Below, one piece after another: positions 1 through 64,000 of a stretch of DNA of 64,000 nucleotides; the stretch's first letter is position 1, and each line of letters opens with the position of its first letter. The notes under the pieces were generated by a model. The model was not told where the DNA came from. It did not search any database and saw nothing but the letters and a program-made list of their open reading frames with translations. The DNA is taken from contig CM059447.1 in NCBI GenBank assembly GCA_030390025.1, forward strand, positions 15,376,001-15,440,000. Reading direction: 5' to 3'. The DNA is from Squalus acanthias (taxonomy: Eukaryota). Both the position numbers and the translations under genes were made by a program.

Positions 1-910
1 ATGAGTGACCAAGACCTATTGGCTTAAAATGCAGGATGGGTAGAACACCCTAATATTCATAGGCTGAAGAATGATCTATCTTGAAAATAGAAGATTTTAT
101 TTAGTATTTTTTTGGTTAAGCTACTTGGTTCTGTGAAGGAATGTAATCATGTTAAGAAGAACTTCATGAAGTTGAATATGGTTTTGCAATTTTATTAGAT
201 AAACTCAAGGCATGTATATTTAATATTCTTTCAAAGATGGCAAAGGTGAGTAAGCGGGAGCATCTTAATTATTCATCCCGGTGTGGGCTAAATTTCTACT
301 GCACAACTCTTTGGGCCTACGTGAACGTGGACATGCCTCCTATCCCCAGAGCTTTGGTCCAGGCACGATGTGGCATCAGTGCACACTTAATAAATACTTT
401 TGACCACGGCCCATTGGGATGCGGCATTTGCTCTCCTTGAGGATACAGTTCAACATCACTGCAGACTTAATGAGATGTTTATCCAGGACAAAGAATTAGC
501 AAGGAATCTGTTGACAGACTAGGAGGAGGAGTTGTGATACAATATGACACATTTGATGTCAGTGGCCATCATTTCGTATGCCTCACTTAAGAGCAAAGTG
601 AAAAGGAATTAAGATAATACTGCCTGCAATACGAGGTTAAGATCCGAGAGTGAGCTCACACAGCAGGGACCTGTGAAAAGATGCTTAAAAATTTGACACT
701 AAAGAAATTGGCTTAAGTTGCCTGAAAGGGAGCTGGAGGCTGATTTTCAACAGACGTCAGGCTCACTCCAACTTCCAGTGAGCAGAATAAAAAAGGTAAA
801 AGATTTCCAATGCAAAAGCAAAATACTGCGGATGCTGGAAATCTGAAATTAAAACAGAAAATGCTGGAAATGCTCAGCAGGTCAGGCAGCATCTGTGGAG
901 ATGGAAACAG

Positions 911-947
911 AGTTAACGTTTCAGGTTGAGGACCTTTCGTCAGAACT
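911..947 (-). ncRNA. Minimal hammerhead ribozyme motif (core intact, one stem II mismatch)
   Basis: Reverse complement reads AGUU-CUGACGA-A-AGGUC-CUC-AACCU-GAAA-CG-UU-AACU. Confidence 0.7.
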
Positions 948-989
948 GTCGGTGGCCATCATTTCGTATGTCTCACTTACGAGAACTGG

Positions 990-1026
990 GGTTCTGTTGA
1001 AAGTTCATCGACCTGAAACGTTGACT
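990..1026 (+). ncRNA. Degenerate hammerhead motif (core CUGUUGA)
   Basis: ggttctgttgaaagttcatcgacctgaaacgttgact; core and stem II are mutated. Confidence 0.5.
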
Positions 1027-1683
1027 CTGTTTCTCTCTCCACAGATGCTGCCTGACCTGCTGAGCATTTCCAGCACTTTCTGTTTTTATTTATTATAAAC
1101 GATTTCCAATATTGGTTATACAACCGATCTAGGAAATCAGCACAAAACAGAACTGGCGCTCTCTTTTCTCTCTGTGGAGGTTTGCCCTCAGTGTTATATG
1201 TGAGGTGGGTTGTGGCAGTTGTTATAATTCAGGGCAAAAGAGAGATTCAGATTTTCAGCATCCACAGTATTTTGCTTTTGCTTTTGGTTTTTTTTCCCCA
1301 ACACTCATGCGGAATCTGTAGGCAGGTCCGTGCCTCCTACGAACCAAAATATAACTTTACGTGTAAAGTGAATGGGATAGTGTATCTCAGGGTTAAACTA
1401 CAATTTGTATTTATACATCAAATATACTTTAAACTTGTGCTGAAAACAAAATAATGCAGTATTCAACTTCTTAGAGTCCTTTTCCACGTCCTTTAACCGA
1501 GTTGTTTGGTACCAATATTTTGATGTTTCTTACGTGGAGCATACCTCAGCCTCAACAAATTTCTGCCCCAGTGCTGTGATGTGGAAATACAGTTCAAACA
1601 AATGGACCAAAGATATAGTGAAGAACTGCAGCAAATATACCAGGACCAGGGAGCTTCTAACACCTCAGATCAAAATCAGGCCT

Positions 1684-2139
1684 TTCAGCCGTGGCTCAGT
1701 GGGTAGCACACTCACCTCTGAGTCATGAAGGTTGTGGGTTCAAGTCCCACTCCAGGGACTTGAGCACATAAAGCTAGGCTGACACTCCAGTGCAGTGCTG
1801 AGGGAGGTGCCGTCTTTCGGATGAGATGTTAAACCGAGGCCCCGTCTGCTCTCTCAGATGGACGTAAAAGATCCCATGGCACTATTTCGAAGAAGAGCAG
1901 GGGAGTTATCCCCGGTGTCCTGGCCAATATTTATCCCTCAACCAACATAACAAAAACAGATTATCTGGTCATTAACACATTGCTGTTTGTGGGACCTTGC
2001 TGTGCGCAAATTGGCTCACGTTTCCCACATTACAACAGTGACTCCACATCAAAAGTACTTCATTGATTGTAAAGCGCTTTGAGACGTCCGGTGGTCGTGA
2101 AAGGCGCTATAGAAATGCAAGTCTTTCTTTCTTTCTTTT
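1684..2139 (+). mobile_element. tRNA-derived DeuSINE (SacSINE1-like), full length
   Basis: A box tggctcagtggg, B box ggttcaagtcc, Deu-domain-like core (aaagatcccatggcactatttcgaagaagagcagggg) and tail ending aaatgcaag(tctt)n. Confidence 0.85.
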
Positions 2140-3614
2140 TACATTAGACAAACGTCTAAGAGGGAATCCCAAATCCTTTCTCAACAGCCCAATAATCAAT
2201 ATTAGTAATCAATATTAATTATTTCTATCACCCAGTCTGATGGGAGGTGGAAACTGACTGATGAATTGCTTCCTAGTTCAGACCCCGAGACAAAGCCTAT
2301 TGGAATTTCCAGCTGGCACGACACTTAATGCCTGTAGCACACAGGCAATTAGTTCTCCTCTGTCTCCATCCAACATTGCATATTCACTCTACCCACAGAC
2401 ACTTATGACAAAGAGTGAAGGAAATCTTATCAGAAACGGCTGCTAAGGCTCCATTTATTTTAAAAAAATCCCAATTTGATGTGGCTACAGTTTCACATGA
2501 ACACATAGAAGATTAGAAATGTCTTCAAACATGGCGCAGGATGTCAGTCACAGCAGTCACAGTCCAATGTCCAGTTTGTACAGCTCACAACTATTCCTAC
2601 ATTGGAATTAATTAGCATAAATACAATTCAATCATAATATATTTAAAAATAATAAGTAGTATATATAATGCTGTAAGTAACCTACCAGTAGTCATTGATT
2701 GAACATTTGGGCAGCAATTGAAGAGCCCTATGGAATCACGCTCCAGCAAGTAGTCAATACCTTCAGGGGAGGGGACAGGAAGCCAGCGCTGTAAAAAAGG
2801 AGGAAGAAAAAAAACTTACCATACAGAAAATGCTTCAAGAGTACAAAAAGTTAACATTCAAGGTTTAAAATCTGTTAATGTGTTTCATGATCTCAGGTGA
2901 TATGAGTAATTGGACCTTGAATCCTCAACAGAAAGGCAGATGGTTGACTGTGACTCTGTTTGGAGTCAATTTACTCCATCAGTAGATACATAGACCAGCT
3001 GAGTATGTGAAAGAGTGTTTCCAATTCCCTGGCCACCTTGCATTATAGCCCCTCTTACTGGCAATTTGCTGTTCTATTATTGAATTAGAGACGGTAATGC
3101 TAGGGGTCACGTTCTGTGGGAAATGCTTGCAGTTTATCAGTTGTTACATTGTTACTACACTATTTTTATAGTAGACCTTGGGCTTTCCCTTTAAGAATCA
3201 GAGATTCTGCTTCTCTCCCCACCTTTAAAGGCCTTGTTAAAACCTCGTTTGATCACCTCTCCTAACTTTCTGTTTAGTGCCTGTTTTTTCCTATGTGAAG
3301 CATCTTGGGGCATTTTCTACGTTAAACAGACAGTGCAAATGCAACTTGTTCTTCTGGTTTTCCACAATATACTTTACTCTTTAAATTCTCTGTCGATTTC
3401 CCCCCAGACAAAACTTTAATGTCTCATCCAAAAGTTTTTGGTGTGTTACTAGAAGCAATCTTCAATTTTTATGCAAGTCTAAAGCAGATAATGTTTCTTC
3501 ATTTTTTACCCTTCCGATTATTCCAATGACGATATCTTCACTTTTGTCTTTATTACCTCAGTTGTTCTAAGTTTGTTAAGAGGTATTAAACCTGGGCCTA
3601 GTCTATCAGTAATG

Positions 3615-3918
3615 ATCCCACAAACAGCGATGAGATGAATGATCAGATAATCTATTTTAATGACATTGGTTGAGGGATAAATGTTGGCGAGGACACTGGG
3701 AGATCTTCGCTACTCTTCTTCGATCTTTTACATCCACCTGAGAGAGAGCAAATGGGGCTTCGGTTTAATGTCTCATCCGAAAGTCAGCACCTCCGACAGT
3801 GCAACGCTCCCTTGATACTACACTGCAGTGTCAGCCTAGATTATGTGCTCAAGTGTCTGGAGTGGATCTTGAACCCTCAGCCTTCTGACACAGAGGCAAG
3901 AGTGCTACCAACTGACCA
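3615..3918 (-). mobile_element. SacSINE1-like SINE, degenerate
   Basis: Reverse-complement similarity to 1684-1995. Confidence 0.7.
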
Positions 3919-4148
3919 GAAAATAGGTGTGTGACAGAAACAAAAACAATGGGATGGGAAAATATAGTTATGAGGAGAGACTGGGACTACTTCCACTGTA
4001 ACACAGGAAACTAAAGGGGTGATCTTAACCCTGCCTACCTGGCGGAAACTGGGCAGGCTCGAGGGGCTGAATGGCCTAGTCCTGTTCCTATGTTCCTAAC
4101 CAAAGTCAATAAAAATGATTGTTTTAAGTGTCATGTGCCTAAAAATAT

Positions 4149-4597
4149 AAGAAAGAAAGATTTGCATTTCTATCGCGCCTTTCACGATGACCGGATGTCC
4201 CAAAGCGCTTTACAGCCAATGAAGTACTTTTTGAAGTATAGTCACTGTTGTAATGTAGGAAATGTGGCAACCAATTTGTGCACAGCAAGCTCCCACAAAC
4301 AGCAATGACCAATCTGTTTTAGTGATGTTGATTGAGGGATAAATATTGGCCAGGACACCGGGGATAACTCCCCTGCTCTTCTTCGAAATAGTGCCGTGGG
4401 ATCTTTTACGTCCACCTGAGAGAGCAGACGGGGCCTTGGTTTAAGGTCTCATCCAAAAGATGGCACCTCTGACAGTGCAGCACTCCACTGGAGTGTCAGC
4501 CTAGATTTTTGCACTCAAGTCTCTGGAGTGGGACTTGAACCCACAACCTTCACAGGCTCAGAGGCGAGAGTGCTATCAACTGAGCCACTGGCGCAGC
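4149..4597 (-). mobile_element. SacSINE1-like SINE, full length
   Basis: Near-complete reverse complement of 1684-2139. Confidence 0.85.
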
Positions 4598-5404
4598 CAT
4601 CTATTAAGCTGACAATGCTTTCTGTAGTCAAAGGGTTAAAACTAGACTCAATCTATTTCTATTTTATCCTAGCTGTCACCTATAAGATCCTGGTCCATTT
4701 GCAAGTCCAGGTTTTGTGATCTTTTATTTAAAGCTGGCTGGTAGCAGTTCCCCTGTAATTGTACCTGCTGCCTCCTGTCTCTTGGTGCCCAGCTGGTGTT
4801 GTGTATCCTCCTCCCTCCTCTGATGTACAGATGTGGCTACACAGCCCACAGAACTCCTGGGATTTCAGTTGCTGCTGGTGGAACAGCAGCTCCTACATAA
4901 TGTCATTCACAGAGGATGCCCTGAGGGGGAAGATGACTGTATAAGCATTACCTCGGCAGCGCTACAACATTAGCAGAGTGCTCCTGTGTCTGCCAGGTGT
5001 CCCCTCAGCCTCACTCACACTGCCGTAGAGAAAAATGGTAATGCATACCAGGAAATGAAGATCTTATTTTAAGTAACAAATGCATCGGCCTAGAAGGAGC
5101 CAGCCCATTAGCAGTAGCAGCACATGCTTCACAAACCAGGAGTCAGGGATTACTGCATGGCACTTCAATCTGCCGCACCAACTTCAGCTGCAATGAATTG
5201 TATCATTACTAAATCAACATGCTCGTGTAGCATCGTGTCGATGAGCAGTCCGCCTCATGCTGATGTTGTCTGTCTCGTTCGCTCTGTGCAGGCTGCTTGT
5301 GTTTCTAATCTTTCAAGTTTCTACCCTGCTGATTGTTGGAGGGGTAAGGATTCACAGGCACCAGTCAGCTTCTGGCCAAAATGACAGTTTTCATGCATTA
5401 AGGA

Positions 5405-5729
5405 CGCACTTCAGTGCAGTCCTGCTGGAGGGCTGCGTTGTTGGAGGCGCTGTCTTCTGGGCGAGACGTTAAACCAGGTGGACACAAAAGATCCCATGGC
5501 ACTTTACTGAAGAAGAACAGAGAGGTCTCCTGGCCAGCATTCCTCTCTCAAACATGACCAAAAATCCATTTTAATTGACGGTTGTGGGACCTTGCTGTGC
5601 GCAAATGTTCTGCTGTGCTCACTTACAAAACAACAGTGACTGCACTTCAAATGTAATTAATTGGCTGTGAGGCACTTTGGGACAGCCAGAGTTTGTGAAA
5701 GACCCTATATAAATGTGAGTCTCTCTTTA
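5405..5729 (+). mobile_element. SacSINE1-like SINE, 5'-truncated
   Basis: Contains aaaagatcccatggcact and gggaccttgctgtgcgcaaat, plus the family tail. Confidence 0.75.
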
Positions 5730-5779
5730 CCCGGTGAATTATGTTCGACTGTTCAACCGTGGGAGAATCGTAGATGAGC

Positions 5780-5995
5780 TCAATCTTGTCCTGATCCAAC
5801 ATCCCCCAACATTCGCACTTTCTGACGAGACTCAGGAATGGGAACCCTGGCCAATTGTTTATTTTCTATCCCCTGGCCCAGGACAGCTGAGGGGAGATGT
5901 AACATCTCCAGTGCCACTCTGGCTGAAATCAGCTCACTCAGCACGGATTGCATTCCACACTGGCCAGCTGGGCCCTCAGAGCAGCTCGGAGCTGC
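5780..5995 (-). mobile_element. Old SINE (AmnSINE2-like family) fragment
   Basis: ggctgaaatcagctcactcagcac is the reverse complement of the family core tgtgctgagttagctgatctcagcc. Confidence 0.5.
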
Positions 5996-6990
5996 CTGGT
6001 TAATAATAGGCCCAATGTTGGCCGAAGTTATGGAGTCATCTGGGGTGCAAAGCGTGCTGACCAGCAGGCTGAAAGGCAGGGAGAATGATCCTGTGGGAGG
6101 AAGGAAGTTGTGTGGGGTAGATATAAAGTAGAACCAGGACTGTGTACAGAAACATTAGTGTGTCTTTAACTCTTTGAGTACTACAGTAGTGTTTATGCAT
6201 CGTTTCAAAAGATACGGCAGAGATTTTCATCTCCAACAATCGCATTCTTCCTGTAACAGCAACTACACTGAGGGAGAGTCTGAAATTATGACATGACAAA
6301 TATTGAACCTGGTGGGGGATGGTGCTGGTTAACACATAAAATAATACACATAACGCATACAATTATAATAATAACCAGAATTTTGCTAAAATGGGAGGAA
6401 TTCTAAAACGTTTATGCTTGATACATATGGAGAGTCACAGTGTGTGTGTGGGTGTGTGAGAGAGAGATCGGTCCCTTTCTCAGAGCCAGGCCAGTTCCAG
6501 TTCTACAGCGAATGGGTGAATGACATTGAAGATGGGACAAGGTGTAACCACATGTGTGAACAGGGGACTGTGAGTTGATTGTCCAAGTGTGGGAGAATGG
6601 GTTCTTACAATTAAAATAGTGGATTTGGGGCACGACACGGAAGACACAGCTGTATTTTATGTGATAGGTTTATGTAGGATTTTTTAAAGCTACTAAACAT
6701 TGATGGTCTTGTTTGTGAAAGCACGTGTCTGCCGTCTGTTACTGTGGGTGAGACAGTAGAGTCAGGAGAGATGAGCAGCGTCAGTTTTTCATCCTCTCAG
6801 ACAACATGCCTAAGAGAGGACCAATGAAAATCACCACATCTGTTCTCAGCAAAGTTGAGTCTTGTACAGTACTAACACCGCAAGTGCGCTGCTGCCATAT
6901 TGGTTCGGGCACCCTGTAGTCATCCAGGGCAACTGCTTGGATCCGGCTCCACATTAAAACCGCAGACTGCTGCCAGACATCGCTCACCCA

Positions 6991-8412
6991 CCCCATTGCC
7001 TCTCCATCCCCCATCCCCCAAATTGCCTCCCCATCCCTCCCATTTGCCTCCCCATCTCCCCCATATCTCCCCCCATCCCCACCTCCCCCATTCCCATCTC
7101 CATCTCCCCCCATCCCTATCTCCCCCAATTTCCCCCATCCCCATCCCCATCTCTCCAACCCCATCCCCATCTCCTTCCATCCCCATCCCCATATCCCCCA
7201 TCCCCATCCCCATCTCCCCCCCATCCCCATCCCCATCTCCCCCCATCCCCATCTCCCCCATCCCCATCTCCCCCCATCCCCATCTCCCCCCATCCCCATC
7301 CCCTCCCCCCATCTCCCCCATCCTCATCCCCATCTCCCATCCCCATCCCATCCATCTCCCCATCCCCATCCCCATCTCCCCCCCATCCCCATCCCCATCT
7401 CCCCCCCATCCCCATCCCCATCCCCATCCCCATCCCCCCCATCCCATCCCCATCCCCATCCCCATCCCATCCCCATCCCCATCTCCCCATCCCCATCCCC
7501 CCATCCCCATCTCCCCCCATCTCCCATCCCCATCCCCATCCCCATCCCACCCCCTCTCCATCCCCATCCCCCCCCCATCTCCCCCATCCCCATCCCATCT
7601 CCCCCACCCCATCTCCCCCATCCCCATCTCCCCCCATCCCCATCTCCCCCATCCCCCCCATCCCCATCCCCATCTCCCCCATCCCCATCTCCCCCATCCC
7701 ATCCCCATCCCCATCTCCCCCCCATCTCCCCCATCCCCCATCCCCATCTCCCCCATCCCCATCTCCCCCCATCCTCATCTCCCCCCATCTCATCCCCATC
7801 TCCCCCATCCCCCATCCCCATCTCCCCCCATCCCCATCCCATCTCCCCCATCCCATCTCCCCCATCCCCATCTCCCCCATCTCCCCATCCCCATCCCATC
7901 CCCATCCCCATCTCCCCCCATCCCCATCCCCATCTCCCCCCCATCTCCCCCCCATCCCCATCTCCCCCCATCCCCATCTCCCCCCCATCCCCATCCCCAT
8001 CTCCCCCCCATCCCCCATCTCCCCCATCCCATCCCCATCTCCCCCCCATCCCCATCCCATCTCCCCCCATCCCCATCTCCCCCCCATCCCCCATCTCCCC
8101 CATCCCATCCCCATCTCCCCCCATCCCCATCTCCCCCATCCCCATCTCCCCCCCATCCCATCCCCATCTCCCCCCCATCCTCATCCCCATCTCCCCCCAT
8201 CCCCATCTCCCCCCATCCCCATCTCCCCCCCCATCTCCCCCCATCCCCATCTCCCCCCATCCCCATCTCCCCCCCATCCCCATCCCCATCTCCCCCCCAT
8301 CCCCCATCTCCCCCCCATCACCATCCCCATCTCCCCCCCATCCCATCTCCCCCCATCCCCATCCCCATCTCCCCCCCATCCCCCATCTCCCCCAATTGCC
8401 TCTCCATTCCCC
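6991..8412. repeat. (CCCCAT)n/(CCCCATCT)n low-complexity tandem array, ~1.4 kb
   Basis: Continuous C3-C8 runs separated by AT or ATCT, with almost no G on the plus strand. Confidence 0.97.
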
Positions 8413-9269
8413 CTGCCAGACTCATCTGAGGAACTTGGCCAGTGTCCCAGAAATCCGCCCCCCAGCCAGCTGCCTCTGTTGCCAGCGGCTCACCAGTCCT
8501 GTCCTAAAGAGGCCGGTGAACCAATTTGCCGGTTTGGGCACGATCCAATTCCTAGCCCGCGGTAACTGTCCACCGTTGGCCGCTGGTTTTATTTATTTTG
8601 CATAACCGATGAAAATCGAAGCCGCCATACCTAGGTAAGGGTGGAATTCATCAGCGGCTCATTTCCTGCACAAGCTTTATGTCAAAACTGGTAGTAAGTT
8701 TGATTCTTGTTTCCTAAGGGCCATTCACTATCTGTAGAAACCTTCCAACTGAAACATCTAAATCTGTGTATATTAGGCAACATTGACTGAGCAAAATAGA
8801 TTCAGGAAGCCCAAGTTTATGGGTTAAATGAGAATGCATTGAGAAAGGAGAAGTGTGAGTCATCAAATTAGGTCCGTATGTATTGTGAAATTGTTAGAAA
8901 AAGCATTGGCTGAGCTTTGAGCTCCACCTCAGAGCCACACAAGGTCTTCCATACAGAGAGCCAGATTACAATGTAGAATGAAATACGGGTTCAGGGCCTG
9001 TCAGAGGACCAGAGCTGCACATAATTTGGCCTGACTTCCGAACCAGCTACGTTTCCCTCAACTGGAACACATTACTGATTCAGATTCAGAGAAACTGGTA
9101 ACCCTGTGGCCCGCTCCTGTCTGAGCAGAGCTGAGAGCAGATTCAACTGATTTCCAACCACATCTGGTCCATGAAGCCAGTTCGATGCAGCACTTGAGAA
9201 TAAAATATTCTTTCGGAAAAGTTCCTTTCCTTTCATCCTCGCCAGTTTTCTTCTCTCCTCCCCCCCCCC

Positions 9270-9615
9270 CCGGTCCCTCCTTGAAGGCATTGACTCGCTG
9301 CTGGGGTGGGACTCCTTGGGAGGCCAGTTGTCCTTTGGTATTTTCTCCACACGGTCACTTTTCACACGCGAGCCTCGGCAGAGAGTGTTGGCGGACTGTT
9401 CAATCATCGGGGCTATTACTACGAAGCCCGACACCCAAGGTTCGTAGCAAGGATCACAGGCTAACGATCAGCTGCAGGAACCCTGGTCAGTTTATGGCCA
9501 CATTTATGGCATTCCCACTGCTGCCATGACTGAGATCAGCTCGGTCTGCACAGACCTGCCAGCTCTGGAATGGCTGAGCTACTTGCTGGATATACTCACT
9601 GAGCCACTGGGGAGC
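9270..9615 (-). mobile_element. Old SINE (AmnSINE2-like family)
   Basis: From ccttgaaggcattgactc through gactgagatcagctcg to cactgagccactgggg (antisense tRNA-like head). Confidence 0.55.
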
Positions 9616-9671
9616 CTGTGCCTGTGTTCTATCCTATAACGCCTACAAACCGTCATTGATTTCTTTACTGG

Positions 9672-9860
9672 GAACATAGGAACAGGAAGGAGTAGGCCGT
9701 TTAGCCCCTCGAGCCTGTTCCTCCATTCAATGAGATCACGGCTGATCTGTATCTTAACTCCATCTACCCGCCTTGGTTCCGTAACCCTTGCCTAACAAAA
9801 ATCTATCAAGGTCAGTTTTGAAATTTTCAATTGACCTAGCCTCAGCAGCTTTTTGTGGGA
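9672..9860 (-). mobile_element. CR1/HER1-type LINE 3' end
   Basis: gaacataggaacagga...ggccgtttagcccctcgagcctgttcctccattcaatgagatc. Confidence 0.8.
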
Positions 9861-10079
9861 GGTTAGAAGTTAAATAGAATTAGGGAACTCTATGGAGCCA
9901 GTGAACTAAAAGTTGTTACATTTGGTAATAACTTACATTTTGGTAGAGCAATTTGACTGTAGTCTTCAAAGAGTCAACTGACCAAAAGACATTCAATTAC
10001 AAGGCTATCAATTGGATGAAAGCACTTGGTTTCTGCTCTGTACTCACATCGAAAGGGTAGCATTCTTATATTTTTAATC

Positions 10080-10270
10080 AAGCTCTTCTCTCCTCCTCAT
10101 CTCCTGAAGTCTGACTCCTGTGGTTCCAGGTGCCACTTGCTCTCCAGTACATTGCCCAATTGGCCATTCATCATGTATGAGTTTAGACAATTGAAAATTG
10201 GCCGGCTATTCGACTACACGGGGCGCCACAGCTGAGCCCAAACCTGTTCTTAGCTGCCGTCCAGGCATTT
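10080..10270 (-). mobile_element. Old SINE (AmnSINE2-like) 3' fragment
   Basis: ctccagtacattgcccaattggccattcatcatgtatgag is antisense to the family 3' part. Confidence 0.5.
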
Positions 10271-10864
10271 GCATTGTCCGACTTTTTGGTTTTGGTGATG
10301 CTAGCTCCAACAATTTAAAGATCTAAGGGGAAAAATTTGCAGGGCTATGGGGAAAGGGCAGGGGAATGGGACTAATTGGATAGCTGTTTTGATACAGCAC
10401 AGAAGAAGGCCATTCTATGATTCTATGATAAGGGATATATTTATGAGGCTCCACCCCCAGCATGAAGCCTGTCTAGATGGGAGTGCAGGGTCACAGAATT
10501 GTCCCTTTTAGTGTTATATCTCTGACCTGCACTCCCACCTACTGAGGCTCTACTCTAGGTCCAGCCCTCCCCACTCACCCCCATGGTAAAATGACCTCGA
10601 TAATCTGTTGTTTGAAAATATGAAACTTTGCAAGTCTTTTGGGGGTGATGTGCATCAGACATCCTCCAATGGGCACTATCCAGAAGCCTGACATTTTCCA
10701 GGAACTGACAGGAAATGTTGATTAAAAGGAAGTCTATCGAAAAATGGAGTACCAGGGGAATGTGCAATTGGCCAATTTTAGTTCCAATGAAAATAGAAAA
10801 TGCACAGCAGGCCGTTAAGCGTCTGAAAGAAAAATGTGAAATAACTAATATTGATGAATGGTCC

Positions 10865-10975
10865 CACACAAAACGTTAACCTGTCTTTCACTTTCAAATG
10901 CTGACTGACCGACCTGCTGTTTTTCTAGCATTTACTGTTTTTATTTTCAGATTTCATCATTCAGGTTTTCGCTTT
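10865..10975 (+). mobile_element. Degenerate Penelope-like family A 3' terminus
   Basis: aaacgttaacctgtc...gacctgctg...agcatttactgttttt. Confidence 0.55.
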
Positions 10976-11714
10976 ACCTCCTGAATTCAAACCTGCTCAT
11001 GTTGCAGTGAGGTGAGGGTTTACCGAACCATGCTGATCTGTGAATACTGCTTTACTTCAAAATTGGTAGCTGGAGCGTTCTCCGAATCATGTAAATTGAT
11101 GCTTCCGGATGTACTTCAATCAGAATTTAACACAAAGAAAAATCCTCCTGCAAATCTACTAAAAGTTGAAGCGCTGGGCGAGTGATTCAGCTTACTTCCT
11201 CCTGGCAGTGCTGAGCTTGCAAGCGGACAGACAGGCACCAGAGTTTGTCTAAAAAAGGGAAAAAAATCCTGAAGTCTCACTTCCCTGTCAGCACAGCCCG
11301 AGGCCCAAGCATTGCTGATGTGATTCATCACAGACTGAGAGGGAGCCTCTTTCTCTTGGTCACACTCCAGCTATTCCTGTACGGTGCAGCGATTATCTGC
11401 TCCATCCATACTTTGACCTTTCAGATTCCATCTCTGATTTAGGGATCTATGCTGATAATAAGGGTAAATGTCTTTCAACACTGCAAAAGTACAGATAAAC
11501 TACTGTTCTCCAATAACACTGACACTTTTCAATAAGGCTCACCACCACAATCCCTCCATGATGTTTTCTGTGCTTGAAACTAGTAATATTTCATTTTCTT
11601 TGATGATAAAATTTGGGATGAGCAAAAACAAAAGAGTCCGTTTTTTTAGTTGTCTATTCTCTTCCATTTTCTCCTATCTGTCTGTCCTCTTCAGAAAGCA
11701 TCGACATCCACTGC

Positions 11715-12000
11715 AGTGACGTCGACTCCAGGCTTTGGGCCCCAGGTGGCCATTTCTTCGTGCATGGACCTAGACGGTGAGCGTTGACGGGCTATTCTAC
11801 TACAGGGAGATTCACAGCTGGGCCTGATCCTGTCCTTCACACCCGCGCACTTCCCAGCAGGTGTCAGTGAGAAGGATCAGTGTGATTTCTTTTCCCGCCA
11901 TAGTTCGGGTCAATTGTCGCACCCCACCGCTCCCCAATTGTCACACTGGCTAAGATCAGCTACTTAGCACAGGCTAGAAACTGAACATGGGAACTTCTGG
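11715..12000 (-). mobile_element. Old SINE (AmnSINE2-like family)
   Basis: ggctaagatcagctacttagcacag and gtggccatttcttcgtgcatgg. Confidence 0.55.
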
Positions 12001-12663
12001 TGGGAGAGAACCTGAGGGAGCGCACTGCAAGGGGGGGAAGCTAACCTCCAAGGCATCGGCAGAGTACAACACTTGATATCTCTTTTGGGTTAATGTTCTG
12101 TGAGGAGATAGTGGGGTAGGCCCCATCATTAGGCTTGGATGAATCAATGTGTTGTGTCGAGGTAAGTAAGGATTGAATTGCTTTGAGGATACTTTAGGTA
12201 GTGTTGGGGCTGAAGATTTTTAAAAGCCTCAGTTTTAATATTTTCTGGCGGTGTACCTGAGCTGATTACATCAAAGGTATTGTGGTATCCAAGGTTGTAA
12301 TTTGAAGTACATTCAAGCTGTGGTTTGGAGTAGTGCAAATCTGTGACTCTACGGTGACACTGCCAGAACGATCTTACAAAAGCTTTTCTGTTTTGTAGCT
12401 TGAGCTGCAACACACTAAAGCAGGGCTTTAGCCACTTGCCAGTGTTTATTGTTAAGACTAGGCTTGCACTCTGTGGCACTAAATGTAACCTGCTTGGTCT
12501 GAGCACAGTTGACATTCAGGATCCTTTTACTGATAGTTTGGATGCCAGTCTGAGTTATGTACTTGCTCCTCAAATATTTGTTTAATTTCTCCACCACACC
12601 TTCATGCTCCACAGCTGGATTTCCCCCTTCTTCCCCGAGTGGCCCTGCCTTCTCTTTAACTGT

Positions 12664-12835
12664 GAGAAGTCGCACAACACCAGGTTATAGTCCAACAGCT
12701 TTATTTGAAATCACAAGCTTTTGGAGCGCTGCTCCTTCATCAGGTGAAGTGAAGAGATGCATATAGGCACAGCATATATAGTCAGAGAACACTGGCAGTC
12801 CACCCCAGTCCAACACCGGCATCTCCACATCATGG
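12664..12835. mobile_element. Penelope-like element (family B) inverted cassette
   Basis: Antisense arm with a hammerhead motif (12711-12747, GAAA mutated to AAAA) joined to the sense terminus gtccaccccagtccaacaccggcatctccacatca. Perfect 15-bp direct repeat cttctctttaactgt at 12649-12663 and 12836-12850. Confidence 0.75.
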
Positions 12836-13139
12836 CTTCTCTTTAACTGTTCTTCTACTTTGAATATGCTTATAAAAGCCCTTACTATTTCCATTTATAT
12901 TATCTGCTAGCCTTTTACATACTCTCCTTTAGCCCTTCTGATCTCCATTTTCACTGCCCCATTACACTTTCTATATTTGTCATGTTTTTAGTATTGTTAG
13001 TCAGATCCTTCTTATCTCACTGAACCTTCCCTTTTTCCAATTCAGCACCATTATCTTTAACTGTTTATTGTCCTTTTCTATTTTGACATTGAACCTAACA
13101 ATGTGGTGGTCACTATTTCACAAATGTTCTCCTACTTAC

Positions 13140-13478
13140 TGGGTACAGTAGCAAAGTGGTTATGGTTACTGGACTAGTAATCCAGAGGCCTGGACTAATG
13201 ACGTGAGTTCAAATCCCACCATGGCAGCTGGGGAATTTAAATTCAGTTAATTAAATAAATCTGGAATAAAAAGCTAGTAATGGTGACCTCGATTGTTGTA
13301 AAAACCTGTCTGGTTCACTAATGTTCTTTAGGGAAGGAAATCGGCTGTCTTTACCCAGTCTGGCCGATATGTGACTCCAGACCCACCGCAATGCGGTTGA
13401 CCTCTGAGGTATTTGGGATGGTCAGTAAATGCTGGCCTCGCCAGCAACGCCCACATCCCATAAATGATTATTAAAAAA
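13140..13478 (+). mobile_element. tRNA-derived SINE whose tail is shared with a second CR1-group LINE
   Basis: A box tagcaaagtgg, B box gagttcaaatcc. The tail aaatgctggcctcgccagcaacgcccacatccc matches 39364-39396. Confidence 0.75.
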
Positions 13479-13572
13479 AACTCTTACCTCAGTTATTTGC
13501 ACCATTTAATTTCTCAGAACAAAATCAAGCAATGCTTCATCCCTTGTTGGATTCGAAACAAACATACCAACA

Positions 13573-14485
13573 ATGACGGACGGGTAAAGACCCTCTGGTC
13601 CATCCAGCCTGTCCCACACAATTGCGATACCTTGTGCATCGCACATTCCACTCGATGTGATCTCCCGGGAGAGGCTAAAAACCCAAGCCAATTTGGGGAA
13701 AAGAAAATCGGGGAAATTCCTCTCCGACCCATCAAGGTGATCGAAGCTAGTCCAGGAGATCACTCTGACCCTGAATTCCCTGCAGTACCTACCTTCTGTA
13801 AGAGGTGATAACAGGTCCAGCATACTGACCTATGACATAGTTTCTAAACAGTATTACCAATTTTGACAACATACACAAATTATCTTGGGATAGTTCAAAT
13901 CTGCCTTAATGCAATCCTCGTTGTAGAGTGCCTCTGTTATCCATTTTTCCTCTAATGTGCAGTATTCTGCACTTATCTGTAATAAATTTAATCTGGCATT
14001 GATCTGCCCACTCACATAACTCATTTTGTAGTTCCTAAGCTGCCTTCTCATATTCCTTTGCCCCTCTTAGTATGGTATCATTTGTAAACTTCACAAGTTT
14101 ATATTCAGCTTCTTAATCCAAGTCATTATTATCAATTAGAAACAGTGGGGGGTCCCAGCGCCAATCTCTGGGGCACCCCACTAAGTATTTGCTCCCACCT
14201 CAACATAAGTCCTCCGATAAGTATTTGCTTTCTATCCTTCACCAACTTTTTAATCTATTTCCAAGTTTTATCCTGAATCCCATTGCTTTAGGCCTTTAAT
14301 GTAGAGTTTCTGTCAAATGTCTTTGGAAGTCACAGTAGACCTCATCATGGAACATTCCACAGTCCACTTAAACTGTCAAGAAACCTCAAGAAGTCAAGGA
14401 GGTTGGTCAGGTAGGATTTACCCTTTTGAATCCCGGTTGGGTGCTATTTACTAAGTTATTATCATACAGGTGACCCTCAAGTTTA
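13573..14485 (-). mobile_element. CR1-type LINE fragments (3' UTR plus degenerate RT region)
   Basis: Antisense 3' UTR at 13573-13810. ggtcccagcgccaatctctggggcacccc is the antisense of the GVPQ.S.LGP RT motif. Confidence 0.65.
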
Positions 14486-15434
14486 GGTGGGCAGAACCTC
14501 AGTTTAATGTCTCATCTGCATCTCAGACAATGCAGCATTCCCTCAGTACTGTCATGGAGTACAGCCTAGTTTAAGCGTTCAAAATCAACAACCAAAAATA
14601 CACAACTTTTAAAAATGATATTCTCCTTGGATGGAATGCAAGGCTGTAGATGTGGTAGTGACCTTCTCAAGTTAAGTCTAATAATTAGTCTTTCCCTCCC
14701 CAGTTTCTCCCCTTTCCGCTTCCCTCTCCCCTCATCCTGGGATACTGTTCCATGGATGTTGATAGCCCTTCTGATCCTTGTTCCAGTTTCCAAGTGTGAG
14801 CCTAAATAGTGAATATTGATGGGCTTTTCAACCAACCTGGAGAGGGGAGGCACTAGAGCCAAGCAACATTAAGACCCCACGTGAGACTGACATTCCTGTT
14901 GTCACAAGTTGTAGCGAAAAAGTGGATGTGGCTAAAAATGTGGTGAAATCAAGGTAGAAAATGTTAACTTTATATTTATTCGTCCAAGTTTAACTCTGCT
15001 CTGACGATTCCTACACCTCCAAAAGCATTATTAAAGTGAGTATCAGGACCATTTTTCCCTTTGTTAAGGTGAATGAAGAATTCTGTAACTGAAGGTTTGT
15101 ATCGAAAAGTGAGTATTTTAACCAGGGGAGGATTTTGAAGCATTACCACAGCTGTGACAGAAGTGAATAGAACAGTCAAACCCATACAGTGGGGAAGGGG
15201 GTTGGGGTGGTTCCTGGGCTTTGAATCCCCTAATTCAGGACTTCCTCAGTTGTTCTTGGCCCTTTTCCCACCAAAAGGGCACAGCTACAGCTGAATTGAA
15301 TACTGTTTGACATTTATATCAATTAAGTAGCTCACTGACTTCTTGAGGAGTGTTAGAAGATTGTGATTGCAGGCATGTCATGGTTTACTGTGATTTTTTT
15401 CATTATCGTTTTAAAAATTGCATTCTAAGAAATA

Positions 15435-15538
15435 GGGGGAAAATTGGGTTACTTTGTGCCCCCCGTTAGTGCAGGGACGCTAACTTTTTCAGAGCGCTAA
15501 AGTAGCGCCCCAAAGGGGGCGCCACCAAATTTTTCCCC
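15435..15538. mobile_element. ~105-bp Harbinger-type MITE
   Basis: TIRs gggggaaaattgg and ccaaatttttcccc. Subterminal gcgcta/tagcgcc motifs shared with the elements at 35980 and 51102. Confidence 0.65.
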
Positions 15539-16399
15539 TGTAGCTGAACTTAATTTTATTACTGGGTCTTTAAGTAGAATGATAAATGGGCATTTTTCTG
15601 TTTTTCAATAAAAGACAATCTAGTCCTTGATATCCTTTACACGTTTCAGCAGGAGTCTCTCAATGGAGACCGAGAGCAGGAAACTTGGCTACAGATTAGT
15701 GACTTACAGGAATTTACTGTAGATTTGAAGGACTACAGACTGGAAGTGGGCTGAGGAGTTCCAGCTATTGAGAATCTATTCAGCTCATTTCTCATAAAGG
15801 AAAATATTCTATTTTCCAGCCCTTGCCCTGATGTGCACAGAAAAAAAAAATGTACACCGATAAATTACAAGGAAGTGAAATACTTCATCTCCCTCTGAAA
15901 CTTTTCAGGAATCTCAGCTATGCTATTTATGAGATTATTAGCTGGAACTACCAGGCTCAGCTCTAACTTGCTCTGCACACATTCAGCAAATGGTTCCCGG
16001 CTGCAGTGTATCTGACCGTGCCGCAGGAGGCTGCCCAGTCCCTGCTCGTTCACATCAGTGCTGCCATTTTGCCTAATAAGGATTGGATCTTAAGTGGTTC
16101 ATTAAGAAGGGGACTGTATGGGAGAGAATAATTTTCTGATTAGTATGAACTGTATTCCGGCCTTTCACTCAGCAGTGTTGGTAATACTAACAACTGATCA
16201 ATACTTATTTCAGCATCAGTTGTTGTATAATGATTGAGAGCATGGGAGGAAGCCAACTTCTGCACCTAATCGACTACTTGAGTTAGATAGGGGATAAGTT
16301 ATGGTGGGCAGTGGTTTACAAATAGGGTACATAATGGATGCAGGGATTAACTGAACAATAAGTGGTATTAAAACTAAATTGGGGACACTGTGATGACTC

Positions 16400-17030
16400 A
16401 TTGAGTAGATTGGGCCTATACACTCTGGAGTTAAAAAAATGAGAGGTGATCTCATTGAAACATATAAGATTCTGAGGGGGATTGACAGGGTAGATGCTGA
16501 GAGGCTGTTTCCCCTGGCTGGAGAGTCTAGAACTAGGGGGCATTGTCTCAGGATAAGGGGTCGGCCACTTATGATTGAGACGAGGAGGAATTTCTTCACT
16601 CAGAGGGTTGTGAATCTTTGGAATTCTCTATCCCAGAGGGCTGTGGGTGCTGAATCATTGAGTATATTCAAGGCTGAGATGGATAGATTTTTGGACTCTT
16701 GGGGAATCAAGGGCTATGGGTATCAGGCGGGAAAGTGAGTTGAGGTCGAAGATCAGCCATGATCTTATTTTATTCGTTCATGGGATGTGGACGTCGCTGG
16801 CAAGACCAGCATTTATTGCCCATCCCTAATTGCCCTTGAGAAGATGGTGGTGAGCCGCCTTCTTGAACCGCTGCAGTGCGTGTGGTGAAAGTGCTGTTAG
16901 GGAGGGAGTGCCAGGATTTTGACCCAGCGATGATGAAGGAACGGCGATATACTTCCAAGTTATTGAATGGTGGAGCAGACTCGAGAGGCCGTATGGTCTA
17001 CTCCTGCTCCTAATTCTTATGTTCTAATGT
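16400..17030 (+). mobile_element. CR1/HER1-type LINE 3' fragment, interrupted
   Basis: ORF MRGDLIETYKILRGIDRVDAERLFPL...FFTQRVVNLWNSL, followed by the 3' UTR hairpin and ttcttatgttc tail. Confidence 0.92.
16770..16959 (-). mobile_element. Second CR1-group LINE 3' end nested in a CR1 3' UTR
   Basis: Encodes YRRSFIIAGSKSWHSLPNS. Flanked by ttatt at 16765-16769 and 16960-16964. Confidence 0.8.
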
Positions 17031-17094
17031 TCATTGGGTAAGTGCATCATATGTGTTTGGAATTGAGCCATCACAGAGAACAACAACAACTTAT

Positions 17095-18030
17095 CGAGAA
17101 GAATTTCTCAGAGCTATTTACAAGGAGGAAATGAGAATGTAGAGCAGAAGACAGGAATATTTGGGGGGTGGGGAGAGAGAACAAAAGCATGGTCGAAGAG
17201 ATGAGTTTTTAGGAGGCTTTTGAAGGAAGGAAGTAATAAATAATGGGAAATGGTTTTGGGAAAGATTTTCAGATAGAGGGGGACATAATGGAGGAGAATG
17301 GCCACTAATAGTGGGATGATGGTAGTGGGGGATGAATAGTAGTTTGTTGTCAGAGGAGTGGAGGCTACAGATGGGACATACAGCTGGAGAAGATCACTGA
17401 GGTAAGGTGTATTAAGTGGTTCGAGTCAATGCACTGAGGGATGGGGAGTCATAGAAGCTTATCAAGTTCAGGGTTGATAAAGGTATTGGATTTTGTGTGA
17501 AAGAAAACTTAGACCAGAGTTCTGGTTTAGCTGAAAATTGTGGACCACGGAGAAGGATAGTCTACCAAGGAGAATATTTGAGAAGTCAATCCTTGAGGTG
17601 ATGAAGATATGTATTCTAGTTTCAGCAGTGAAGAGGTAGGAAAAAGCAGGCAATATTACAGAGCTGGAAAACTGCAGTCATGCTTACTGACTGGATGTGG
17701 GGTAAGGACAGCTCAGGGTTGAGCAGACCACCAAGGTTGAATACCACCTATTTCAGCCTGATGAAGCAGCTGGCGAGGTTTGATGGAGCTGGAATCAAAG
17801 GCTTGTCATGATCCAAAAAGCATGGCCTTTAGTTTTATCAAATGTTTCAGCTCATCAGGGCCTGATGTCAGACAGGCATTTGGATAGAACAACAACAACC
17901 TTGGAGTTGATGATGGTGACAGAGAGGTAGAGTTATGTGTTGTCGGCATACATGTTAAATTTGCTTGCAGATGATGTCATTGAGGGGTAGCATGTTAAAA
18001 TAAATATGAAGGGATTGAAGATAGAGCTAT
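17095..18030 (-). mobile_element. L2-type LINE 3' fragment, degenerate
   Basis: AETRIHIFITSRIDFSNILL...QLNQNS and FKSLLKTHLF resemble the L2 ORF2 C-terminus. Confidence 0.8.
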
Positions 18031-20239
18031 GGGCACACTGTGGGCTCAAGAGGGGGATATGGTGGCTGCTTGGCTAATGTGTTAATGGTGCACTTAAGGA
18101 CCTTGGAAGAAAAAAGCAGGTTGGACATAGAGTTGTTTGTTCTTGGGATGTGGGGGATACCCATTCTTTATTGCCTTTAAAGTTCATAACTTGTTATGGT
18201 AGGATTTAAACTCTTGACCTCTAGGTTTCTGGTCCAGTAGCTTAACCAATATGCTAATATACCCCAGGGTGCTGGTTTGCGAAATTGGAGAGGATTGAGG
18301 ATAGGCTTTTCTGAAGGGCGGTGTTGATGCTAGTTTTGAAAGGGGTGGAGACAGTACCAGAAAACAGCAAGAGGTGCCCCAGGTTTGACACTGGGTCTGT
18401 GCTGAGTCAGCCAAGGCACCCGTTAGCACACTGCCATTAGTCTCAGTATCTCTGGGTTAGGGTAGACACATGGTTTTAATGGAGCTGGATCCAAGTAATC
18501 CCATCCAGATTTTTTTTTCCAACATTTCATTTAATATACAAATAGTTCATGTGGATTAAAAATTGAAAAGAATTATTGCCACGTTCTTAAGTTGACATAA
18601 CATTGGAAACCAACTGTGTTAAAGTATATGATAAACTGTGTAATACAGAAACTGGATTCCTTGACACACAATGAGGCATTGATGTGCTCCATCATGGAGT
18701 GCTAAGACGTGGCCTTTTACCCATAAATCTTTGCATCTTGATTTCCTGATCTCGGCTGGGCGATGCCCATTGGATCTTCCTCCAAGGAAGGGAAAATCAG
18801 AACATGGCATCAATCCAATTTCTCTCACACTTCCAAACAGCTGGCCCAGCAATGGGATCTGGGATGGCTCACACACCCATCCTTCTCCTTTGAGTAATGA
18901 TGTGTGTGTTTTGCAAGGGATTAGCACAACTGGAGAAAGGAACTTACCAGCCAAAATAAGACAAGTAAATAAATCTTACTCTTCCCCTCGCGTTGTTCTT
19001 CTTTTAGCCAGCAGAGTGAGACAGTTTGAGGCCAAGCACTCCAATAATGCCACTTCATGATCAGCCAGAGGTTGAGTTGATCCAAGGCGGCTCATCACGC
19101 ACTCCCTTTTTCACTCCCCCATGGTAAAATGCTGAGTTTCCAATTCCAGCTCGAACAGCCCAACTGAGAAACAATATCTCTTTAGATCTGTTGATCTCTT
19201 TACTTCTGTCAATTCAACATCATTTTGCTTGAAAAAACTAGAGTATATCCAGTCATTTGAATTAAGCAATTTAAATAAAATGGTATTTGTATCCACAATT
19301 TCGATTTAAATTAACAGATAATTCAAAATAAGCAACTTCAAATTAAGAAGAATAGACTGGAAAACTCATTCACATGAATGTGGGTTCGAGTCCTCAGTAG
19401 ACCTAGGACTTGGATCCCTTCACCTGGAGTCTTTGTGGGGGTTTTCCCAATCGTCCACCGTACCTCTACTGGAAGATTGGCCGAAACCCCAGAGAAACAA
19501 CCATTTCTTTGGGATTTCCATTGATTTTCGACCAGAGTTACAGTCAGGAGAATCCTCGCAGAAATTCTACCCCCCAATTTTTTTAGTTAGATATCAAACA
19601 TTTAACCACTCGTGGTATCAGGCTACTTTTAAAATTGTCTTTTCATTTCGATCTTTTAGTATTTTTCTGTGCACTTTTGCTTCAGGTGAGATGGTTCAGG
19701 CTGCAGCCTATACCACCGCTGCCACTCTAAGTGTGACTAATTGCGAGGTGATCTGGGTCTGGTGTTTCCCCTGCAATATAATGACGCAAGAAGCTGCTGA
19801 AAGAAAGTTCCTGCCCGGCAAGGCGATTTTAGCAACACACAATGTCCTGGAACTCAAATGCACAACCAATTGTTTGGGATAAAGATCCTACCTGTGGTAT
19901 GAGATAATCCATTTTACCTCTCCTTTCATTAAAAGAACCTGTGGGCGATTTCTTCCCTTTAAAAATCGAACCTGACTGCATTCCGTTTTTCGCCAAGTAC
20001 AAACTATATTTTCAAAACTTCCTTTTTCGATTATTTCCATTAACTCTGTCCAATTCAAAGTTGAGCCATTTTGTTCACACTCAAATACAATTTTGTGGCA
20101 GTGGTGAGGCTAACCCTTTAAGAACTCCAGTATCATTTCAGCACCAAAGTAAAAAAAAAAAATACAATAATTTTTCAAAGTATTCAGTAAATTATGTCGT
20201 TTTTAATCTCTAATTCTGTTTTTTATTTTGCCTCGATCC

Positions 20240-20930
20240 CTGGGTGGCTCCTCGGGTTAATACAGTGAGCACAGCTGAGCTATTCAGACCAGACCAATCC
20301 CAGATTTAATTCTTGGTTTGTGTTGAGTTAGTTGGGATGGTGGTAGAGGTGCTGCAATTAACCTCAGTGCCTTTAATTCAGGGAGGGGAAATTGACCAGG
20401 TTCCCACTGCAACAGGGGAGACTAATGCATATAAATGACCACTTCATTATATGCTCTTTTTGCACCACACATGGTTACCTGGGTGACAGGAGGGCAAATG
20501 AACTGTGCTTTTTTTTGTTAGCTTTTGCCAACTTCGTTCTATATGACTGGAAAGTGTAACAGAATGACCGGGTAATTGATCCTCTTAACTTCTGTGCAAG
20601 AGGTGAAGTAAATAACAGGATTGATGCGCTGAAAAAAATAACTAATGCTGGTTTGATTCTCAATCTGTGCTGAGTTAACTGATCTCAGTTAGGGTGGCAG
20701 TAGGTCTGCCCAGTGTCCCCAGGGAAAGGCAGAGCAGAGAAAATTGGCAACAAAAGTATGGGCTACGGGAGGGGAAAGCAGCCACGTTCCTGCTACTGAA
20801 CGCTCTCCAGTCACCCTTGCTGGAAGTACGTTTGCGTTGAGGTGGGGTGAGTGCAGAATCAGTCTCACTGTGTGACACCTGCTGAAGTTGAATAGTTTGC
20901 CAAACTTAATGCCAGGTTAGCGGAAGCCAG
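20240..20930 (+). mobile_element. Two old SINE (AmnSINE2-like) copies, ~20240-20410 and ~20650-20930
   Basis: tgtgttgagttagttggg and tctgtgctgagttaactgatctcag cores. Confidence 0.55.
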
Positions 20931-21013
20931 TGGAACCATGCCGCAGTAGAAGTCAACACCTTTGGGGAAAAAAGAAACGAGCAACAAAAATAGAATTCTG
21001 ATAGGTCCGATCC

Positions 21014-21499
21014 ACCAGATTGATTCCTGGGATGGGGGGATTGTCCTATGAGGAGAGAGATTGAGTCGACTAGGCCTATATTCTCTGGAGTTTAGAAGAA
21101 TGAGAGGTGATCTCATTGAAACATACAAAATTCTTACAGGGCTTGACAGGGTAGATGCAGGGAGGATGTTTCCCCTGGCTGGGGAGTCTAGAACCAGGGG
21201 TCACAGTCTCAGAATAAGGGGTCGGCCATTTAGGACTGAGATGAGGAGAGATTTCTTCACTCAGAGGGTGGTTAATCTTTGGAATTCTCTACCCCAGAGG
21301 GCCGTGGAGGCTCAGCCGTTGAGTATATTCAAGTCAGAGGTCGATAGACTTTTGGATATTAAGGGAATCAAGGGATATGGGGATAGGGCGGGAAAGTGGA
21401 GTTGAGGTAGAAGATCATCCATGATCTTATTGAATGGCGGAGCAGGCTCGAGCAGCCAAATGGCCGACTCCTGCTCCTAATTCTTATGTTCTTATGATT
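21014..21499 (+). mobile_element. CR1/HER1-type LINE 3' fragment
   Basis: ORF RLGLYSLEFRRMRGDLIETYKIL...WNSLPQRAVEA with a (ttcttatg)n tail. Confidence 0.93.
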
Positions 21500-23616
21500 C
21501 CTCTTTTTCAGCGATTTCAGTAAAGTGTTAATTCAACACATCTTCCAGAAGCTGATATATTTTGGCAAGCACAGCCATGGCCTAAGCCTGCAAAACTATC
21601 TGCAGGTGGCTCCAGATGGGTTAACTAATTGTTGGATTATATTCTTTGTTTACCAGAATCTAGGAGAACAGGAAATAAATAGAGGATGCACATCATCTCC
21701 CCTGGGGCTTAGAATACATTTTTTTCCTTTTATTCAGTCAGTGACACAATTTACTAATCTGTGAATGAGTGGGTTACGGTGGCGAGGATCACAGATGCGA
21801 CTGTGAAGAATAATGTGTAGTATAGTTGTACTGTAATGTGCAACTATTTCCTAAAAGTGGGGCTGAGGAGTGGAACTAATTGGACAGGCACAATTGGCCG
21901 AATTTCCTCCTTCTGTGTTGTATGATTCTATGAATATCTTTAGCAAGTTCTTTTCTCTTCATTGGCAAAGAAATGAAAAGCTGTAAGAAAATTCCGTCAA
22001 GTGACCATCATTTTATTAGGCGGAAGTTTTTCCACAGAAGGGATTCAGAAAAAAGAGTTACTTTTAATGTTGGGATTTTAAAGAAGTTTTTTGATATAAA
22101 TTTAGAAAAAAGCCACCTAGATGAAAGGTTGTTAATATGCTAATGGCAGTTGTTTCCCCCTTGCACAGATTGCAAAGAAGCAATTTGTTAGCTTCCCTCA
22201 GTGATCAATAAACACCTTGGCTTGGAGTTGCCTCCGCATTTACGGCCAGACACGCCCGTAATCTGCGTGCAAACAAATTACGTGGCTTAAAGACCGCAGA
22301 ATTGTGGGCGTGAGTTACGCGCCTAACTACAATACGCCCAAGTCTCGACCTTTTACGTCTCTCTATCAAACGCTCCGTCTGAACGAATCTCCACGCACAA
22401 AATTGGCCACACCCCTGATTCTCAAATGTGAATATCCTCCAATTGTGCTTGTTTGGGGGATTCTCTCAACATTAAGACCAGATGTTTTAATTGCAATTTT
22501 TTGAGAAAAATGCATCCTCACTGAGATCTGCTCTGTATTTTCTGTTTCTTTTAATGAACTTTTATGGCATCACTGTAAGTCACATTAAATATTGAAAAGC
22601 CTCCCCAATTGCAGGTTCTTAAACATGCTATGTCTGGTGTGCATGAATAATGGTTAAATGAGTTGAAGCTTAAATTTTCAGACTCACAGAAGAAATATAC
22701 TGGTGTGGGTTCGACGTTTCCTTGGGCCCCGATTGTTTACGCTGATTTATGCCCATTGTAAGTTTTTGTGTATCCTAGTGAGAGTGGAAGGATACTTGGG
22801 TGTAACTTGACATTGGCGACAAAATACTGGGCGTATTTTTGGGTCTAACTTCTGGGTTGCGCCCAAGGAGGAAACTCCAGGCCCTCAGACCCATCGTGTT
22901 GGCAAATCTGGTCACGGGCACGCGGCAAGGTGTGAACAGAGGCAAGTAATAAAAAATAGAGGCAGAGGCAGGTAGTCAGGCCTAGCAAAGGTTACAGGGT
23001 CAGTCAGCTTTTTAAAGGAAAAGCTGCGAGGGCCTTCACCGAGTCAGAGGTTAGAAATGCTGGAGGAGAGTTGGAAGCCATCTTGTTTAAGTCAAGTAAG
23101 ACAATCGACTGATATGAGGAAGTGTGGCATGTTCATCTTATGGTGAAATAAAGCAGCTTATCAATTCATGTCCCATCTCACCAAATGTTTGCTCAGCCCA
23201 CCTCCAGAGAAGTTCAAGAAGTACATGTGCGAAGGACACAAATATCCAGTTTAGGTCATATGCGGGTATTATTGTTACACCCCCGAGTTATGCTATCATA
23301 CAACTAGGTGTAGGGTCAACTCTGTGAGTGAGTCAACTCCCACAAAAATAAGATGCTTAGACTGCTTATGAGAGTGACTGATGTCATTGAACCCTAGAAG
23401 GTATCTATAGAAGACCAGAATTTGTATTAAGTACATTAAAAAAAAACATGTAAGGTCTGGGTTTCTAGTAGGTTGGAATAATCCCCTTTTACATCCTCAG
23501 ATCCTGTATATGAATCCAGTCCAGATAGATTAATAAAAACCACCTGTCTGTTAAGGGTCTTGTATGATTTGAGCAGATGATAGTTCCAGGGACATTAATC
23601 ATTTTAGTGGCATTGA

Positions 23617-24020
23617 ACTTAAGAAATAGGAGCAGGAGTCGGCCATTTGGCCCTTCGAGCCTGCTCCACCATTCAGTAAGATCCTGGCTGATCTTCTACC
23701 TTAACTCCACTTTCTCACCCTATCCCCATATTCCTTGCTTTCCTTAGTGTCCAAAAATGTATCGATCTCAGTCTTGAATATACTGAATGACTGAGCATGC
23801 ACAGCCCTTTTGGGTAGAGAATTCCAAAGATTCACCACTCTCTGAGCGAAGAAATTTCTCCTCATCTCTGTCCTAAATGGCCGACCCCTTATCCTGAGAC
23901 TATGGCCCCTGGTTCTAGACTCTCCAGCCAGGGGAACAGCCTCTCAGCATCTACCCTGTCAAGCCCTGTAAGAATTTTGTACATTTCAATGAGATCACCT
24001 TTCATTCTTCTAAACTCCAT
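23617..24020 (-). mobile_element. CR1/HER1-type LINE 3' fragment
   Basis: Reverse-complement match to 21085-21499. Confidence 0.9.
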
Positions 24021-24607
24021 TGTCCTAAACCCATTCTTCTAAACTTCCTTCCTAACACAATACCTATTGTGTTGGGATAAGGGCAGGAGAAGGAAGGATG
24101 AGGCTCCTCTGTAGTCTGTACTGTGAAACTGAAGAGAGTGCTCTTCACAGAATCTACAATGAGCTGATACCCCTTGGTATTGGTAGTTTCAAATAGCCAG
24201 AGCACTGTTATATGTAACTGTGTAAAGTAAATGACATGTGTCATCTGAGGCGAGGGTTTCACCGGATATCCCTGATGGCTGGATGCCAGCGGTTGTTGAA
24301 ATGGTAAATGGTTGCCGATGGTAGGGCATTCACGGGATCCACCATCTTGTGTATGGCTGCGGACGAGCTAACCTGTTAGTCTACAGTTCAGCAATGAGCT
24401 ATTGCCATTTCACTGATGTTCGGGAAAGTCACAAATATGATCGTGGACTAACTGTGTACGTGCAAGATTTGAACGTGTGCAGTTCCTTTAAATTCCATTC
24501 AAGGCGTTGAAGCAACTGCACATGCCCAAATATTCCTCTGTTGCAGATTCCGGCCCACAATGTTAACAGGTCCAACTCAGCACCAAGAGGATTGGATTAG
24601 AGTACAG

Positions 24608-24760
24608 AAATAAAAACAGAAAATGCTGGAGATACTCAGCAGGTCAGGCAGCATCTGCAGAGAGAGAAACAGAGTTAACGTTTCAGGTCGATGACCTTTC
24701 GTCAGAACTGGACCTTTTCTGTTTTTATTTCAGATTTCCAGCATCTGCAGTATTTTCTTT
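24608..24760. mobile_element. Penelope-like family A inverted cassette
   Basis: Antisense arm with hammerhead joined to the sense terminus. TSD ttggattagagtacag (24592-24607) and ttggattatattacag (24761-24776), 14/16 match. Confidence 0.78.
24673..24709 (-). ncRNA. Minimal hammerhead ribozyme motif, intact
   Basis: Reverse complement reads AGUU-CUGACGA-A-AGGUC-AUC-GACCU-GAAA-CG-UU-AACU. Confidence 0.8.
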
Positions 24761-24799
24761 TTGGATTATATTACAGGCTGCTTCTATAATCTAAATGGG

Positions 24800-25530
24800 G
24801 ATTGAGAATATAAAGAAGTAATGCTAAACTTATACATATCATTGTTTAGGCTGCAAGGGGAATATTGTGTACAGTTTTGTTTGCCTTGCTTTAGGAAAGA
24901 TATCAAGACAATGGTGACAGTGCAGAAGAGATTCATTAAGATTATACCAAGGCTGAAAGGTTTTAGTTACGAGGAGCGACTGGAGAAACTGGGGGAGGGG
25001 GCGTGGGGAGAGTCTTTCAACTGCTGGCCGTCTGTTTATTGTCTGAAAAACGAGCAGCTGGTAATTAAAAGTCTGGTGGGGACCTTGTGCATCCGTCTTC
25101 TATTCCCAGAGAGCAGTGAGCCTCTGGAATGCATTGCCAGCTGGTGTGGTGGGTGCTGACTCTCTGGATGCCTTCAAGAGGGAGCTGGACTGGTTCTTGA
25201 CAGGGGCAGCGATCACATCACAGAGAAGGTAAGTGTCTTTATAGAGATCACGTGGTCCGTGTGATCTCCCGGACTGGTTTTGATCGCCCGAGGTGGGGGG
25301 GGGGGGGTCGGAGAGGAATTATCCAGAGTATTTTTTCCCTTACTGGCCCTGGGGTTTTTTTTTTCTTCCCTCTCCCAGGAGATTACATGGCTGTGGTGGA
25401 GGGGGAGTGGGGAAGGCGGGAGGGGTGGGTAGGGGGAGGGTCGCAGTGTTTAGTCAGGAGGCTCTGGCCATCACGGTGTGGGCCAGGCCTGATGGACCAG
25501 CTGGTCTTTTTCTGCCCATCAATTTTGTGT
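24800..25530 (+). mobile_element. CR1-type LINE fragments (~24800-24992 and ~25110-25530)
   Basis: EYCVQF...VQKRFIKIIPRLKGFSYEERLEKLG, then a 3' UTR ending gatggaccagctggtc. Confidence 0.75.
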
Positions 25531-26048
25531 GTCGTATTTACCTGTCTGAATCAACTTTCAGGCAGGAGGCCGTTTGGTTATGGAAGTTGGGCTCTTAACA
25601 CCTGCTGTAGGACCCCGATTGTAATTTTCAAAGAGAAATGGGAAGAGCGTGCACGGCACATGCCGGTCCAATTTCTCTAAGCGTTGAGAGGCCTAATCAG
25701 TGGTCCTGAAAGGGCCTGCTGGAGGCCTCTCCAATAAGGCACTTTTTGTGTGCTTTTTAAAAGAGTTTTGTGGCACCCGGAGGAGCTGGAGTGGTCCTCT
25801 GGGCTCCACAAACATCTTCCGGCCTGCTGTCGGCCCTTTCTCGTGCCCCGCCCCCTCTGTCATCCGTTCACCCCCGCCCCCCTCACCCTTCTCAAAAGTC
25901 CTTATCTGCTGGCTGGCTACGTGCTACAGCCGGGCGATTTTCCGCCGTGGCAGAACGGTGAGATGCTGCCCACAGCTTGCTGCTCGGCACCGTGGGCACA
26001 TCGCTGGTATTGTGCCCGCTCGCTGGCCAAACCAAAAGTCTTCCCCGA

Positions 26049-26444
26049 GCTCTTTTCATCAGAACAGGGAAGGCTAAGAGGGGGTCTTATAGAATGCTTC
26101 AAAATGACGAGAGGTTTTGATGAAGTAAACCTGGAGAAACTATTTCCACTGGTCATGAGTCGGTAACCAGAGGACATTCAAGATCATCACCCAAAGATTG
26201 AAGAGAGCGGTTAGGCGGATTTGTTTACACAGAGGATTGTTGGGACATAGACTGCCTTCCCAGAAACAGTTGTGGCAGCAGAATACATAATGGCTTTTAA
26301 AAGGGAAATATTTGAAAAATTAAAAAATTGAAAAGGATCTGGGGAAGGGGAATTGGACTAAGTGGATATCTCTTTCCGATAGCCTGCACAGGAACGATGG
26401 GCTGAATGGCCTCCTTCCGTGCTGTAACATTATGCAATTCTATG
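26049..26444 (+). mobile_element. CR1-type LINE 3' fragment
   Basis: LFSSEQGRLRGGLIECFK...EKLFPL and the tail gggctgaatggcctccttccgtgctg. Confidence 0.85.
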
Positions 26445-27270
26445 CCTGGATGGAAAGACACAAAACGTTCTGTTCCTCTTCTCTACCATCCCTCACAATA
26501 GCGAACGCTCGTGTACTAAAAGAAAACCTCATTAGAAGTATTTGAACTGTCGCAAATAAATATGCTTTAAATAGAAAGATTAAAAAAAAGCTTTTCCTCA
26601 ACCTGACAAGACTCATTCTTTTATAAGTGAATAAATAGTGGAGATGCCTTTCCTGCAGTAATAATAGAGTATCTTCAAATGAAATATTGTGTAAATTTGG
26701 ATTTGACTATATTTGGAAATAAAAGTCTTGGAGACTCTGCCGCTTTAATTTGGTTGCTCCCTGAATGATTACTAAATTGCTGCAGGGAGAGAAGGGACCT
26801 TACAACTGCTGTGACACTGTTTCTTATCCTTGTTGCTATGGCTGTAAAAATGCATTTTATGGTTTTTCAGTCTCGCTACATTTATAGTGCCATTAAATAG
26901 ATCGCCCTCTGTGCGTTACATCAGAACTGGTTTACAGGAGGGGCTTTTTTAATTTCTTCTCAACTGAAATTTTATTGGTACTGGGTATGGTTTGTCAGAA
27001 TAAAGCCCCTTCACTTCTGTTACCTGGTTCAAATCCAGCACCGACAAAGGCTGTCCTGTATAAAGTTTACTGTCGACATTCTATCTACTTCAGTTGGCAA
27101 AAGTCCATGAAATGGACAGCTTACAAATTTGCATAATGTCACCCAGCGCGGCATTGTGGACAGAGTTGGGAAGTGGAGATTTCCCATTTGTGTAGTAGTG
27201 GCTGTGGGTACTCTGAGACTACAGTACATTGTCAGGGTCTGCGCAGTTCTGCTAGGGTGAACAATGGAAA

Positions 27271-27410
27271 ACGCACACGCACGCGCACAGTCGTGCACAT
27301 ACACATACACGCACACACATGTGCACATACACAGAGACACACAGACACACAGACATGCGTGCGTGCGCACACACACACACACACACAGTCACACACACAC
27401 ACACACAGAC
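27271..27410. repeat. (CA)n-rich compound microsatellite
   Basis: Direct observation. Confidence 0.95.
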
Positions 27411-27435
27411 CTATCTATCTATATTATAAAAACAA

Positions 27436-27574
27436 TGGAGGTGAAATTGGTCTTGGCCAGTAGCGCAAAATGGGCGATAAGAACAGGGACAAGTAAATCG
27501 GGCGGGGTGTAAAAGGGGCTGCCGATTCGCTATCACCTGTTTTGCACTACTGTCCAAGTCCAATTTCACCCCCA
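27436..27574. mobile_element. ~139-bp MITE with ~44-bp imperfect TIRs
   Basis: tggaggtgaaattggtcttggccagtagcgcaaaatgggcgata pairs with tatcacctgttttgcactactgtccaagtccaatttcaccccca. Related left ends at ~58929 and ~61821. Confidence 0.75.
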
Positions 27575-28952
27575 GTATATCTAGCATGCGTTTCCTGACT
27601 TAAAGTGCCACACTCAAATATCTGTGTTAAAATTTAAAAAAAAGAAACAAAGGAACTCTCCAAGAACACAAAATACTGGAACTGGAATGTCGACAGCATC
27701 TTAATTGACCTCTGTATGAACTTACCCAGTGTTTACTTAACAGCGATTATACCTTGTAGCCCAGTAGCCACCTCCACGTTAGCAGAAGAATATTATGTTG
27801 TGTTTTAAACGATATACTGTTCCTGTCCTTCAACCTCAGCGCATCTTCTGACATACTGTGAACCGTGCTACAGGACATGTTCTAGTAATAAGAATGCTCT
27901 GTTAGTACACGTTCCTGTCCATTACATTTGAAGTTTAATGCTGAAATCTCTGCATCAAAATAAAAAGTAACAAAGGCAGTCATTTGACACAGGAGCCAGA
28001 GTTGGTAACCTTACTAATCACTTTTAGAAAAAGAAAAAGCCCGGGTTCTAATCTGCAGCCTGAACAATAATTAAACTCTGAATGACCTCACTCAGTGTTT
28101 ACTTAGCAACAATTTGGCTTTGTGATTTAAAGGGGTCCCAACTTCACCTTGGCAGCAGGATAATACATTCTGCATTACATGGCATAACGGTATTTTCCTC
28201 AAAAGATAGCATATAATCTGACCCACCCTGAACACCACCACAGGAGAACCACTAGTAACATAACAAGAGTGGTATGACTAGTGCGCAATTCCTGTCTGCC
28301 CCGCTTCAAGCGTCGCATTCAAGCTTACACTTCACATTTGAATAAAATGTATCAAAGGAGCGAAGGCAGACATGATTACTGTGCAGAGAAACTCTCCAAG
28401 AACAGAATATGTCAGAGTTTAAATGCAGCCTCATTATAGACCTTGCCGACGAGGCTTAAAAATAAGATGAGGGTTCTGGAATACCTTGTGACACTGCACC
28501 CTGGCTCCCATCAAAGGGGGACTCAGGTGATTTAATAGACTGATTACTTCATGGAATGTCAGTCATTGCAAAACATTATCAGAAGTAAAGTTTGAACTTT
28601 CCACTGCAGTAGGGCTTACAGATATTGGAATTCGCCCTTGGAACAGCGAAGCCATAAAGCCTCCTGCTGAATATTGCAAAATACTTTAAAGCGATGCTGG
28701 CACGGGGTGATGCAGCACACGGTCGCTGAGAATGGACTTTGATGTAAATGATATCATCCCGTTGAGTGTTTGAGAAATCACCAACCGATCTCCCATGGCG
28801 TTGCTCACAGTAAGATGGAGGGTGCAGTTTTATTATGGCAGGAGTGTTATACCAGATAATGCACTATGCATTGTTGTGCTGCTGGTGTGCAATTGTGTTC
28901 AATCTAGCCTTCCCCTGTAAGGCCACGTAGTATACTTGCTGTGTATACAAGT

Positions 28953-29285
28953 CATGGCAGCTGTCTTTCATTCTGCCAGCGCAATTTACACTTCATCTAG
29001 AGCCATCTTTTGTTTCTTAACCTGTCCCATTACCATCTCCTTTGGCCTTGAATATCTCTTTAATGTCTCTTAACCTCACCTGCCTTCTATCCTATCAGAG
29101 ACCTTCCCTTTTGTTCTTTCATCCCCTCCCCCCTTTCCCAGCCCCTACACTCGCTTAAAAATCTGTTCCATTTCCTGCTTTTTTCCAGTTCTGACGAAAG
29201 GTCATCGACCTGAAACGTTAACTCTGTTTCTCTCTCACAGATGCTGCCTGACCTGCTGAGTATCTCCAGCATTTTCTGTTCTTAT
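28953..29285 (+). mobile_element. Penelope-like family A 3' terminal (pLTR-like) fragment
   Basis: Colinear with 60766-61097 and contains a hammerhead motif. Confidence 0.8.
29187..29223 (+). ncRNA. Minimal hammerhead ribozyme motif, intact
   Basis: agtt-ctgacga-a-aggtc-atc-gacct-gaaa-cg-tt-aact, with palindromic AACGTT in place of stem III. Confidence 0.8.
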
Positions 29286-29864
29286 TGGAGATTAATTGAT
29301 GTTGATGAGGGAAATTTGTAGATTCTCAGGTGCTTGTAAATTTCTAGCTCCAGGTCAGAAGAACCAACATGATAAGAATTTTTTTTAACATACTTTTTGA
29401 TGCTCTGAAAGGTGACATCTGAAGTGAGACAGATCTCAATTGTTTTCCCCGAAGGCACTACCCGTGGGTAGTCTTGGATTTGAGGTTGCAATGTTTAGGC
29501 ACTAACCTAGCCTGTCCCTTTAAGGCCACTGTTCAGGTACTTCCTGTGGTGAAATACTCTAAATAGCTCCTGAAATCAATTATCGGCTAACCGCTGTTAG
29601 TAAAGGAAGTTTGCAAATTTATGGCTCCATATCAAACTTCACTCAACAACAGAAATTAACCTCCGCATGATGTGACTGCCTTTCTTTTTTATACTTCTGA
29701 CATTTTGAAATGTGGCATCTGATGGACTGGTCTCCAAACCTTTATATATATATAGATCAATAAGAAATTAGAAGTAACACACTGGAAGATCCTAGACAGG
29801 TCCTAAAACGCTCTTCTGTGTTTAATATTATATTTAAATGGTAAACATTTTTTAGAGCACTCAC

Positions 29865-30220
29865 TCTTAGCTCAGCAGGTTTGTTTTGCCGTTGAGTAAT
29901 TGAGCTGCAGGTTCAGTCCCTGATCTGTGCTGAGTTAAGTGATCTCAGCCAAGGCAGCAGTTGGACACTGCAATTGGCCTCAGTAGCTCTGAGTTAAAGG
30001 TGGAGGAAACGTGAACAGGGGTCTCACTACTGATCACTATCCAGTGACCCCCCACCCCCAACTGAAAGTCCACATTTGGACACTACAGGTTCCACTGTGA
30101 CGCACACTACAGTCAAATAGCCTACTGAGGCTCAGACGTGAATAGTGGTCACTTGGGCAAGGTATTGGAAAGGTGACTGATACCGGTGGAATCACACCCC
30201 TGTAAAGTGTGGAAGGAAGG
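29865..30220 (+). mobile_element. Old SINE (AmnSINE2-like family)
   Basis: gatctgtgctgagttaagtgatctcagcc...gtcacttgggcaaggtattgga. Confidence 0.6.
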
Positions 30221-32074
30221 AAGTTGGTGAAAAAACTGGCTTAAAAACAATGGACAGAATTAATGTCATGAATAGCATTTGTTTGACTTGTGAGTAACAG
30301 CAGATAAGAAACCTTGCAAAGCTGCCATTCTGTTTTTAATTATTTGTATCTCCTCCTGGTACCTCCAGTACCAAGGACGCTTCCGACACAGCCAGGCAGC
30401 AAAACCTTTTCCATATAAGGGGATGCACGGTTTTCATCCAATCAAGAGCCGGCATTGATTATCAGAGGTGAAGTGAGTCATTAGCCTCCAGAACAGAATC
30501 ATATGGCAAGAAATGAGGAAGAGGTCAGAGGTTAGATATTTTCCTGTGTGCTTTTTAAAAAAATGTGCAGCATGTTTCTCTACAGTAGATCGGGAAAGGA
30601 GTAGTACAAGTTAGTGTGGCTTAAATCAGCAACTAATATTAACCCTTAAGTTCTAAACCCTATGAGATATTAAACTGACACAAAATCTGATCAGAAAGTT
30701 GGATGGTTCCATTGTAAGCACAATTTATGGTGCGCCCTTAATGTTGCTGTCTCATCTGCTGGTAGCTGGGGGCTGCATGTGTTGTTGGGGGAAGTATCTA
30801 AACAAAGAATAATTAGCTTGTTACAGGGCTACAATCCCGCACTACCATTTGCTGCACTAACTGTGTCGAGTTCTGGTTTATTTAGCATGAATGGCTAACT
30901 AGTTTCTAGGGGGTTTTTGTTAACCAATTCTTCCCATTCAGAATGACTAAAATCATTCTACCCACAACTCGTTAAAACAGCCAAAGGCAGCGTCCTTCGG
31001 TCACTTATGTTTTGATTTTGGAATGTTTAAACCCAATTACGTAGCAGTTTCTTTTTTGCTGGTTATTGCAAAAATGGTACATTTTGTGAGTTTGGCTTGA
31101 CTGGTGCCAACAGAGATGGGGGCTGTGTGGAAATGAATGTATATTCCAAAAACAGGAGAAGCCATGATGGATATTACTCTGATGCTGCGCGCCATAACTA
31201 AAATGAGCGATACATTCGTGATTTGACGTGCAGGCCTTGCTTCTTCCTAGAATTTGGAGGAGGAGAAGAACTGGCCGCCACAATGACCTGGACTGGCACT
31301 GGCTCTTGGCTGAAGGACTGAAAAAGGAAACATGGCAGGAGAAAGGAGCAATTAGGGAACCCGAGCGGGAAAAGCCAGAGAATTTTTTTTATAAACTGAT
31401 CTCTGCAAACGATTTACTCCTTATAAGGTATATGGATATTGGTACAATTTGGGCATTTCCCCAAACACCTTTAACTTGCGCTCACAGCAAGAAGGTAGTC
31501 TGGGTAAGCAAATCGAGTCTCCTATGAATCAAAGGCTGCATGCCATGAGGTGGCCGAGCCTGGCGTAGGACTGCGGATCACTTTGACCATGGTCCAACAA
31601 TTGAAGACCGTGTGGGATGCCCACTATGCTGTCCTGCCTACTCTGAAAGGTGGTAAATACTACAAGCTCAGACTGCTCAATTGAGGTTAAAACTAACCGA
31701 CAAATTATATACAAGCAAGATGATTACACAAAAGCAGAAAAATATATCAAGATACTATTGATACAAGCACTTAGAAAACAATGAAGTTAAGATCAGTCTC
31801 CAGTGGATTAAAATATCTCCTTCAGAACATATTTCTTACATGGTCCAGTAATCAGCAAGACCTTCGGAAGAAACAGTCTTTCAGGCTTCCCAATGCCATG
31901 TTTGTTTATAAGTGAAGTGCTATTCATCCTTGAGCGAGCAGTGCCAATCCCAGTGACAGAACTAAACTGAACCAAGAACAAGGAAAGACTGCAGTGCTTA
32001 CCTCAGACCAAACTTCTCTGAATAAAAAGCTGCCAATGAAAAAAGTTCAAAACAAAATAGCTAAAAACAAAAAC

Positions 32075-32425
32075 CATAGAATTTTACAGTACAGAAGGAG
32101 GTCTTTTGACTCATCACACCTGTGCAGGCTGTGTTCTCCACTTTCCTTCTAAAAGCTGTTATAGATTCTTCATCCATCACATTTCTGGTAAGGGGTTCCA
32201 TGGTCCTATCAACTTTCTGTATAAAAAAAATATTCTCCTAACTCCCTTCATTCTGCTGGTGATGATCTTAAATTTGTGCCCTCTATTTACCAATTCACCG
32301 ACCAGTGGAAATTGTTTGAACACCTCAATCAGATAAATCATCTTAGCCTTCTCTGGGCTAGTGAATAGAGGCCCAGTTTATTTGCTTCCTCCTTATAACT
32401 AAAGCTGCCTTCTCCAGTATAATCT
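32075..32425 (-). mobile_element. Degenerate CR1 3' fragment
   Basis: Antisense tail catagaattttacagtacagaaggagg. Confidence 0.65.
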
Positions 32426-32679
32426 CAGTTAAAAACAACCAGTGCATATAAAGGACTCAATGAGATGTTTTCACCTTGTTCAAGCCTTGCATATCTATTG
32501 AAGCTTTGACCATTGTAATTTGATTAGCATCTAGAACATAGTTTCTGCATCCTGGCTCATCTACAGATCAAAGAACCTGCCTATGTTCTTGCAGACAGAA
32601 AGACGCTGGTCTCCATCTTATCATTTATTAAAGAAAGACAGTTTCCAACTGAACATAGTTATTTCAGTTACGCTGTGTA

Positions 32680-32910
32680 TCTACTGTCCAGGCCAACCTT
32701 CGTCCCTCATACAACACCGGCAAAAAAAACATTAACTGGTCCTTCGTCTCATTTGCTGTCTGTGCAATCTAGCTGTGCACACATTGGCAGCCATATTAGC
32801 CTACATAATATTAGTAACTGCACTCTAGAAGTAATCAATTAACTGTGAAGTGCTTTGGGAAGTCCTGAGGATGTGATCATACATTATAACAATGAAAGTT
32901 TTTTCTTCTT
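32680..32910 (+). mobile_element. SacSINE1-like 3' fragment
   Basis: Similarity to 1915-2139. Confidence 0.6.
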
Positions 32911-33059
32911 TATTATATGTAAAAAATAAAATGCAGAACTTTTTTCTATTTGGCACAGGACAAAAGCTCTCCTTCGTCACAACTATGTACGCTGACTTGG
33001 TCATGGTCTTTGCTCGAAGTGTCTTTGAATAAAATTGTATTATTTAGTTTTCCTGATAG

Positions 33060-33420
33060 TGGGCAAAGCCAGTGTGGTACTGAGCCACGAATACAGAAGA
33101 TCCCAGACTCAGTCCCTGGTCTGTGCTGATCTCAGCAGGGCAGCAATTGGGGTGCTGCACTTGGCCTCCGCATCCGTGGGCTAGGGCAGGGAGATATCAG
33201 CCAGGCTTTTCACTTTTGATCGCTAGCTAGTAACTCCTACTGGAAAGTGCACATTTGTGGACCTTTGTGTGAGAAAAGGACCAGGCTTGGCTGTGATGCT
33301 ACGTTGTCTCGGGTTGGATAGCCTGCCAGCACTTACTGCTTCGGCTCACTCGGAGGAGGCATAAGAGGGCTGCTGGATCTTGTGAAAGCAAACCCTAGAG
33401 TTAGGAGCTTGCGAAGGAGT
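33060..33420 (+). mobile_element. Old SINE (AmnSINE2-like family)
   Basis: ggtctgtgctgatctcagc...ggcttggctgtgatgc...gatagcctgccagcacttactg. Confidence 0.6.
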
Positions 33421-35979
33421 GAAAATTAAAATAAAAACCGAAAGCTATCTTATCTGTGTCTCATATTTATTTTTTAATGGGTGGGTGTATAACAAATATT
33501 GGGAGGAAAATTCATAATCCTAATCAGATCTCTTCTGGAATGCTTTTTGCCTAGGATTGCAACACAGGCTAGCTCGTGTTTCATTGGAATGGAAAGAAAA
33601 TAATGAGGTCCTGTTGTGATCACTAATCTGTAGGTCGTGCCAATGGCAGGTTTTTTCCACCTGAAGTGAAAGATTTTTCAGCTCAGGGGAACTTAGTCTG
33701 TATATTTTTTTAGCTGGTTTCCACTTGATCATCTTCTCTGACCCTTGTTTTGAGGTCAATGGTCCCAGCTCTAGTGAAATCTATTAAAGAGTCTGCACAA
33801 TTTAATCCAAGACAACACACCCAAAGGTAACCACTCAATGGTAGCTTTTTATTCTGCTTGCATTACAGTGTTGTAAAGCAGATTCAAAAATTCAGCAAAT
33901 ACCACATGTTCCTCTCTGTCCAGACTCATAAATGAAAAATGGCCTCTTGGGTGAGGCAAGGGAGAATGTATCCCACCACAAGTCTGCACCTTCTGAGAGG
34001 AGGGAGAGAGATAGAGGGCAAATAAAAAGATACGGTGAATGAAACCAAAACTTCATAACCTGAGCAAATGACTTTTCAGGTACATGGGCTGACTGGCGCT
34101 TAATTATGTAATGTTTATGATTTGTTTAATTATTACCCTGAGATGCTTGTTAGTGTCTTTAAAAATGCTGCTGACCAAGCCTTCTTTGTGCAATTCCTTG
34201 TCGCCTCCTTACTTGATAAACTGTTCGGAATACTTGTTTTGTAGTAAGGGAGGCGAGACGTTCCTGACTGATAAACTTACCGCAGTCAAGCTTCACAAAC
34301 CAAATGACTTTTGGAAGTGCACTGACTTTTGTTGTGTCGGCAAACACAGTAGCCATTCTTTGCCAGCAATGTCCCACCAACAGCAAAGGAACAGATGACC
34401 ACTTATTAGGAGCGATCCCTGGGCTGAGTGTTAGCATTCCCGCCTCTGCGTGCAGCATTTGAGCCACACTCCCGGCGGGTGGAGACCGGAGCTCCGGCTC
34501 TGAATCCTGAGTTGGCGTCCAGCGGGATACTTGCGTCCAATGGGTGTGGGTGCCTCCACCCTCATCGTATGGGTTGCGGGGGCCCATAAAACCTTGCTAT
34601 TGTAGAGCACGAACCACCCTATTGGCTGGTATAAAGATGGTATATGGCCATGGAAGGAGCATTCCCGTTGGATTAATCAGCCATTGCTTCACGCTATTCT
34701 CCAAAGGAAGAGTGTGACAATACAAAAACAACAACAACCGCTTATTAAGTCTGCGTGTTTTTTTATTCAAATCCACAGATTTTACAGATTTACTTTGTGC
34801 TGTTTGTGTTGCCAAACTATGCACCGATACAATTGTCATTAAAAATATAATAAAACAGGCTGTGTTAAAGAAATGGCCAGACTCCTAACACGATGATTTT
34901 GTGACAAAAGTGGTGTTGACAAAAGTAAGGATAAACAACAGAGAATAAAATAAACCCACATCATACAGAAATGAGAAAGCAAAAGAGGAAATTCTCATGA
35001 ATGCATCTGTCAGTGCGGCAGCAGCCACAGTTAGGCCAGTGATACAGATTATTGAATCACACTTCACACAAGTTCCCATTTGAGGGTGGGTTTATTTGAG
35101 GAGGGGGCAATGGCAGCAGTTCAGTTATTGTAGTGATGTAAATGACTGAATTATCAGGAGCATACTGTATTAACTTTCAGTTCACTGAACAGGAGAAGCA
35201 TTCCCCCATCCTCAGCAGTCCTGAATAGTTTTCCGATCTGATTTGAAAAGTACAATCTTGTGTAGATTGTTAAACCCCTGCTTTTGAATGGCCTTTAAAT
35301 ACCTGTTGATACCCAGCTACAGGAGGCAAACAAAGGAACAATGGGAATCAGTTGCACTCTTCTATTGTCAATTTCCCAGACGGCACAATGAGCTTCCTGT
35401 TCAAAAAGAGAAGTGAGACAAATATAGTAAAGGAGAAGGTATAAATTTAGCTTAAAGCGATCTTACAAAGATCGTGATGCGGGAGAGCACCCCGCTTGGG
35501 CCTAAATTTGCCTTATGCTGGTTTGAACTTATGTCCTTTTTTCCCAGTTGGTAAGAATGCTGACTCGAAGGCGCTACAGCCACTGGCAGCGTTCCCCAAC
35601 ACTGCTCCTGCTCAGATCAGCTAACCCGGCAGAGACCGAGGGTGAAACCCGCGACCTTCTAAGTCAGCGTGGCTCAGTCCACACTACATAGCACATTTAT
35701 CCAATGAGCTGTCAGAGGTGCCCACAGCAGGGATCTTTCAGTCTCGGGTGGACTTCCTATCCAACAGCTTGCTGACCGTGTAAAGGAAAGGGTTCCTGTG
35801 ATCATGGCCTGTGGGTCCATCATATTAAAGAAAGTGTAGTGCAGCTAAACTTGTGCTGTGGTGTTTGGTATAGTGTGGTAGAAAGAGGGATCTTGCCCCT
35901 AATACCCCTTAAGGTGAGTTCTTCCTCTAATGAGCAGAGACCAATGTGAGAAGTCGCACAACACCAGGTTATAGTCCAA

Positions 35980-36752
35980 GGGGTAAAAATTGAGTCGCGC
36001 CCCATTTGGGGCGCTAACCTCGCCGGGGCGCGACTTTTAGCGCCCCGAAAAAATTAGCGGCCCCGCGCCGGAACTTCAGTGGTTGCGCCCCAAGAGGGAA
36101 GCGGGGCGCAACTGGAAGCACCCCGCATCCCTCTTGGGGCGCTGCGAGTGAATATCCTGGCGCTACGTGCCGCAGCGCCACGCGCTGCGGCACGTCGCGC
36201 CGCGGTATTGCAGGCCTTCCTCCCCTTCTTAAAGGGGAGGGGCCTTGCGCAGCGCGAACCGGGGCCCAGCTGGGCCCCCAGGGATCGGGAGTGCCGGCAA
36301 AAGAGCCCGGCACTCAAGAGAAGTGCCGGGCTCTTGGAGCGCAGCCGGCACTTCACGGTGGGGGGGCTTCACGGGGGCCGGGGACAGCAACGGGGGCAGG
36401 TGCTGGCAGGCGGCCAGCAACAAAAATGGCCGCCTGCCACCTCCCCTTTAAATATCGCCGCCCCGGCCGCACGTACGCCCCCCTGAACCCGTCGGACATA
36501 GCGTCTGGCGGTAAATCAGGGGGCGCGACTGAAGATCACGGCCGGGGCGCGAGCGGGGCGCTGCGCACGGCGATGACGTCATCGCCGGCGGCGCAGCGCC
36601 ACAGGGCGCTACCGGCTGCCGCCGCCGCTAACCTCCCACTAAATTTTTCGGGAGGCGTGGGCGGCGCTGCGCCCGGGCGTTAGCTGCTTTACGCCCCATT
36701 AGCGCCCATTTAAGGCGCTAACGGGAGGCGCAAGCAGCTGAATTTTTCCCCC
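35980..36752. mobile_element. CpG-rich non-autonomous PIF/Harbinger-type element (773 bp)
   Basis: TIRs ggggtaaaaatt and aatttttccccc. 3-bp TSD CAA (35977-35979 and 36753-36755), which is provable because the host repeat reads gttatagtccaacag uninterrupted at 12684-12698. Confidence 0.85.
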
Positions 36753-36770
36753 CAACAGTTTTATTTGAAA

Positions 36771-36807
36771 TCACAAGCTTTCGGAGCGCTGCTCCTTCGT
36801 CAGGTGA
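36771..36807 (-). ncRNA. Minimal hammerhead ribozyme motif (family B), intact
   Basis: Reverse complement reads UCAC-CUGACGA-A-GGAGC-AGC-GCUCC-GAAA-GC-UU-GUGA, with palindromic AAGCUU. Confidence 0.8.
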
Positions 36808-36842
36808 CCTGACGAAGGAGCAGCCGCTCCGAAAGCTTGTGA
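36807..36842 (+). ncRNA. Hammerhead motif (family B), stem I clipped by the inversion junction
   Basis: ac-ctgacga-a-ggagc-agcc-gctcc-gaaa-gc-tt-gtga. Confidence 0.7.
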
Positions 36843-38045
36843 TTTCAAATAAAACTGTTGGACTATAACCTGGTGTTGTGCGACTTCTCACATTTGTCCA
36901 CCCCAGTCCAACACCGGCATCTCCACATCAGAGCAGAGACCAGGCACATCTAACCAGTGTAGGAGGGAGGGACCTTCGATGGTGACTCATACAGAGCTGT
37001 TCTCACTTCTCTCCTGTTCACTTCATTGTGCTTCTAAATGTTATTCATATTTGATTGTGTTAAATTCAATTGTAGAATGAAGTGAGTCAAACTTAGATAG
37101 CAACTGCACCTAGATCCTGCGCAACATGCAGTTACATACACAGGGAAGAGAAGATGTGCTTTTAATCCATGTCATGGGGGAGAGAGCTAATTGGTCTGCT
37201 TTCCTATGTTTCTTTGTGGCTAGTGTGGCAACATTCACTGTTGAGGCTGGCACCCAATCCCCTTTCTGAGCTGGTCTCTAACCATTGCATTACAGTGGTG
37301 CAAATTACTGGGTCTCCAGTTTTCCCTGGGTCCCCACGTGCTAAAAGGTACTGGCAAGTGCCGTCGTTGCGCAACACCACTTTATAGCTGCTGTTTGCAA
37401 AGTCCAGTTTAGACAAGTGAGGCAGAAGAAGGATGTGACAGCTTCACATTGAAATGTAGTGGTGGCCTTTACACATCTGATTATGTAATACAGAACTGAG
37501 TTCTGCCTCTCCCTACCTTCAGATTGAGGCCGCACCCAGATGTGTAAACATTCCTAACTCAGTGCACATGTCACTCAGGGTGCATTTGCTGTACTTTCAC
37601 TTTATCGTGAGCTGATAGTTTCCGATAACTCTACCAGGCCACAGTGCTGTGACTTAGAAGGGATGGGAACCGAATTATATTGTGAGTCATCAAAATTCTT
37701 ATGTCCATGAGTCATTAAAGGAACAGTGTCAGTAAGGTAAAGTCTCTTTTTATAAATATTTCATTTAATTTACAGGAGTGTGTGGTAATATAACAGATGA
37801 TTAGGGTGAAATTTCCTGCGGGGATGTAATTGAGAAGTTATGGCCATTTGTGCACCCATTTTGCCAATGCCTATTTGCACCCAAATTTCCTGCCAAACTC
37901 ATTAACATACACCAAAACATAACAATCAACATAAACAATCGGGGTTCGAGGAAAGCACCGAACTTGCTCCGCATATTCCATTTTTAAGCCTGGAAAATTA
38001 AAGTTTCAAGCCACCTAACTATCATTCACGCACATTAGGCACCGC

Positions 38046-38745
38046 GGGGCGAGTTTCCGCTAGGTTGTGCTGGTTATTTCAGTGCAATTCGCCCGAGATC
38101 GGCCAAACCAGCCCAAAAGACCGAGGAATTTCAAGCGCAAGTTACGTCCAGCGCAAATCGAGTTTCCGCCATCTTTTCCACTGGTTTAAAAAACATCGCG
38201 CTGGAAGCCGGCCCCGCCCACAAAACTGGCCACGCCAACTGATCGAACTAATCAGTATGGCGAGTTTCTGCTAATCGTGCCTGTTTGCGTCCCTTCGAGG
38301 AGGCTCTTAAAATTAAGCTGTTTCTCTGAAAAGTTTTTAAATATTAAAAAATATTGACTTTACTTTACGAAGAAACTGACTTGTGTACACCTTAATACTA
38401 ATAAATGGTTCTGTATAGTTTTTTATTTAAAGTCATTTTCAATTATTTAAAATCGGTTTACTCACAGGTGGTGGACTAGACGCCCATTAAAAATGATTAA
38501 GTTTTTGTGATAAACCCATTTTCAGCTGTATTAATAAAACAGCACCAGGTCACCACTCCTGATATATCGAGGAATAGTTTTTAATGCAAGGGTTGCCCGA
38601 TTGCGCTGGTTGACGGAAGATTTTACGTTTGTGATTATGCAAATGAGTTTGAGCAGAAACTTGAGCCATACCGTCACTTCGGAAAGCTAGCGCAATTTTG
38701 AGCGCAATTTGCGCCCGGATTGCCGATTGCGCCCAAAGCGACAAC
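38046..38745. mobile_element. Probable non-autonomous DNA transposon with CpG-rich ends and AT-rich core
   Basis: Begins ggggcgagtttcc with repeated gcgcaa/ttgcgc motifs at both ends. The right TIR is not clearly resolved. Confidence 0.4.
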
Positions 38746-39185
38746 CTGCAGTCATGGAAGTTTTTCAGATTTTAATGTGACTTCTACGCATGCCATAAAA
38801 AATGCAATTAAAGAAACAGAAATTATAGAGCAGGTCTCAGTGAGGGTAAATAGGAAAAAAAATGATCAAACATCACAATAAAACACCAGAAAAATGATTT
38901 GGTCTCCTGCTGCTCCTGAAAGTCTGGATTTAATTTTACACCTGTTTTGAACCAGCATAATTGCAGGAAATTTGTGTGTACAGCTCTTTTGCCTGGGGCG
39001 GAGCTATTATTATGAGCAGAGATGCATTCGGGCGCAGGGCTCGATAGACCGGCGTAAAAGAGCGAGGAAATTCTGAAGTAGTATAATTACACACTTGCTC
39101 CTAAGTTTCCACGATTTTTACGCTGGGTATTTGCTTTCTGCCCCGATTACACATGTCTCCGGGCACCACCTCCTCCAAGTTCCCC

Positions 39186-39417
39186 TCCAAGTCACACGCC
39201 ATCCTGACTTAGAAGTATATCGCCGATCCTTCATCGTTGCTGGGTCAAAATCCTAGAACTCCCTCCCTAACAGCACTGTGGGAGTACCTTCACCACACAG
39301 ACTGCAGCGGTTCAAGAAGGCGGCTCACCACCATCTTCTCAAGGGCAATTAGGGATGGGCAATAAATGCTGGCCTTGCCAGCGACGCCCACATCCCAAAA
39401 ACGAATTTAAAAAAAAT
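39186..39417 (+). mobile_element. Second CR1-group LINE 3' end
   Basis: Same family as 16770-16959; ends cccacatcccaaaaacgaattt(a)n. Confidence 0.8.
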
Positions 39418-40564
39418 ACACAGGAAATTCCACTTCATTATGGCCTGGTGTTACAAACTGGCTATTTTAATCTTTGCTTCAATAAAAATATCAAATCTTT
39501 CACGATTTTTTCTCCAACACTCATAATTCTCAGGCTTACGGTGGTGTCGTCCTTTGGTTGTACCACAAATTCTGTTCCTAAAGGTGCTGAAATATTTAAA
39601 ACAATTTCTTTGGCTAACGAAAGAATAATGTGTAAACAACACCACACTTAATTCAGGTGAATGGGCCCTTGACTCAGCTCACAGTCACAGTCAACATTCT
39701 TTCTTTCGCGATGCAATATTCAATGCAGCAGATTAGATGACACAGAGTAAGCCAAGTCATATCAATTAACATAGCCTTCGCATGTGCCCTTTACACTACT
39801 CCACTGTCAGAACCAACAACAAAGTAACAAGCAGCAGGCAGGCACTGCCTTTAGGCTAGCAGCAACTGCTAATTAAGCCAGGCCTGTATTCTTTCAGGCG
39901 CTGGAATTCCTATTAGGTAATGGAAATGGATGGAACTTGAAAAACAATTGATTGCTCAATTACAATCTTATTAAAACATGTTTGGAGATTGCTGCCACCA
40001 TAGATGAGGATAACTGCTTTAAAGATACAACATCCCACACGGTAATCTTGTTTCATCTCTCCAGCAGTGGTAATGATAGCATGGTGCTGTCAGTCTGCCA
40101 GTCTGCCCATCTGTCTTGGCACCTCAACAACTTCACAATACTCTTGGATGTATCATGGTCTCGTCTGACTTTGTGTGAAAATGGATCAGAAATGTGTTGC
40201 ATGTATGTCCCAGTAATGTGTCTATAGCACTAAGCTGTTTCCTCAGTAACCCAAACCCTCCACATTGCGCTGACACCTGGCTAACGCCGCTGGATCTTAC
40301 TGTGCTGGCCTTAGTGAATCCAGCGAGTTTAGTTTGCGATTGTCTTTGGCCATTTGAGATCTGCCTGTTGAGATTCGGCATCATTAGGTCTTGTGCAGTA
40401 TAAACTCAGCTCTTATTGGATTAGTGTTCCATCAAATTTGGTGAGCGGTTTCCTCAGAAGAGGATCTTCCTTTGATCATCTGTCGGGACTATATTGTACA
40501 CAGGACTGCGCAGGATGCTCATGTACTGCGTTTTCAGCTCTGAATTGGCCATGATTTGTATATG

Positions 40565-41015
40565 TGCATTGTGCTACTTAAGTTTAGCTGATTTCAACTG
40601 AGGCAGCAGCTGGGTGCAAGAATCAGCCTTAGTGTCCTCGGGCTTCAGAGGGGACAAATTAGCTAGGGTTCACCCTGCTGAGCGCTGTGTACTGATACCT
40701 GCTGGACAATGTGGGTATGTGGACGTCCGGTGAGGACAGCGCCGGACTTGACTGTGATGCTTTCAAGAGCTGAACAGCCTGCTGACACTCACCATCTGAG
40801 CTCACACATGAAGAATGGACACTTAGACAAGGTACTTATGGAACCATGTCCTGGTAAGAGTCGGTGCCTTCAGTTGGGTGAGGTACCAGTGGCTGTGCTG
40901 GTGCCCATGGATCTACTCATCAGTATAAGTCGGTGCCTTCAGTAGGGTGAAGTACCAGAGACTCTGTTGGTGTCCGTGGATCTACACAACAACATAGGTC
41001 AGATCCTCAGTAAGA
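40565..41015 (+). mobile_element. Old SINE (AmnSINE2-like) with tandemly reiterated ~71-bp 3' unit
   Basis: Units ggtgaggtaccag...ggatctac...aagtcggtgccttcag at ~40877 and ~40946, plus a shorter first unit at ~40830. Confidence 0.6.
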
Positions 41016-41110
41016 AAGTGGGAAAGGGAGGGGGAGTGCAACCATAAAAACTGTTACAGAAAATGGAAAAGGCAGGAGTCGGATTATTTACACCGTGGTA
41101 AAACAGTGTG

Positions 41111-41790
41111 AACATAAGAACATAAGAAACAGGAGCAGGAGTAGGCCAATCGGCCCCTCGAGCCTGCTCTGCCATTCAATAAGATCATGGCTGATCCAAT
41201 CTTGGCCTCAACTCCACTTTCACCGCTCTCTCCCCATACCCCTTGACTCCCTTGTAGTTCAAATGTCTGTCAATCTCTGCCTTGAATATATTCAGTGACC
41301 CCGCCTCCACAGCTCTCTGGGGTAGAGAATTCCAAAGATTCATGACCCTCTGAGAGAAGAAATTCCTCCTCATCTCCGTCTTAAATGGGCGACCCCTTAT
41401 TCTGAAACTATGCCCCCTAGTTCTAGATACCCCCACTAGGGGAAACATCCTCTCAGCATCTACCCTGTCAATCCCCCTCAGAATCTTATATGTTTCAATA
41501 AGACCACCTCTCATTCTTCTAAACTCCAATGAGTATAGGCCCAACCTGCTCAACCTTTCGTCATACGTCAACCCCTTCATCCCAGGAATTAACCTAGTGA
41601 ACCTTCTCTGCACTGCCTCCAATGCAAGTATATCCTTCCTTAAATATGGAGACCAAAACTGTACGCAGTACTCCAGGTGCGGTCTCATCAGCGCCCTGTA
41701 AAGTTGCATCAAAACTTCCCTACTTTTATACTCCATACCCCTTGCAATAAAGGCCAGCATTCCATTAGCCTTCCTAATTACTTGTTGTAT
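41111..41790 (-). mobile_element. CR1/HER1-type LINE 3' fragment, young
   Basis: 191-aa open frame LYRALMRPHLEYCVQFWSPYLRKDI...WNSLPQRAVEA and a (gaacataa)n tail. Confidence 0.95.
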
Positions 41791-42409
41791 CTGTATGCAC
41801 GTGCAATCAAATTTAGCTCTGCATCTATGTGTAACTGTTTTCTCAAAGTCTCACTGTAAGAAGCTGAAAATGCTTTTATTTGAATTAGGCCGTCCTGACT
41901 GAGTACCTTCCTTGTATGCGATTTATTTTAAAGAAGGGCATGCAGCTGTCCATATGTCACAATGATCTATGTATAAGTTTTGGGTTCAGCTTCCTGGATT
42001 CTGGTAACTATGAGTGGTTTAACTGCTGACAGACTTTTCTTGTGGTGGTTGTGTTATCAGGGCCGAGGTGTGGTCATCTATACAGCGGTCAGTTTGGCTT
42101 TGGCACGCGCCCTAGCATTCTGACTGATTTTATTTGGAAAAAGAAGTATAAAACAGATCTCATGCTGAGGAATACCCAAATACCCAAAAGGAATGAACCA
42201 TGTGTTCTAGTTAAAAAAAAATTCTAATAAAATACAAATGAAAAAAACATGTTCCAGTTTGTGAGGTGACCTCAGCCTCAAGCTTATGTACAGTTACACA
42301 GGTTCCTAGTTTAACCCTTATGTTCTGCTTTTCTTCTGGAAAAATATTTAGGAGCATGAAGGACGATAGTTCTATTCGTAGGGTTCATTTGGCTGCTAGC
42401 TTCCTGCAC

Positions 42410-42845
42410 AACACGGAAGGAGGGCATTTGGCCCATTGCACCTGACAGTTTTCTGAAAGAACTACCACTTAATCCCATTCCCATGCCCTTTTCCCATAAT
42501 CTTTAAAATTTTCTCTTTTGAATATTTATCTATTTCCTTTTAAATGACTGTGGATTCTGATTCCACCATTGTTTCTGGTAGGACATTCCCGGGTCTAACA
42601 ATTCTCCATGTAAAAGTATTCCCTTCATTCTAATGGTGATGATCTTAAATTTATGCCCTTTAGTTACGGACGTGGGAATAGCGTTTCCCAGGTTACAATA
42701 TCAAAACATCTTGTAATTTTGAACACCTCTATTACATCTCCTCTCAACCTTCTTTGCTCCAATGAAACCAGCCCCAGTTTCTCTAGTCTTTCCTCAGAAC
42801 TAAAGCCTGGTATAATCGAAGAGAATCTTTTCTGCACCCTCTCAA
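42410..42845 (-). mobile_element. Degenerate CR1 3' fragment
   Basis: Antisense CR1 3' signature: tctcctctcaaccttctttgctcc and ttctgcaccctctc. Confidence 0.7.
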
Positions 42846-42849
42846 AGCT

Positions 42850-42972
42850 TACACCTGATTCTACATTACACCTGTCCTATATCCCACCAGCTTCTGTATA
42901 ACACCAGCTTCTATATATCTGGTTCTATATTAAGCTTCCTTCTATTTTATACCAACTTCTGTATTACACCGG
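42850..42972. repeat. Imperfect ~16-17 bp minisatellite (acaccagcttctgtata)
   Basis: Several degenerate tandem units. Confidence 0.65.
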
Positions 42973-43291
42973 CATGTGGAAACTCCGTGAGATGTGATCT
43001 GAAGCTGAGCCAAACGCAGAAGCTCCTAAATCTGGTGCTAAGAATGCTTGAAAGCAGAAAACTGTCACTTCTGGTTATTCTCCAACTACTTTACTGTATT
43101 TCCTCTGATGGCAAGAACATTACTGGAGGTAAACCTTTGAATAAACAAGCATTGCTAGTGTCATCTGTGGTATCAAAGCTGGAAGATATATGATTTAAAA
43201 GGGCACTATTTTTCTTTGTTCACAAACGCACAACATAATTACACAAAGCACATTAAGACATATAATTGCTCAGCTGCACTTGCCAAGGAAG

Positions 43292-44130
43292 CATAGAAGT
43301 TTATAACACAGAAGGAAGCTGTTCAGACCATTGTGTCTGTGCTGGATCTTTGCTGCAGCAGTCCAAATATACTGCCTCACTTTCTCCTTTTAATCCTGTA
43401 TCTTCCTCCTCTTCAAGTGTTTATCTTCTCTTAAAAAAGATGCAATGGTCTCAGCCTCAGTTATTCTTTGGGGCAAAGCATTCGACGCTCTAACAATCCC
43501 CTGCATAAAGAAATTTCTCCTAACCTCTCTCCTCACTCTCTTAGTGACGCATTTAAATTGATGACCCCTCATCACTGACTCCCCAACCAAAGGAAAAGGT
43601 CTTTCTCAATTCACCCTATCAAAACCCTTCATCATTTAAAAAAAAACCTCTATTAAATTGCCCTATAGCTTTCTCTGCTTCACTGGAAATAGTCCCAATA
43701 TCTCTCATACTAACTATAGTTTCTCATCACTGGTATCATCCTGGTGAATCTGCTTTGTATGCTCTGTATGGTTTTATTATCCTTTCTATAAACTCTAGCT
43801 ATAGCCTAACCATTGCCTTCTACAAATTGATCATAGCTCGTTACTCCTGCACTCTATCCACCTATTTGTCAAACCCAAAATGCTATTCACCTTTTTTATG
43901 GCTTTCTCTACCCGGATTTGCATTCAAGGAATAATGTATTTGCACCCCAGGTCTCTCCGTTTCTCCTTTTGTGTCTTTCCATTGAGTTTATACTGACATT
44001 TCCTCCCATGTATATTCCCAAACTTCTCCACATTAAATTGCATCTGCCACCTATCTGCCCATTCCACTAACCTGTCTATGTCTGGCTGAAGTCTTTTGCA
44101 GCCCTCCTCATTGTGTTACCTGCAGATTTT
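43292..44130 (-). mobile_element. Degenerate CR1 3' fragment
   Basis: VGESVMRGHQFK...VRRNFFMQGIVRASNALPQ. Confidence 0.8.
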
Positions 44131-45229
44131 ATCATCCCCATCATGCCCTTGTGATTCCTGCAATTGCTGCTCTGTTAGGGGTGGGGGGGGGGTGGGTGGA
44201 GGAGATGTGTTGATTGGAATTCATAATTGTGTCCTTGGATTCCTGATATGCAAGTTATTTAATGCCTCGCCCCCCCACCCCCATGCGCCCAGTAGTAAAG
44301 CATCTGACCTCTGCTTGACACTTTTCCCAGATAACAGGGCATAAATTGGGAGCATTTGTCCGGGGCATTGCAGCAGAAACTCTTGACCCACCACAGCATG
44401 CTCTGGTATCAATCCTGTATATTTATATTGTAAAATAGCTTAAAGTCGAGGCTCGCAGTACACAACATTTGGTGCAGAAATGCTACCGTTCTTAATGGCG
44501 TTACTAATCATTGTCTAAACTGATCTATCTGATGTACAACATATGAATTGGATTAGTAATTTCCTATGACTGTGCAACCCAATTAACTGACTCTGCGATT
44601 GTACAAAATACAGAAGCAGTTTTCCTTATTTGGACTTTGCCTGCAGAATATTTGTTCCTGTTCAATGAATCCAGTCAATCTGAGGGAAAGTATGCACACA
44701 ATGTGCCAAATACAACAAAAAGGGAACCACAGAGAATTGTTGCATTGCCACATTCAATTTAAACCAGCCAACAAGTGACAATAAATGGTGAATAACTAAA
44801 AGAAGGGTATTATATAAAGTTGTTCAACCTCAGCAAAACATACATGATGAACTGATTTCTGGTAAGATGCCTATGAATTAAGTGATGCACGCTCTATATT
44901 GACTGCTACTGCAGTTTTGTGATGATTCTGATTGCAGCCAATTTAGAGGGAGATGCACACTCTGCTGTCTATGTGGCTGGGCTTCATGGGTGGGAGTTGA
45001 ATACCAGATTCGTTGGATATGTGTGTGAACAAATCATCTAAAGCTGCAGGATCCGTGTGTCATTGCTTTCCATTGTCAGCATTATTTCCTCACAAATATA
45101 GTGGGCTGCAAAACAGTCAATCAAATGGCTGTTGGTAACAAAATAACCAGAGTGATGTTTTGGGAGAGGAGGTTGTTCAATAACGTTTCAATAGAGGGCC
45201 AGTGGAAGACTTTTAAAGATAAATACATA

Positions 45230-46240
45230 CCAAAAATCATGACTGCTATAAATCTTGCAGTGTGAAAGAAATGGTTCCTTGGGATGACCATAGGAAATGC
45301 AGAAACACGTTAAAAGGGTGATCAGAAGGCCAAAGAGAGACCTAGTCAAAAAAAATGTCAGTGCTATAACAGTAAAAGCTCTGAAAGAGTGAGAACCGTA
45401 TTAGATGCAAACGGACTTGAAAGTGAGGATGAACACAAAATAGTAAATATTCTGAATGATTATTTCCTCCAAGTATTGAGAAAGAATGGCATGAGCAACA
45501 CGATCTCCCCCAAATGGAATTAAGCAAAGTAAAATCAATGACAATGAAATCAATGAGATGGAAGTCTCAGACAGGCTAAAGCGGTTCAAAACAAATAAAT
45601 CGCCAGTGATAGATGGGACTAATTCCAGAATGCTGAAATAAACTAAGGAGGACATTTGTGAGGCATTGCAAATCATTGAAGGAGTCACTGAATAGTGGGC
45701 AGGTACCAGTAGATTGGAAGAAGGGAGGAATGTAGTGTTCATATTCAAAAAAAGCAATGGAACAGACACAGGCAAGTATTTCCATTCCATATAAAATAAT
45801 GGCATCAATTATCAAGAGTAAATTTGGTGATTATCAGCACAATAATCGAGTAAATATTAGTCAATGTGGATTCAGATGGGAATAATCTTGTCTGATGAAC
45901 TGCCTCAACTTCTTTGAGGATGTGACATCCTAGGTGGACTATTACATAGTGTACTGAGACTTCCAAAAGGCCATTAGTTAAAGTCAAAGCTGTGGTGATT
46001 CAGGATAAACCATGGGAATGGATAGGAAATTGGCTTGTTAGAAGAGTTATGTCTGGGTGGAGGAGAGTATTGAGTGGAGTGCCCCAGGGCTTGATGTTTA
46101 GACTACTACTGTTTCTAATTTACATAAATAATATTGATTCAGAAACTCAATGCAAAGTGGTCAAATTTGCCAGATGATCCAAGACTAGGAGGGACAGTGG
46201 AATCAGAGGAGGCAGCTCAGAAAGTACAGAATGAATTGGC
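45230..46240 (+). mobile_element. Degenerate CR1 RT-region fragment
   Basis: WIGNWL...VLSGVPQGLMFRLLLFLIYINNID...VVKFA. Confidence 0.8.
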
Positions 46241-46529
46241 AAAGTATTATCTATGATATTAAAATGATTGCGTAAAGGCAATGTTTTAATTACCCACTTT
46301 ACACCCTTAAATGTGTAGTGTTAGAGCATGCTATTAATTGTAGTGTTCTTAGATTGTCCTTTGGCAGTCTGAATGCACTGTATACTCATGGACCAATGCT
46401 TCCTTGTAGAGTTGCCTGAGTTTTCTACATTTCAGCTGGAATGTTAGGGGAAATACCAAGTGGATCTTAGTTATCTTGCCTGTTGGAAAAGAGGTAAATT
46501 CCACTTGTAAATCATCCTCTGCGATTGCC

Positions 46530-49040
46530 ATGTCCTTTCAATTTCTGATCCATTCCCAGGGTTTACCCTGAATACCCACAGCTTTCAATGTAATTAATAG
46601 CCTTTCACGGGGAATTTACTCAATTGCAGTTTTGGAAGTCGAGGTACACCACTTCATAGAGCTTACCGCAGTGTACTTGGGTTGCCACTTCCTCTAAGAA
46701 GTCGAGAAGGTTAGTCAGACAGGATCTTCCCTTTCTGAATCAATGCTGACTGCTGTTAACTAGGTTCCTGTTGTATAGATGATCTTCAAGCTTACTCCTG
46801 ATAATCAATTCCGTTATTTTACATGAAATGGAAGTAAGACTAATGGGTCTGTAGTTGCCTGTTTCTATTTTGTCGCCCTTTTTGAGCATGGCCACCACAT
46901 TAGCCTGTTCCGATCTATTGATTATCAGTGCCTCATAAATCTCTTCCCGAATCTCTTTCTGCACTCTGGAATAAATATCAATTATTCTGGGGATTTATTT
47001 GTTTTCAGCACAATTAGCCTGTCTAGGACTTCCATCTCATTTGTAACAGTCATTGGTTTTACTTGGGATACCCTTGTTTCTAGAGGGCTGCACTGTTGGA
47101 GATGTCATCTGTCGGATGAAATGGTAAACCAAGGCCCCATCTGCTCTCTCAGCTGAACGTAAAAGATCCCATGGCACTATTCAAAGAGCAGGGAAGTTCT
47201 GCCGGTGTCCTGATCAACATTTATCCCTCAACTAATACCTAAATCAGATGAGCTGGTTATTTATTTTCATTGCTGTTTGTGGGAGCTTGCTGTGCACAAA
47301 TTAGCTGCTTTGTTTCCTACATTACAACAGTGACTACACTTTAAAAGTACTTTATTGGCTGTAAAGCGCTTTGGGACGTCTTGAGGTTATAAAAGGTGCT
47401 GTATACATGCAAGTTCTTTCTTACCCAGATTAGTTCTTGTAGCTTTCTACCTTACACAGGATAAACTTCTTTTACCTCCAAGCTGTCCCTGACATATAGG
47501 TCTACATCACCTCCTAATTTGTCCATTCTGTATTTTCAAAACACTCTACATCCCTGAATGTTAAATTAATTTCCGTCCATGTTCTTGATATTCCCACCAT
47601 ATTGTAGCTTCTAGCTGTCAGAACAGATTCCAATTCATTTACTCCTATGTGGACTACTATCACTGAGTCCCTACCTGTCCCCTTCAGTAGCCCTCCTTAC
47701 CTTTCCTCAGTGTGTACTGCTCTAGCTCCTGGTAGACTACTCACTCACCATCGTGTAGGCTTTGTTCATACGACAAACATGGCTATCCACTTTCCAGAGC
47801 AAAGAATTGCCTATGATTACAATCTTTCTGTGACCTGCAAACTGCATCTTTGTCTATTTTGTACTCTCTAGTTTTCTCACTACACTTTACTTCTGCAATG
47901 TTGGACAGTGTCCGGCATCTGTTCACTAATGTAATCTCAGATATTTTCAAAGAGTTTCTACCTATCTTTCTTTTTTGAACCAATCTTTATCCATCCAATA
48001 TATACATTACCTTGACTTCACCAGCAATTGTTCCTTTGACATGACAACACTGTTCCTGATTCTACTGGTCCCCAGTTCCAATCCCTGAATGTTCACTCTT
48101 GACGTCTGAGACTAGCCTGATCATATGACTTACCTGAAAGTCTCAGGGGACTGGGACTAATTGGATAGATCTTTCAAAGAGCTGGCACAGGCACAATGGG
48201 CCAAATGGCCTGTGCTGCACCATTCTATGATTCTATGAAATGACTCACTTACTAAATCCAACACTATTTAGTCACCCTCAAAAATTGCCTCACTTCTGTC
48301 TATCTACCCTTGTGAGTCCCTTGCTCTCTAAACTCCTTCTTTAAGCTGACTGATTAACAGACCGTTTCCGCATCTCTTCACCCTTCTATTGTATCTGGCT
48401 GTCTCATTTGTGAACATCCCACAGCAAATATACCTCAAAGTCGCCATCTTAGTTTCTTTCTCTCATCTGTTTCCCTTCCTTGTTGTATTTCTCCCGTTGT
48501 CCCCTTTGGTTTAACTTTCTTTCAACCCCGGTGCTCCCTTTTGATTTTACTTTTATCTGGTGCCCTCTTTTAATTGTTACTTCCCTCTGGTGTTTTCTTT
48601 TACTTTTTACTTCCTTCGGGTGTTATTTAATTTGGCTTATTCTGGGTGGTCCTCTTCATCGTCTGCTCCACACAGGTGTTTCCTTTCATCTTCGTTCTTC
48701 TCCACTGCACCCTTAAACTCTTAACTTCTTAGCTTTTCTCCTTTTAATCTCCTGCCTGTGCTCCTCTTCAAGAAGATACCTCGAGTTACTGATCCTTTTG
48801 TCTTTCCTGCTCCCCTGTTACTGTACCTGATTGCTGAAACTTCACGTTGTGCGGAGGCTTTGGTGAATCGAGCTCTGCTCGCGGCAAAGTATTGGCCCGA
48901 AACAGTTCACCTTGTTGCCAATTTAGATGGCGTCTGTGGTCCTTTTGGTTCACTTCTGCTGGTGTCTGAGTTCTTTGGTGTCTCTGCTGTTTATTGATGC
49001 TTTTGAAACTTTCACGGGAGCGCTCGGAGGAGCTTCTGGC
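46530..49040 (-). mobile_element. Internally deleted CR1 LINE: 5' region and ORF1 esterase remnant through to the RT start
   Basis: Minus strand GGLLKGTGRDSVIVVHIGVNEL (~47631-47696) resembles the CR1 ORF1 SGNH-esterase VVHIGTND motif. KKGDKIETGNYRPISLTSISCKITE (46740-46964) is pre-RT. The 5' boundary is uncertain. Confidence 0.65.
47087..47422 (+). mobile_element. SacSINE1-like SINE, 5'-truncated, nested in CR1
   Basis: Colinear with 1800-2135. Confidence 0.82.
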
Positions 49041-49332
49041 AGTAAACCACTAATCAACTAACTCAGCACAGACTGGGGAGTGAACCTAGGAACTCGTGGT
49101 CTTGCACGGCTCAGTTACTCACGGGCTTTTACCGGCACAGTCCCTCTCCGGCTTCCTCTCACTAATGCCAGATTCAGTCTGCAGTAATTCCTCCATGATA
49201 AGTTATGCATTTATGTCTATTCCAGTCGTTCTCCAAAAGTATTGACAAGCCTGTGACCCACACTGCTCCATCCTCTACTGGACCAGGGAGCATGGCAGTA
49301 GGAGTAAATGGCTCCAATCGAATTTTCTTACT

Positions 49333-49783
49333 AAAATAAAAACAGAAAATGCTGGAAATACTCAGCAGATCAGGCAGCATCTGTAGAGAGAGAAACAGAG
49401 TTAACGTTTCAGGTCGATGACCCTTCGCCAGAACTGGAAAAGTTGGAGATGTAACAGGTTTTTAAGCAAGTGTAGGGGGAGGGGAGGAAAGAACAAAAGG
49501 GAAGGTCTGTGATAGGATGGAAGGCAGGAGAGATTAAGAAACAAAAGGGATGATGGTGCAAGGCAAAAGGAGATGGTAATGGGACAAGTTAAGAAACAAA
49601 AGATGACTCTTGATGAAGTGTAAATGGCACTGGCAGAATGATCAACAGCTGCCATGTGAGAGAGAGAAAAAAATGATAGGAGCAGAGGTTATGGTCTGAA
49701 ATTGTTGAACTCGATGTTGAGTCCAGAAGGCTGTAAAGTGCCGAATCAAAAGATGAGGTGCTGTTCCTCGAGCTTACGTTGAT
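49333..49783 (-). mobile_element. Penelope-like family A fragment: GIY-YIG C-terminus remnant, 3' region and mutated hammerhead
   Basis: Antisense QRKLEEQHLIF*FGTLQPSGLNIEFNNFRP*. Hammerhead at 49399-49435 has core CUGGCGA. Confidence 0.82.
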
Positions 49784-50837
49784 TTTTTTACTATTGTAAA
49801 ATTTTTACTATTGTAATGAACGTACCCCTGTGTTCATACTCAGTTGTTCTCCTGCTCTGTTTAACAAACTGCTGTTTAAATCAAGTTTAACATTCCATAA
49901 AGATTTACATGGAGAAAGTTGCCAATAAACACTTTCTCACAAGCTGTGCTTATAAGTGTGCCTGAGATCATGGCTGTAATTTTTCTGAATTGCAAAACAA
50001 TTAAAGGAGGATGATGCTGTAACATCGGCAGGGTGTGAGAGCTGGAACAGAGGATTCCACAATCTTCGAGGTCTATTGCGGACCTTCACCTGGAGCATAC
50101 TTTTCAGCAAATATTTGGACGCCACCTGCTATTTTGAAGTGCACAAGAGTACTTTAATAAAGCCGACACCCTAATACAAGAGAAACAAAAACTTGCCCTG
50201 TTCCTATAAAGCAATTCGTGATGTGTTCAAATGGTTTACCTATAAAAAAGCACCTAAATTTCCATGTACATAAATAACGCACACCAGACCAGCAAAATGT
50301 TTAGAATATTCCTACCGTTTGTAAACTGCTGACCATAATCAAAGAGCAACAAAGTCACTTCATCATGTTCCATCATAGTGTGTATCAGAAACCATTACTG
50401 GTAGTCATGTATCCTCTGATTCATTCAGTGCATTAACTCAAATGAATCAGCTATTACCTAACTGATATGCGTATAAATTGAATCTTGGCACTTACAAGAC
50501 TAGTAGCATCAACATTGTGAAATGTTCTCCCAATTAACCCACGTGACACGTGTAGAGACTGTGAGGTAGACTTTCCGTGGTGGTTGTGGATCAGGATGGG
50601 AAGTTGTGGTGGAGGTTTTCTCACCGACCAGAGTAGCACATTGGCTGACCCTGATGACCGCTGAACCTCATTAGCTATATACAGTGAACTGCCGTCAGGT
50701 CATTCACCAGTAACAGGCAGCTTGCAGCTTTGGGTATGGAATATCCAACCCTGAAATAGCTGTTTAAGGAGTGGATCTTTTTTTTTAACAAGCAAACACT
50801 TTTGGAAAGTTCTTCTACACTATTCTGAACTATTATT

Positions 50838-50939
50838 ATGGAGCAACGTTAAGGAAGAGCACCCAGGCTTATATTTGCAGCAGTGAAGGTGCTGCTGCAA
50901 GAAGTGGAGGATAGGAAAGTTGCCCCATTTGCCATTTGA
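50838..50939 (+). pseudogene. Harbinger Myb/SANT-like protein N-terminal remnant
   Basis: MEQR*GRAPRLIFAAVKVLLQEVEDRKVAPF resembles the RAPRF....LEVL...V..R...LF start of Harbinger Myb/SANT proteins. Confidence 0.6.
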
Positions 50940-51101
50940 GGGCACCCTAACCCACAGGGGAGCAGTCAACATTGCCTGAGATTATGGATGTAATTTTCCT
51001 CTTCAAGATGCCAGTAATCTGATCTATAGTAGATGCATGGCTTTGTTGTATCTGCTGACCACGGGTCTCCCAAGGATGATGTTAACCTGCAGACTGTCAT
51101 G

Positions 51102-51977
51102 GGGGGAAAAATTCGGTTGATTAGCGCCTCCCGTTAGCGCCCTAAGAGGGCGCTAACGGGGCGCAAAGCAACTAGCGCCCGGGTGGGGCGATGTTTGCGC
51201 CGCTCGCGAAATTGACCAGACATTTTGCGGCGGCGCTAAACACTACCGCCACGATCTCCTGCACCCACAGATCATGACGTCAGTCGAGCGTGCAACGCCC
51301 CGGACCGGATATTGAGTGGCACCCCATGCCTTTCCGCCTGTCGCTAGCAACGACAGGTAGAGGGGAACGTTTTGCAGTCGGGAAGGGACTGGGAGAGCGC
51401 TATTTAAAGCCGGCCGCTTCCTGCCTTTTTTTTGTAGGCGACATTTTTGCACTACGCATTCTGAGAGAGAGAGAGAGACTTCTGGATTCAATGCTGTGTG
51501 AAGGAGTTTTGGGTACTGAGCAGCACTTTGCAGGTTCATTTTGATTTGACCTTCCTTGCATCGATTTAGAAGAGACTATGGGGGCTGCACTCTGAGCTCT
51601 TTCCCTGGGACTCTCCATTGTTCTTTCCAGCAGAATTGATGTACAGGTCTCTCCAGGCTGAGATTCAAGGCTGCAATGAGCAGGGTGTGGCTGGAGAGCA
51701 ACATCGACCCTCCCCTTTAAGAAGTGGCCGGTGCCAGTGTGTCTGTGTTCCATTGCTAACTGACATCACATGAGCTTCGCCAGCGCTCTGAGGTAGCGCC
51801 TCACTCCTCAGCGTTAGTGCCTTAAGAGAGGTGTAGCGCCTGATTTAGTGCTCAAATCACCTCCAGGGGCAATAGAAGCCAAGTTTGCAGTCGGAGGCGA
51901 TAATTAGCGCCAGGCGCTAAACTTTGCGCCCGGCCGATAATTGTGCTCCAAACGGGGCGATACCAAATTTCTCCCCC
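51102..51977. mobile_element. CpG-rich Harbinger-type non-autonomous element
   Basis: TIRs gggggaaaaatt and aatttctccccc. Left subterminal gcgcctcccgttagcgcc is the reverse complement of 36714-36731. No clean TSD seen. Confidence 0.8.
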
Positions 51978-52069
51978 TTTGTCTCCTAGGAGACATCCTT
52001 GACGTTTGCCTTCTTCACAGGCACAGGATTGGCTTAAAATAAAAGTGATGTGCTGCTAGGCACTGTCCT

Positions 52070-52706
52070 ACAGGGCCTTGGTGAGACCACACCTTGAGTA
52101 TTGTGTGCAGTTTTGGTCACCTTATCTGAGGAAGGATGTTCTTGCCATGGAGGGAGTTCAGCGAAGATTCACAAGGCTGATAGCTGGGATGGCAGGAATG
52201 ACATATGAGGAGAGATTGGGTCGATTGGGCTTATACTCGCTGGAGTATAGAAGAATGAGAGGGGATCTCATCGAAACATATACAATTCTGACAGGTCTGG
52301 ACAAACTAGATGCAGGAAGAATGTTCCCGATGGTCGGAGAGTCCAGAACCAGGGGTCATAATCTAAGGATAAGGGGTAAGCCATTTCGGACAGAAATGAG
52401 GAAGAATTTCTTCACCCAGAGAGTGGTGAACCTGTGGAATTCTCTACCACAGAAGGTAGTTGAGGCCAAGTCATTAAATATATTCAAGAATGAGTTAGAT
52501 ATATTTCTTAAAGCTAAAGGTATCATAAGAACATAAGAACATAAGGAATAGGTTATGTTCTTATGTATCAAGGGATATGGGGAGAAGGCAGGTACAGGGT
52601 ACTGAGTTTGGATGATCAGCCATGATCTCATTGAATGGCGGAGCAGGCTCGAGGGGCCGAATGGCCTACTCCTGCTCCTATCTTCTATGTTTCTATGTTT
52701 CTATGT
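52070..52706 (+). mobile_element. CR1/HER1-type LINE 3' fragment
   Basis: 152-aa frame VRPHLEYCVQFWSPYLRKDV...WNSLPQKVVEA and a (ttctatgt)n tail. Confidence 0.95.
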
Positions 52707-53779
52707 CCACTTGAATATTGATGGAGTGGAGTATTGCATTATGCCTGGGAGTCTAAATGGCTACATTGGGAGCGTTCATTTTGCCCTGGACTATGAGGAA
52801 CCGGAAGTTGGAAGAATTGCCGTGCCCTCAAGTCTGCTGTTCGAGAGAAAGTGATCAAGGTGCTCACCTCGGTGAGCAAAGCATCGGTGACCTCTTTGGT
52901 GCATCTATGCGTTGCTGCTTGACTGATTTTGCAGATGTCCCTTTTGGCCGCCTGAAAGGAGCTGGAAACAGTGTGATAACCTGGGGTGACACAGAGCACC
53001 GCAATCTATCTTTAGGTTTATGTCGTAAAAGCATGAAAATGATCCACGGAATCCCTTTTTTAAAACTTCAAGTCACCACATTTGTTGCTATTTTATTATA
53101 AATATGGTTTATAATAAAAATTGTTTTTTATGATTTGATTTTTGTGTTCCAAATTACTCCAAAAACTGAAGCAGTAACAACCCCAAAGTATTAATGGAAT
53201 TTTCCACAGGGTGACAGGTAGATACATTGTATTCATTAACTAACAAAACAGGACAGGGCCTAGATTTCAACAATAGTATGCACTAAATTACATTAAAATT
53301 CACCAGGAAAAAGCTGTTACCCAGATAATGCAAATCCAAGTTACAATGTTATCTGTAACACAAAGCGAATCAAACTAGGATCAGTGTGTGAACGATCCAC
53401 ATATCCAATTACAGATACAAATATACAAAAAACCTTTGAGCACAGATAGTCATTGACAGAGAAACCGGTTTAGTATAATCAAAGGTCATGCATCAAGCCT
53501 GCTGCGAGTTGTCATGTCACTGACAGATCTCCTGTGGCATTGCTCATAGTGATCAGAGGAAATGTTGTTTTATAACAAAATGCGACAGGGTCAGTGTTGT
53601 GGGAAGTAAGCATGAGACATGCAAGAAATGTGCGCTAGATGCAAGACTTTTAACATATCACTGGTTGCTTTGGTCCATCTCAAGAGCTGTAGTTTATTTT
53701 TCTCACTTGCTGCTAGTTTTCTCACATTTTGTTCTCTGCTCTTCTGAAAGTGGAGATTCCCTAATGGGGGGAATGGTTC

Positions 53780-53960
53780 TATGGACACCAGCAATCCTCC
53801 AGTACCTGGCTGAAGTGGCCATTTATCATGTGTGAGCATGAGAGATGCTTGACTGTGATGGGCATCTCAGCTGAGCCTGAGAGCCACACACATGCCGATT
53901 TCAGCACGGGTCATGGGGTAATGATCAGGATCGGTAGTGAGAATCCTGGCTGAATTCCTT
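53780..53960 (-). mobile_element. Old SINE (AmnSINE2-like) fragment
   Basis: ctccagtacctggctgaagtggccatttatcatgtgtgagc. Confidence 0.55.
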
Positions 53961-54607
53961 ATTACACCCTGTACTGCCACCACAGCTGTGCAGTAACTGT
54001 ATGTTTATATGAAAATCACACCTTTGAGACTGTTCAGATCCCATTTGGCCTGGATTCATTCTATTTGCCATCATCATTAAATAAAACTGGCTGCTCTGTC
54101 AGTTACATTGTATTACCTATTGGATGTTTATAGAACCTGTAATACTCGTCACTTGTTCCCAGGTTCTGTGCTATGCTGGTGCAATAATATAATATCTATT
54201 CAAAGGTCAAATAAGAGTACCTCAAATCCTCTTGATAACTACAAAACAATCAGCTAGCACCTAACTGGTGTGAGTTTGAAAAACTCTTAACCTGTATTAA
54301 ATGATGGAAAATAAAGCCCAAAAGACATTAAAAATCTTATATCTGTCCTTGAATGAGACAGTGGTGTCAAGCATATCAGCCAATCAGTGTCTCATGAAAG
54401 GACCCAAAGTTTATATCATGAGATTTTAAGGGGGTTCTATATTTCAGATTACAAATTGAAATGCTGGATTCTTATCAAAGGGCATGAATTAACATTTTAA
54501 TATTAACCTCTGCAGATAGTCCTCCGATTTTGCTCTACATGTCCTTTATGTTGTTGAGAAGGAATACAGATGGAATTCAAATGGTCTACTGAGGCTGAGT
54601 CCATCCT

Positions 54608-54813
54608 TTAATATTCCCACAGTGTTGAACTGTCCACTTCATCTGCATCCGCCCTAAGTGTGCCTGCTTGGTTCCCTCGCAGGTACATTTTGTTCTTTCC
54701 TTTGATGGCCAGTCGACCATGATCTCGGAATTCTAAGTAAAAGTCTTCGGGAATGACACTGTCAGTACAGATTGTCCCGGTGCTGGATATGTACCAGAAC
54801 TTGCCATCGGTGC
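54608..54813 (-). CDS. FSCN2: Fascin-2-like, terminal coding exon 5 to TAA
   Basis: ttctttcttcatag|GC ACC GAT. Translates GTDGKFWYISSTGTICTDSVIPEDFYLEFRDHGRLAIKGKNKMYLRGNQAGTLRADADEVDSSTLWEY*. It has the fascin LWEY terminus, and the FWY and EF..GRLAI motifs fit FSCN2 better than FSCN1. Confidence 0.95.
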
Positions 54814-55184
54814 CTATGAAGAAAGAACATGTGTTCAGGAATATGACGGTACAGAGCTAGTGTCCACGAACCCAAGTTACAAGACAACCACACACAGTCA
54901 TCCTTTCAACATGTGATCAGGCTTCACTTCTTTGTACATTGTACATCATTGTTCTTCATCGTGAATTTGTTCTCTACAAATTTATTGGTACAGAGATAGT
55001 TACCTCCATTTGTAGTTTAACATTTCCCCAGTTTTATTTCCTTTTCTCCTTCCTTTTTTAACAGCTATGATTCATGCAACTGTTTGGTTCCATGGATGCC
55101 TGCAGTTTTCCAGTCCTTCACCAAAGTGTCTATTCTTTGTCTGTCAGCCTAGACAGTAGAATCCTTGGATGATTTAAAAAAAAA

Positions 55185-55450
55185 ATGATTATCCATTCTC
55201 GGGGTGTGGGCGCTGTTGGCAATGCCGGTGTTTATTGGCCATCTCTAGTTATCCTGAGAAGGCGGTGGTGGCCCATCTTCTTGAACCATTGCAAGATCAG
55301 TTAGGAGTCAACCATGTTGGTGTGGGACTGGAGTGACATATAGGCCAGACCGGGTAAGGACAGCAGGTTTCCTCCCCTAAAGGCATTAGTAAACCAGTTC
55401 AGTTTTTATGACAATCCAACAGTTTCATGGTCATTTGTTACTAATATTGG
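55185..55450 (-). mobile_element. Second CR1-group LINE 3' end, degenerate (intron 4)
   Basis: Similar to 16770-16880. Another piece lies at ~56230-56332. Confidence 0.65.
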
Positions 55451-55696
55451 GTACTTTTTTTCGCTCCCACGAGGCTCACTCGAAACCCCCTCCCTGCCAC
55501 TTACCTGGAAGCTGGTGGGTGGCCCTTGGCTTGCTCAATCTTTCTCTGCTGGCTGCTGCTCTGCACATCTCCCTGCCTGTTCTGGGCAAGAAGTGGACAT
55601 TTGAATGATGCCCGGCAGTTTAAATCACCCTAGCCTCCTGCTGCTGCGGGTGGGCGAAAAATTAATTTGCTCCGCGTTAAAATCTGCTTCAGGGAC

Positions 55697-55835
55697 TCCG
55701 TTTAATGTCTCATCTGAAACAGCACTTCAGACAGTGCAGCACTCCCTCGGTACTACACTGCAGTGTTGACATAGATAATGTGCTCAAGTGCTGGAGTAGG
55801 GTTTGAACCTACAACTTTCTGATTCAGGGGTGAAA
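55697..55835 (-). mobile_element. SacSINE1-like head fragment
   Basis: Similar to 4438-4575. Confidence 0.65.
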
Positions 55836-56889
55836 GTATGACTATAACTTATATGTTAAATACGTACCTGTCCTTATCCAAGGACATGCAATTAGTGGCC
55901 CAATCCTTCCTGAGTACCTAAGAGGAGACCTGTCTTTGGTGCTGCCTCATAGAGGCCAACCTGCAGACAACTTGCGGACACGAAGTTCACTATTGCATTA
56001 AACGTTTAAACCACTGGATCCTTCCAAACCGCTACTAATGTCATGACAAATCAGCCAATTAGTTGTCCACAGATCTAGCAAGTAAGTGACAGAGGCCTTG
56101 TTTACACAGGTCAAGACATTGAACACTTTCCCTGTGGAAAGGAGGGAAGACTGGAAAATATTGGAAATTTATACCGGCCACTTGCCTTTAAGTGCTACAT
56201 CCCTTTAAACTTGAGCTGTTAGACAGATTTTTTATTTTATTTATTCGTTCACGGGATGTGGGTGTCACCGGCAAGGCTGGCATTTGTTGCCCATTCCTGA
56301 TTGCCCTAGAGAAGGTGGTGGTGAGCCGCCTTATACAACTGAGTGGCTTGCAATCATTAGGCTCACTGCTGGTACAAGACCAAAATGGTGCTGGGAGTTT
56401 ATGCTAGTTATTTAAATTACCCGACCCTACAAAATGATGCGCAGTCAGCTCATTGCACTTTGGGTTAGCTTTGCACTGGCAGCCAGATTTTGTCAGGATT
56501 GCAATATGATGGCTCAAATGTAAAAATGGGAGAGCGCCTTTGGGAGGTCATTTTGAAGCCAATCTCCAAGGATCTGGACTGCACCAAGCCACAAAGTAAA
56601 AGGCCTTTAAGATTCACAGTAGCACCTACAGAATGGAATACATAGTGCCATTTTATCTTTGTTTAGGTGAGATGCTCTGAGACAGTGAGATGTTGTACCC
56701 TGAGCTGAGGGATGATGAAACCCCTCCTAAGTATACCAGCATGTTGAAGTATCTTACAACCACCGCTCTTGAAGCCAGACCACAGGGTCGAGAAGCTCCT
56801 AGAAAAATGTGTTCTCTCTGTACTTTACTACTGAAGTATTTGTAAGCATGGTGATCTGTGCAAGTGTCACTCAGAGTCCAGGCTCTCAC

Positions 56890-57057
56890 CTTTAATATGA
56901 TAGGCTCCATTTTCAAAAGCGAGTTGAAAGACATCATAAACTGACCGATTGGCATCAAGTGTGCTGGAGCTTTTGTGGTAACAGACAAACCCATGGTCTC
57001 CTCGTAGTACCAGGATAGGCCTATTAATGAGCCTCAATGTAAACTCTTCATCTTCAC
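56890..57057 (-). CDS. FSCN2: Fascin-2-like, exon 4 (168 bp)
   Basis: tttag|GT GAA GAT...AAA G|gtgaga. Translates [56 protein letters not shown]. Phase is compatible with both neighbouring exons. Confidence 0.96.
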
Positions 57058-58385
57058 CTAAAGCAACAGGCAAGATAAAATCATCACCTTGATTTTGACT
57101 CAGTCCACAGCTTCAATATGTTGCAATGAAATACAATCAATCATTCTGGGGGGAAATGATCTTACCCTTTACCTTTACTGAGTTATACTTTTCATCATAA
57201 ACCCAATTCAGCGTCCTAGTACGAATGTAAAGGATGCCAAATCGTGCTGTTAACTATTAACAAAGGCATTAACATTCACTTGAAATTCCTCAGTTTAGTA
57301 TTTTAACAAAGGTGTTAACCTGAAATGGTTTCATGTCTTCATTAAAATAGCAGGCAAGAAATTCATATGAAAGTGCAAACATATTTGTTACTAATTTTAC
57401 ACTGCATAATTTCAAGGCAAAAATGTTCAAACACAAGATTTAGAAAGGTGCTTTAATAATCAAAGCCTCTCCTGAATGTATTTTCCTAGTTCTGTGCAGT
57501 GAAACCTCCGATGGAGTTTATATTGTACTCATTTAATACAAGTGATTTGTATATCAATGTATTGTACATAAAACCCAGTTCTATTTCTAGTTCCTTTCCC
57601 TTGTTTCTTAATTAACAATTCTCCTAGAGTTAAATGGGATGTGGTAAAGCATAAGTCACTTGCTAAAACATTTAGGTTAATGAGATTCTTGTCTTCATTG
57701 CTTTGAAAGACAGAAATTTAACGTGATGATTTCAAAACTTAATTAACAGTAGCCATTTAGTCACTCATGAAACCATACAGTAATTGTGACTATTATAGGA
57801 ATAGCTAATAAATATATGTAGGTTTGATGCGGTCAATGCACCTTGCTCACCAACCAGGAAACTATTTCTTCCAGATTCCAAGATTGTGAACGATATACAG
57901 CTCTTTGTTCTTATAATATGGGATGAGTTAGTGAGTTTGAAGTTGTTCTCATTCACTGAAAAAAAAGTGTTCTCCAGTGTCTCCATTCTACATATATGTT
58001 TTATATATATATATATATATATTTACTACAAGGAAATAGGAAAAGATTGGCAGACAGGATTTTGATTTGGAATCTTTATTGAAGTTCCTTTCTAAATCTT
58101 TGTGCTTTTCACAATTTTTTCCTTGAATTTGCACTGTGCAATATTCGTACCAAATGTGTTGCATATTTATGAATTTCTTGCTTGTCATTTGAATGAGGAA
58201 ATTAACCTGTTTCAAGTTACAACCTTTGTTACAATAAAAGAAAATGACCCTGTCAATGTGTTCGATATAATCCCAGTAGTGGGAGTTGGAATTGATATAC
58301 AGTAGTTACTGAAAATAACACTGTTAAACCCATTCCTATATTTGTACCATTTTTTTTAAGATTCTTTCACTCTGGTTTAACTCAC

Positions 58386-58507
58386 CAGCTGAATCACTCA
58401 CTGATGCAAGCTGTCCATTTTTCTTTGTACAGATGTATTTGCCATTGTTAGCTTTGAGTGCTATTCTTCGGCCACGCCACTCTATTTCAAACTTACAGTT
58501 GGCATCC
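58386..58507 (-). CDS. FSCN2: Fascin-2-like, exon 3 (122 bp)
   Basis: Minus strand ctttccaatccag|G GAT GCC...GCT G|gtgag. Translates DANCKFEIEWRGRRIALKANNGKYICTKKNGQLASVSDSA, a fascin beta-trefoil segment. The 122-bp length matches the vertebrate fascin exon 3. Confidence 0.95.
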
Positions 58508-59199
58508 CTGGATTGGAAAGAGAAAAAATCTGTTCACAAAAAAGCTGGTCGTGTTCCCCGCAGTCATCTCTCACCAGAACCCATCCAGCGGTTGCCTTAT
58601 ACCTGGACACTGAAGTTGAAATATACACCATTTCTGTGTATGTTGATGGTATTCATTACCATTAGGTGAAACACTTCAGCTGTACAGATTACGTGTTTCA
58701 CTTTGTTACCAGTCCAGATTACAGTTGTATATAGGATTACACGTGTCATAAATGCAATGCAATCGAAGTGGAATAACATGATCTTGGTGAGGTACTGGGA
58801 ATGGGAATGGTATGATATTGTTGAGATGGTAGTGACATATTGTTGATGAGATAATGGAAATCAAATGACAAAATGAACAGTGTTCATGGCAATAATAAAC
58901 GCACCATAAAATTTGTAAGTAACAACTTGGGGGTAATTTTGACTTTGGGTGATGGTGTAAAACGGGCGATATCGGCCCGCTATGCATCTCTCCAAATTTT
59001 TACTTCCCTTGACTTACCATTTTCATTTCCATGGGACGTTCTGAGGTCATGAAAGGCGCTATATAAATGCAAGTCTTTCTTTTATTGTTTGGTGCACATT
59101 CTCCACTTCTGTAACATTATCTGCTTAGCCCCTACCTCTTCCAACCACCAACCACCCCCCGCCAGCCGCCCCCTACCTCCCACCCCGCCCCTGCTGCTG

Positions 59200-59590
59200 A
59201 AACCGTAATCTAAGCCTTCATCATCTTCAGGATTGATTTCTCCAAATCTCTGCTTGCTAGCCTCCCTGCCTCCGCCCTTCACAAACTCAAAGTTATACCA
59301 GATTACACAGCCCATGTCTGCACATGATCAGCCCATTCCTTGCCAAGCTCCACTGACCGCCTGTACTCCAGCAAACCCACTTCAGAATTAAGTTTCTCCA
59401 GCTATACAGCCCCTCTTGGACTCTGCTCCTCTGACCCCAGATTATTGCTTGTTCCCCTCTTTATCTGCTGCACCTTTGGAGGGCGATCATTTAATCGCTA
59501 CGCTCCTGCCCTCTTGAATTGCCTCCCTCAACCACTTTGCCTCTTTCCCTGCTTTCAAACGCCTCCTAAAAATCAATCTCTTTGACCATA
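59200..59590 (+). mobile_element. L2-type LINE 3' fragment
   Basis: FGGRSFNRYAPALLNCLP and ttcaaacgcctcctaaaaatcaatctctttgacc. Another L2 piece lies at ~61120-61258. Confidence 0.7.
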
Positions 59591-60117
59591 TGGCAGATCA
59601 ATATAAGCAGTTCTAACAGTGCTTCTGTGCAGATAGCTACTGGTTTGGCTTTGAGAGTCAGTATTTGGGCTGATAAGTAAATGGCTGGTATAAATGTAGG
59701 GATAGATACTATCAGCTGGCTTTGTTAGCTAAGTTGGCAGTAAAATGGTGACTTGTCTAGCTTTATAATAATTTCCACTGTGGAAAGTCTATGTTTTGAA
59801 TGATTAAGGTAACTTACATTTCAGTAGCTGTGGATTGGATCCCTCCATGGGTCACCAATGTCCAGAAGTTCCCCGTGTGTGTACGTAAGATGCATTTCTT
59901 AGTCTCTTTGTCAATTTCCATTTGATATGTTTCCTGATGTGTTTCTTCATCCTGATTGGCTGAGATATTCATACCTGACAAAAAACAGTTGGATTAAAAT
60001 AACAATCTGGTCAGAAATTTATTACAATTTACTGATGAAAATTGACTCATCTTCCCCAGGGCATCTAATTGCTGTCATTTATTCAGAGTGTTGTGTGATC
60101 ATAACTAACAAAGGACA

Positions 60118-60580
60118 GTTAAGGAGAAGGTAGATAAGTACATGAGGGAGAAAGGAATAGAATAATATGCTGATAGGGTGAAATGAAATAAGGTGAGAGG
60201 AGGCTTGTGTGGAGCAAAAACACCGGCATAGACCTGTTGGGCCGAATGGCCTGTTTCTGTGTTGTGAAATTCTATGTAAAAGATTCAATAATTGATTCTG
60301 AAACATTTTTATTTGCATTCTTCAAAGTAGACCTCTACCACCAAGAAGGACAAGAGTAGCAATGAATTGATAACATCATCACCTTCAAACTCTTCTCCAA
60401 GTCACACATCATACTGACTTGGAGATATACCACTGTTCCTTCATCTTCGCTCAGTCAAAATACTGGAATTCCCTTTTTAACAATATTGTGAGATCACCAT
60501 CAGCACAAGGACTAAAGTGGTTCAAGGAGAAGGCCCACCACTACCCTCTTAGGGCAACTAGGGATGGTACTAAATGGGGC
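60118..60580 (+). mobile_element. Two CR1-group 3' ends (~60118-60278 and ~60345-60580)
   Basis: Tail gggccgaatggcctgtttctgtg; the second matches 39186-39360. Confidence 0.7.
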
Positions 60581-60584
60581 CTGT

Positions 60585-61097
60585 TCCATTGAAGATCAAT
60601 GTAAGCTCGAGGAACAGCACCTCATCTTTCGATTAGGCACTTTACAGCCTTCTGGACTCAACATAGAGTTCAACAATTTCAGATCATAATCTCGGCCCCT
60701 GTCATATATATTTTTTCCACACTTTTATTTTGGTTTTTTTGTTTGTGTTCTTTTCTTCTCTCCCACATGGCAGCTGTCTTTCATTCTGCCAGCGCAATTT
60801 ACACTTCATCTAGAGTCATCCTTTGTTTCTTAACCTGTCCCATTACCATCTCCTTTTGCCTTGACTATCTCTCAATGTCTCTTAGCCTCTCCTGCCTTCT
60901 ATCCCATCACAGACCTTCCCTTTTGTTCTTTCATCCCCTCCCCCCTTTCCCAGCTCCTACACTTGCTTAAAAATCTGTTCCATTTCCTGCTTTTTTCCAG
61001 TTCTGACAAAAGGTCATCGACCTGAAACGTTAACTCTGTTTCTCTCTTCACAGATGCTGCCTCACCTGCTGAATATCTCCAGCATTTTCTGTTTTTA
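60585..61097 (+). mobile_element. Penelope-like family A fragment: GIY-YIG C-terminus, 3' region and mutated hammerhead
   Basis: 60591-60689 encodes EDQCKLEEQHLIFRLGTLQPSGLNIEFNNFRS*. Hammerhead at 60999-61035 has core CUGACAA. Confidence 0.85.
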
Positions 61098-61984
61098 ACT
61101 CCATACTCTTATCACTGTTTCTTTCTGCCTCCCCACCTGGTCAATCAGGCTGTACCAGCGAGTATGTAACCTCACCTCGGTATCTTGCTGGACCAGAGCT
61201 GAGCTTCAAACCCATATCCTAGCCCTCACCAAGACTGCTTACTTCTACCTCCATAACAATAACGGATGGAAAACCATGGGGAGCATGGCAGCGATTTCCC
61301 GATTTTCACTCTCGGTGGGTGAAACTCCGTGCCAGCAATGTGCATTCGGAAAATTGACATTGTTATTTTTATTTATTTTGATGCAGAAATATCAGCCCAC
61401 GCCTCAAAGCCTAAATAATGAAAAGATTTTGTTGTACCCTTTGTCACAAAACACTTATCTATTTCTACATGAAGGTTTATGTTACAGGGTCAGGAGCAGA
61501 GCAACTTGCTCCAACAATGGTGGAGTGGAATACACTTTTGATTAGGTTTCAATCAGTGATGTATTGTGACTCCCTCAACCTGTTCAATGTAAATTTTGAA
61601 ATGTGTTAATCACAATTCATCTGCTGTTAATGGTGTCCAGTTATGATTCGTAGTATTGCATACATCAGTTCAACAAATTACTCTGAGCATTAGGTTGGGT
61701 CATGATATATGGAACAAATCATCAAATCTGATGGTTTGGGACAAACTGAAAGAGATTGTTAATTACCAGCAACTAAGTGAAACTTTCTGCAAAGAAATGA
61801 GTATTTAAAAAAGAAACAGAGGAGTAGAAATTTGTCTTGGACGGTAGCACAAAATGGGCGGTATCACATCGGCCACACGTTATACAACCCAACCGATATT
61901 CAGCTGCATTGACTTCAACAGAACTGAATATTGGGCGGGCAGTTTAACAGGTGGGCGATGCGATACCGCTCCTCGACATCAACA

Positions 61985-62363
61985 TTGGCTCAGTGGTAGC
62001 ACTCTCATCTTTGAGTAGAAGGTTGTGGGTACAAGTCCCACTCCAGAGACTTCAGAACATAATCTAGACTGACACTTCCATACTGAAGGATTGCTGCACT
62101 GTTGGTAGTGCTGTCTTTTGCATACACCGAGGTCCTGTCAGGTGGATGTACAACATCCCATTGGACTATTCAAAGAGCAGGGGTGTTTTCTTGGTCAACA
62201 TCACTAAAATAGATTCTCTGCTCATTATCTCATTGCTGTCTGTGGGACCTTGTTGTGTACAAATGGACTGTCACATTTCCCTATATTCCAACAGTGACTA
62301 CACTTCAAAAGTCCTTCATTGGCTGTGCAGTGCTTTGGGATGTCATGAGGTTGTGAAAGGCAC
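61985..62363 (+). mobile_element. SacSINE1-like SINE, degenerate
   Basis: Head tggctcagtggtagcac...ggtacaagtcc plus the family body. Confidence 0.78.
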
Positions 62364-62369
62364 ATGATT

Positions 62370-62560
62370 CACACTTTATCCAGTGACCTCTGTTGGAAGT
62401 AAGTGTGTGTGTGTGTAGAAGATCACAGCCCTTTTCCCTCACTCTCACGTCGAATGCCTTGCATGACTAATTGCCACTTGGGTGAGGTACTGGAAGACAA
62501 GCACTGCCTGCGGAACTGTAACCCAGCAATGAGTCAACACCTTCAGGAAGGAAGGGGAGA
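62370..62560 (+). mobile_element. Old SINE (AmnSINE2-like) 3' fragment
   Basis: gccacttgggtgaggtactgga...gagtcaacaccttcagg. Confidence 0.55.
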
Positions 62561-64000
62561 ACATTTGGTGGGGGGTGGGGGGGGGGGGAGTAAAAATTAA
62601 TTTTTAAAACAGAAACAGACCTCTGGGCAGCCAGCAGCCCAAGCTGTAGAGTGCCAACTCCCACCCACACATTGCACATTTCAGTCCAAGGCTTTAGTGT
62701 CGGCCTAATTCAGTTGGATTTTGCACCCTGCCTTGAATTGCTCTTCTTCCTAACCAATCCCACAGCAACACTTATTGCCAGTGGGGGTATCTGCAGCCCC
62801 CGTTCACACCCCTTGCTGTACCATCCCAGCTCAGCGTAACCTGCAAGGGAGAAAACATGAGATTTGTTATGTATTTAAGGCGGTTTGTAGCAAAGATAAA
62901 CAAAGCTCAGTAAGCGGTTAAAAAAGCAGTGTTGCATTCTGATTTTGTTTCTAATCTACCTCGGTGTAGATTAAATTCAGACAGAGTTTCAATAATTTAC
63001 TATTCAAAATCATTAAAAAAAATATTGTGCATTGTGTCATTACTATATTTTTAGTAAAATGGTATTTAAAAGCACAATGAAGTATTGTCGAAATGGCAGC
63101 CAGCTCTAAAAATAATTACCAATGTGTTTCTGTGCACTTTCCTTATGCGCAGTTAGTCAGATACGGAATCATGGAAAACAATGAAAGGAACCAGTGTGAT
63201 AAATCATGGCTCCGGGGGAAGATTAATTGTCGCTGCTCCAATCAGTCCGTCACATAAATCATAAAGCACAAGAAGTAAAGCGACTGACTGAATAGAGCTG
63301 GGCCACGGCTAACTTTGAAAATGTTTATCAGCTTTCAGCTGGTTGTTGAGACCATGATAAGGATACTTTAGCGTGATAATTTTACGAGTTTGCATTGCCA
63401 CTGGGAGGCCTTGCCCGCTGATAGCGCGAATCCGAAATTTGAGCGAGATTATTCAATTGATTGTTTGCAGTGCATGATTGAATTTCCAATTCATGCTGCC
63501 TGCAGTGCAGACTTGGAAAATTGTCCCCTATATGTGATGGTGATGCACGGACCAAACTCGATGAAAATCGTTGTTCCAAGCCATTTGCCCGAGATTTATT
63601 TTCATCAGAGACTTGTGCCCCCTTATACTGTTAGCTCTTCCAACCCCCACACTGGATGCTGCAGTGATTGCCCTGCTGCAGCACCACTGCATTTCCCTTC
63701 CGTTCAGTGACGGGCTCCCTCAGCTGAGGGGAGATACCACCGGGATCCCACCCTGCATCTGTAATGAGGGCTGACCCAGCAAAATGAGTTGGGGTCAGTG
63801 TTAGGGTCTGTGTGGCGGACAAAGTCCCACTCTGACCCTCCTCCGGTGGCTAAACTGGACGGGAGGAAATGCCAGCTCTGACTCTCTCATTTTGGGACCT
63901 GACAGAATTATAAGTAAACCCAATGTTTTTGACTCTGTTAATATGCTTGGTAGATTATTCCAAGCATTTATCACTCTTTGATATCTGCATTAAATGTACT

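Follow-up and report, generated by a model that had tools for sequence, protein, structure and literature searches.

RESULTS AND DISCUSSION

A Penelope-like insertion with a copy of its own flank

The window, that is, the whole stretch of 64,000 nucleotides of Squalus acanthias DNA analyzed here (contig CM059447.1, assembly GCA_030390025.1), contains near its left end a 5'-truncated Penelope-like insertion without the coding part, made up of a tail-bearing and a tail-less inverted arm enclosed by a target-site duplication identical at 14 of 15 positions (Table 1). Read on the minus strand, the insertion consists of the tail-less inverted arm, a spacer and the arm with the ~34-nt tail. The arms are complementary at 91 of 101 positions (846-946 and 991-1091), and the spacer between them (947-983) is a direct repeat of 557-593, identical at 34 of 37 positions and 390 bp away from start to start (E of ~2e-10 within the window). 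The donor of this 37-nt tract lies ~350 nt from the join and 218 bp from the end of the element. Microhomology bounds the copy on both sides (TG at 947-948, AG at 982-983), and the right join carries an extra piece of the element, with 982-988 repeating 942-948. The element is present once more at 1246-1284, as an independent copy made up of the tail alone, which starts 135 bp rightward of the cassette.

Table 1. Coordinates of the features of the focal cassette and of its donor (positions in the window)
Feature	Position	Strand	Remarks
Donor of the captured piece	557..593	+	Unique DNA, 218 bp past the tail end of the element
Target-site duplication, tail-side copy	797..811	+	ATT at its start on the element sense strand; 14/15 against 1096-1110
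Penelope-type tail, ~34 nt	812..846	-	Present in this arm only
Tail-bearing 5'-truncated pseudo-LTR arm	812..948	-	
Putative minimal type I hammerhead motif, left arm	943-911		Core intact; predicted cut between 915/914; identified by eye against PMC4209133
Captured 37-nt copy of 557-593	947..983	+	2-nt microhomology at each end (TG, AG)
Short element-derived filler	982..990	+	Repeats the left-arm end, 942-948
Inverted arm without tail	991..1091	+	Hammerhead core damaged
Target-site duplication, second copy	1096..1110	+	

The original prediction had been made from the letters of the window, and its central claim, that the spacer matches unique-looking DNA 390 bp upstream at 34 of 37 positions, is confirmed. 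A 19-nt core common to spacer and donor has exactly two forward matches in the 3.71-Gb genome with up to one mismatch allowed, both of them here (the reversed-pattern control gave one match), and the region 520-640 matches itself alone in a search skipping very common words. The 37-mer is hence neither element consensus nor a high-copy repeat, two of the possibilities that had been named as fatal to the claim. Other details needed amendment: the 15-bp duplication does exist but is not perfect as implied, and the short TG microhomology given for the left join is accompanied by the AG at the other end and by the element piece 982-988, neither of which had been mentioned.

In principle, the same picture could stem from coincidence, from element consensus, from a repeat common to both places or from a misassembly. 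Among the contig pieces listed, none crosses the centre of the cassette, the short-read contigs being swamped over the arms. However, both outer joins are covered by short-read contigs: the left flank-to-tail join by contigs from two studies of one organism and also by contigs of a second species, and the right flank-to-arm join by one contig of run X1 (1067-1247). There are three mismatches between spacer and donor, and at one of these sites (position 561) the donor of the related species (run X19) has the base of the spacer, which is beyond what an assembler could invent and indicates that the donor, rather than the spacer, changed later there. Given also the unique core and more than 20 other loci with the same pattern and donors of their own, we regard an artefact or coincidence as highly improbable. 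No empty site was found for the focal insertion, the one other species compared having it too.

Element identity and the hammerhead motif

Judged from its sequence, the element appears to be an endonuclease-positive Penelope-like element, for which the label "Poseidon-type" is used here by anatomy only. A longer sister copy (L156) codes for a C-terminal GIY-YIG domain (PF01541) upstream of the terminal repeat, scoring 23.3 bits against a curated cut-off of 22.6, and the focal locus has the inverted 5'-truncated repeat, the 30- to 40-nt tail at one end and the target duplication of Penelope elements. Published Penelope pseudo-LTR units are likewise head-to-head 5'-truncated repeats with a one-end tail of 30 to 40 nt and a target duplication; they also contain a minimal hammerhead and have palindromes where the repeats meet (PMC3846280, PMC8557442, PMC4209133). 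We rejected an identity as a tandem non-LTR retrozyme, defined by head-to-tail tandem units with a hammerhead in each (10.64898/2026.07.22.740005), because the focal cassette is head-to-head.

The original prediction spoke of hammerhead arms. By the criteria for a type I minimal hammerhead (core boxes, a 5' unpaired base in helix II, a palindromic helix III and a helix I of 4 bp), a putative ribozyme is visible by eye in the left arm, but the core in the right arm is damaged, no match was obtained in the window with Rfam at gathering score, and the hammerhead strand folded singly did no better than shuffles (z-score of -1.46). The focal join does coincide with the 5' edge of the hammerhead, as had been stated, and this edge is a truncation hot spot, with direct arms of 126 to 139 nt in 26 of 90 tail-bearing copies (133 to 135 nt in 10 of the 90, L103-L192). 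Of a role for ribozyme cleavage there is no sign. We rejected it as the cause of the join, as the predicted cut lies ~33 nt away and the direct-arm peak is at 126 to 139 nt, not at ~102 nt.

Arm position 30-32, the predicted cleavage triplet, is split by unrelated insertions, mostly beginning with a G run, in eight copies (L006, L010, L021, L023, L035, L042, L108 and L118); they resemble Harbinger-type DNA transposons. The hot spot itself falls on a CAG-terminated pyrimidine tract similar to a 3' splice site (946-950; sister copies at 29170-29190 and 60985-61002). It may be set by splicing or by an RNA 5' end, and in the Drosophila virilis Penelope the end of an intron is reported to be the 5' end of helix I (PMC4209133).

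Local capture recurs across the genome

Searches with exact patterns recovered 218 head-to-head cassettes with gaps of 10 to 40 nt and 98 with gaps of 34 to 64 nt (the sets overlap), and most of the spacers listed for them are continuations of the element or short stutters. Patterns disfavouring element continuation gave 40, 12 and 8 cassettes, all of which were retrieved, leaving 59 after one (L062) was moved to a second family. Non-element spacers of at least 15 nt occur in 39 of the 59, and for 15 of these 39 a significant donor lies no more than 1,350 bp away, significance meaning that at most one of the flanks of 93 other loci matches equally well, a null limited to those 93 flanks, with several donors being repeats themselves. 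For 3 of the 15, the donor is the flank immediately adjoining the element. Additional donors were found at 1,362 and 1,572 bp and at ~1.9 kb.

Counted over 24 hand-collected positives, some of them borderline, the donors are upstream direct in 10 cases, upstream inverted in 3, downstream direct in 6 and downstream inverted in 5 (L070, a microsatellite copy of the target site with a spurious best match, was left out). Their median distance is 335 bp, with an overall range of 0 to 1.9 kb on both flanks, and where the flank available reached ~3 kb or more (13 loci), the donor lies within 850 bp in 12.

A second hammerhead-like family behaves alike, since both long spacers tested in it are local (L208, 46/48; L062, score of 57), against highest null scores of 10 and 17. 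This family has 1,486 exact-pattern cassettes with gaps of 16 to 46 nt genome-wide; the first 15 listed have short, element-like spacers with no local donor, and the filter for non-element spacers retained one locus. Local capture is therefore recurrent, with about two dozen sister insertions like the focal one, and the expectation that mapping spacers across the genome would reveal an enrichment near the insertion, also in the second family, was borne out. One copy of the second family lies within the window (36752-36861) and has a near-perfect palindromic centre.

Local capture is rare and not the only source of fillers

Local capture recurs but is a rare by-product, and not all fillers arise from it. 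When the first 15 loci of each gap set (10 to 40 and 34 to 64 nt) were examined, 3 of 30 had a local donor, of which L025 passes the strict test and L004 and L005 are short. Among 90 tail-bearing copies picked regardless of their join, out of 664 (flanks of 1.5 to 2 kb unless extended; L113 and L122 are duplicates in the sample), there was one clear capture, L126 (64/70, ~1.9 kb away), and one borderline, L139. Eight long fillers (L185, L110, L159, L063, L087, L097, L060 and L099) have no donor within 5 to 15 kb. One of the eight is a high-copy repeat in the genome search, and the search with another orphan filler found only a 79% match elsewhere. Long fillers with no local donor also resemble parts of other repeats (L055/L099, L185 and L097). 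These data suggest that non-local long fillers come from other RNAs or from distant DNA.

The idea that the spacer is a "spacer-like record" of the insertion neighbourhood was thus right about the copy, which is real, and overstated in the rest: with one clear case in 90 the capture is a rare event, most spacers derive from the element, several long ones are non-local, and there is no sign of function. The captured piece is a scar, which also creates small local duplications.

The non-local fillers are relevant to the nature of the template. The reverse transcriptase of the element could have switched from the element RNA to a nascent transcript made at the target locus, and jumps to other RNAs predict what some long fillers are, non-local and in at least one case a high-copy repeat. 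Copies of 40 to 100 nt would suit a processive enzyme, and R2 insertions acquire extra RNA templates (PMC11371274). However, donors drop off within ~1 kb on both sides even at loci where 3 to 5 kb were searched, a transcript would offer far more distant sequence, and among the donors none was spliced, so that a local transcript as the template seems unlikely.

The copy is about as old as the insertion

Spacer and donor diverge at 40 of 736 positions (5.4%) and the two arms at 76 of 1274 (6.0%), local alignment having trimmed mismatched ends, which lowers the first of these values and can also inflate microhomology. Both divergences are correlated (Spearman 0.65, p = 0.017, n = 13), and at the focal cassette they amount to 3/37 and 10/101. 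Because spacer-donor divergence matches that between the arms, capture and insertion are of about the same age. This fits capture during integration, although on sequence age a repair shortly afterwards would look equal. The switch to nearby DNA at integration that had been proposed for the focal spacer thus agrees with the capture of local unique sequence and with its timing; for the enzyme, and for DNA or RNA as the template, there are candidates only.

How the two arms are joined

How Penelope-like inverted repeats form has been described as still undefined (PMC8557442). In 94 cassettes, the tail is found in one arm only in 87, in neither in 6 and in both in 1, and the outer end of the tail-less arm mostly equals the start of the tail. 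Rare variants coincide between partner arms 16 times against 2.0 expected, which points to the same source. Fold-back may operate at individual joins, but that every inverted arm arose by pure fold-back was rejected: four of the 94 cassettes have zero-loop palindromic centres, which fold-back cannot form, and among 34 unselected cases the inverted arm exceeds the direct one by more than 15 nt in 15, against 3 with the reverse relation, so that simple copying of the direct arm does not account for it. In two cassettes with different flanks, L040 and L084, which lie on separate contigs, the zero-loop centre is the same and falls at an element word that is its own reverse complement; this would fit either repeated independent joining or re-mobilisation of the cassette. 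Microhomology of at least 2 nt was present in 18 of 24 clean joins (out of 42), a share that the trimming mentioned above can inflate, against ~18% expected by a rough null. When priming side was compared with donor geometry, the side of the extra filler agreed with the prediction from resected DNA in only 7 of 11 cases.

The 37-base copy of the flank was probably made during integration, while two reverse-transcribed strands from both cut ends were being joined. The GIY-YIG endonuclease of the element would make a staggered cut of ~15 bp, after which the reverse transcript primed by one end would start at the tail site and that primed by the other end ~34 nt further in, both on the same source RNA. 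Both strands would often stop at the 5' edge of the hammerhead, and their single-stranded 3' ends would then seek microhomology, usually pairing together or copying a few bases of each other. Sometimes one 3' end would pair instead with exposed flank 0.1 to 1.9 kb off, copy 15 to 100 nt, release and rejoin. At the focal cassette, the tail-less arm would have copied ~8 nt of the end of the other arm and then, primed by AG, 37 nt of the flank, closing on TG.

The focal spacer might instead be the trace of a repair that took place after integration, if the newly inserted, near-perfect palindrome was extruded as a cruciform, suffered a central break and was mended with DNA copied from nearby templates, in which case the 7-nt repeat 942-948/982-988 would be a duplication at the break. 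Palindromes do undergo revision by breakage at the centre, and a 7-nt direct repeat flanking the insert, frequent asymmetry of the arms and an age signal that an early event would yield as well are all compatible with such a repair. However, perfect zero-loop palindromes of both families survive unrevised, L110 has filler at a join without an inverted arm, and two features of integration, the asymmetry of the tails and a tail-less arm whose outer end is fixed, already need a central join. We therefore consider repair after integration unlikely.

For the joining of two strands during integration, either the reverse transcriptase of the element or a host repair polymerase is a candidate for the enzyme that made the copy. 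The short element-derived stutters would fit polymerase theta, and the flank copies, being long and distant, fit poorly with its typical range. Tentatively, and with less confidence than in the joining itself, we propose a two-ended route in which one complex reverse-transcribes the same RNA from both cut ends at two fixed start sites and the telomerase-like reverse transcriptase then moves from one single-stranded DNA template to another, flank as far as 2 kb off among them, until the gap is sealed. If so, the inverted pseudo-LTR would be the repair join of two cDNAs and the fillers would map the opening of the target.

Comparison with other retroelements and with end-joining

The closest biochemical parallel is Poseidon PAc of the anole (Anolis carolinensis), which in vitro cuts and extends both strands, prefers ATT, has two start sites bracketing the tail and does not need hammerhead cleavage (PMC11167929). 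The presence of a tail in one arm only mirrors these start sites and the extension of two strands, but in vitro the start sites had no strand preference, unlike the one-tail rule found here (PMC11167929). As far as the accessible part of that study goes, the joining of the two products is left aside and no fillers are described (PMC11167929). The two-ended joining model could be tested with the existing anole protein.

Among Penelope elements, host DNA captured between pseudo-LTRs has been described in the rotifer Adineta vaga (PMC3846280). The portion of that report available does not link these captures to DNA flanking the insertion in question, as our analysis does, and a literature search covering few subscription papers retrieved no description of Penelope elements taking up flank DNA locally. 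The published explanation of the inversion is self-priming on the antisense template, whereas our data favour two primed ends joined in trans.

Templated insertions have been published for L1 and R2, and the capture by Penelope is a mechanistically informative variant of this known kind of junction scar. Somatic L1 insertions with local templates number 22 in ~3,600 solo-L1 insertions (10.1101/2024.08.27.596794), and three cases were found in a cell study (PMC11702581). Both L1 and the Penelope element build in nearby genomic DNA at microhomology joins, and L1 twin priming ends in end-joining (10.1101/2024.08.27.596794, PMC11702581). However, L1 templates are reported to lie typically within 15 bp of the site (10.1101/2024.08.27.596794, PMC11702581), compared with a median of ~335 bp (0 to 1.9 kb, both flanks) here, and twin-primed L1 halves are mostly non-overlapping, whereas both Penelope arms copy the same 100 nt. 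The snap-back of R2, in which the 3' end of the cDNA primes extra synthesis with itself as the template, or more rarely with target DNA close by, before joining, is similar to the joins described here, but it involves a single cDNA, without a pair of tail-bearing and tail-less arms (PMC11371274).

The templated insertions of polymerase theta (TINS) also share with these joins the direct and inverted local copies, the 2- to 6-nt microhomology and the repeated rounds, in a way that suits the short stutters (PMC7165422). Their templates are typically within 30 to 50 bp and the tracts rarely exceed 10 nt (PMC7165422); by these standards, the microhomology of at least 2 nt is present at our joins, but the distance of the template (~50 bp) and the length of the tract (<10 nt) are exceeded.

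With 218 and 1,486 exact-pattern matches in the two families, the genome holds hundreds to thousands of such joins. These joins speak for two primed ends that were joined in trans, and from the rare copies of flank one can gauge how far DNA is exposed on either side of the cut.

Other copies in the window

At 24607-24763 there is an inverted cassette without filler in which the tail-less arm covers ~85 nt absent from the tail-bearing arm. Three tail-less copies with longer bodies have no inverted partner nearby (28953-29293, 49331-49786 and 60592-61097), which suggests that the second start site can act alone. The last two of them extend back into the C-terminus of the endonuclease.

What the first reader, a model, noticed from the sequence alone, without database searches (positions are those of the whole stretch)
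29187..29223. Dense set of minimal hammerhead ribozymes in two Penelope-like families
Seen: nine hammerhead-like motifs in 64 kb. Family A is at 911, 990, 24673, 29187, 49399 and 60999; family B is at 12711, 36771 and 36807. The families have unrelated stems (II: AGGUC/GACCU vs GGAGC/GCUCC; I: AGUU/AACU vs UCAC/GUGA) but the same CUGANGA-A...GAAA core and a palindromic hexamer in place of stem III (AACGUU vs AAGCUU), so the structure covaries. Three copies are fully intact (24673, 29187, 36771). Family A is tied to a GIY-YIG C-terminus (LEEQHLIFRLGTLQPSGLN) at 60591 and ~49700. Known: Penelope-like pLTRs carry minimal type-I hammerheads thought to cleave as dimers through the palindromic stem III. 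Inference: this genome holds a very large reservoir of potentially self-cleaving RNA motifs.
Basis: partly seen in the sequence, partly recalled or inferred. Interest (0 to 1): 0.8.

Follow-up and report, generated by a model that had tools for sequence, protein, structure and literature searches.

The report
Shark Penelope transposon ribozyme fossils
These are real but mostly broken or unpaired self-cutting RNA motifs left behind by a known class of jumping gene in a shark or ray genome; they are ordinary, except that many copies start exactly at the ribozyme, which hints at where the element's RNA begins.

Summary
All nine motifs are present, plus a tenth decayed one. A strict minimal-hammerhead descriptor finds 4 in the window against 0.002 per shuffle. 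They are pLTR hammerheads of Penelope-like elements (PLEs) in a cartilaginous fish, a kind published in 2014. Family A follows the last ~35 residues of a GIY-YIG endonuclease. Family B has no coding link here and is assigned by architecture: head-to-head arms, a 35-nt tail and target duplications. The ten motifs come from eight insertions.

The 'reservoir of self-cleavers' reading is weak. Four of nine cores are mutated and the core decays as fast as its flank (3/66 vs 16/360). The nearest same-strand neighbour is 7.6 kb away, and the 36771 and 911 copies are buried in hairpins with their inverted partners.

One side observation: 4 of 8 insertions start within ~5 nt of the hammerhead's 5' edge and none at the cleavage site. 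A TATA-plus-initiator pair points to that edge in both families. This suggests transcription starts at the ribozyme and that uncleaved RNA is copied. Support from unrelated PLEs was weak.

The parts
29187..29223 (+). Family A minimal type-I hammerhead, intact: stem I 4 bp, core, extra A, stem II 5 bp with A10.1-U11.1, 3-nt loop, palindromic 15.2/16.2, U17. Predicted cut between 29219 and 29220.
28953..29286 (+). 5'-truncated family A PLE end (3' UTR plus pLTR) that carries the 29187 hammerhead; 95% identical to 60766-61097; no target duplication found
29156..29191 (+). Putative core promoter: one-mismatch TATA heptamer 31 nt upstream of an initiator-consensus A at 29187, the first base of stem I. 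The same site also reads as a 3' splice acceptor.
   Evidence: function inferred
60582..61097 (+). Longest family A remnant: last ~35 codons of the GIY-YIG endonuclease (stop at 60687-60689), 3' UTR, and hammerhead 60999-61035 with G8A. Lies antisense to and upstream of fascin exons, probably in an intron.
49322..49793 (-). Family A remnant (element 49334-49781) with the endonuclease C-terminus (in-frame stop), hammerhead 49399-49435 with A6G and G10.1.U11.1, and a 12-bp target duplication with 1 mismatch
24592..24776 (.). One family A insertion: hammerhead arm 24608-24712 on - (intact hammerhead 24673-24709, arm starts 7 nt 5' of C3), head-to-head with a 53-nt arm on + that ends in the tail (24715-24767); 16-bp target duplication with 2 mismatches
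797..1110 (.). One family A insertion: arm 812-948 on - (hammerhead 911-947, core intact, 36-nt tail 812-847), filler 947-983 matching 557-593, arm 991-1091 on + (hammerhead 990-1026, A6U, stem II broken, no tail); 15-bp target duplication with 1 mismatch
10852..10945 (+).
1246..1281 (+). Isolated family A tail fragment, not assigned to an insertion
12649..12850 (.). One family B insertion inside a CR1-like LINE remnant: arm 12664-12797 on - (perfect TATAWAW at 12780-12774, initiator A at 12750, hammerhead 12711-12747 with G12A), head-to-head with a tail-only arm 12798-12832 on +; perfect 15-bp target duplication
35932..36942 (.). One family B insertion: arm on - (hammerhead 36771-36807 intact; arm split by a later GC-rich insert at 35980-36751) and arm on + (hammerhead with C3 at 36809, only 2 bp of stem I, 1-nt loop insertion, 35-nt tail 36896-36930). 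Palindrome centre at 36806, inside stem I. Perfect 12-bp target duplication.

Best explanation
These are neutrally decaying fossils of the pseudo-LTR of two endonuclease-bearing Penelope-like retrotransposon families in a cartilaginous fish (A is Neptune-like; B's clade is unknown). In the parent element the minimal hammerhead is a real, selected ribozyme that needs a second copy to build a 4-bp stem III, and probably the element's protein. The scattered copies are by-products of target-primed reverse transcription that starts at either edge of the 35-36 nt tail and stops early, often at the 5' edge of the hammerhead. Once inserted they are solo or antisense-paired, lose core bases at the background rate, and mostly do not cleave. 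Shown here: anatomy, non-chance status, the endonuclease link of A, tails, inversions, target duplications, no excess conservation. Taken from the literature: the dimer and protein requirement, and priming at the tail. Inferred: inactivity of these copies and the reason for the 5' clustering.
For: Descriptor 4 vs 0.0017. The peptide hits PLE-derived gene-model ends at 64-92% identity (one repetitive hit 38%) and aligns to the extreme C-terminus of RT plus GIY-YIG proteins that carry a C-x4-C-x2-C linker. In GTDB contigs holding relatives of those RTs, 17 of 40 loci carry a hammerhead-like motif; in 7 it lies 205-1044 nt after the end of the protein match, against 258 and 314 nt after the stop here (relaxed descriptor, no shuffle control). 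Tails are 36 and 35 nt. Four of 8 insertions are head-to-head, with the tail on one arm only. Target duplications were found in 5 of 8 (3 above all 59 random controls, 2 reached by 3 of 59). All of this matches published PLE hallmarks. Core substitution rate equals the flank. Inverted partners abolish stems I and II in folding, and the family A monomer's lowest-energy fold pairs the core with the cleavage strand. Best named relatives of a LINE remnant in the window are rays and sharks at 67-72%.
Against: No cleavage was measured. The conservation test has six copies and low power. Five of nine cores are intact and all six main family A copies keep a usable substrate strand, so trans-dimers among abundant transcripts are possible. 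Family B has no coding evidence in the window. No RT or linker is present, so 'Neptune' for A is indirect. Three of 8 insertions show no target duplication.
Confidence: 0.85

Rival explanations
1. One reading: the genome holds a large pool of functional self-cleaving motifs that cut host or element transcripts as dimers.
For: 5 of 9 cores are intact and 4 pass the strict descriptor in 64 kb. Dimer structures are formally possible at -9.7 (A) and -19.1 (B) kcal/mol. PLE hammerheads can cleave weakly as dimers or with protein.
Against: No tandem array and no same-strand neighbour nearer than 7.6 kb. No excess conservation. The 4-bp-stem-III dimer is 9.8-13.2 kcal/mol above the dimer minimum, and pairing A14 with U17 is 2.4-2.6 kcal/mol more stable. 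The only copy near a recognised gene is antisense to it and G8A. No RNA-seq ends at the cut site were found for the anole element.
Confidence: 0.1
2. The short copies are a self-propagating non-autonomous SINE- or retrozyme-like family of ~90-140 nt (hammerhead plus tail), not truncation products of full-length PLE RNA.
For: 4 of 8 insertions start at the same landmark. Non-LTR retrozymes are reported as PLE derivatives, including in one chondrichthyan (bioRxiv 10.64898/2026.07.22.740005).
Against: The putative TATA lies upstream of the short copies, so they would lack it. There are no tandem units. The same sequence continues into 3' UTR and ORF in three longer copies. No insertion starts or ends at the cut site, which a cleave-and-circularise route would predict.
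Confidence: 0.12
3. The pyrimidine tract and AG at the 5' strand of family A stem I is a 3' splice acceptor, as in Drosophila virilis Penelope, and not an initiator.
For: The sequence fits an acceptor. In D. virilis the intron ends at helix I (PMC4209133) and the promoter is internal and TATA-less (PMC2377424).
Against: Short copies at 24673 and 911 keep the AG and show no shared upstream exon. Family B has no AG at that place but has a perfect TATA-initiator pair. The two readings are not exclusive.
Confidence: 0.2

Closest known systems
[quoted passage not shown]
   Same: Same consensus: short helix I, CUGANGA plus one extra base, helix II, GAAA, palindromic 15.2/16.2, NUH. Mostly solo copies; opposite-strand pairs were also reported there. 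U17 occurs in 24 of 56 motifs of their Fig. S3 (my count by eye).
   Different: Family A has A10.1-U11.1 in place of the usual G-C, seen in 3 of those 56. No cartilaginous fish is in that list. Local density (4 strict hits in 64 kb) would, if typical, far exceed the ~4,000 and ~9,000 motifs reported for coelacanth and Xenopus.
Poseidon element PAc of Anolis carolinensis (Frangieh et al. 2024, PMC11167929)
   Same: Hammerhead in the pLTR, tail bounded by two reverse-transcription start sites, uncleaved RNA as template. By eye, the RNA printed in its Methods also has a TATA-like heptamer 30 nt before an initiator-consensus A 14 nt upstream of C3.
   Different: Poseidon clade, longer helix II, C17, start codon inside the hammerhead. 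Here no ORF start is established and no intact element is present.
Neptune-clade EN+ PLEs, including a Chiloscyllium punctatum protein (P0026)
   Same: C-terminal GIY-YIG end; hammerhead a few hundred bases after the ORF.
   Different: Only ~35 codons survive here, and the clade-defining linker is seen in relatives, not in the window. P0026 itself lacks the endonuclease, so it is linked only through the RT part of the bridging gene model P0002.
Non-LTR retrozymes of animals (PMC7229834, listing only; bioRxiv 10.64898/2026.07.22.740005)
   Same: Type-I hammerhead, non-coding, PLE-related.
   Different: Defined by tandem units each with a hammerhead; none here.

Membership tests
PLE minimal type-I hammerhead | Core CUGANGA ... 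GAAA with U16.1 and H17 | tested here: met
   Intact in 5 of 9 copies; single core changes in 60999 (G8A), 49399 (A6G), 990 (A6U), 12711 (G12A)
PLE minimal type-I hammerhead | One unpaired base between positions 9 and 10.1 | tested here: met
   A in 9 of 9
PLE minimal type-I hammerhead | Palindromic 15.2/16.2 with no intramolecular helix III | tested here: met
   C/G in family A, G/C in family B
PLE minimal type-I hammerhead | G10.1-C11.1 closing pair (consensus feature, not absolute) | tested here: inconclusive
   Met in family B (broken only by none; 3 of 3 have G-C). Family A has A-U in 5 of 6 and G.U in 1 of 6. Published set by eye: 43 G-C, 8 G.U, 3 A-U, 2 U-A of 56
PLE minimal type-I hammerhead | Located in the pLTR downstream of an RT-EN ORF | tested here: inconclusive
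   Met for family A (258 and 314 nt after the GIY-YIG stop). No coding link for family B in the window
PLE minimal type-I hammerhead | Self-cleavage as dimer or with protein | not testable with these tools
   Only folding energies were computed
EN+ Penelope-like element | C-terminal GIY-YIG endonuclease | tested here: met
   Family A only. The peptide aligns to the last ~25-40 residues of proteins with Pfam RVT_1 and GIY-YIG matches. The peptide alone has no Pfam hit
EN+ Penelope-like element | Telomerase-like RT domain | tested here: inconclusive
   Absent from the window because all copies are 5'-truncated; tblastn with 16 PLE-bearing proteins found PLE sequence only at the two C-terminal remnants
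EN+ Penelope-like element | 30-40 bp tail at one end, inverted pLTR arms, target duplication | tested here: met
   Tails 36 nt (A) and 35 nt (B); 4 of 8 insertions head-to-head; duplications in 5 of 8
Neptune clade | Cys-rich zinc-finger-like linker between RT and EN | tested here: inconclusive
   Present in the five full-length relatives aligned; the region is not in the window
Non-LTR retrozyme | Tandem repeats with a hammerhead in each unit | tested here: not met
   None of 14 tandem-repeat rows overlaps a hammerhead; same-strand spacings 7.6-24.2 kb
Canonical type-I hammerhead (Rfam families) | Match to an Rfam hammerhead model; longer helix I with tertiary loop, intramolecular helix III | tested here: not met
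   No hammerhead family among 17 matches at E<=10; stem I is 4 bp and helix III is absent

The most novel reading that the evidence does not exclude
In these PLEs RNA polymerase II starts at the first bases of the hammerhead (TATA at about -30, initiator in or just before stem I), so the ribozyme is the 5' end of the mRNA and cutting it would remove the cap with ~33-36 nt: an off-switch, not a step that makes the template. A dimer of the element's protein holds two such RNAs, primes one from each strand of a staggered cut at the two tail edges, runs both off the shared 5' end and joins them head-to-head. That would explain solo hammerhead-plus-tail copies, palindromes centred in stem I, a tail on one arm only, and how two minimal hammerheads could meet in trans. 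If the window is typical, the host would also carry an order of magnitude more such motifs per Mb than reported vertebrates.
Probability: 0.3. Interest if true: 0.55.

Novelty: new member of a known kind. Interest (0 to 1): 0.25.

Why it matters
As stated, it adds two shark or ray families to a class known since 2014, and it should not be read as a pool of active ribozymes. The useful part is the insertion anatomy. What the PLE hammerhead does, and how head-to-head pLTRs form, are still open in the papers read. A genome with this many short copies would allow a direct statistical test of where PLE RNA starts, whether cleaved RNA is ever copied, and whether inverted arms come from two templates or from self-priming.

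Tried and rejected
Rfam scan at E<=10: no hammerhead family, as expected for motifs lacking helix III. Pfam on the 32-35 aa peptides alone: nothing; the link needed bridging hits.

A coding parent for family B: none by tblastn or in 134 ORFs of >=78 aa scanned by Pfam, whose one hit was fascin (ORFs overlapping the 6.7-8.7 kb repeat were left out).

Excess core conservation: not found (the decayed tenth copy was left out). Copies starting or ending at the cleavage site: 0 of 8 insertions.

General TATA placement in unrelated PLEs, 16 non-redundant hammerheads from GTDB contigs, three definitions tried: exact hexamer 4/16 vs 5/93 control zones (p=0.025); one-mismatch heptamer 4/16 vs 11/93 (p=0.15); exact heptamer 2/16 vs 3/93 (p=0.155). 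This is weak and the feature is not universal. Those loci had no solo copies or hammerhead-centred palindromes to test 5' clustering. One direct piece in L001 starts about 11 nt after the cut site, which fits neither model.

A fixed 5' end for the two long family A copies: rejected, they differ by ~15 nt. The bacterial promoter scan is irrelevant to a vertebrate. Papers searched for the rate cost of A10.1-U11.1 gave no usable number. Cluster names for the unnamed peptide hits could not be obtained, and no host genome, Repbase/Dfam, viral or metagenome contig collection was available, so copy number and prior cataloguing stayed unchecked.

Full report
OBSERVATION. All nine motifs are at the stated coordinates, and self-comparison adds a decayed tenth at 10852-10945+. 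Both families share one geometry: 4-bp stem I, CUGANGA, one extra A, 5-bp stem II with a 3-nt loop, GAAA, a two-base palindrome, UU, stem I'. A strict descriptor finds 4 copies (C3 at 943-, 24705-, 29191+, 36803-) against 1 hit in 597 block-wise dinucleotide shuffles. Allowing one core mismatch gives 7 against 0.032. Between A and B, 8 of 11 pairs differ on both sides and none is broken; the families were chosen for their structure, so this is descriptive. Rfam returned no hammerhead family among 17 matches at E<=10.

HOST AND SURROUNDINGS. CpG observed/expected is 0.39. The best named relatives of a LINE remnant at 41185-41847 are skate, ray, sawfish and bamboo-shark proteins at 67-72% identity, so the host is inferred to be a cartilaginous fish. 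Fascin exons lie on the minus strand at about 59.9, 58.4 and 54.7 kb. The 60999 copy is upstream of these exons and antisense to them, probably intronic. No other Pfam match came from the 134 plus 47 ORFs scanned.

LINK TO PENELOPE-LIKE ELEMENTS. The peptide at 60582-60689+ and 49781-49695- has no Pfam hit alone. It matches the ends of 4 and 16 database proteins, most of which look like gene models with a transposon fragment fused on. One of them, P0002, bridges to 8 longer proteins with RT domains; 5 of 6 scanned also match GIY-YIG. The window peptide aligns to their last 25-40 residues. They carry a C-x4-C-x2-C linker, the Neptune/Nematis trait described in PMC8557442 (passages). Family A is therefore a PLE, probably Neptune-like. 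An alignment of seven of these proteins found 40 loci in GTDB contigs, which I take to be eukaryotic contaminants. Of these, 17 hold a hammerhead-like motif under a relaxed descriptor (three loci are one contig; no shuffle control). In 7 the motif lies 205-1044 nt past the end of the protein match, against 258 and 314 nt past the stop here. Family B has no coding link in the window.

INSERTION ANATOMY. The ten motifs belong to eight insertions. Four are head-to-head (797-1110, 24592-24776, 12649-12850, 35932-36942), and in each a 35-36 nt extension sits on one arm only. Direct repeats of 12-16 bp abut five of the eight; three score above all 59 random boundary pairs and two are reached by 3 of 59. 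Inverted pLTRs, a 30-40 bp tail and target duplications are the published PLE signature (PMC8557442 and PMC3846280, passages). This is the basis for calling family B a PLE.

ARE THEY ACTIVE? Probably not as they lie. Four of nine cores carry a substitution, and several changes in the motif are transitions at CpG sites. Among six family A copies the core has 3 changes in 66 cells, other hammerhead positions 7 in 156 and the downstream flank 16 in 360 (Fisher p=1; low power). No tandem array covers a motif, and same-strand spacings are 7.6-24.2 kb. In read-through RNA the 36771/36807 and 911/990 pairs fold into long hairpins with stem I and II probabilities of 0.00. The isolated family A motif prefers a misfold that pairs the core with the cleavage strand (-9.1 vs -5.9 kcal/mol). 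In a dimer, extending stem III from 4 to 6 bp through A14-U17 is 2.4-2.6 kcal/mol more stable; I infer that this pair competes with the active fold. Cervera and De la Pena (PMC4209133; main text parts 1-2 of 4, supplement parts 1-2 of 3) report no monomer cleavage and low dimer cleavage. Frangieh et al. (PMC11167929; parts 1-3 of 4) found cleavage only with the element's protein, no need for cleavage in insertion, and no RNA-seq ends at the cut site. Against this reading, 5 of 9 cores are intact and trans-dimers cannot be excluded.

COMPARISON OF THE MOTIF ITSELF. Counting by eye the 56 motifs of Fig. S3 of PMC4209133, U17 occurs in 24, and the 10.1-11.1 pair is G-C in 43, G.U in 8, A-U in 3 and U-A in 2. 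Family B is textbook. Family A has the rare A-U variant. No chondrichthyan is in that list. Searches for shark or chondrichthyan PLE hammerheads gave no description of these families. A 2026 preprint (10.64898/2026.07.22.740005; part 1 of 5 and passages; supplements closed) reports tandem retrozymes in one chondrichthyan, and its tables may bear on this. Repbase and Dfam could not be searched.

THE SIDE OBSERVATION. Element-derived sequence starts at -7, -5, -3 and +1 relative to C3 in the short family A arms, and the family B palindrome is centred at 36806, inside stem I. Counted as events, 4 of 8 insertions start in this ~12-nt zone; P is 2.5e-5 to 9e-4 under three simple nulls, with the zone chosen after seeing the data. 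None starts or ends at the cut site, in line with an uncleaved template. Upstream, family B has a perfect TATAWAW 30 nt before an initiator-consensus A that is 7 nt 5' of C3; only 3 such perfect pairs exist in 128,000 strand positions. Family A has a one-mismatch TATA 31 nt before an initiator A that is the first base of stem I in two copies, and a two-mismatch version in the third (69 one-mismatch pairs in the window). A TATA-initiator pair in a rotifer pLTR was noted in PMC3846280, and I see one by eye before the anole hammerhead. Against generality: D. virilis Penelope has a TATA-less internal promoter and an intron ending at helix I (PMC2377424 passages), the family A site also reads as a splice acceptor, and in 16 unrelated PLE hammerheads only one of three TATA definitions was nominally enriched (p=0.025, 0.15, 0.155). 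Two searches listed no paper whose title or abstract start ties the start site to the hammerhead's first base; I did not read all the listed papers.

MECHANISM, MOST LIKELY. The parent is transcribed from its pLTR, plausibly starting at the hammerhead (inferred). Its protein nicks both target strands and primes reverse transcription at the two tail edges (shown for the anole element). Priming at the 5'-proximal tail gives 90-140 nt copies that run off the RNA end. Priming at the 3' tail gives longer, variably truncated copies with 3' UTR and endonuclease end. Two arms joined head-to-head give the inversions (inferred; Arkhipova's self-priming model is the rival). After insertion the motifs decay.

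VERDICT. Real, non-random, correctly identified, and already a known kind. The claim of a functional reservoir is not supported. Interest 0.25. Other papers seen only as passages without bearing on the verdict: PMC6155905, PMC2837043, PMC544870. A supplement search of PMC11167929 returned no text matches, so its figures S1-S2 were not seen. The label 'CR1' for the LINE remnants is recalled, not from a call.

Noticed in passing
window 54608-54856, 58339-58533, 59817-59993 (- strand): Three coding exons of a fascin gene, the last ending in WEY-stop; Pfam Fascin E 1.9e-12, 3e-10, 9.1e-12. The remaining exons were not located.
   Followed up: partly
window 35980-36751 and 51093-51300: GC-rich, palindrome-rich insert with short G-run/C-run inverted ends that split the family B arm; a related end lies near 51093-51183. 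Probably a MITE; no target duplication was scored.
   Followed up: partly
window 947-983 vs 557-593: 37-nt filler between the two family A arms is 92% identical to DNA 390 bp upstream, suggesting locally templated repair at the junction.
   Followed up: partly
window 812-947 (- strand): One reading frame is open from the hammerhead through the tail, with an ATG 25 nt after the cut site preceded by a pyrimidine tract and AG. It could be the ORF start or a second splice acceptor; not tested.
   Followed up: no
window 12831-12835 (+ strand): An ATG directly follows the family B tail in this copy; possible ORF start, or part of the target site.
   Followed up: no
window 10790-10825 (- strand): Weak match (E 0.38) to the family A downstream profile beside the decayed tenth copy; may be the remains of an inverted arm.
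   Followed up: no
window 6978-8383: 1.3-kb CCCCAT-type tandem array with strong strand skew.
   Followed up: no
window 16400-17033, 21009-21500, 23611-24022, 41109-41850, 52060-52701; and 1691-2141, 3616-4590, 5475-5732, 47083-47426, 61983-62361: Two further dispersed repeat families: LINE 3' ends and an unclassified ~450-bp repeat.
   Followed up: partly
L001-L040: Bacterial genome records in GTDB contain contigs with eukaryote-type Penelope-like RT-endonuclease ORFs and pLTR hammerheads, most likely host contamination; L027-L029 show a 3.08-kb tandem array of a whole element.
   Followed up: partly
L023:1412 (-), L033:2161 (+): Hammerhead-like motifs with the U3-A8 core variant, as reported in schistosomes.
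   Followed up: no

What the first reader, a model, noticed from the sequence alone, without database searches (positions are those of the whole stretch)
35932..36942. Recurrent compact inverted architecture: TSD, antisense ribozyme arm, sense terminus, TSD
Seen four times in two families: 812-1095 (15-bp TSD), 12664-12835 (15 bp), 24608-24760 (16 bp) and 35944-36930 (12 bp). In three of the four, the inversion point lies within a few bases of the 5' edge of hammerhead stem I (948, 24710, 36807); at 12.7 kb it lies ~50 bp further. Here the result is a near-perfect palindrome of ~85 bp per arm with back-to-back ribozymes. Known: Penelope elements often have inverted partial termini, and twin priming makes inversions in LINEs. 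Inference: these 150-280 bp non-coding units may be stereotyped products of ribozyme-delimited templates, or an independently mobile hairpin (retrozyme- or MITE-like) family.
Basis: partly seen in the sequence, partly recalled or inferred. Interest (0 to 1): 0.7.

Follow-up and report, generated by a model that had tools for sequence, protein, structure and literature searches.

The report
Mini fold-back Penelope retroelement insertions
These short mirror-image inserts are stumps of Penelope-like jumping genes laid down in a pattern already described for that class; the one possibly new point is that their fold-back points gather where the element's own transcript probably starts, not where its ribozyme would cut.

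Summary
The four TSD-flanked units are real. They are stumps of two Penelope-like element (PLE) families in the published 'inverted copy + 30-40 nt tail + TSD' layout. Earlier scan notes report the same layout in other genomes. The focal unit is 987 bp, because a 773-bp TIR element interrupts one arm.

The breakpoint cluster holds but is not the rule. It covers 3 of 8 insertion events in the window, and 6 of 12 listed rearranged joints in public contigs fall in 12745-12750, inside a zone I noted beforehand (p 1e-5 to 8e-3). These breaks lie 1-7 nt before the hammerhead core and about 30-36 nt from the predicted cut, so they are not cleavage ends. They coincide with an initiator-like A. In family 1 it has a strict TATA box 30 nt upstream, one of two such pairs in the window; family 2 has a weak one.

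Best reading (0.55): cDNAs primed at the two tail boundaries run off the transcript's 5' end and are joined head to head. An independently mobile hairpin, retrozyme or MITE is not supported. The transcription start is inferred, not measured.

The parts
35932..35943 (+). Left TSD copy (12 bp) of the focal family-1 insertion
   Evidence: exact repeat at 36931-36942
35944..35979 (-). Outer part of the inverted arm; begins at the tail boundary (inner RT start site)
   Evidence: 41-nt inverted match to 36858-36898, 98%; same boundary at 12661-12664 and in contig loose ends
35980..36752 (.). Nested 773-bp GC-rich non-coding element with 12-bp TIRs and a 3-bp duplication (35977-35979, 36753-36755); Harbinger-like is a recalled label
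   Evidence: relatives near 15435-15540 and 51093-51979
36753..36807 (-). Inner part of the inverted arm with a complete minimal type I hammerhead (stem I 5' strand 36807-36804, core C 36803, predicted cut between 36775 and 36774)
36805..36808 (.). Head-to-head junction; palindrome centre at 36806, base 36807 shared by both arms
36807..36893 (+). Sense arm; hammerhead core C at 36809 with truncated stem I and a 1-nt insertion in loop II
36894..36930 (+). 37-nt tail present on this side only (outer RT start site at its end)
   Evidence: 35 of 35 identical to 12798-12832; contigs join arm start to tail as the normal element sequence
36931..36942 (+). Right TSD copy
12664..12797 (-). Family-1 inverted arm at the second locus; core C 12743, stem I edge 12747, initiator-like A 12750, predicted cut between 12715 and 12714
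12773..12780 (-). Strict TATAWAWR box, first T 30 nt upstream of the initiator-like A at 12750
   Evidence: one of two such pairs on both strands of the window
12798..12835 (+). Family-1 tail-only sense piece; TSD at 12649-12663 and 12836-12850
812..948 (-). Family-2 sense arm with tail, core C 943; a 27-codon ATG-led frame runs from 892 through the tail; TSD at 797-811 and 1096-1110
947..983 (+). Templated filler copied from flank 557-593
   Evidence: 34 of 37 identical
991..1091 (+). Family-2 tail-less inverted arm, degraded core at 994
24608..24712 (-). Family-2 inverted arm, intact hammerhead (core C 24705), ends 7 nt before the core
24715..24760 (+). Family-2 sense piece (17 nt overlap with the arm plus tail); TSD at 24592-24607 and 24761-24776
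28953..29286 (+). Longer tail-less family-2 copy, no TSD found; weak TATA-like word and initiator-like A at 29187
49334..49786 (-). Longer tail-less, non-inverted family-2 copy with 12-bp TSD (1 mismatch); carries the end of the ORF
60579..61097 (+). Longest family-2 copy: last 36 codons of the ORF (GIY-YIG-linked C-terminus), 3' region, hammerhead (core C 61003), ends at the tail boundary

Best explanation
Each unit is one integration event of an endonuclease-positive Penelope-like retrotransposon, not an element of its own. The protein nicks both target strands 12-16 bp apart and primes a cDNA from each nick at one of two internal sites on the element RNA, the two ends of the 34-40 nt tail (shown in vitro for anole Poseidon; inferred here). 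The two cDNAs are joined head to head by end joining with 0-3 nt of microhomology or templated filler (junctions shown; pathway inferred). The result is TSD, tail-less inverted arm, sense arm with tail, TSD. The tail lies at the start of the ORF, so it occurs both near the 5' end of the transcript and in the downstream repeat. Priming in the 5' copy leaves only about 85-140 nt of template, and the cDNA runs off the RNA 5' end. I infer that this end is the polymerase II start set by a TATA box and initiator 4-7 nt before the hammerhead core, which makes compact units with breakpoints at stem I. Priming in the downstream copy gives the longer, variably truncated copies that reach into the ORF end. 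The ribozyme is copied uncut and, inside the hairpin, is probably silenced by its antisense arm.
For: Layout and fixed outer boundary at 4 of 4 loci. In four runs the strongest listed loose ends with unique flanks sit at the two tail boundaries, 12661-12665 and 12833-12834 (table 7; 24 of 550 rows shown). Family-2 ORF end matches proteins with GIY-YIG and RT domains: P0001 GIY-YIG E 0.048, P0022 RVT_1 E 5.6e-19 plus GIY-YIG E 0.008.

Literature: two adjacent internal RT start sites equal the tail, both strands are cut and extended, uncut RNA is the main template, and product length follows the RNA 5' end (PMC11167929). Inverted truncated copy plus one-sided tail (PMC8557442; PMC3846280). Opposite-strand minimal hammerheads 100-700 bp apart (PMC4209133). 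A TATA box plus initiator-like TCACT in a rotifer pLTR.

Breakpoints: I noted the zone 12744-12752 before seeing the contigs. 6 of 12 listed rearranged joints end in 12745-12750 and none between 12751 and 12796; binomial p 1e-5 to 3e-4, or 1e-3 to 8e-3 after dropping the two rows explained by AGT/GT microhomology. A strict TATA/initiator pair occurs twice on the two strands of the window, once at 12750. All three family-2 copies that reach upstream have a loose pair at the homologous base (29187, 49435, 60999; 22 loose pairs in all).
Against: No transcript 5' end was measured. Only 15 of 49 joints and 24 of 550 loose ends were shown, chosen by support, and rows shared by X1 and X5 are probably the same loci. 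Whether the tool can list skips shorter than about 49 nt is unknown, so the empty stretch 12751-12796 may be technical. Summed contig depth shows no step at the site: across-edge ratios 0.57, 1.06, 0.62 in X1, X5, X17 against 0.70, 0.58, 0.58 just before it. So many copies run through and the class is a minority. 5 of 8 window events break elsewhere. The family-2 TATA word is weak, and the 24.6-kb arm extends 3 nt beyond the initiator-like A. In both families the breaks lie 1-7 nt before the core, which fits a ribozyme-anchored stop equally well. D. virilis Penelope has a TATA-less promoter, with an intron ending at helix I (PMC2377424; PMC4209133). Family 1 has no ORF in the window, so its PLE status rests on hammerhead, tail and layout.
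Confidence: 0.55

Rival explanations
1. Same PLE origin, but the hot spot is set by the ribozyme fold itself: the RT stalls or jumps as it leaves the 5' strand of stem I, or a protein-bound hammerhead protects the RNA against 5' exonucleases up to that point.
For: In two dissimilar families the breaks lie within 3 nt of the stem I edge, and 1-7 nt before the core. The 24.6-kb arm passes the initiator-like A by 3 nt. The anole hammerhead is protein-assisted (PMC11167929).
Against: It does not explain a strict TATA box at exactly -30 from an initiator-like A at that spot, a pairing seen twice in the window. The monomer hammerheads are not more stable than shuffles (z -0.1 to -2.0 for 6 of 6).
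Confidence: 0.2
2. There is no true hot spot: truncation is roughly random, and the cluster comes from the reader's choice of loci, from microhomology between this stretch and the tail, and from the tool's choice of rows.
For: 5 of 8 window events and 6 of 12 listed joints lie elsewhere; no depth step; 34 joints unseen. 2 of the 6 GT sites and 1 of the 4 AGT sites of the arm lie at or next to the zone.
Against: The zone was named in advance. 4 of 10 rows remain after dropping the microhomology rows (p 1e-3 to 8e-3). 3 of 8 window events in a 9-nt zone has p 3e-4 to 1e-2 (zone chosen after the fact). Both families agree.
Confidence: 0.1
3. The boundary is an RNA-processing site such as a 3' splice acceptor at stem I, as for the D. 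virilis Penelope intron, and the arms end there because of splicing intermediates or a very short first exon.
For: In family 2 the same letters read as a pyrimidine tract plus CAG. The D. virilis intron ends at the 5' end of helix I (PMC4209133).
Against: Family 1 has no AG at the site. The letters beyond the break differ between 812 and 24.6 kb, so no common first exon is seen, and the arms keep 1-3 bases upstream of the AG.
Confidence: 0.05
4. The hairpins are an independently mobile non-autonomous family (retrozyme- or MITE-like) that is copied as a unit.
For: Some joints recur in more than one contig or species (12745 to 12798 in X1 and three X17 contigs), and two X5 joints have depth 158 and 276 against 15-34 for joints shared with X1, so a few junctions exist in several copies.
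Against: 4 of 4 window junctions differ. No tandem same-sense ribozymes. Ends are asymmetric and TSDs are long and variable. The 36.8-kb centre is not among the 15 listed joints, while the normal arm-to-tail continuity has depth 4255 in X1. The hairpin (-111.5 kcal/mol) would pair off the ribozyme in either transcript. The two high-depth joints are tail joins, not hairpins, and are not listed for X1 of the same species.
Confidence: 0.05
5. Templates are delimited by hammerhead self-cleavage, so cDNAs run off at the cut.
For: Two joints lie at the predicted cut: 12715 in X17 (table 5) and 12714 in X5 (table 5c). A minor class is possible.
Against: The arms at 4 of 4 loci carry the core, which a cleaved template would lack. 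One of 12 rows within 1 nt of the cut is expected 27-41% of the time. In anole, ribozyme mutants insert normally and no reads ended at the cut (PMC11167929).
Confidence: 0.04

Closest known systems
Complex insertions of EN+ Penelope-like elements: inverted 5'-truncated pLTR plus 30-40 bp tail plus TSD (PMC3846280; PMC8557442 Fig. 2)
   Same: Inverted tail-less copy joined to a sense copy with a one-sided 34-40 nt tail, TSD around the whole, minimal hammerhead in the repeat, ATG-led frame running into the tail, TATA plus initiator-like motif in the pLTR.
   Different: Here the whole insert is only 150-280 bp and has no ORF body. TSDs are 12-16 bp against 8-10 bp in the rotifer cases read. Inner breakpoints are enriched at a 6-nt zone, which the parts of these papers that I read do not report.
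Poseidon of Anolis carolinensis (PAc), internal initiation of reverse transcription (PMC11167929)
   Same: Two adjacent internal start sites bounding the tail; both target strands extended; uncut RNA as template.
   Different: Their tail lies 111-118 nt into the ORF and the ORF starts in stem II; in family 2 here the ATG lies about 25 nt after the cut. They did not map transcript starts or inversion junctions in the parts I read. Clade of the families here was not tested.
Minimal type I hammerheads of metazoan PLEs (PMC4209133)
   Same: Short stem I (4 bp), stem II of 4-5 bp, an unpaired base before stem II, palindromic letters in place of stem III, mostly dispersed single motifs, some pairs on opposite strands.
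   Different: The pair at 36.8 kb is 5 nt apart rather than 100-700 bp, and one partner has lost part of stem I. Activity was not tested.
Non-LTR retrozymes of animals (bioRxiv 10.64898/2026.07.22.740005)
   Same: Non-coding, pLTR-derived, type I hammerhead.
   Different: Retrozymes are head-to-tail tandems with two or more same-sense ribozymes; these units are head-to-head or single.
L1 twin-priming 5' inversions (recalled, not read here)
   Same: One TSD around an inverted and a direct piece; junctions with microhomology or filler.
   Different: The second primer starts at a fixed site (tail boundary) rather than at variable internal sites, the two pieces can overlap fully, and there is no poly(A).

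Membership tests
EN+ Penelope-like element insertion | Inverted 5'-truncated copy adjacent to a direct copy | tested here: met
   4 of 4 loci
EN+ Penelope-like element insertion | 30-40 nt tail at one end only | tested here: met
   37-38 nt in family 1, about 34 nt in family 2; boundaries recur in four runs
EN+ Penelope-like element insertion | Target site duplication around the whole insert | tested here: met
   12-16 bp at 4 of 4 loci, also at 49.3 kb; none at 29.0, 60.6, 10.9 kb
EN+ Penelope-like element insertion | Minimal type I hammerhead in the terminal repeat | tested here: met
   7 descriptor hits against 0-1 in 6 shuffles; no Rfam hit at gathering threshold; cleavage untested
EN+ Penelope-like element insertion | Linked to an ORF with RT and C-terminal GIY-YIG endonuclease | tested here: inconclusive
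   Family 2: the 36-codon ORF end has no Pfam hit itself; 2 of 15 homologs scanned carry sub-threshold GIY-YIG hits, one with RVT_1. Family 1: no ORF in the window.
EN+ Penelope-like element insertion | RT phylogeny (Neptune, Penelope/Poseidon or other clade) | not tested
   no RT sequence in the window; no genome held
Non-LTR retrozyme | Head-to-tail tandem with two or more same-sense hammerheads | tested here: not met
   no tandem array over these loci among 14 TRF rows; ribozymes single or opposed
Non-LTR retrozyme | Circular RNA intermediate | not testable with these tools
   only contigs were available and no RNA holder is on record
MITE | Symmetric terminal inverted repeats reaching both TSDs | tested here: not met
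   a 34-40 nt tail separates the repeat from one TSD; at 12.7 kb there is no inverted pair
MITE | Short fixed-length TSD | tested here: not met
   15, 15, 16, 12 bp
MITE | Many copies of one length and centre | tested here: inconclusive
   4 of 4 window junctions differ; 36.8-kb centre absent from 15 of 49 joints shown; two other joints at raised depth in X5
TATA/initiator core promoter at the breakpoint | TATAWAWR about 30 nt before an initiator A | tested here: inconclusive
   met by sequence in family 1 (12780 to 12750); only a loose word in family 2; consensus motifs are recalled
TATA/initiator core promoter at the breakpoint | Capped transcripts start there | not testable with these tools
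   contigs cannot show RNA starts

The most novel reading that the evidence does not exclude
In these vertebrate PLEs the hammerhead sits at the very start of the capped transcript. Internal priming at the tail in that 5' copy yields a strong-stop-like run-off cDNA of about 85-140 nt, and two such products made on the two target strands are fused into hairpin inserts. The very many short pLTR stumps would then be a defined second product of the transposition cycle and a fossil map of the transcription start, and the ribozyme's job would be to remove a 35-nt capped leader rather than to define the template.
Probability: 0.4. Interest if true: 0.55.

Novelty: new member of a known kind. Interest (0 to 1): 0.33.

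Why it matters
The layout itself is ordinary for PLEs. How PLEs make tails, inversions and solo terminal repeats, and what their hammerhead does, is still open: the one in vitro study found cleavage dispensable (PMC11167929). If inversion points mark the transcription start, one rule would explain the short stumps: fixed internal priming plus run-off at the cap. It would place the ribozyme at the first nucleotides of the mRNA, where cutting removes the cap, and it can be tested with an assembly-wide breakpoint plot and a 5'-end library. It also warns annotators that recurrent near-identical hairpins of this kind need not be MITEs or retrozymes.

Tried and rejected
No genome is held for this window, so no assembly-wide breakpoint map was possible. 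Exact-pattern scans for the hammerheads found nothing in viral contigs, metagenome contigs or genome contigs. Rfam gave no match. Pfam gave no hit on the 36-residue ORF end.

Runs: no RNA holder listed. Run X6 is only guessed to be RNA; its steeper depth fall upstream of the hammerhead is not used as evidence, because contigs cannot show RNA starts or levels.

Free-energy folding does not recover the hammerhead as a stable monomer. I considered a cap-derived extra base at the 36.8-kb centre and set it aside, because the two central letters also match the element's own upstream sequence. I considered an alternative type III hammerhead with a cut upstream of the core and set it aside by inspection: the letters upstream form no stem I hairpin.

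Papers: PMC5785218 is not held. The anole element file is in a format that cannot be read, and supplement 2 of PMC11167929 gave only labels, so I could not check whether anole Poseidon has the same promoter geometry; that file and Fig. S2 may bear on the claim. Look-ups of earlier scan notes by sequence, by nearby place and by promoter words returned nothing.
Full report
Setting. The window is repeat-rich, about 44% G+C, with no held genome. That it is cartilaginous-fish DNA is my recall from the repeat families plus earlier AI notes; I did not test it. Nine runs of one coded organism hold half or more of the words of 35300-37500, and other organisms hold about a third.

Observation. All four units are present. 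TSDs are 15, 15, 16 and 12 bp with 1, 0, 2 and 0 mismatches, scoring 10-15 where 146 of 150 random pairs scored 8 or less. They belong to two families with different sequences but hammerheads of the same spacing. A minimal type I descriptor finds 7 motifs, all in these families, against 0-1 in each of 6 shuffles; Rfam finds none.

The focal locus reads: TSD 35932-35943, inverted arm 35944-35979, a nested 773-bp TIR element 35980-36752 with a 3-bp duplication, the rest of the inverted arm 36753-36807, sense arm 36807-36893, a 37-nt tail 36894-36930, TSD 36931-36942. Without the nested element it would be 211 bp. The arms differ by one inserted base in the inner part and are identical in the outer part. 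The stretch 36749-36930 folds at -111.5 kcal/mol, z -18. Only the minus-strand ribozyme keeps a full stem I. In a transcript from either strand the antisense arm is made first and would pair with the ribozyme (inference).

At 4 of 4 loci the inverted arm begins at a fixed point 34-40 nt before the end of the sense arm. In contigs of four runs laid on 12630-12870 (13166, 8862, 1578 and 27050 contigs), the strongest listed loose ends with unique flanks are at these two boundaries, 12661-12665 and 12833-12834. The best-supported joint is the normal continuity from arm start into tail. This is the PLE tail. PMC11167929 (parts 1-2 of 4 read) shows that anole Poseidon cuts and extends both target strands, starts reverse transcription at two adjacent internal sites that bound the tail, uses uncut RNA, and makes shorter products from 5'-shortened templates. 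PMC8557442 (passages) and PMC3846280 (parts 1-3 of 5) describe the inverted truncated copy, the one-sided tail and the TSD; the latter also notes a TATA box with an initiator-like TCACT in a pLTR. PMC4209133 (parts 1-2 of 4) reports opposite-strand minimal hammerhead pairs 100-700 bp apart.

Family identity. Two longer family-2 copies carry the last codons of an ORF. Its homologs include P0001 (GIY-YIG, E 0.048) and P0022 (RVT_1, E 5.6e-19; GIY-YIG, E 0.008); the other 13 of 15 scanned show no such domain. An ATG-led frame of 27 codons runs through the family-2 tail, as the tail overlaps the ORF start in rotifer and anole. Family 1 has no ORF here.

Is the inner breakpoint special? In the window, 3 of 8 events break at stem I: 812, 24.6 kb and 36.8 kb, with both arms ending there at 812 and 36.8 kb. 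The others break 50, about 235, 350 and 420 nt upstream, or inside a decayed core. For a 9-nt zone this has p 3e-4 to 1e-2, but the zone was chosen after the fact.

For an independent test I wrote down the zone 12744-12752 and then laid contigs. Of 49 joints, 15 were shown and 3 are the normal continuity. Of the other 12, six end in 12745-12750: 12745 to 12798, 12747 to 12797, 12747 to 12807, 12749 to 12815, 12700 to 12748 on opposite strands, and 12700 to 12798, whose unplaced letters in X5 continue the arm to 12750 (my reading of table 5c). The rest end at 12682, 12686, 12688, 12710, 12715 and 12728. Binomial p is 1e-5 over 116 nt or 3e-4 over 69 nt, and 1e-3 or 8e-3 after dropping two rows with AGT/GT microhomology.

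Against this: the rows were selected by support, some are the same locus seen in two runs, table 5c lists further joints outside the zone (12679, 12695, 12714, 12717), and depth shows no step there. The enrichment looks real but concerns a minority of copies.

Not the cut. The predicted cleavage lies 29-30 nt after the core C, about 30-36 nt from the cluster, and a cleaved template would lack the core that these arms carry. Two joints lie at the cut (12714, 12715); one of 12 is expected by chance 27-41% of the time, so a minor class is neither shown nor excluded.

What lies at the cluster. In family 1 a strict TATAWAWR begins 30 nt before an initiator-like A at 12750, three bases ahead of stem I. 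Such a pair occurs twice on the two strands of the window. In family 2 an initiator-like A forms the first base of stem I, with a loose TATA-like word 30-32 nt before it in 3 of 3 copies that reach that far; 22 loose pairs occur in the window. The consensus motifs are recalled. No listed family-1 break in the cluster passes 12750, but the 24.6-kb family-2 arm passes its A by 3 nt. Measured from the core, both families break 1-7 nt upstream, so a stop set by the ribozyme fold fits too. D. virilis Penelope differs: TATA-less promoter, with an intron ending at helix I (PMC2377424, passages).

Mechanism. Shown: TSDs, fixed outer boundaries, head-to-head junctions with 0-3 nt microhomology or templated filler (947-983 copies 557-593), and the enrichment. 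From the literature: two-strand nicking and two internal start sites. Inferred: a transcript start just before the hammerhead, run-off of cDNAs primed in the 5' copy of the tail, and end joining. I put this at 0.55, a structural stop at 0.2, no true hot spot at 0.1, and splicing, a mobile hairpin and cleavage-delimited templates at about 0.05 each. That the units are PLE integration products I put at about 0.95.

Independent family? The defining features of retrozymes (tandem same-sense ribozymes; bioRxiv 10.64898/2026.07.22.740005, part 1 of 5 and passages) and of MITEs (symmetric ends, short fixed TSD) were tested and not met. The 36.8-kb centre is not among the listed joints. Two X5 joints at depth 158 and 276 show that a few junctions are multi-copy, by recurrence or local amplification.

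Novelty. The layout is known, and two earlier scan notes report it in other genomes. I found no paper linking PLE inversion points to the transcription start in searches. PMC6765202 and PMC6155905 (passages) add nothing on it. Several key PLE papers and repeat-database reports are not in the library, so absence from print is not established. Verdict: new members of a known kind with one testable mechanistic lead; interest 0.33.

Noticed in passing
window 35980-36752; relatives near 15435-15540 and 51093-51979: GC-rich non-coding TIR family with G-rich 12-bp termini and a 3-bp duplication, nested in the PLE arm 19 nt downstream of the predicted ribozyme cut; Harbinger-like by recall. This is not the cleavage-triplet site of an earlier scan note.
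   Followed up: partly
window 947-983 and 557-593: 37-nt templated insertion copied from flank about 250 bp away, at the inversion junction; looks like polymerase-theta-type end joining (recalled label).
   Followed up: partly
window 49322-49812: Tail-less, non-inverted family-2 copy with a 12-bp TSD and a 15-nt tandem duplication of flank at its 5' junction; shows that the inner start site is used without inversion.
   Followed up: partly
window 1246-1284: Tail-only family-2 piece about 150 bp from the 812-1095 insertion, no TSD found.
   Followed up: no
window 6978-8383: 1.4-kb C-rich degenerate CCCCAT array with strong GC skew; G-quadruplex-prone on the other strand by inspection.
   Followed up: no
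window 32220-32257: The only other strict TATA/initiator pair in the window (initiator-like A at 32250, plus strand).
   Followed up: no
run X5, joints 12710 to 12799 and 12747 to 12797: Two arm-to-tail junctions at depth 276 and 158, about 5-15 times the joints shared with X1, and not listed for X1 of the same coded species.
   Followed up: no
window 45939-46659 and 57299-58236: Two further elements with long inverted ends 500-800 nt apart, probably non-autonomous DNA transposons.
   Followed up: no
proteins P0009, P0010: Predicted host proteins (a GPCR, an ATP synthase subunit c) end in this PLE ORF tail, probably gene-prediction chimeras.
   Followed up: no
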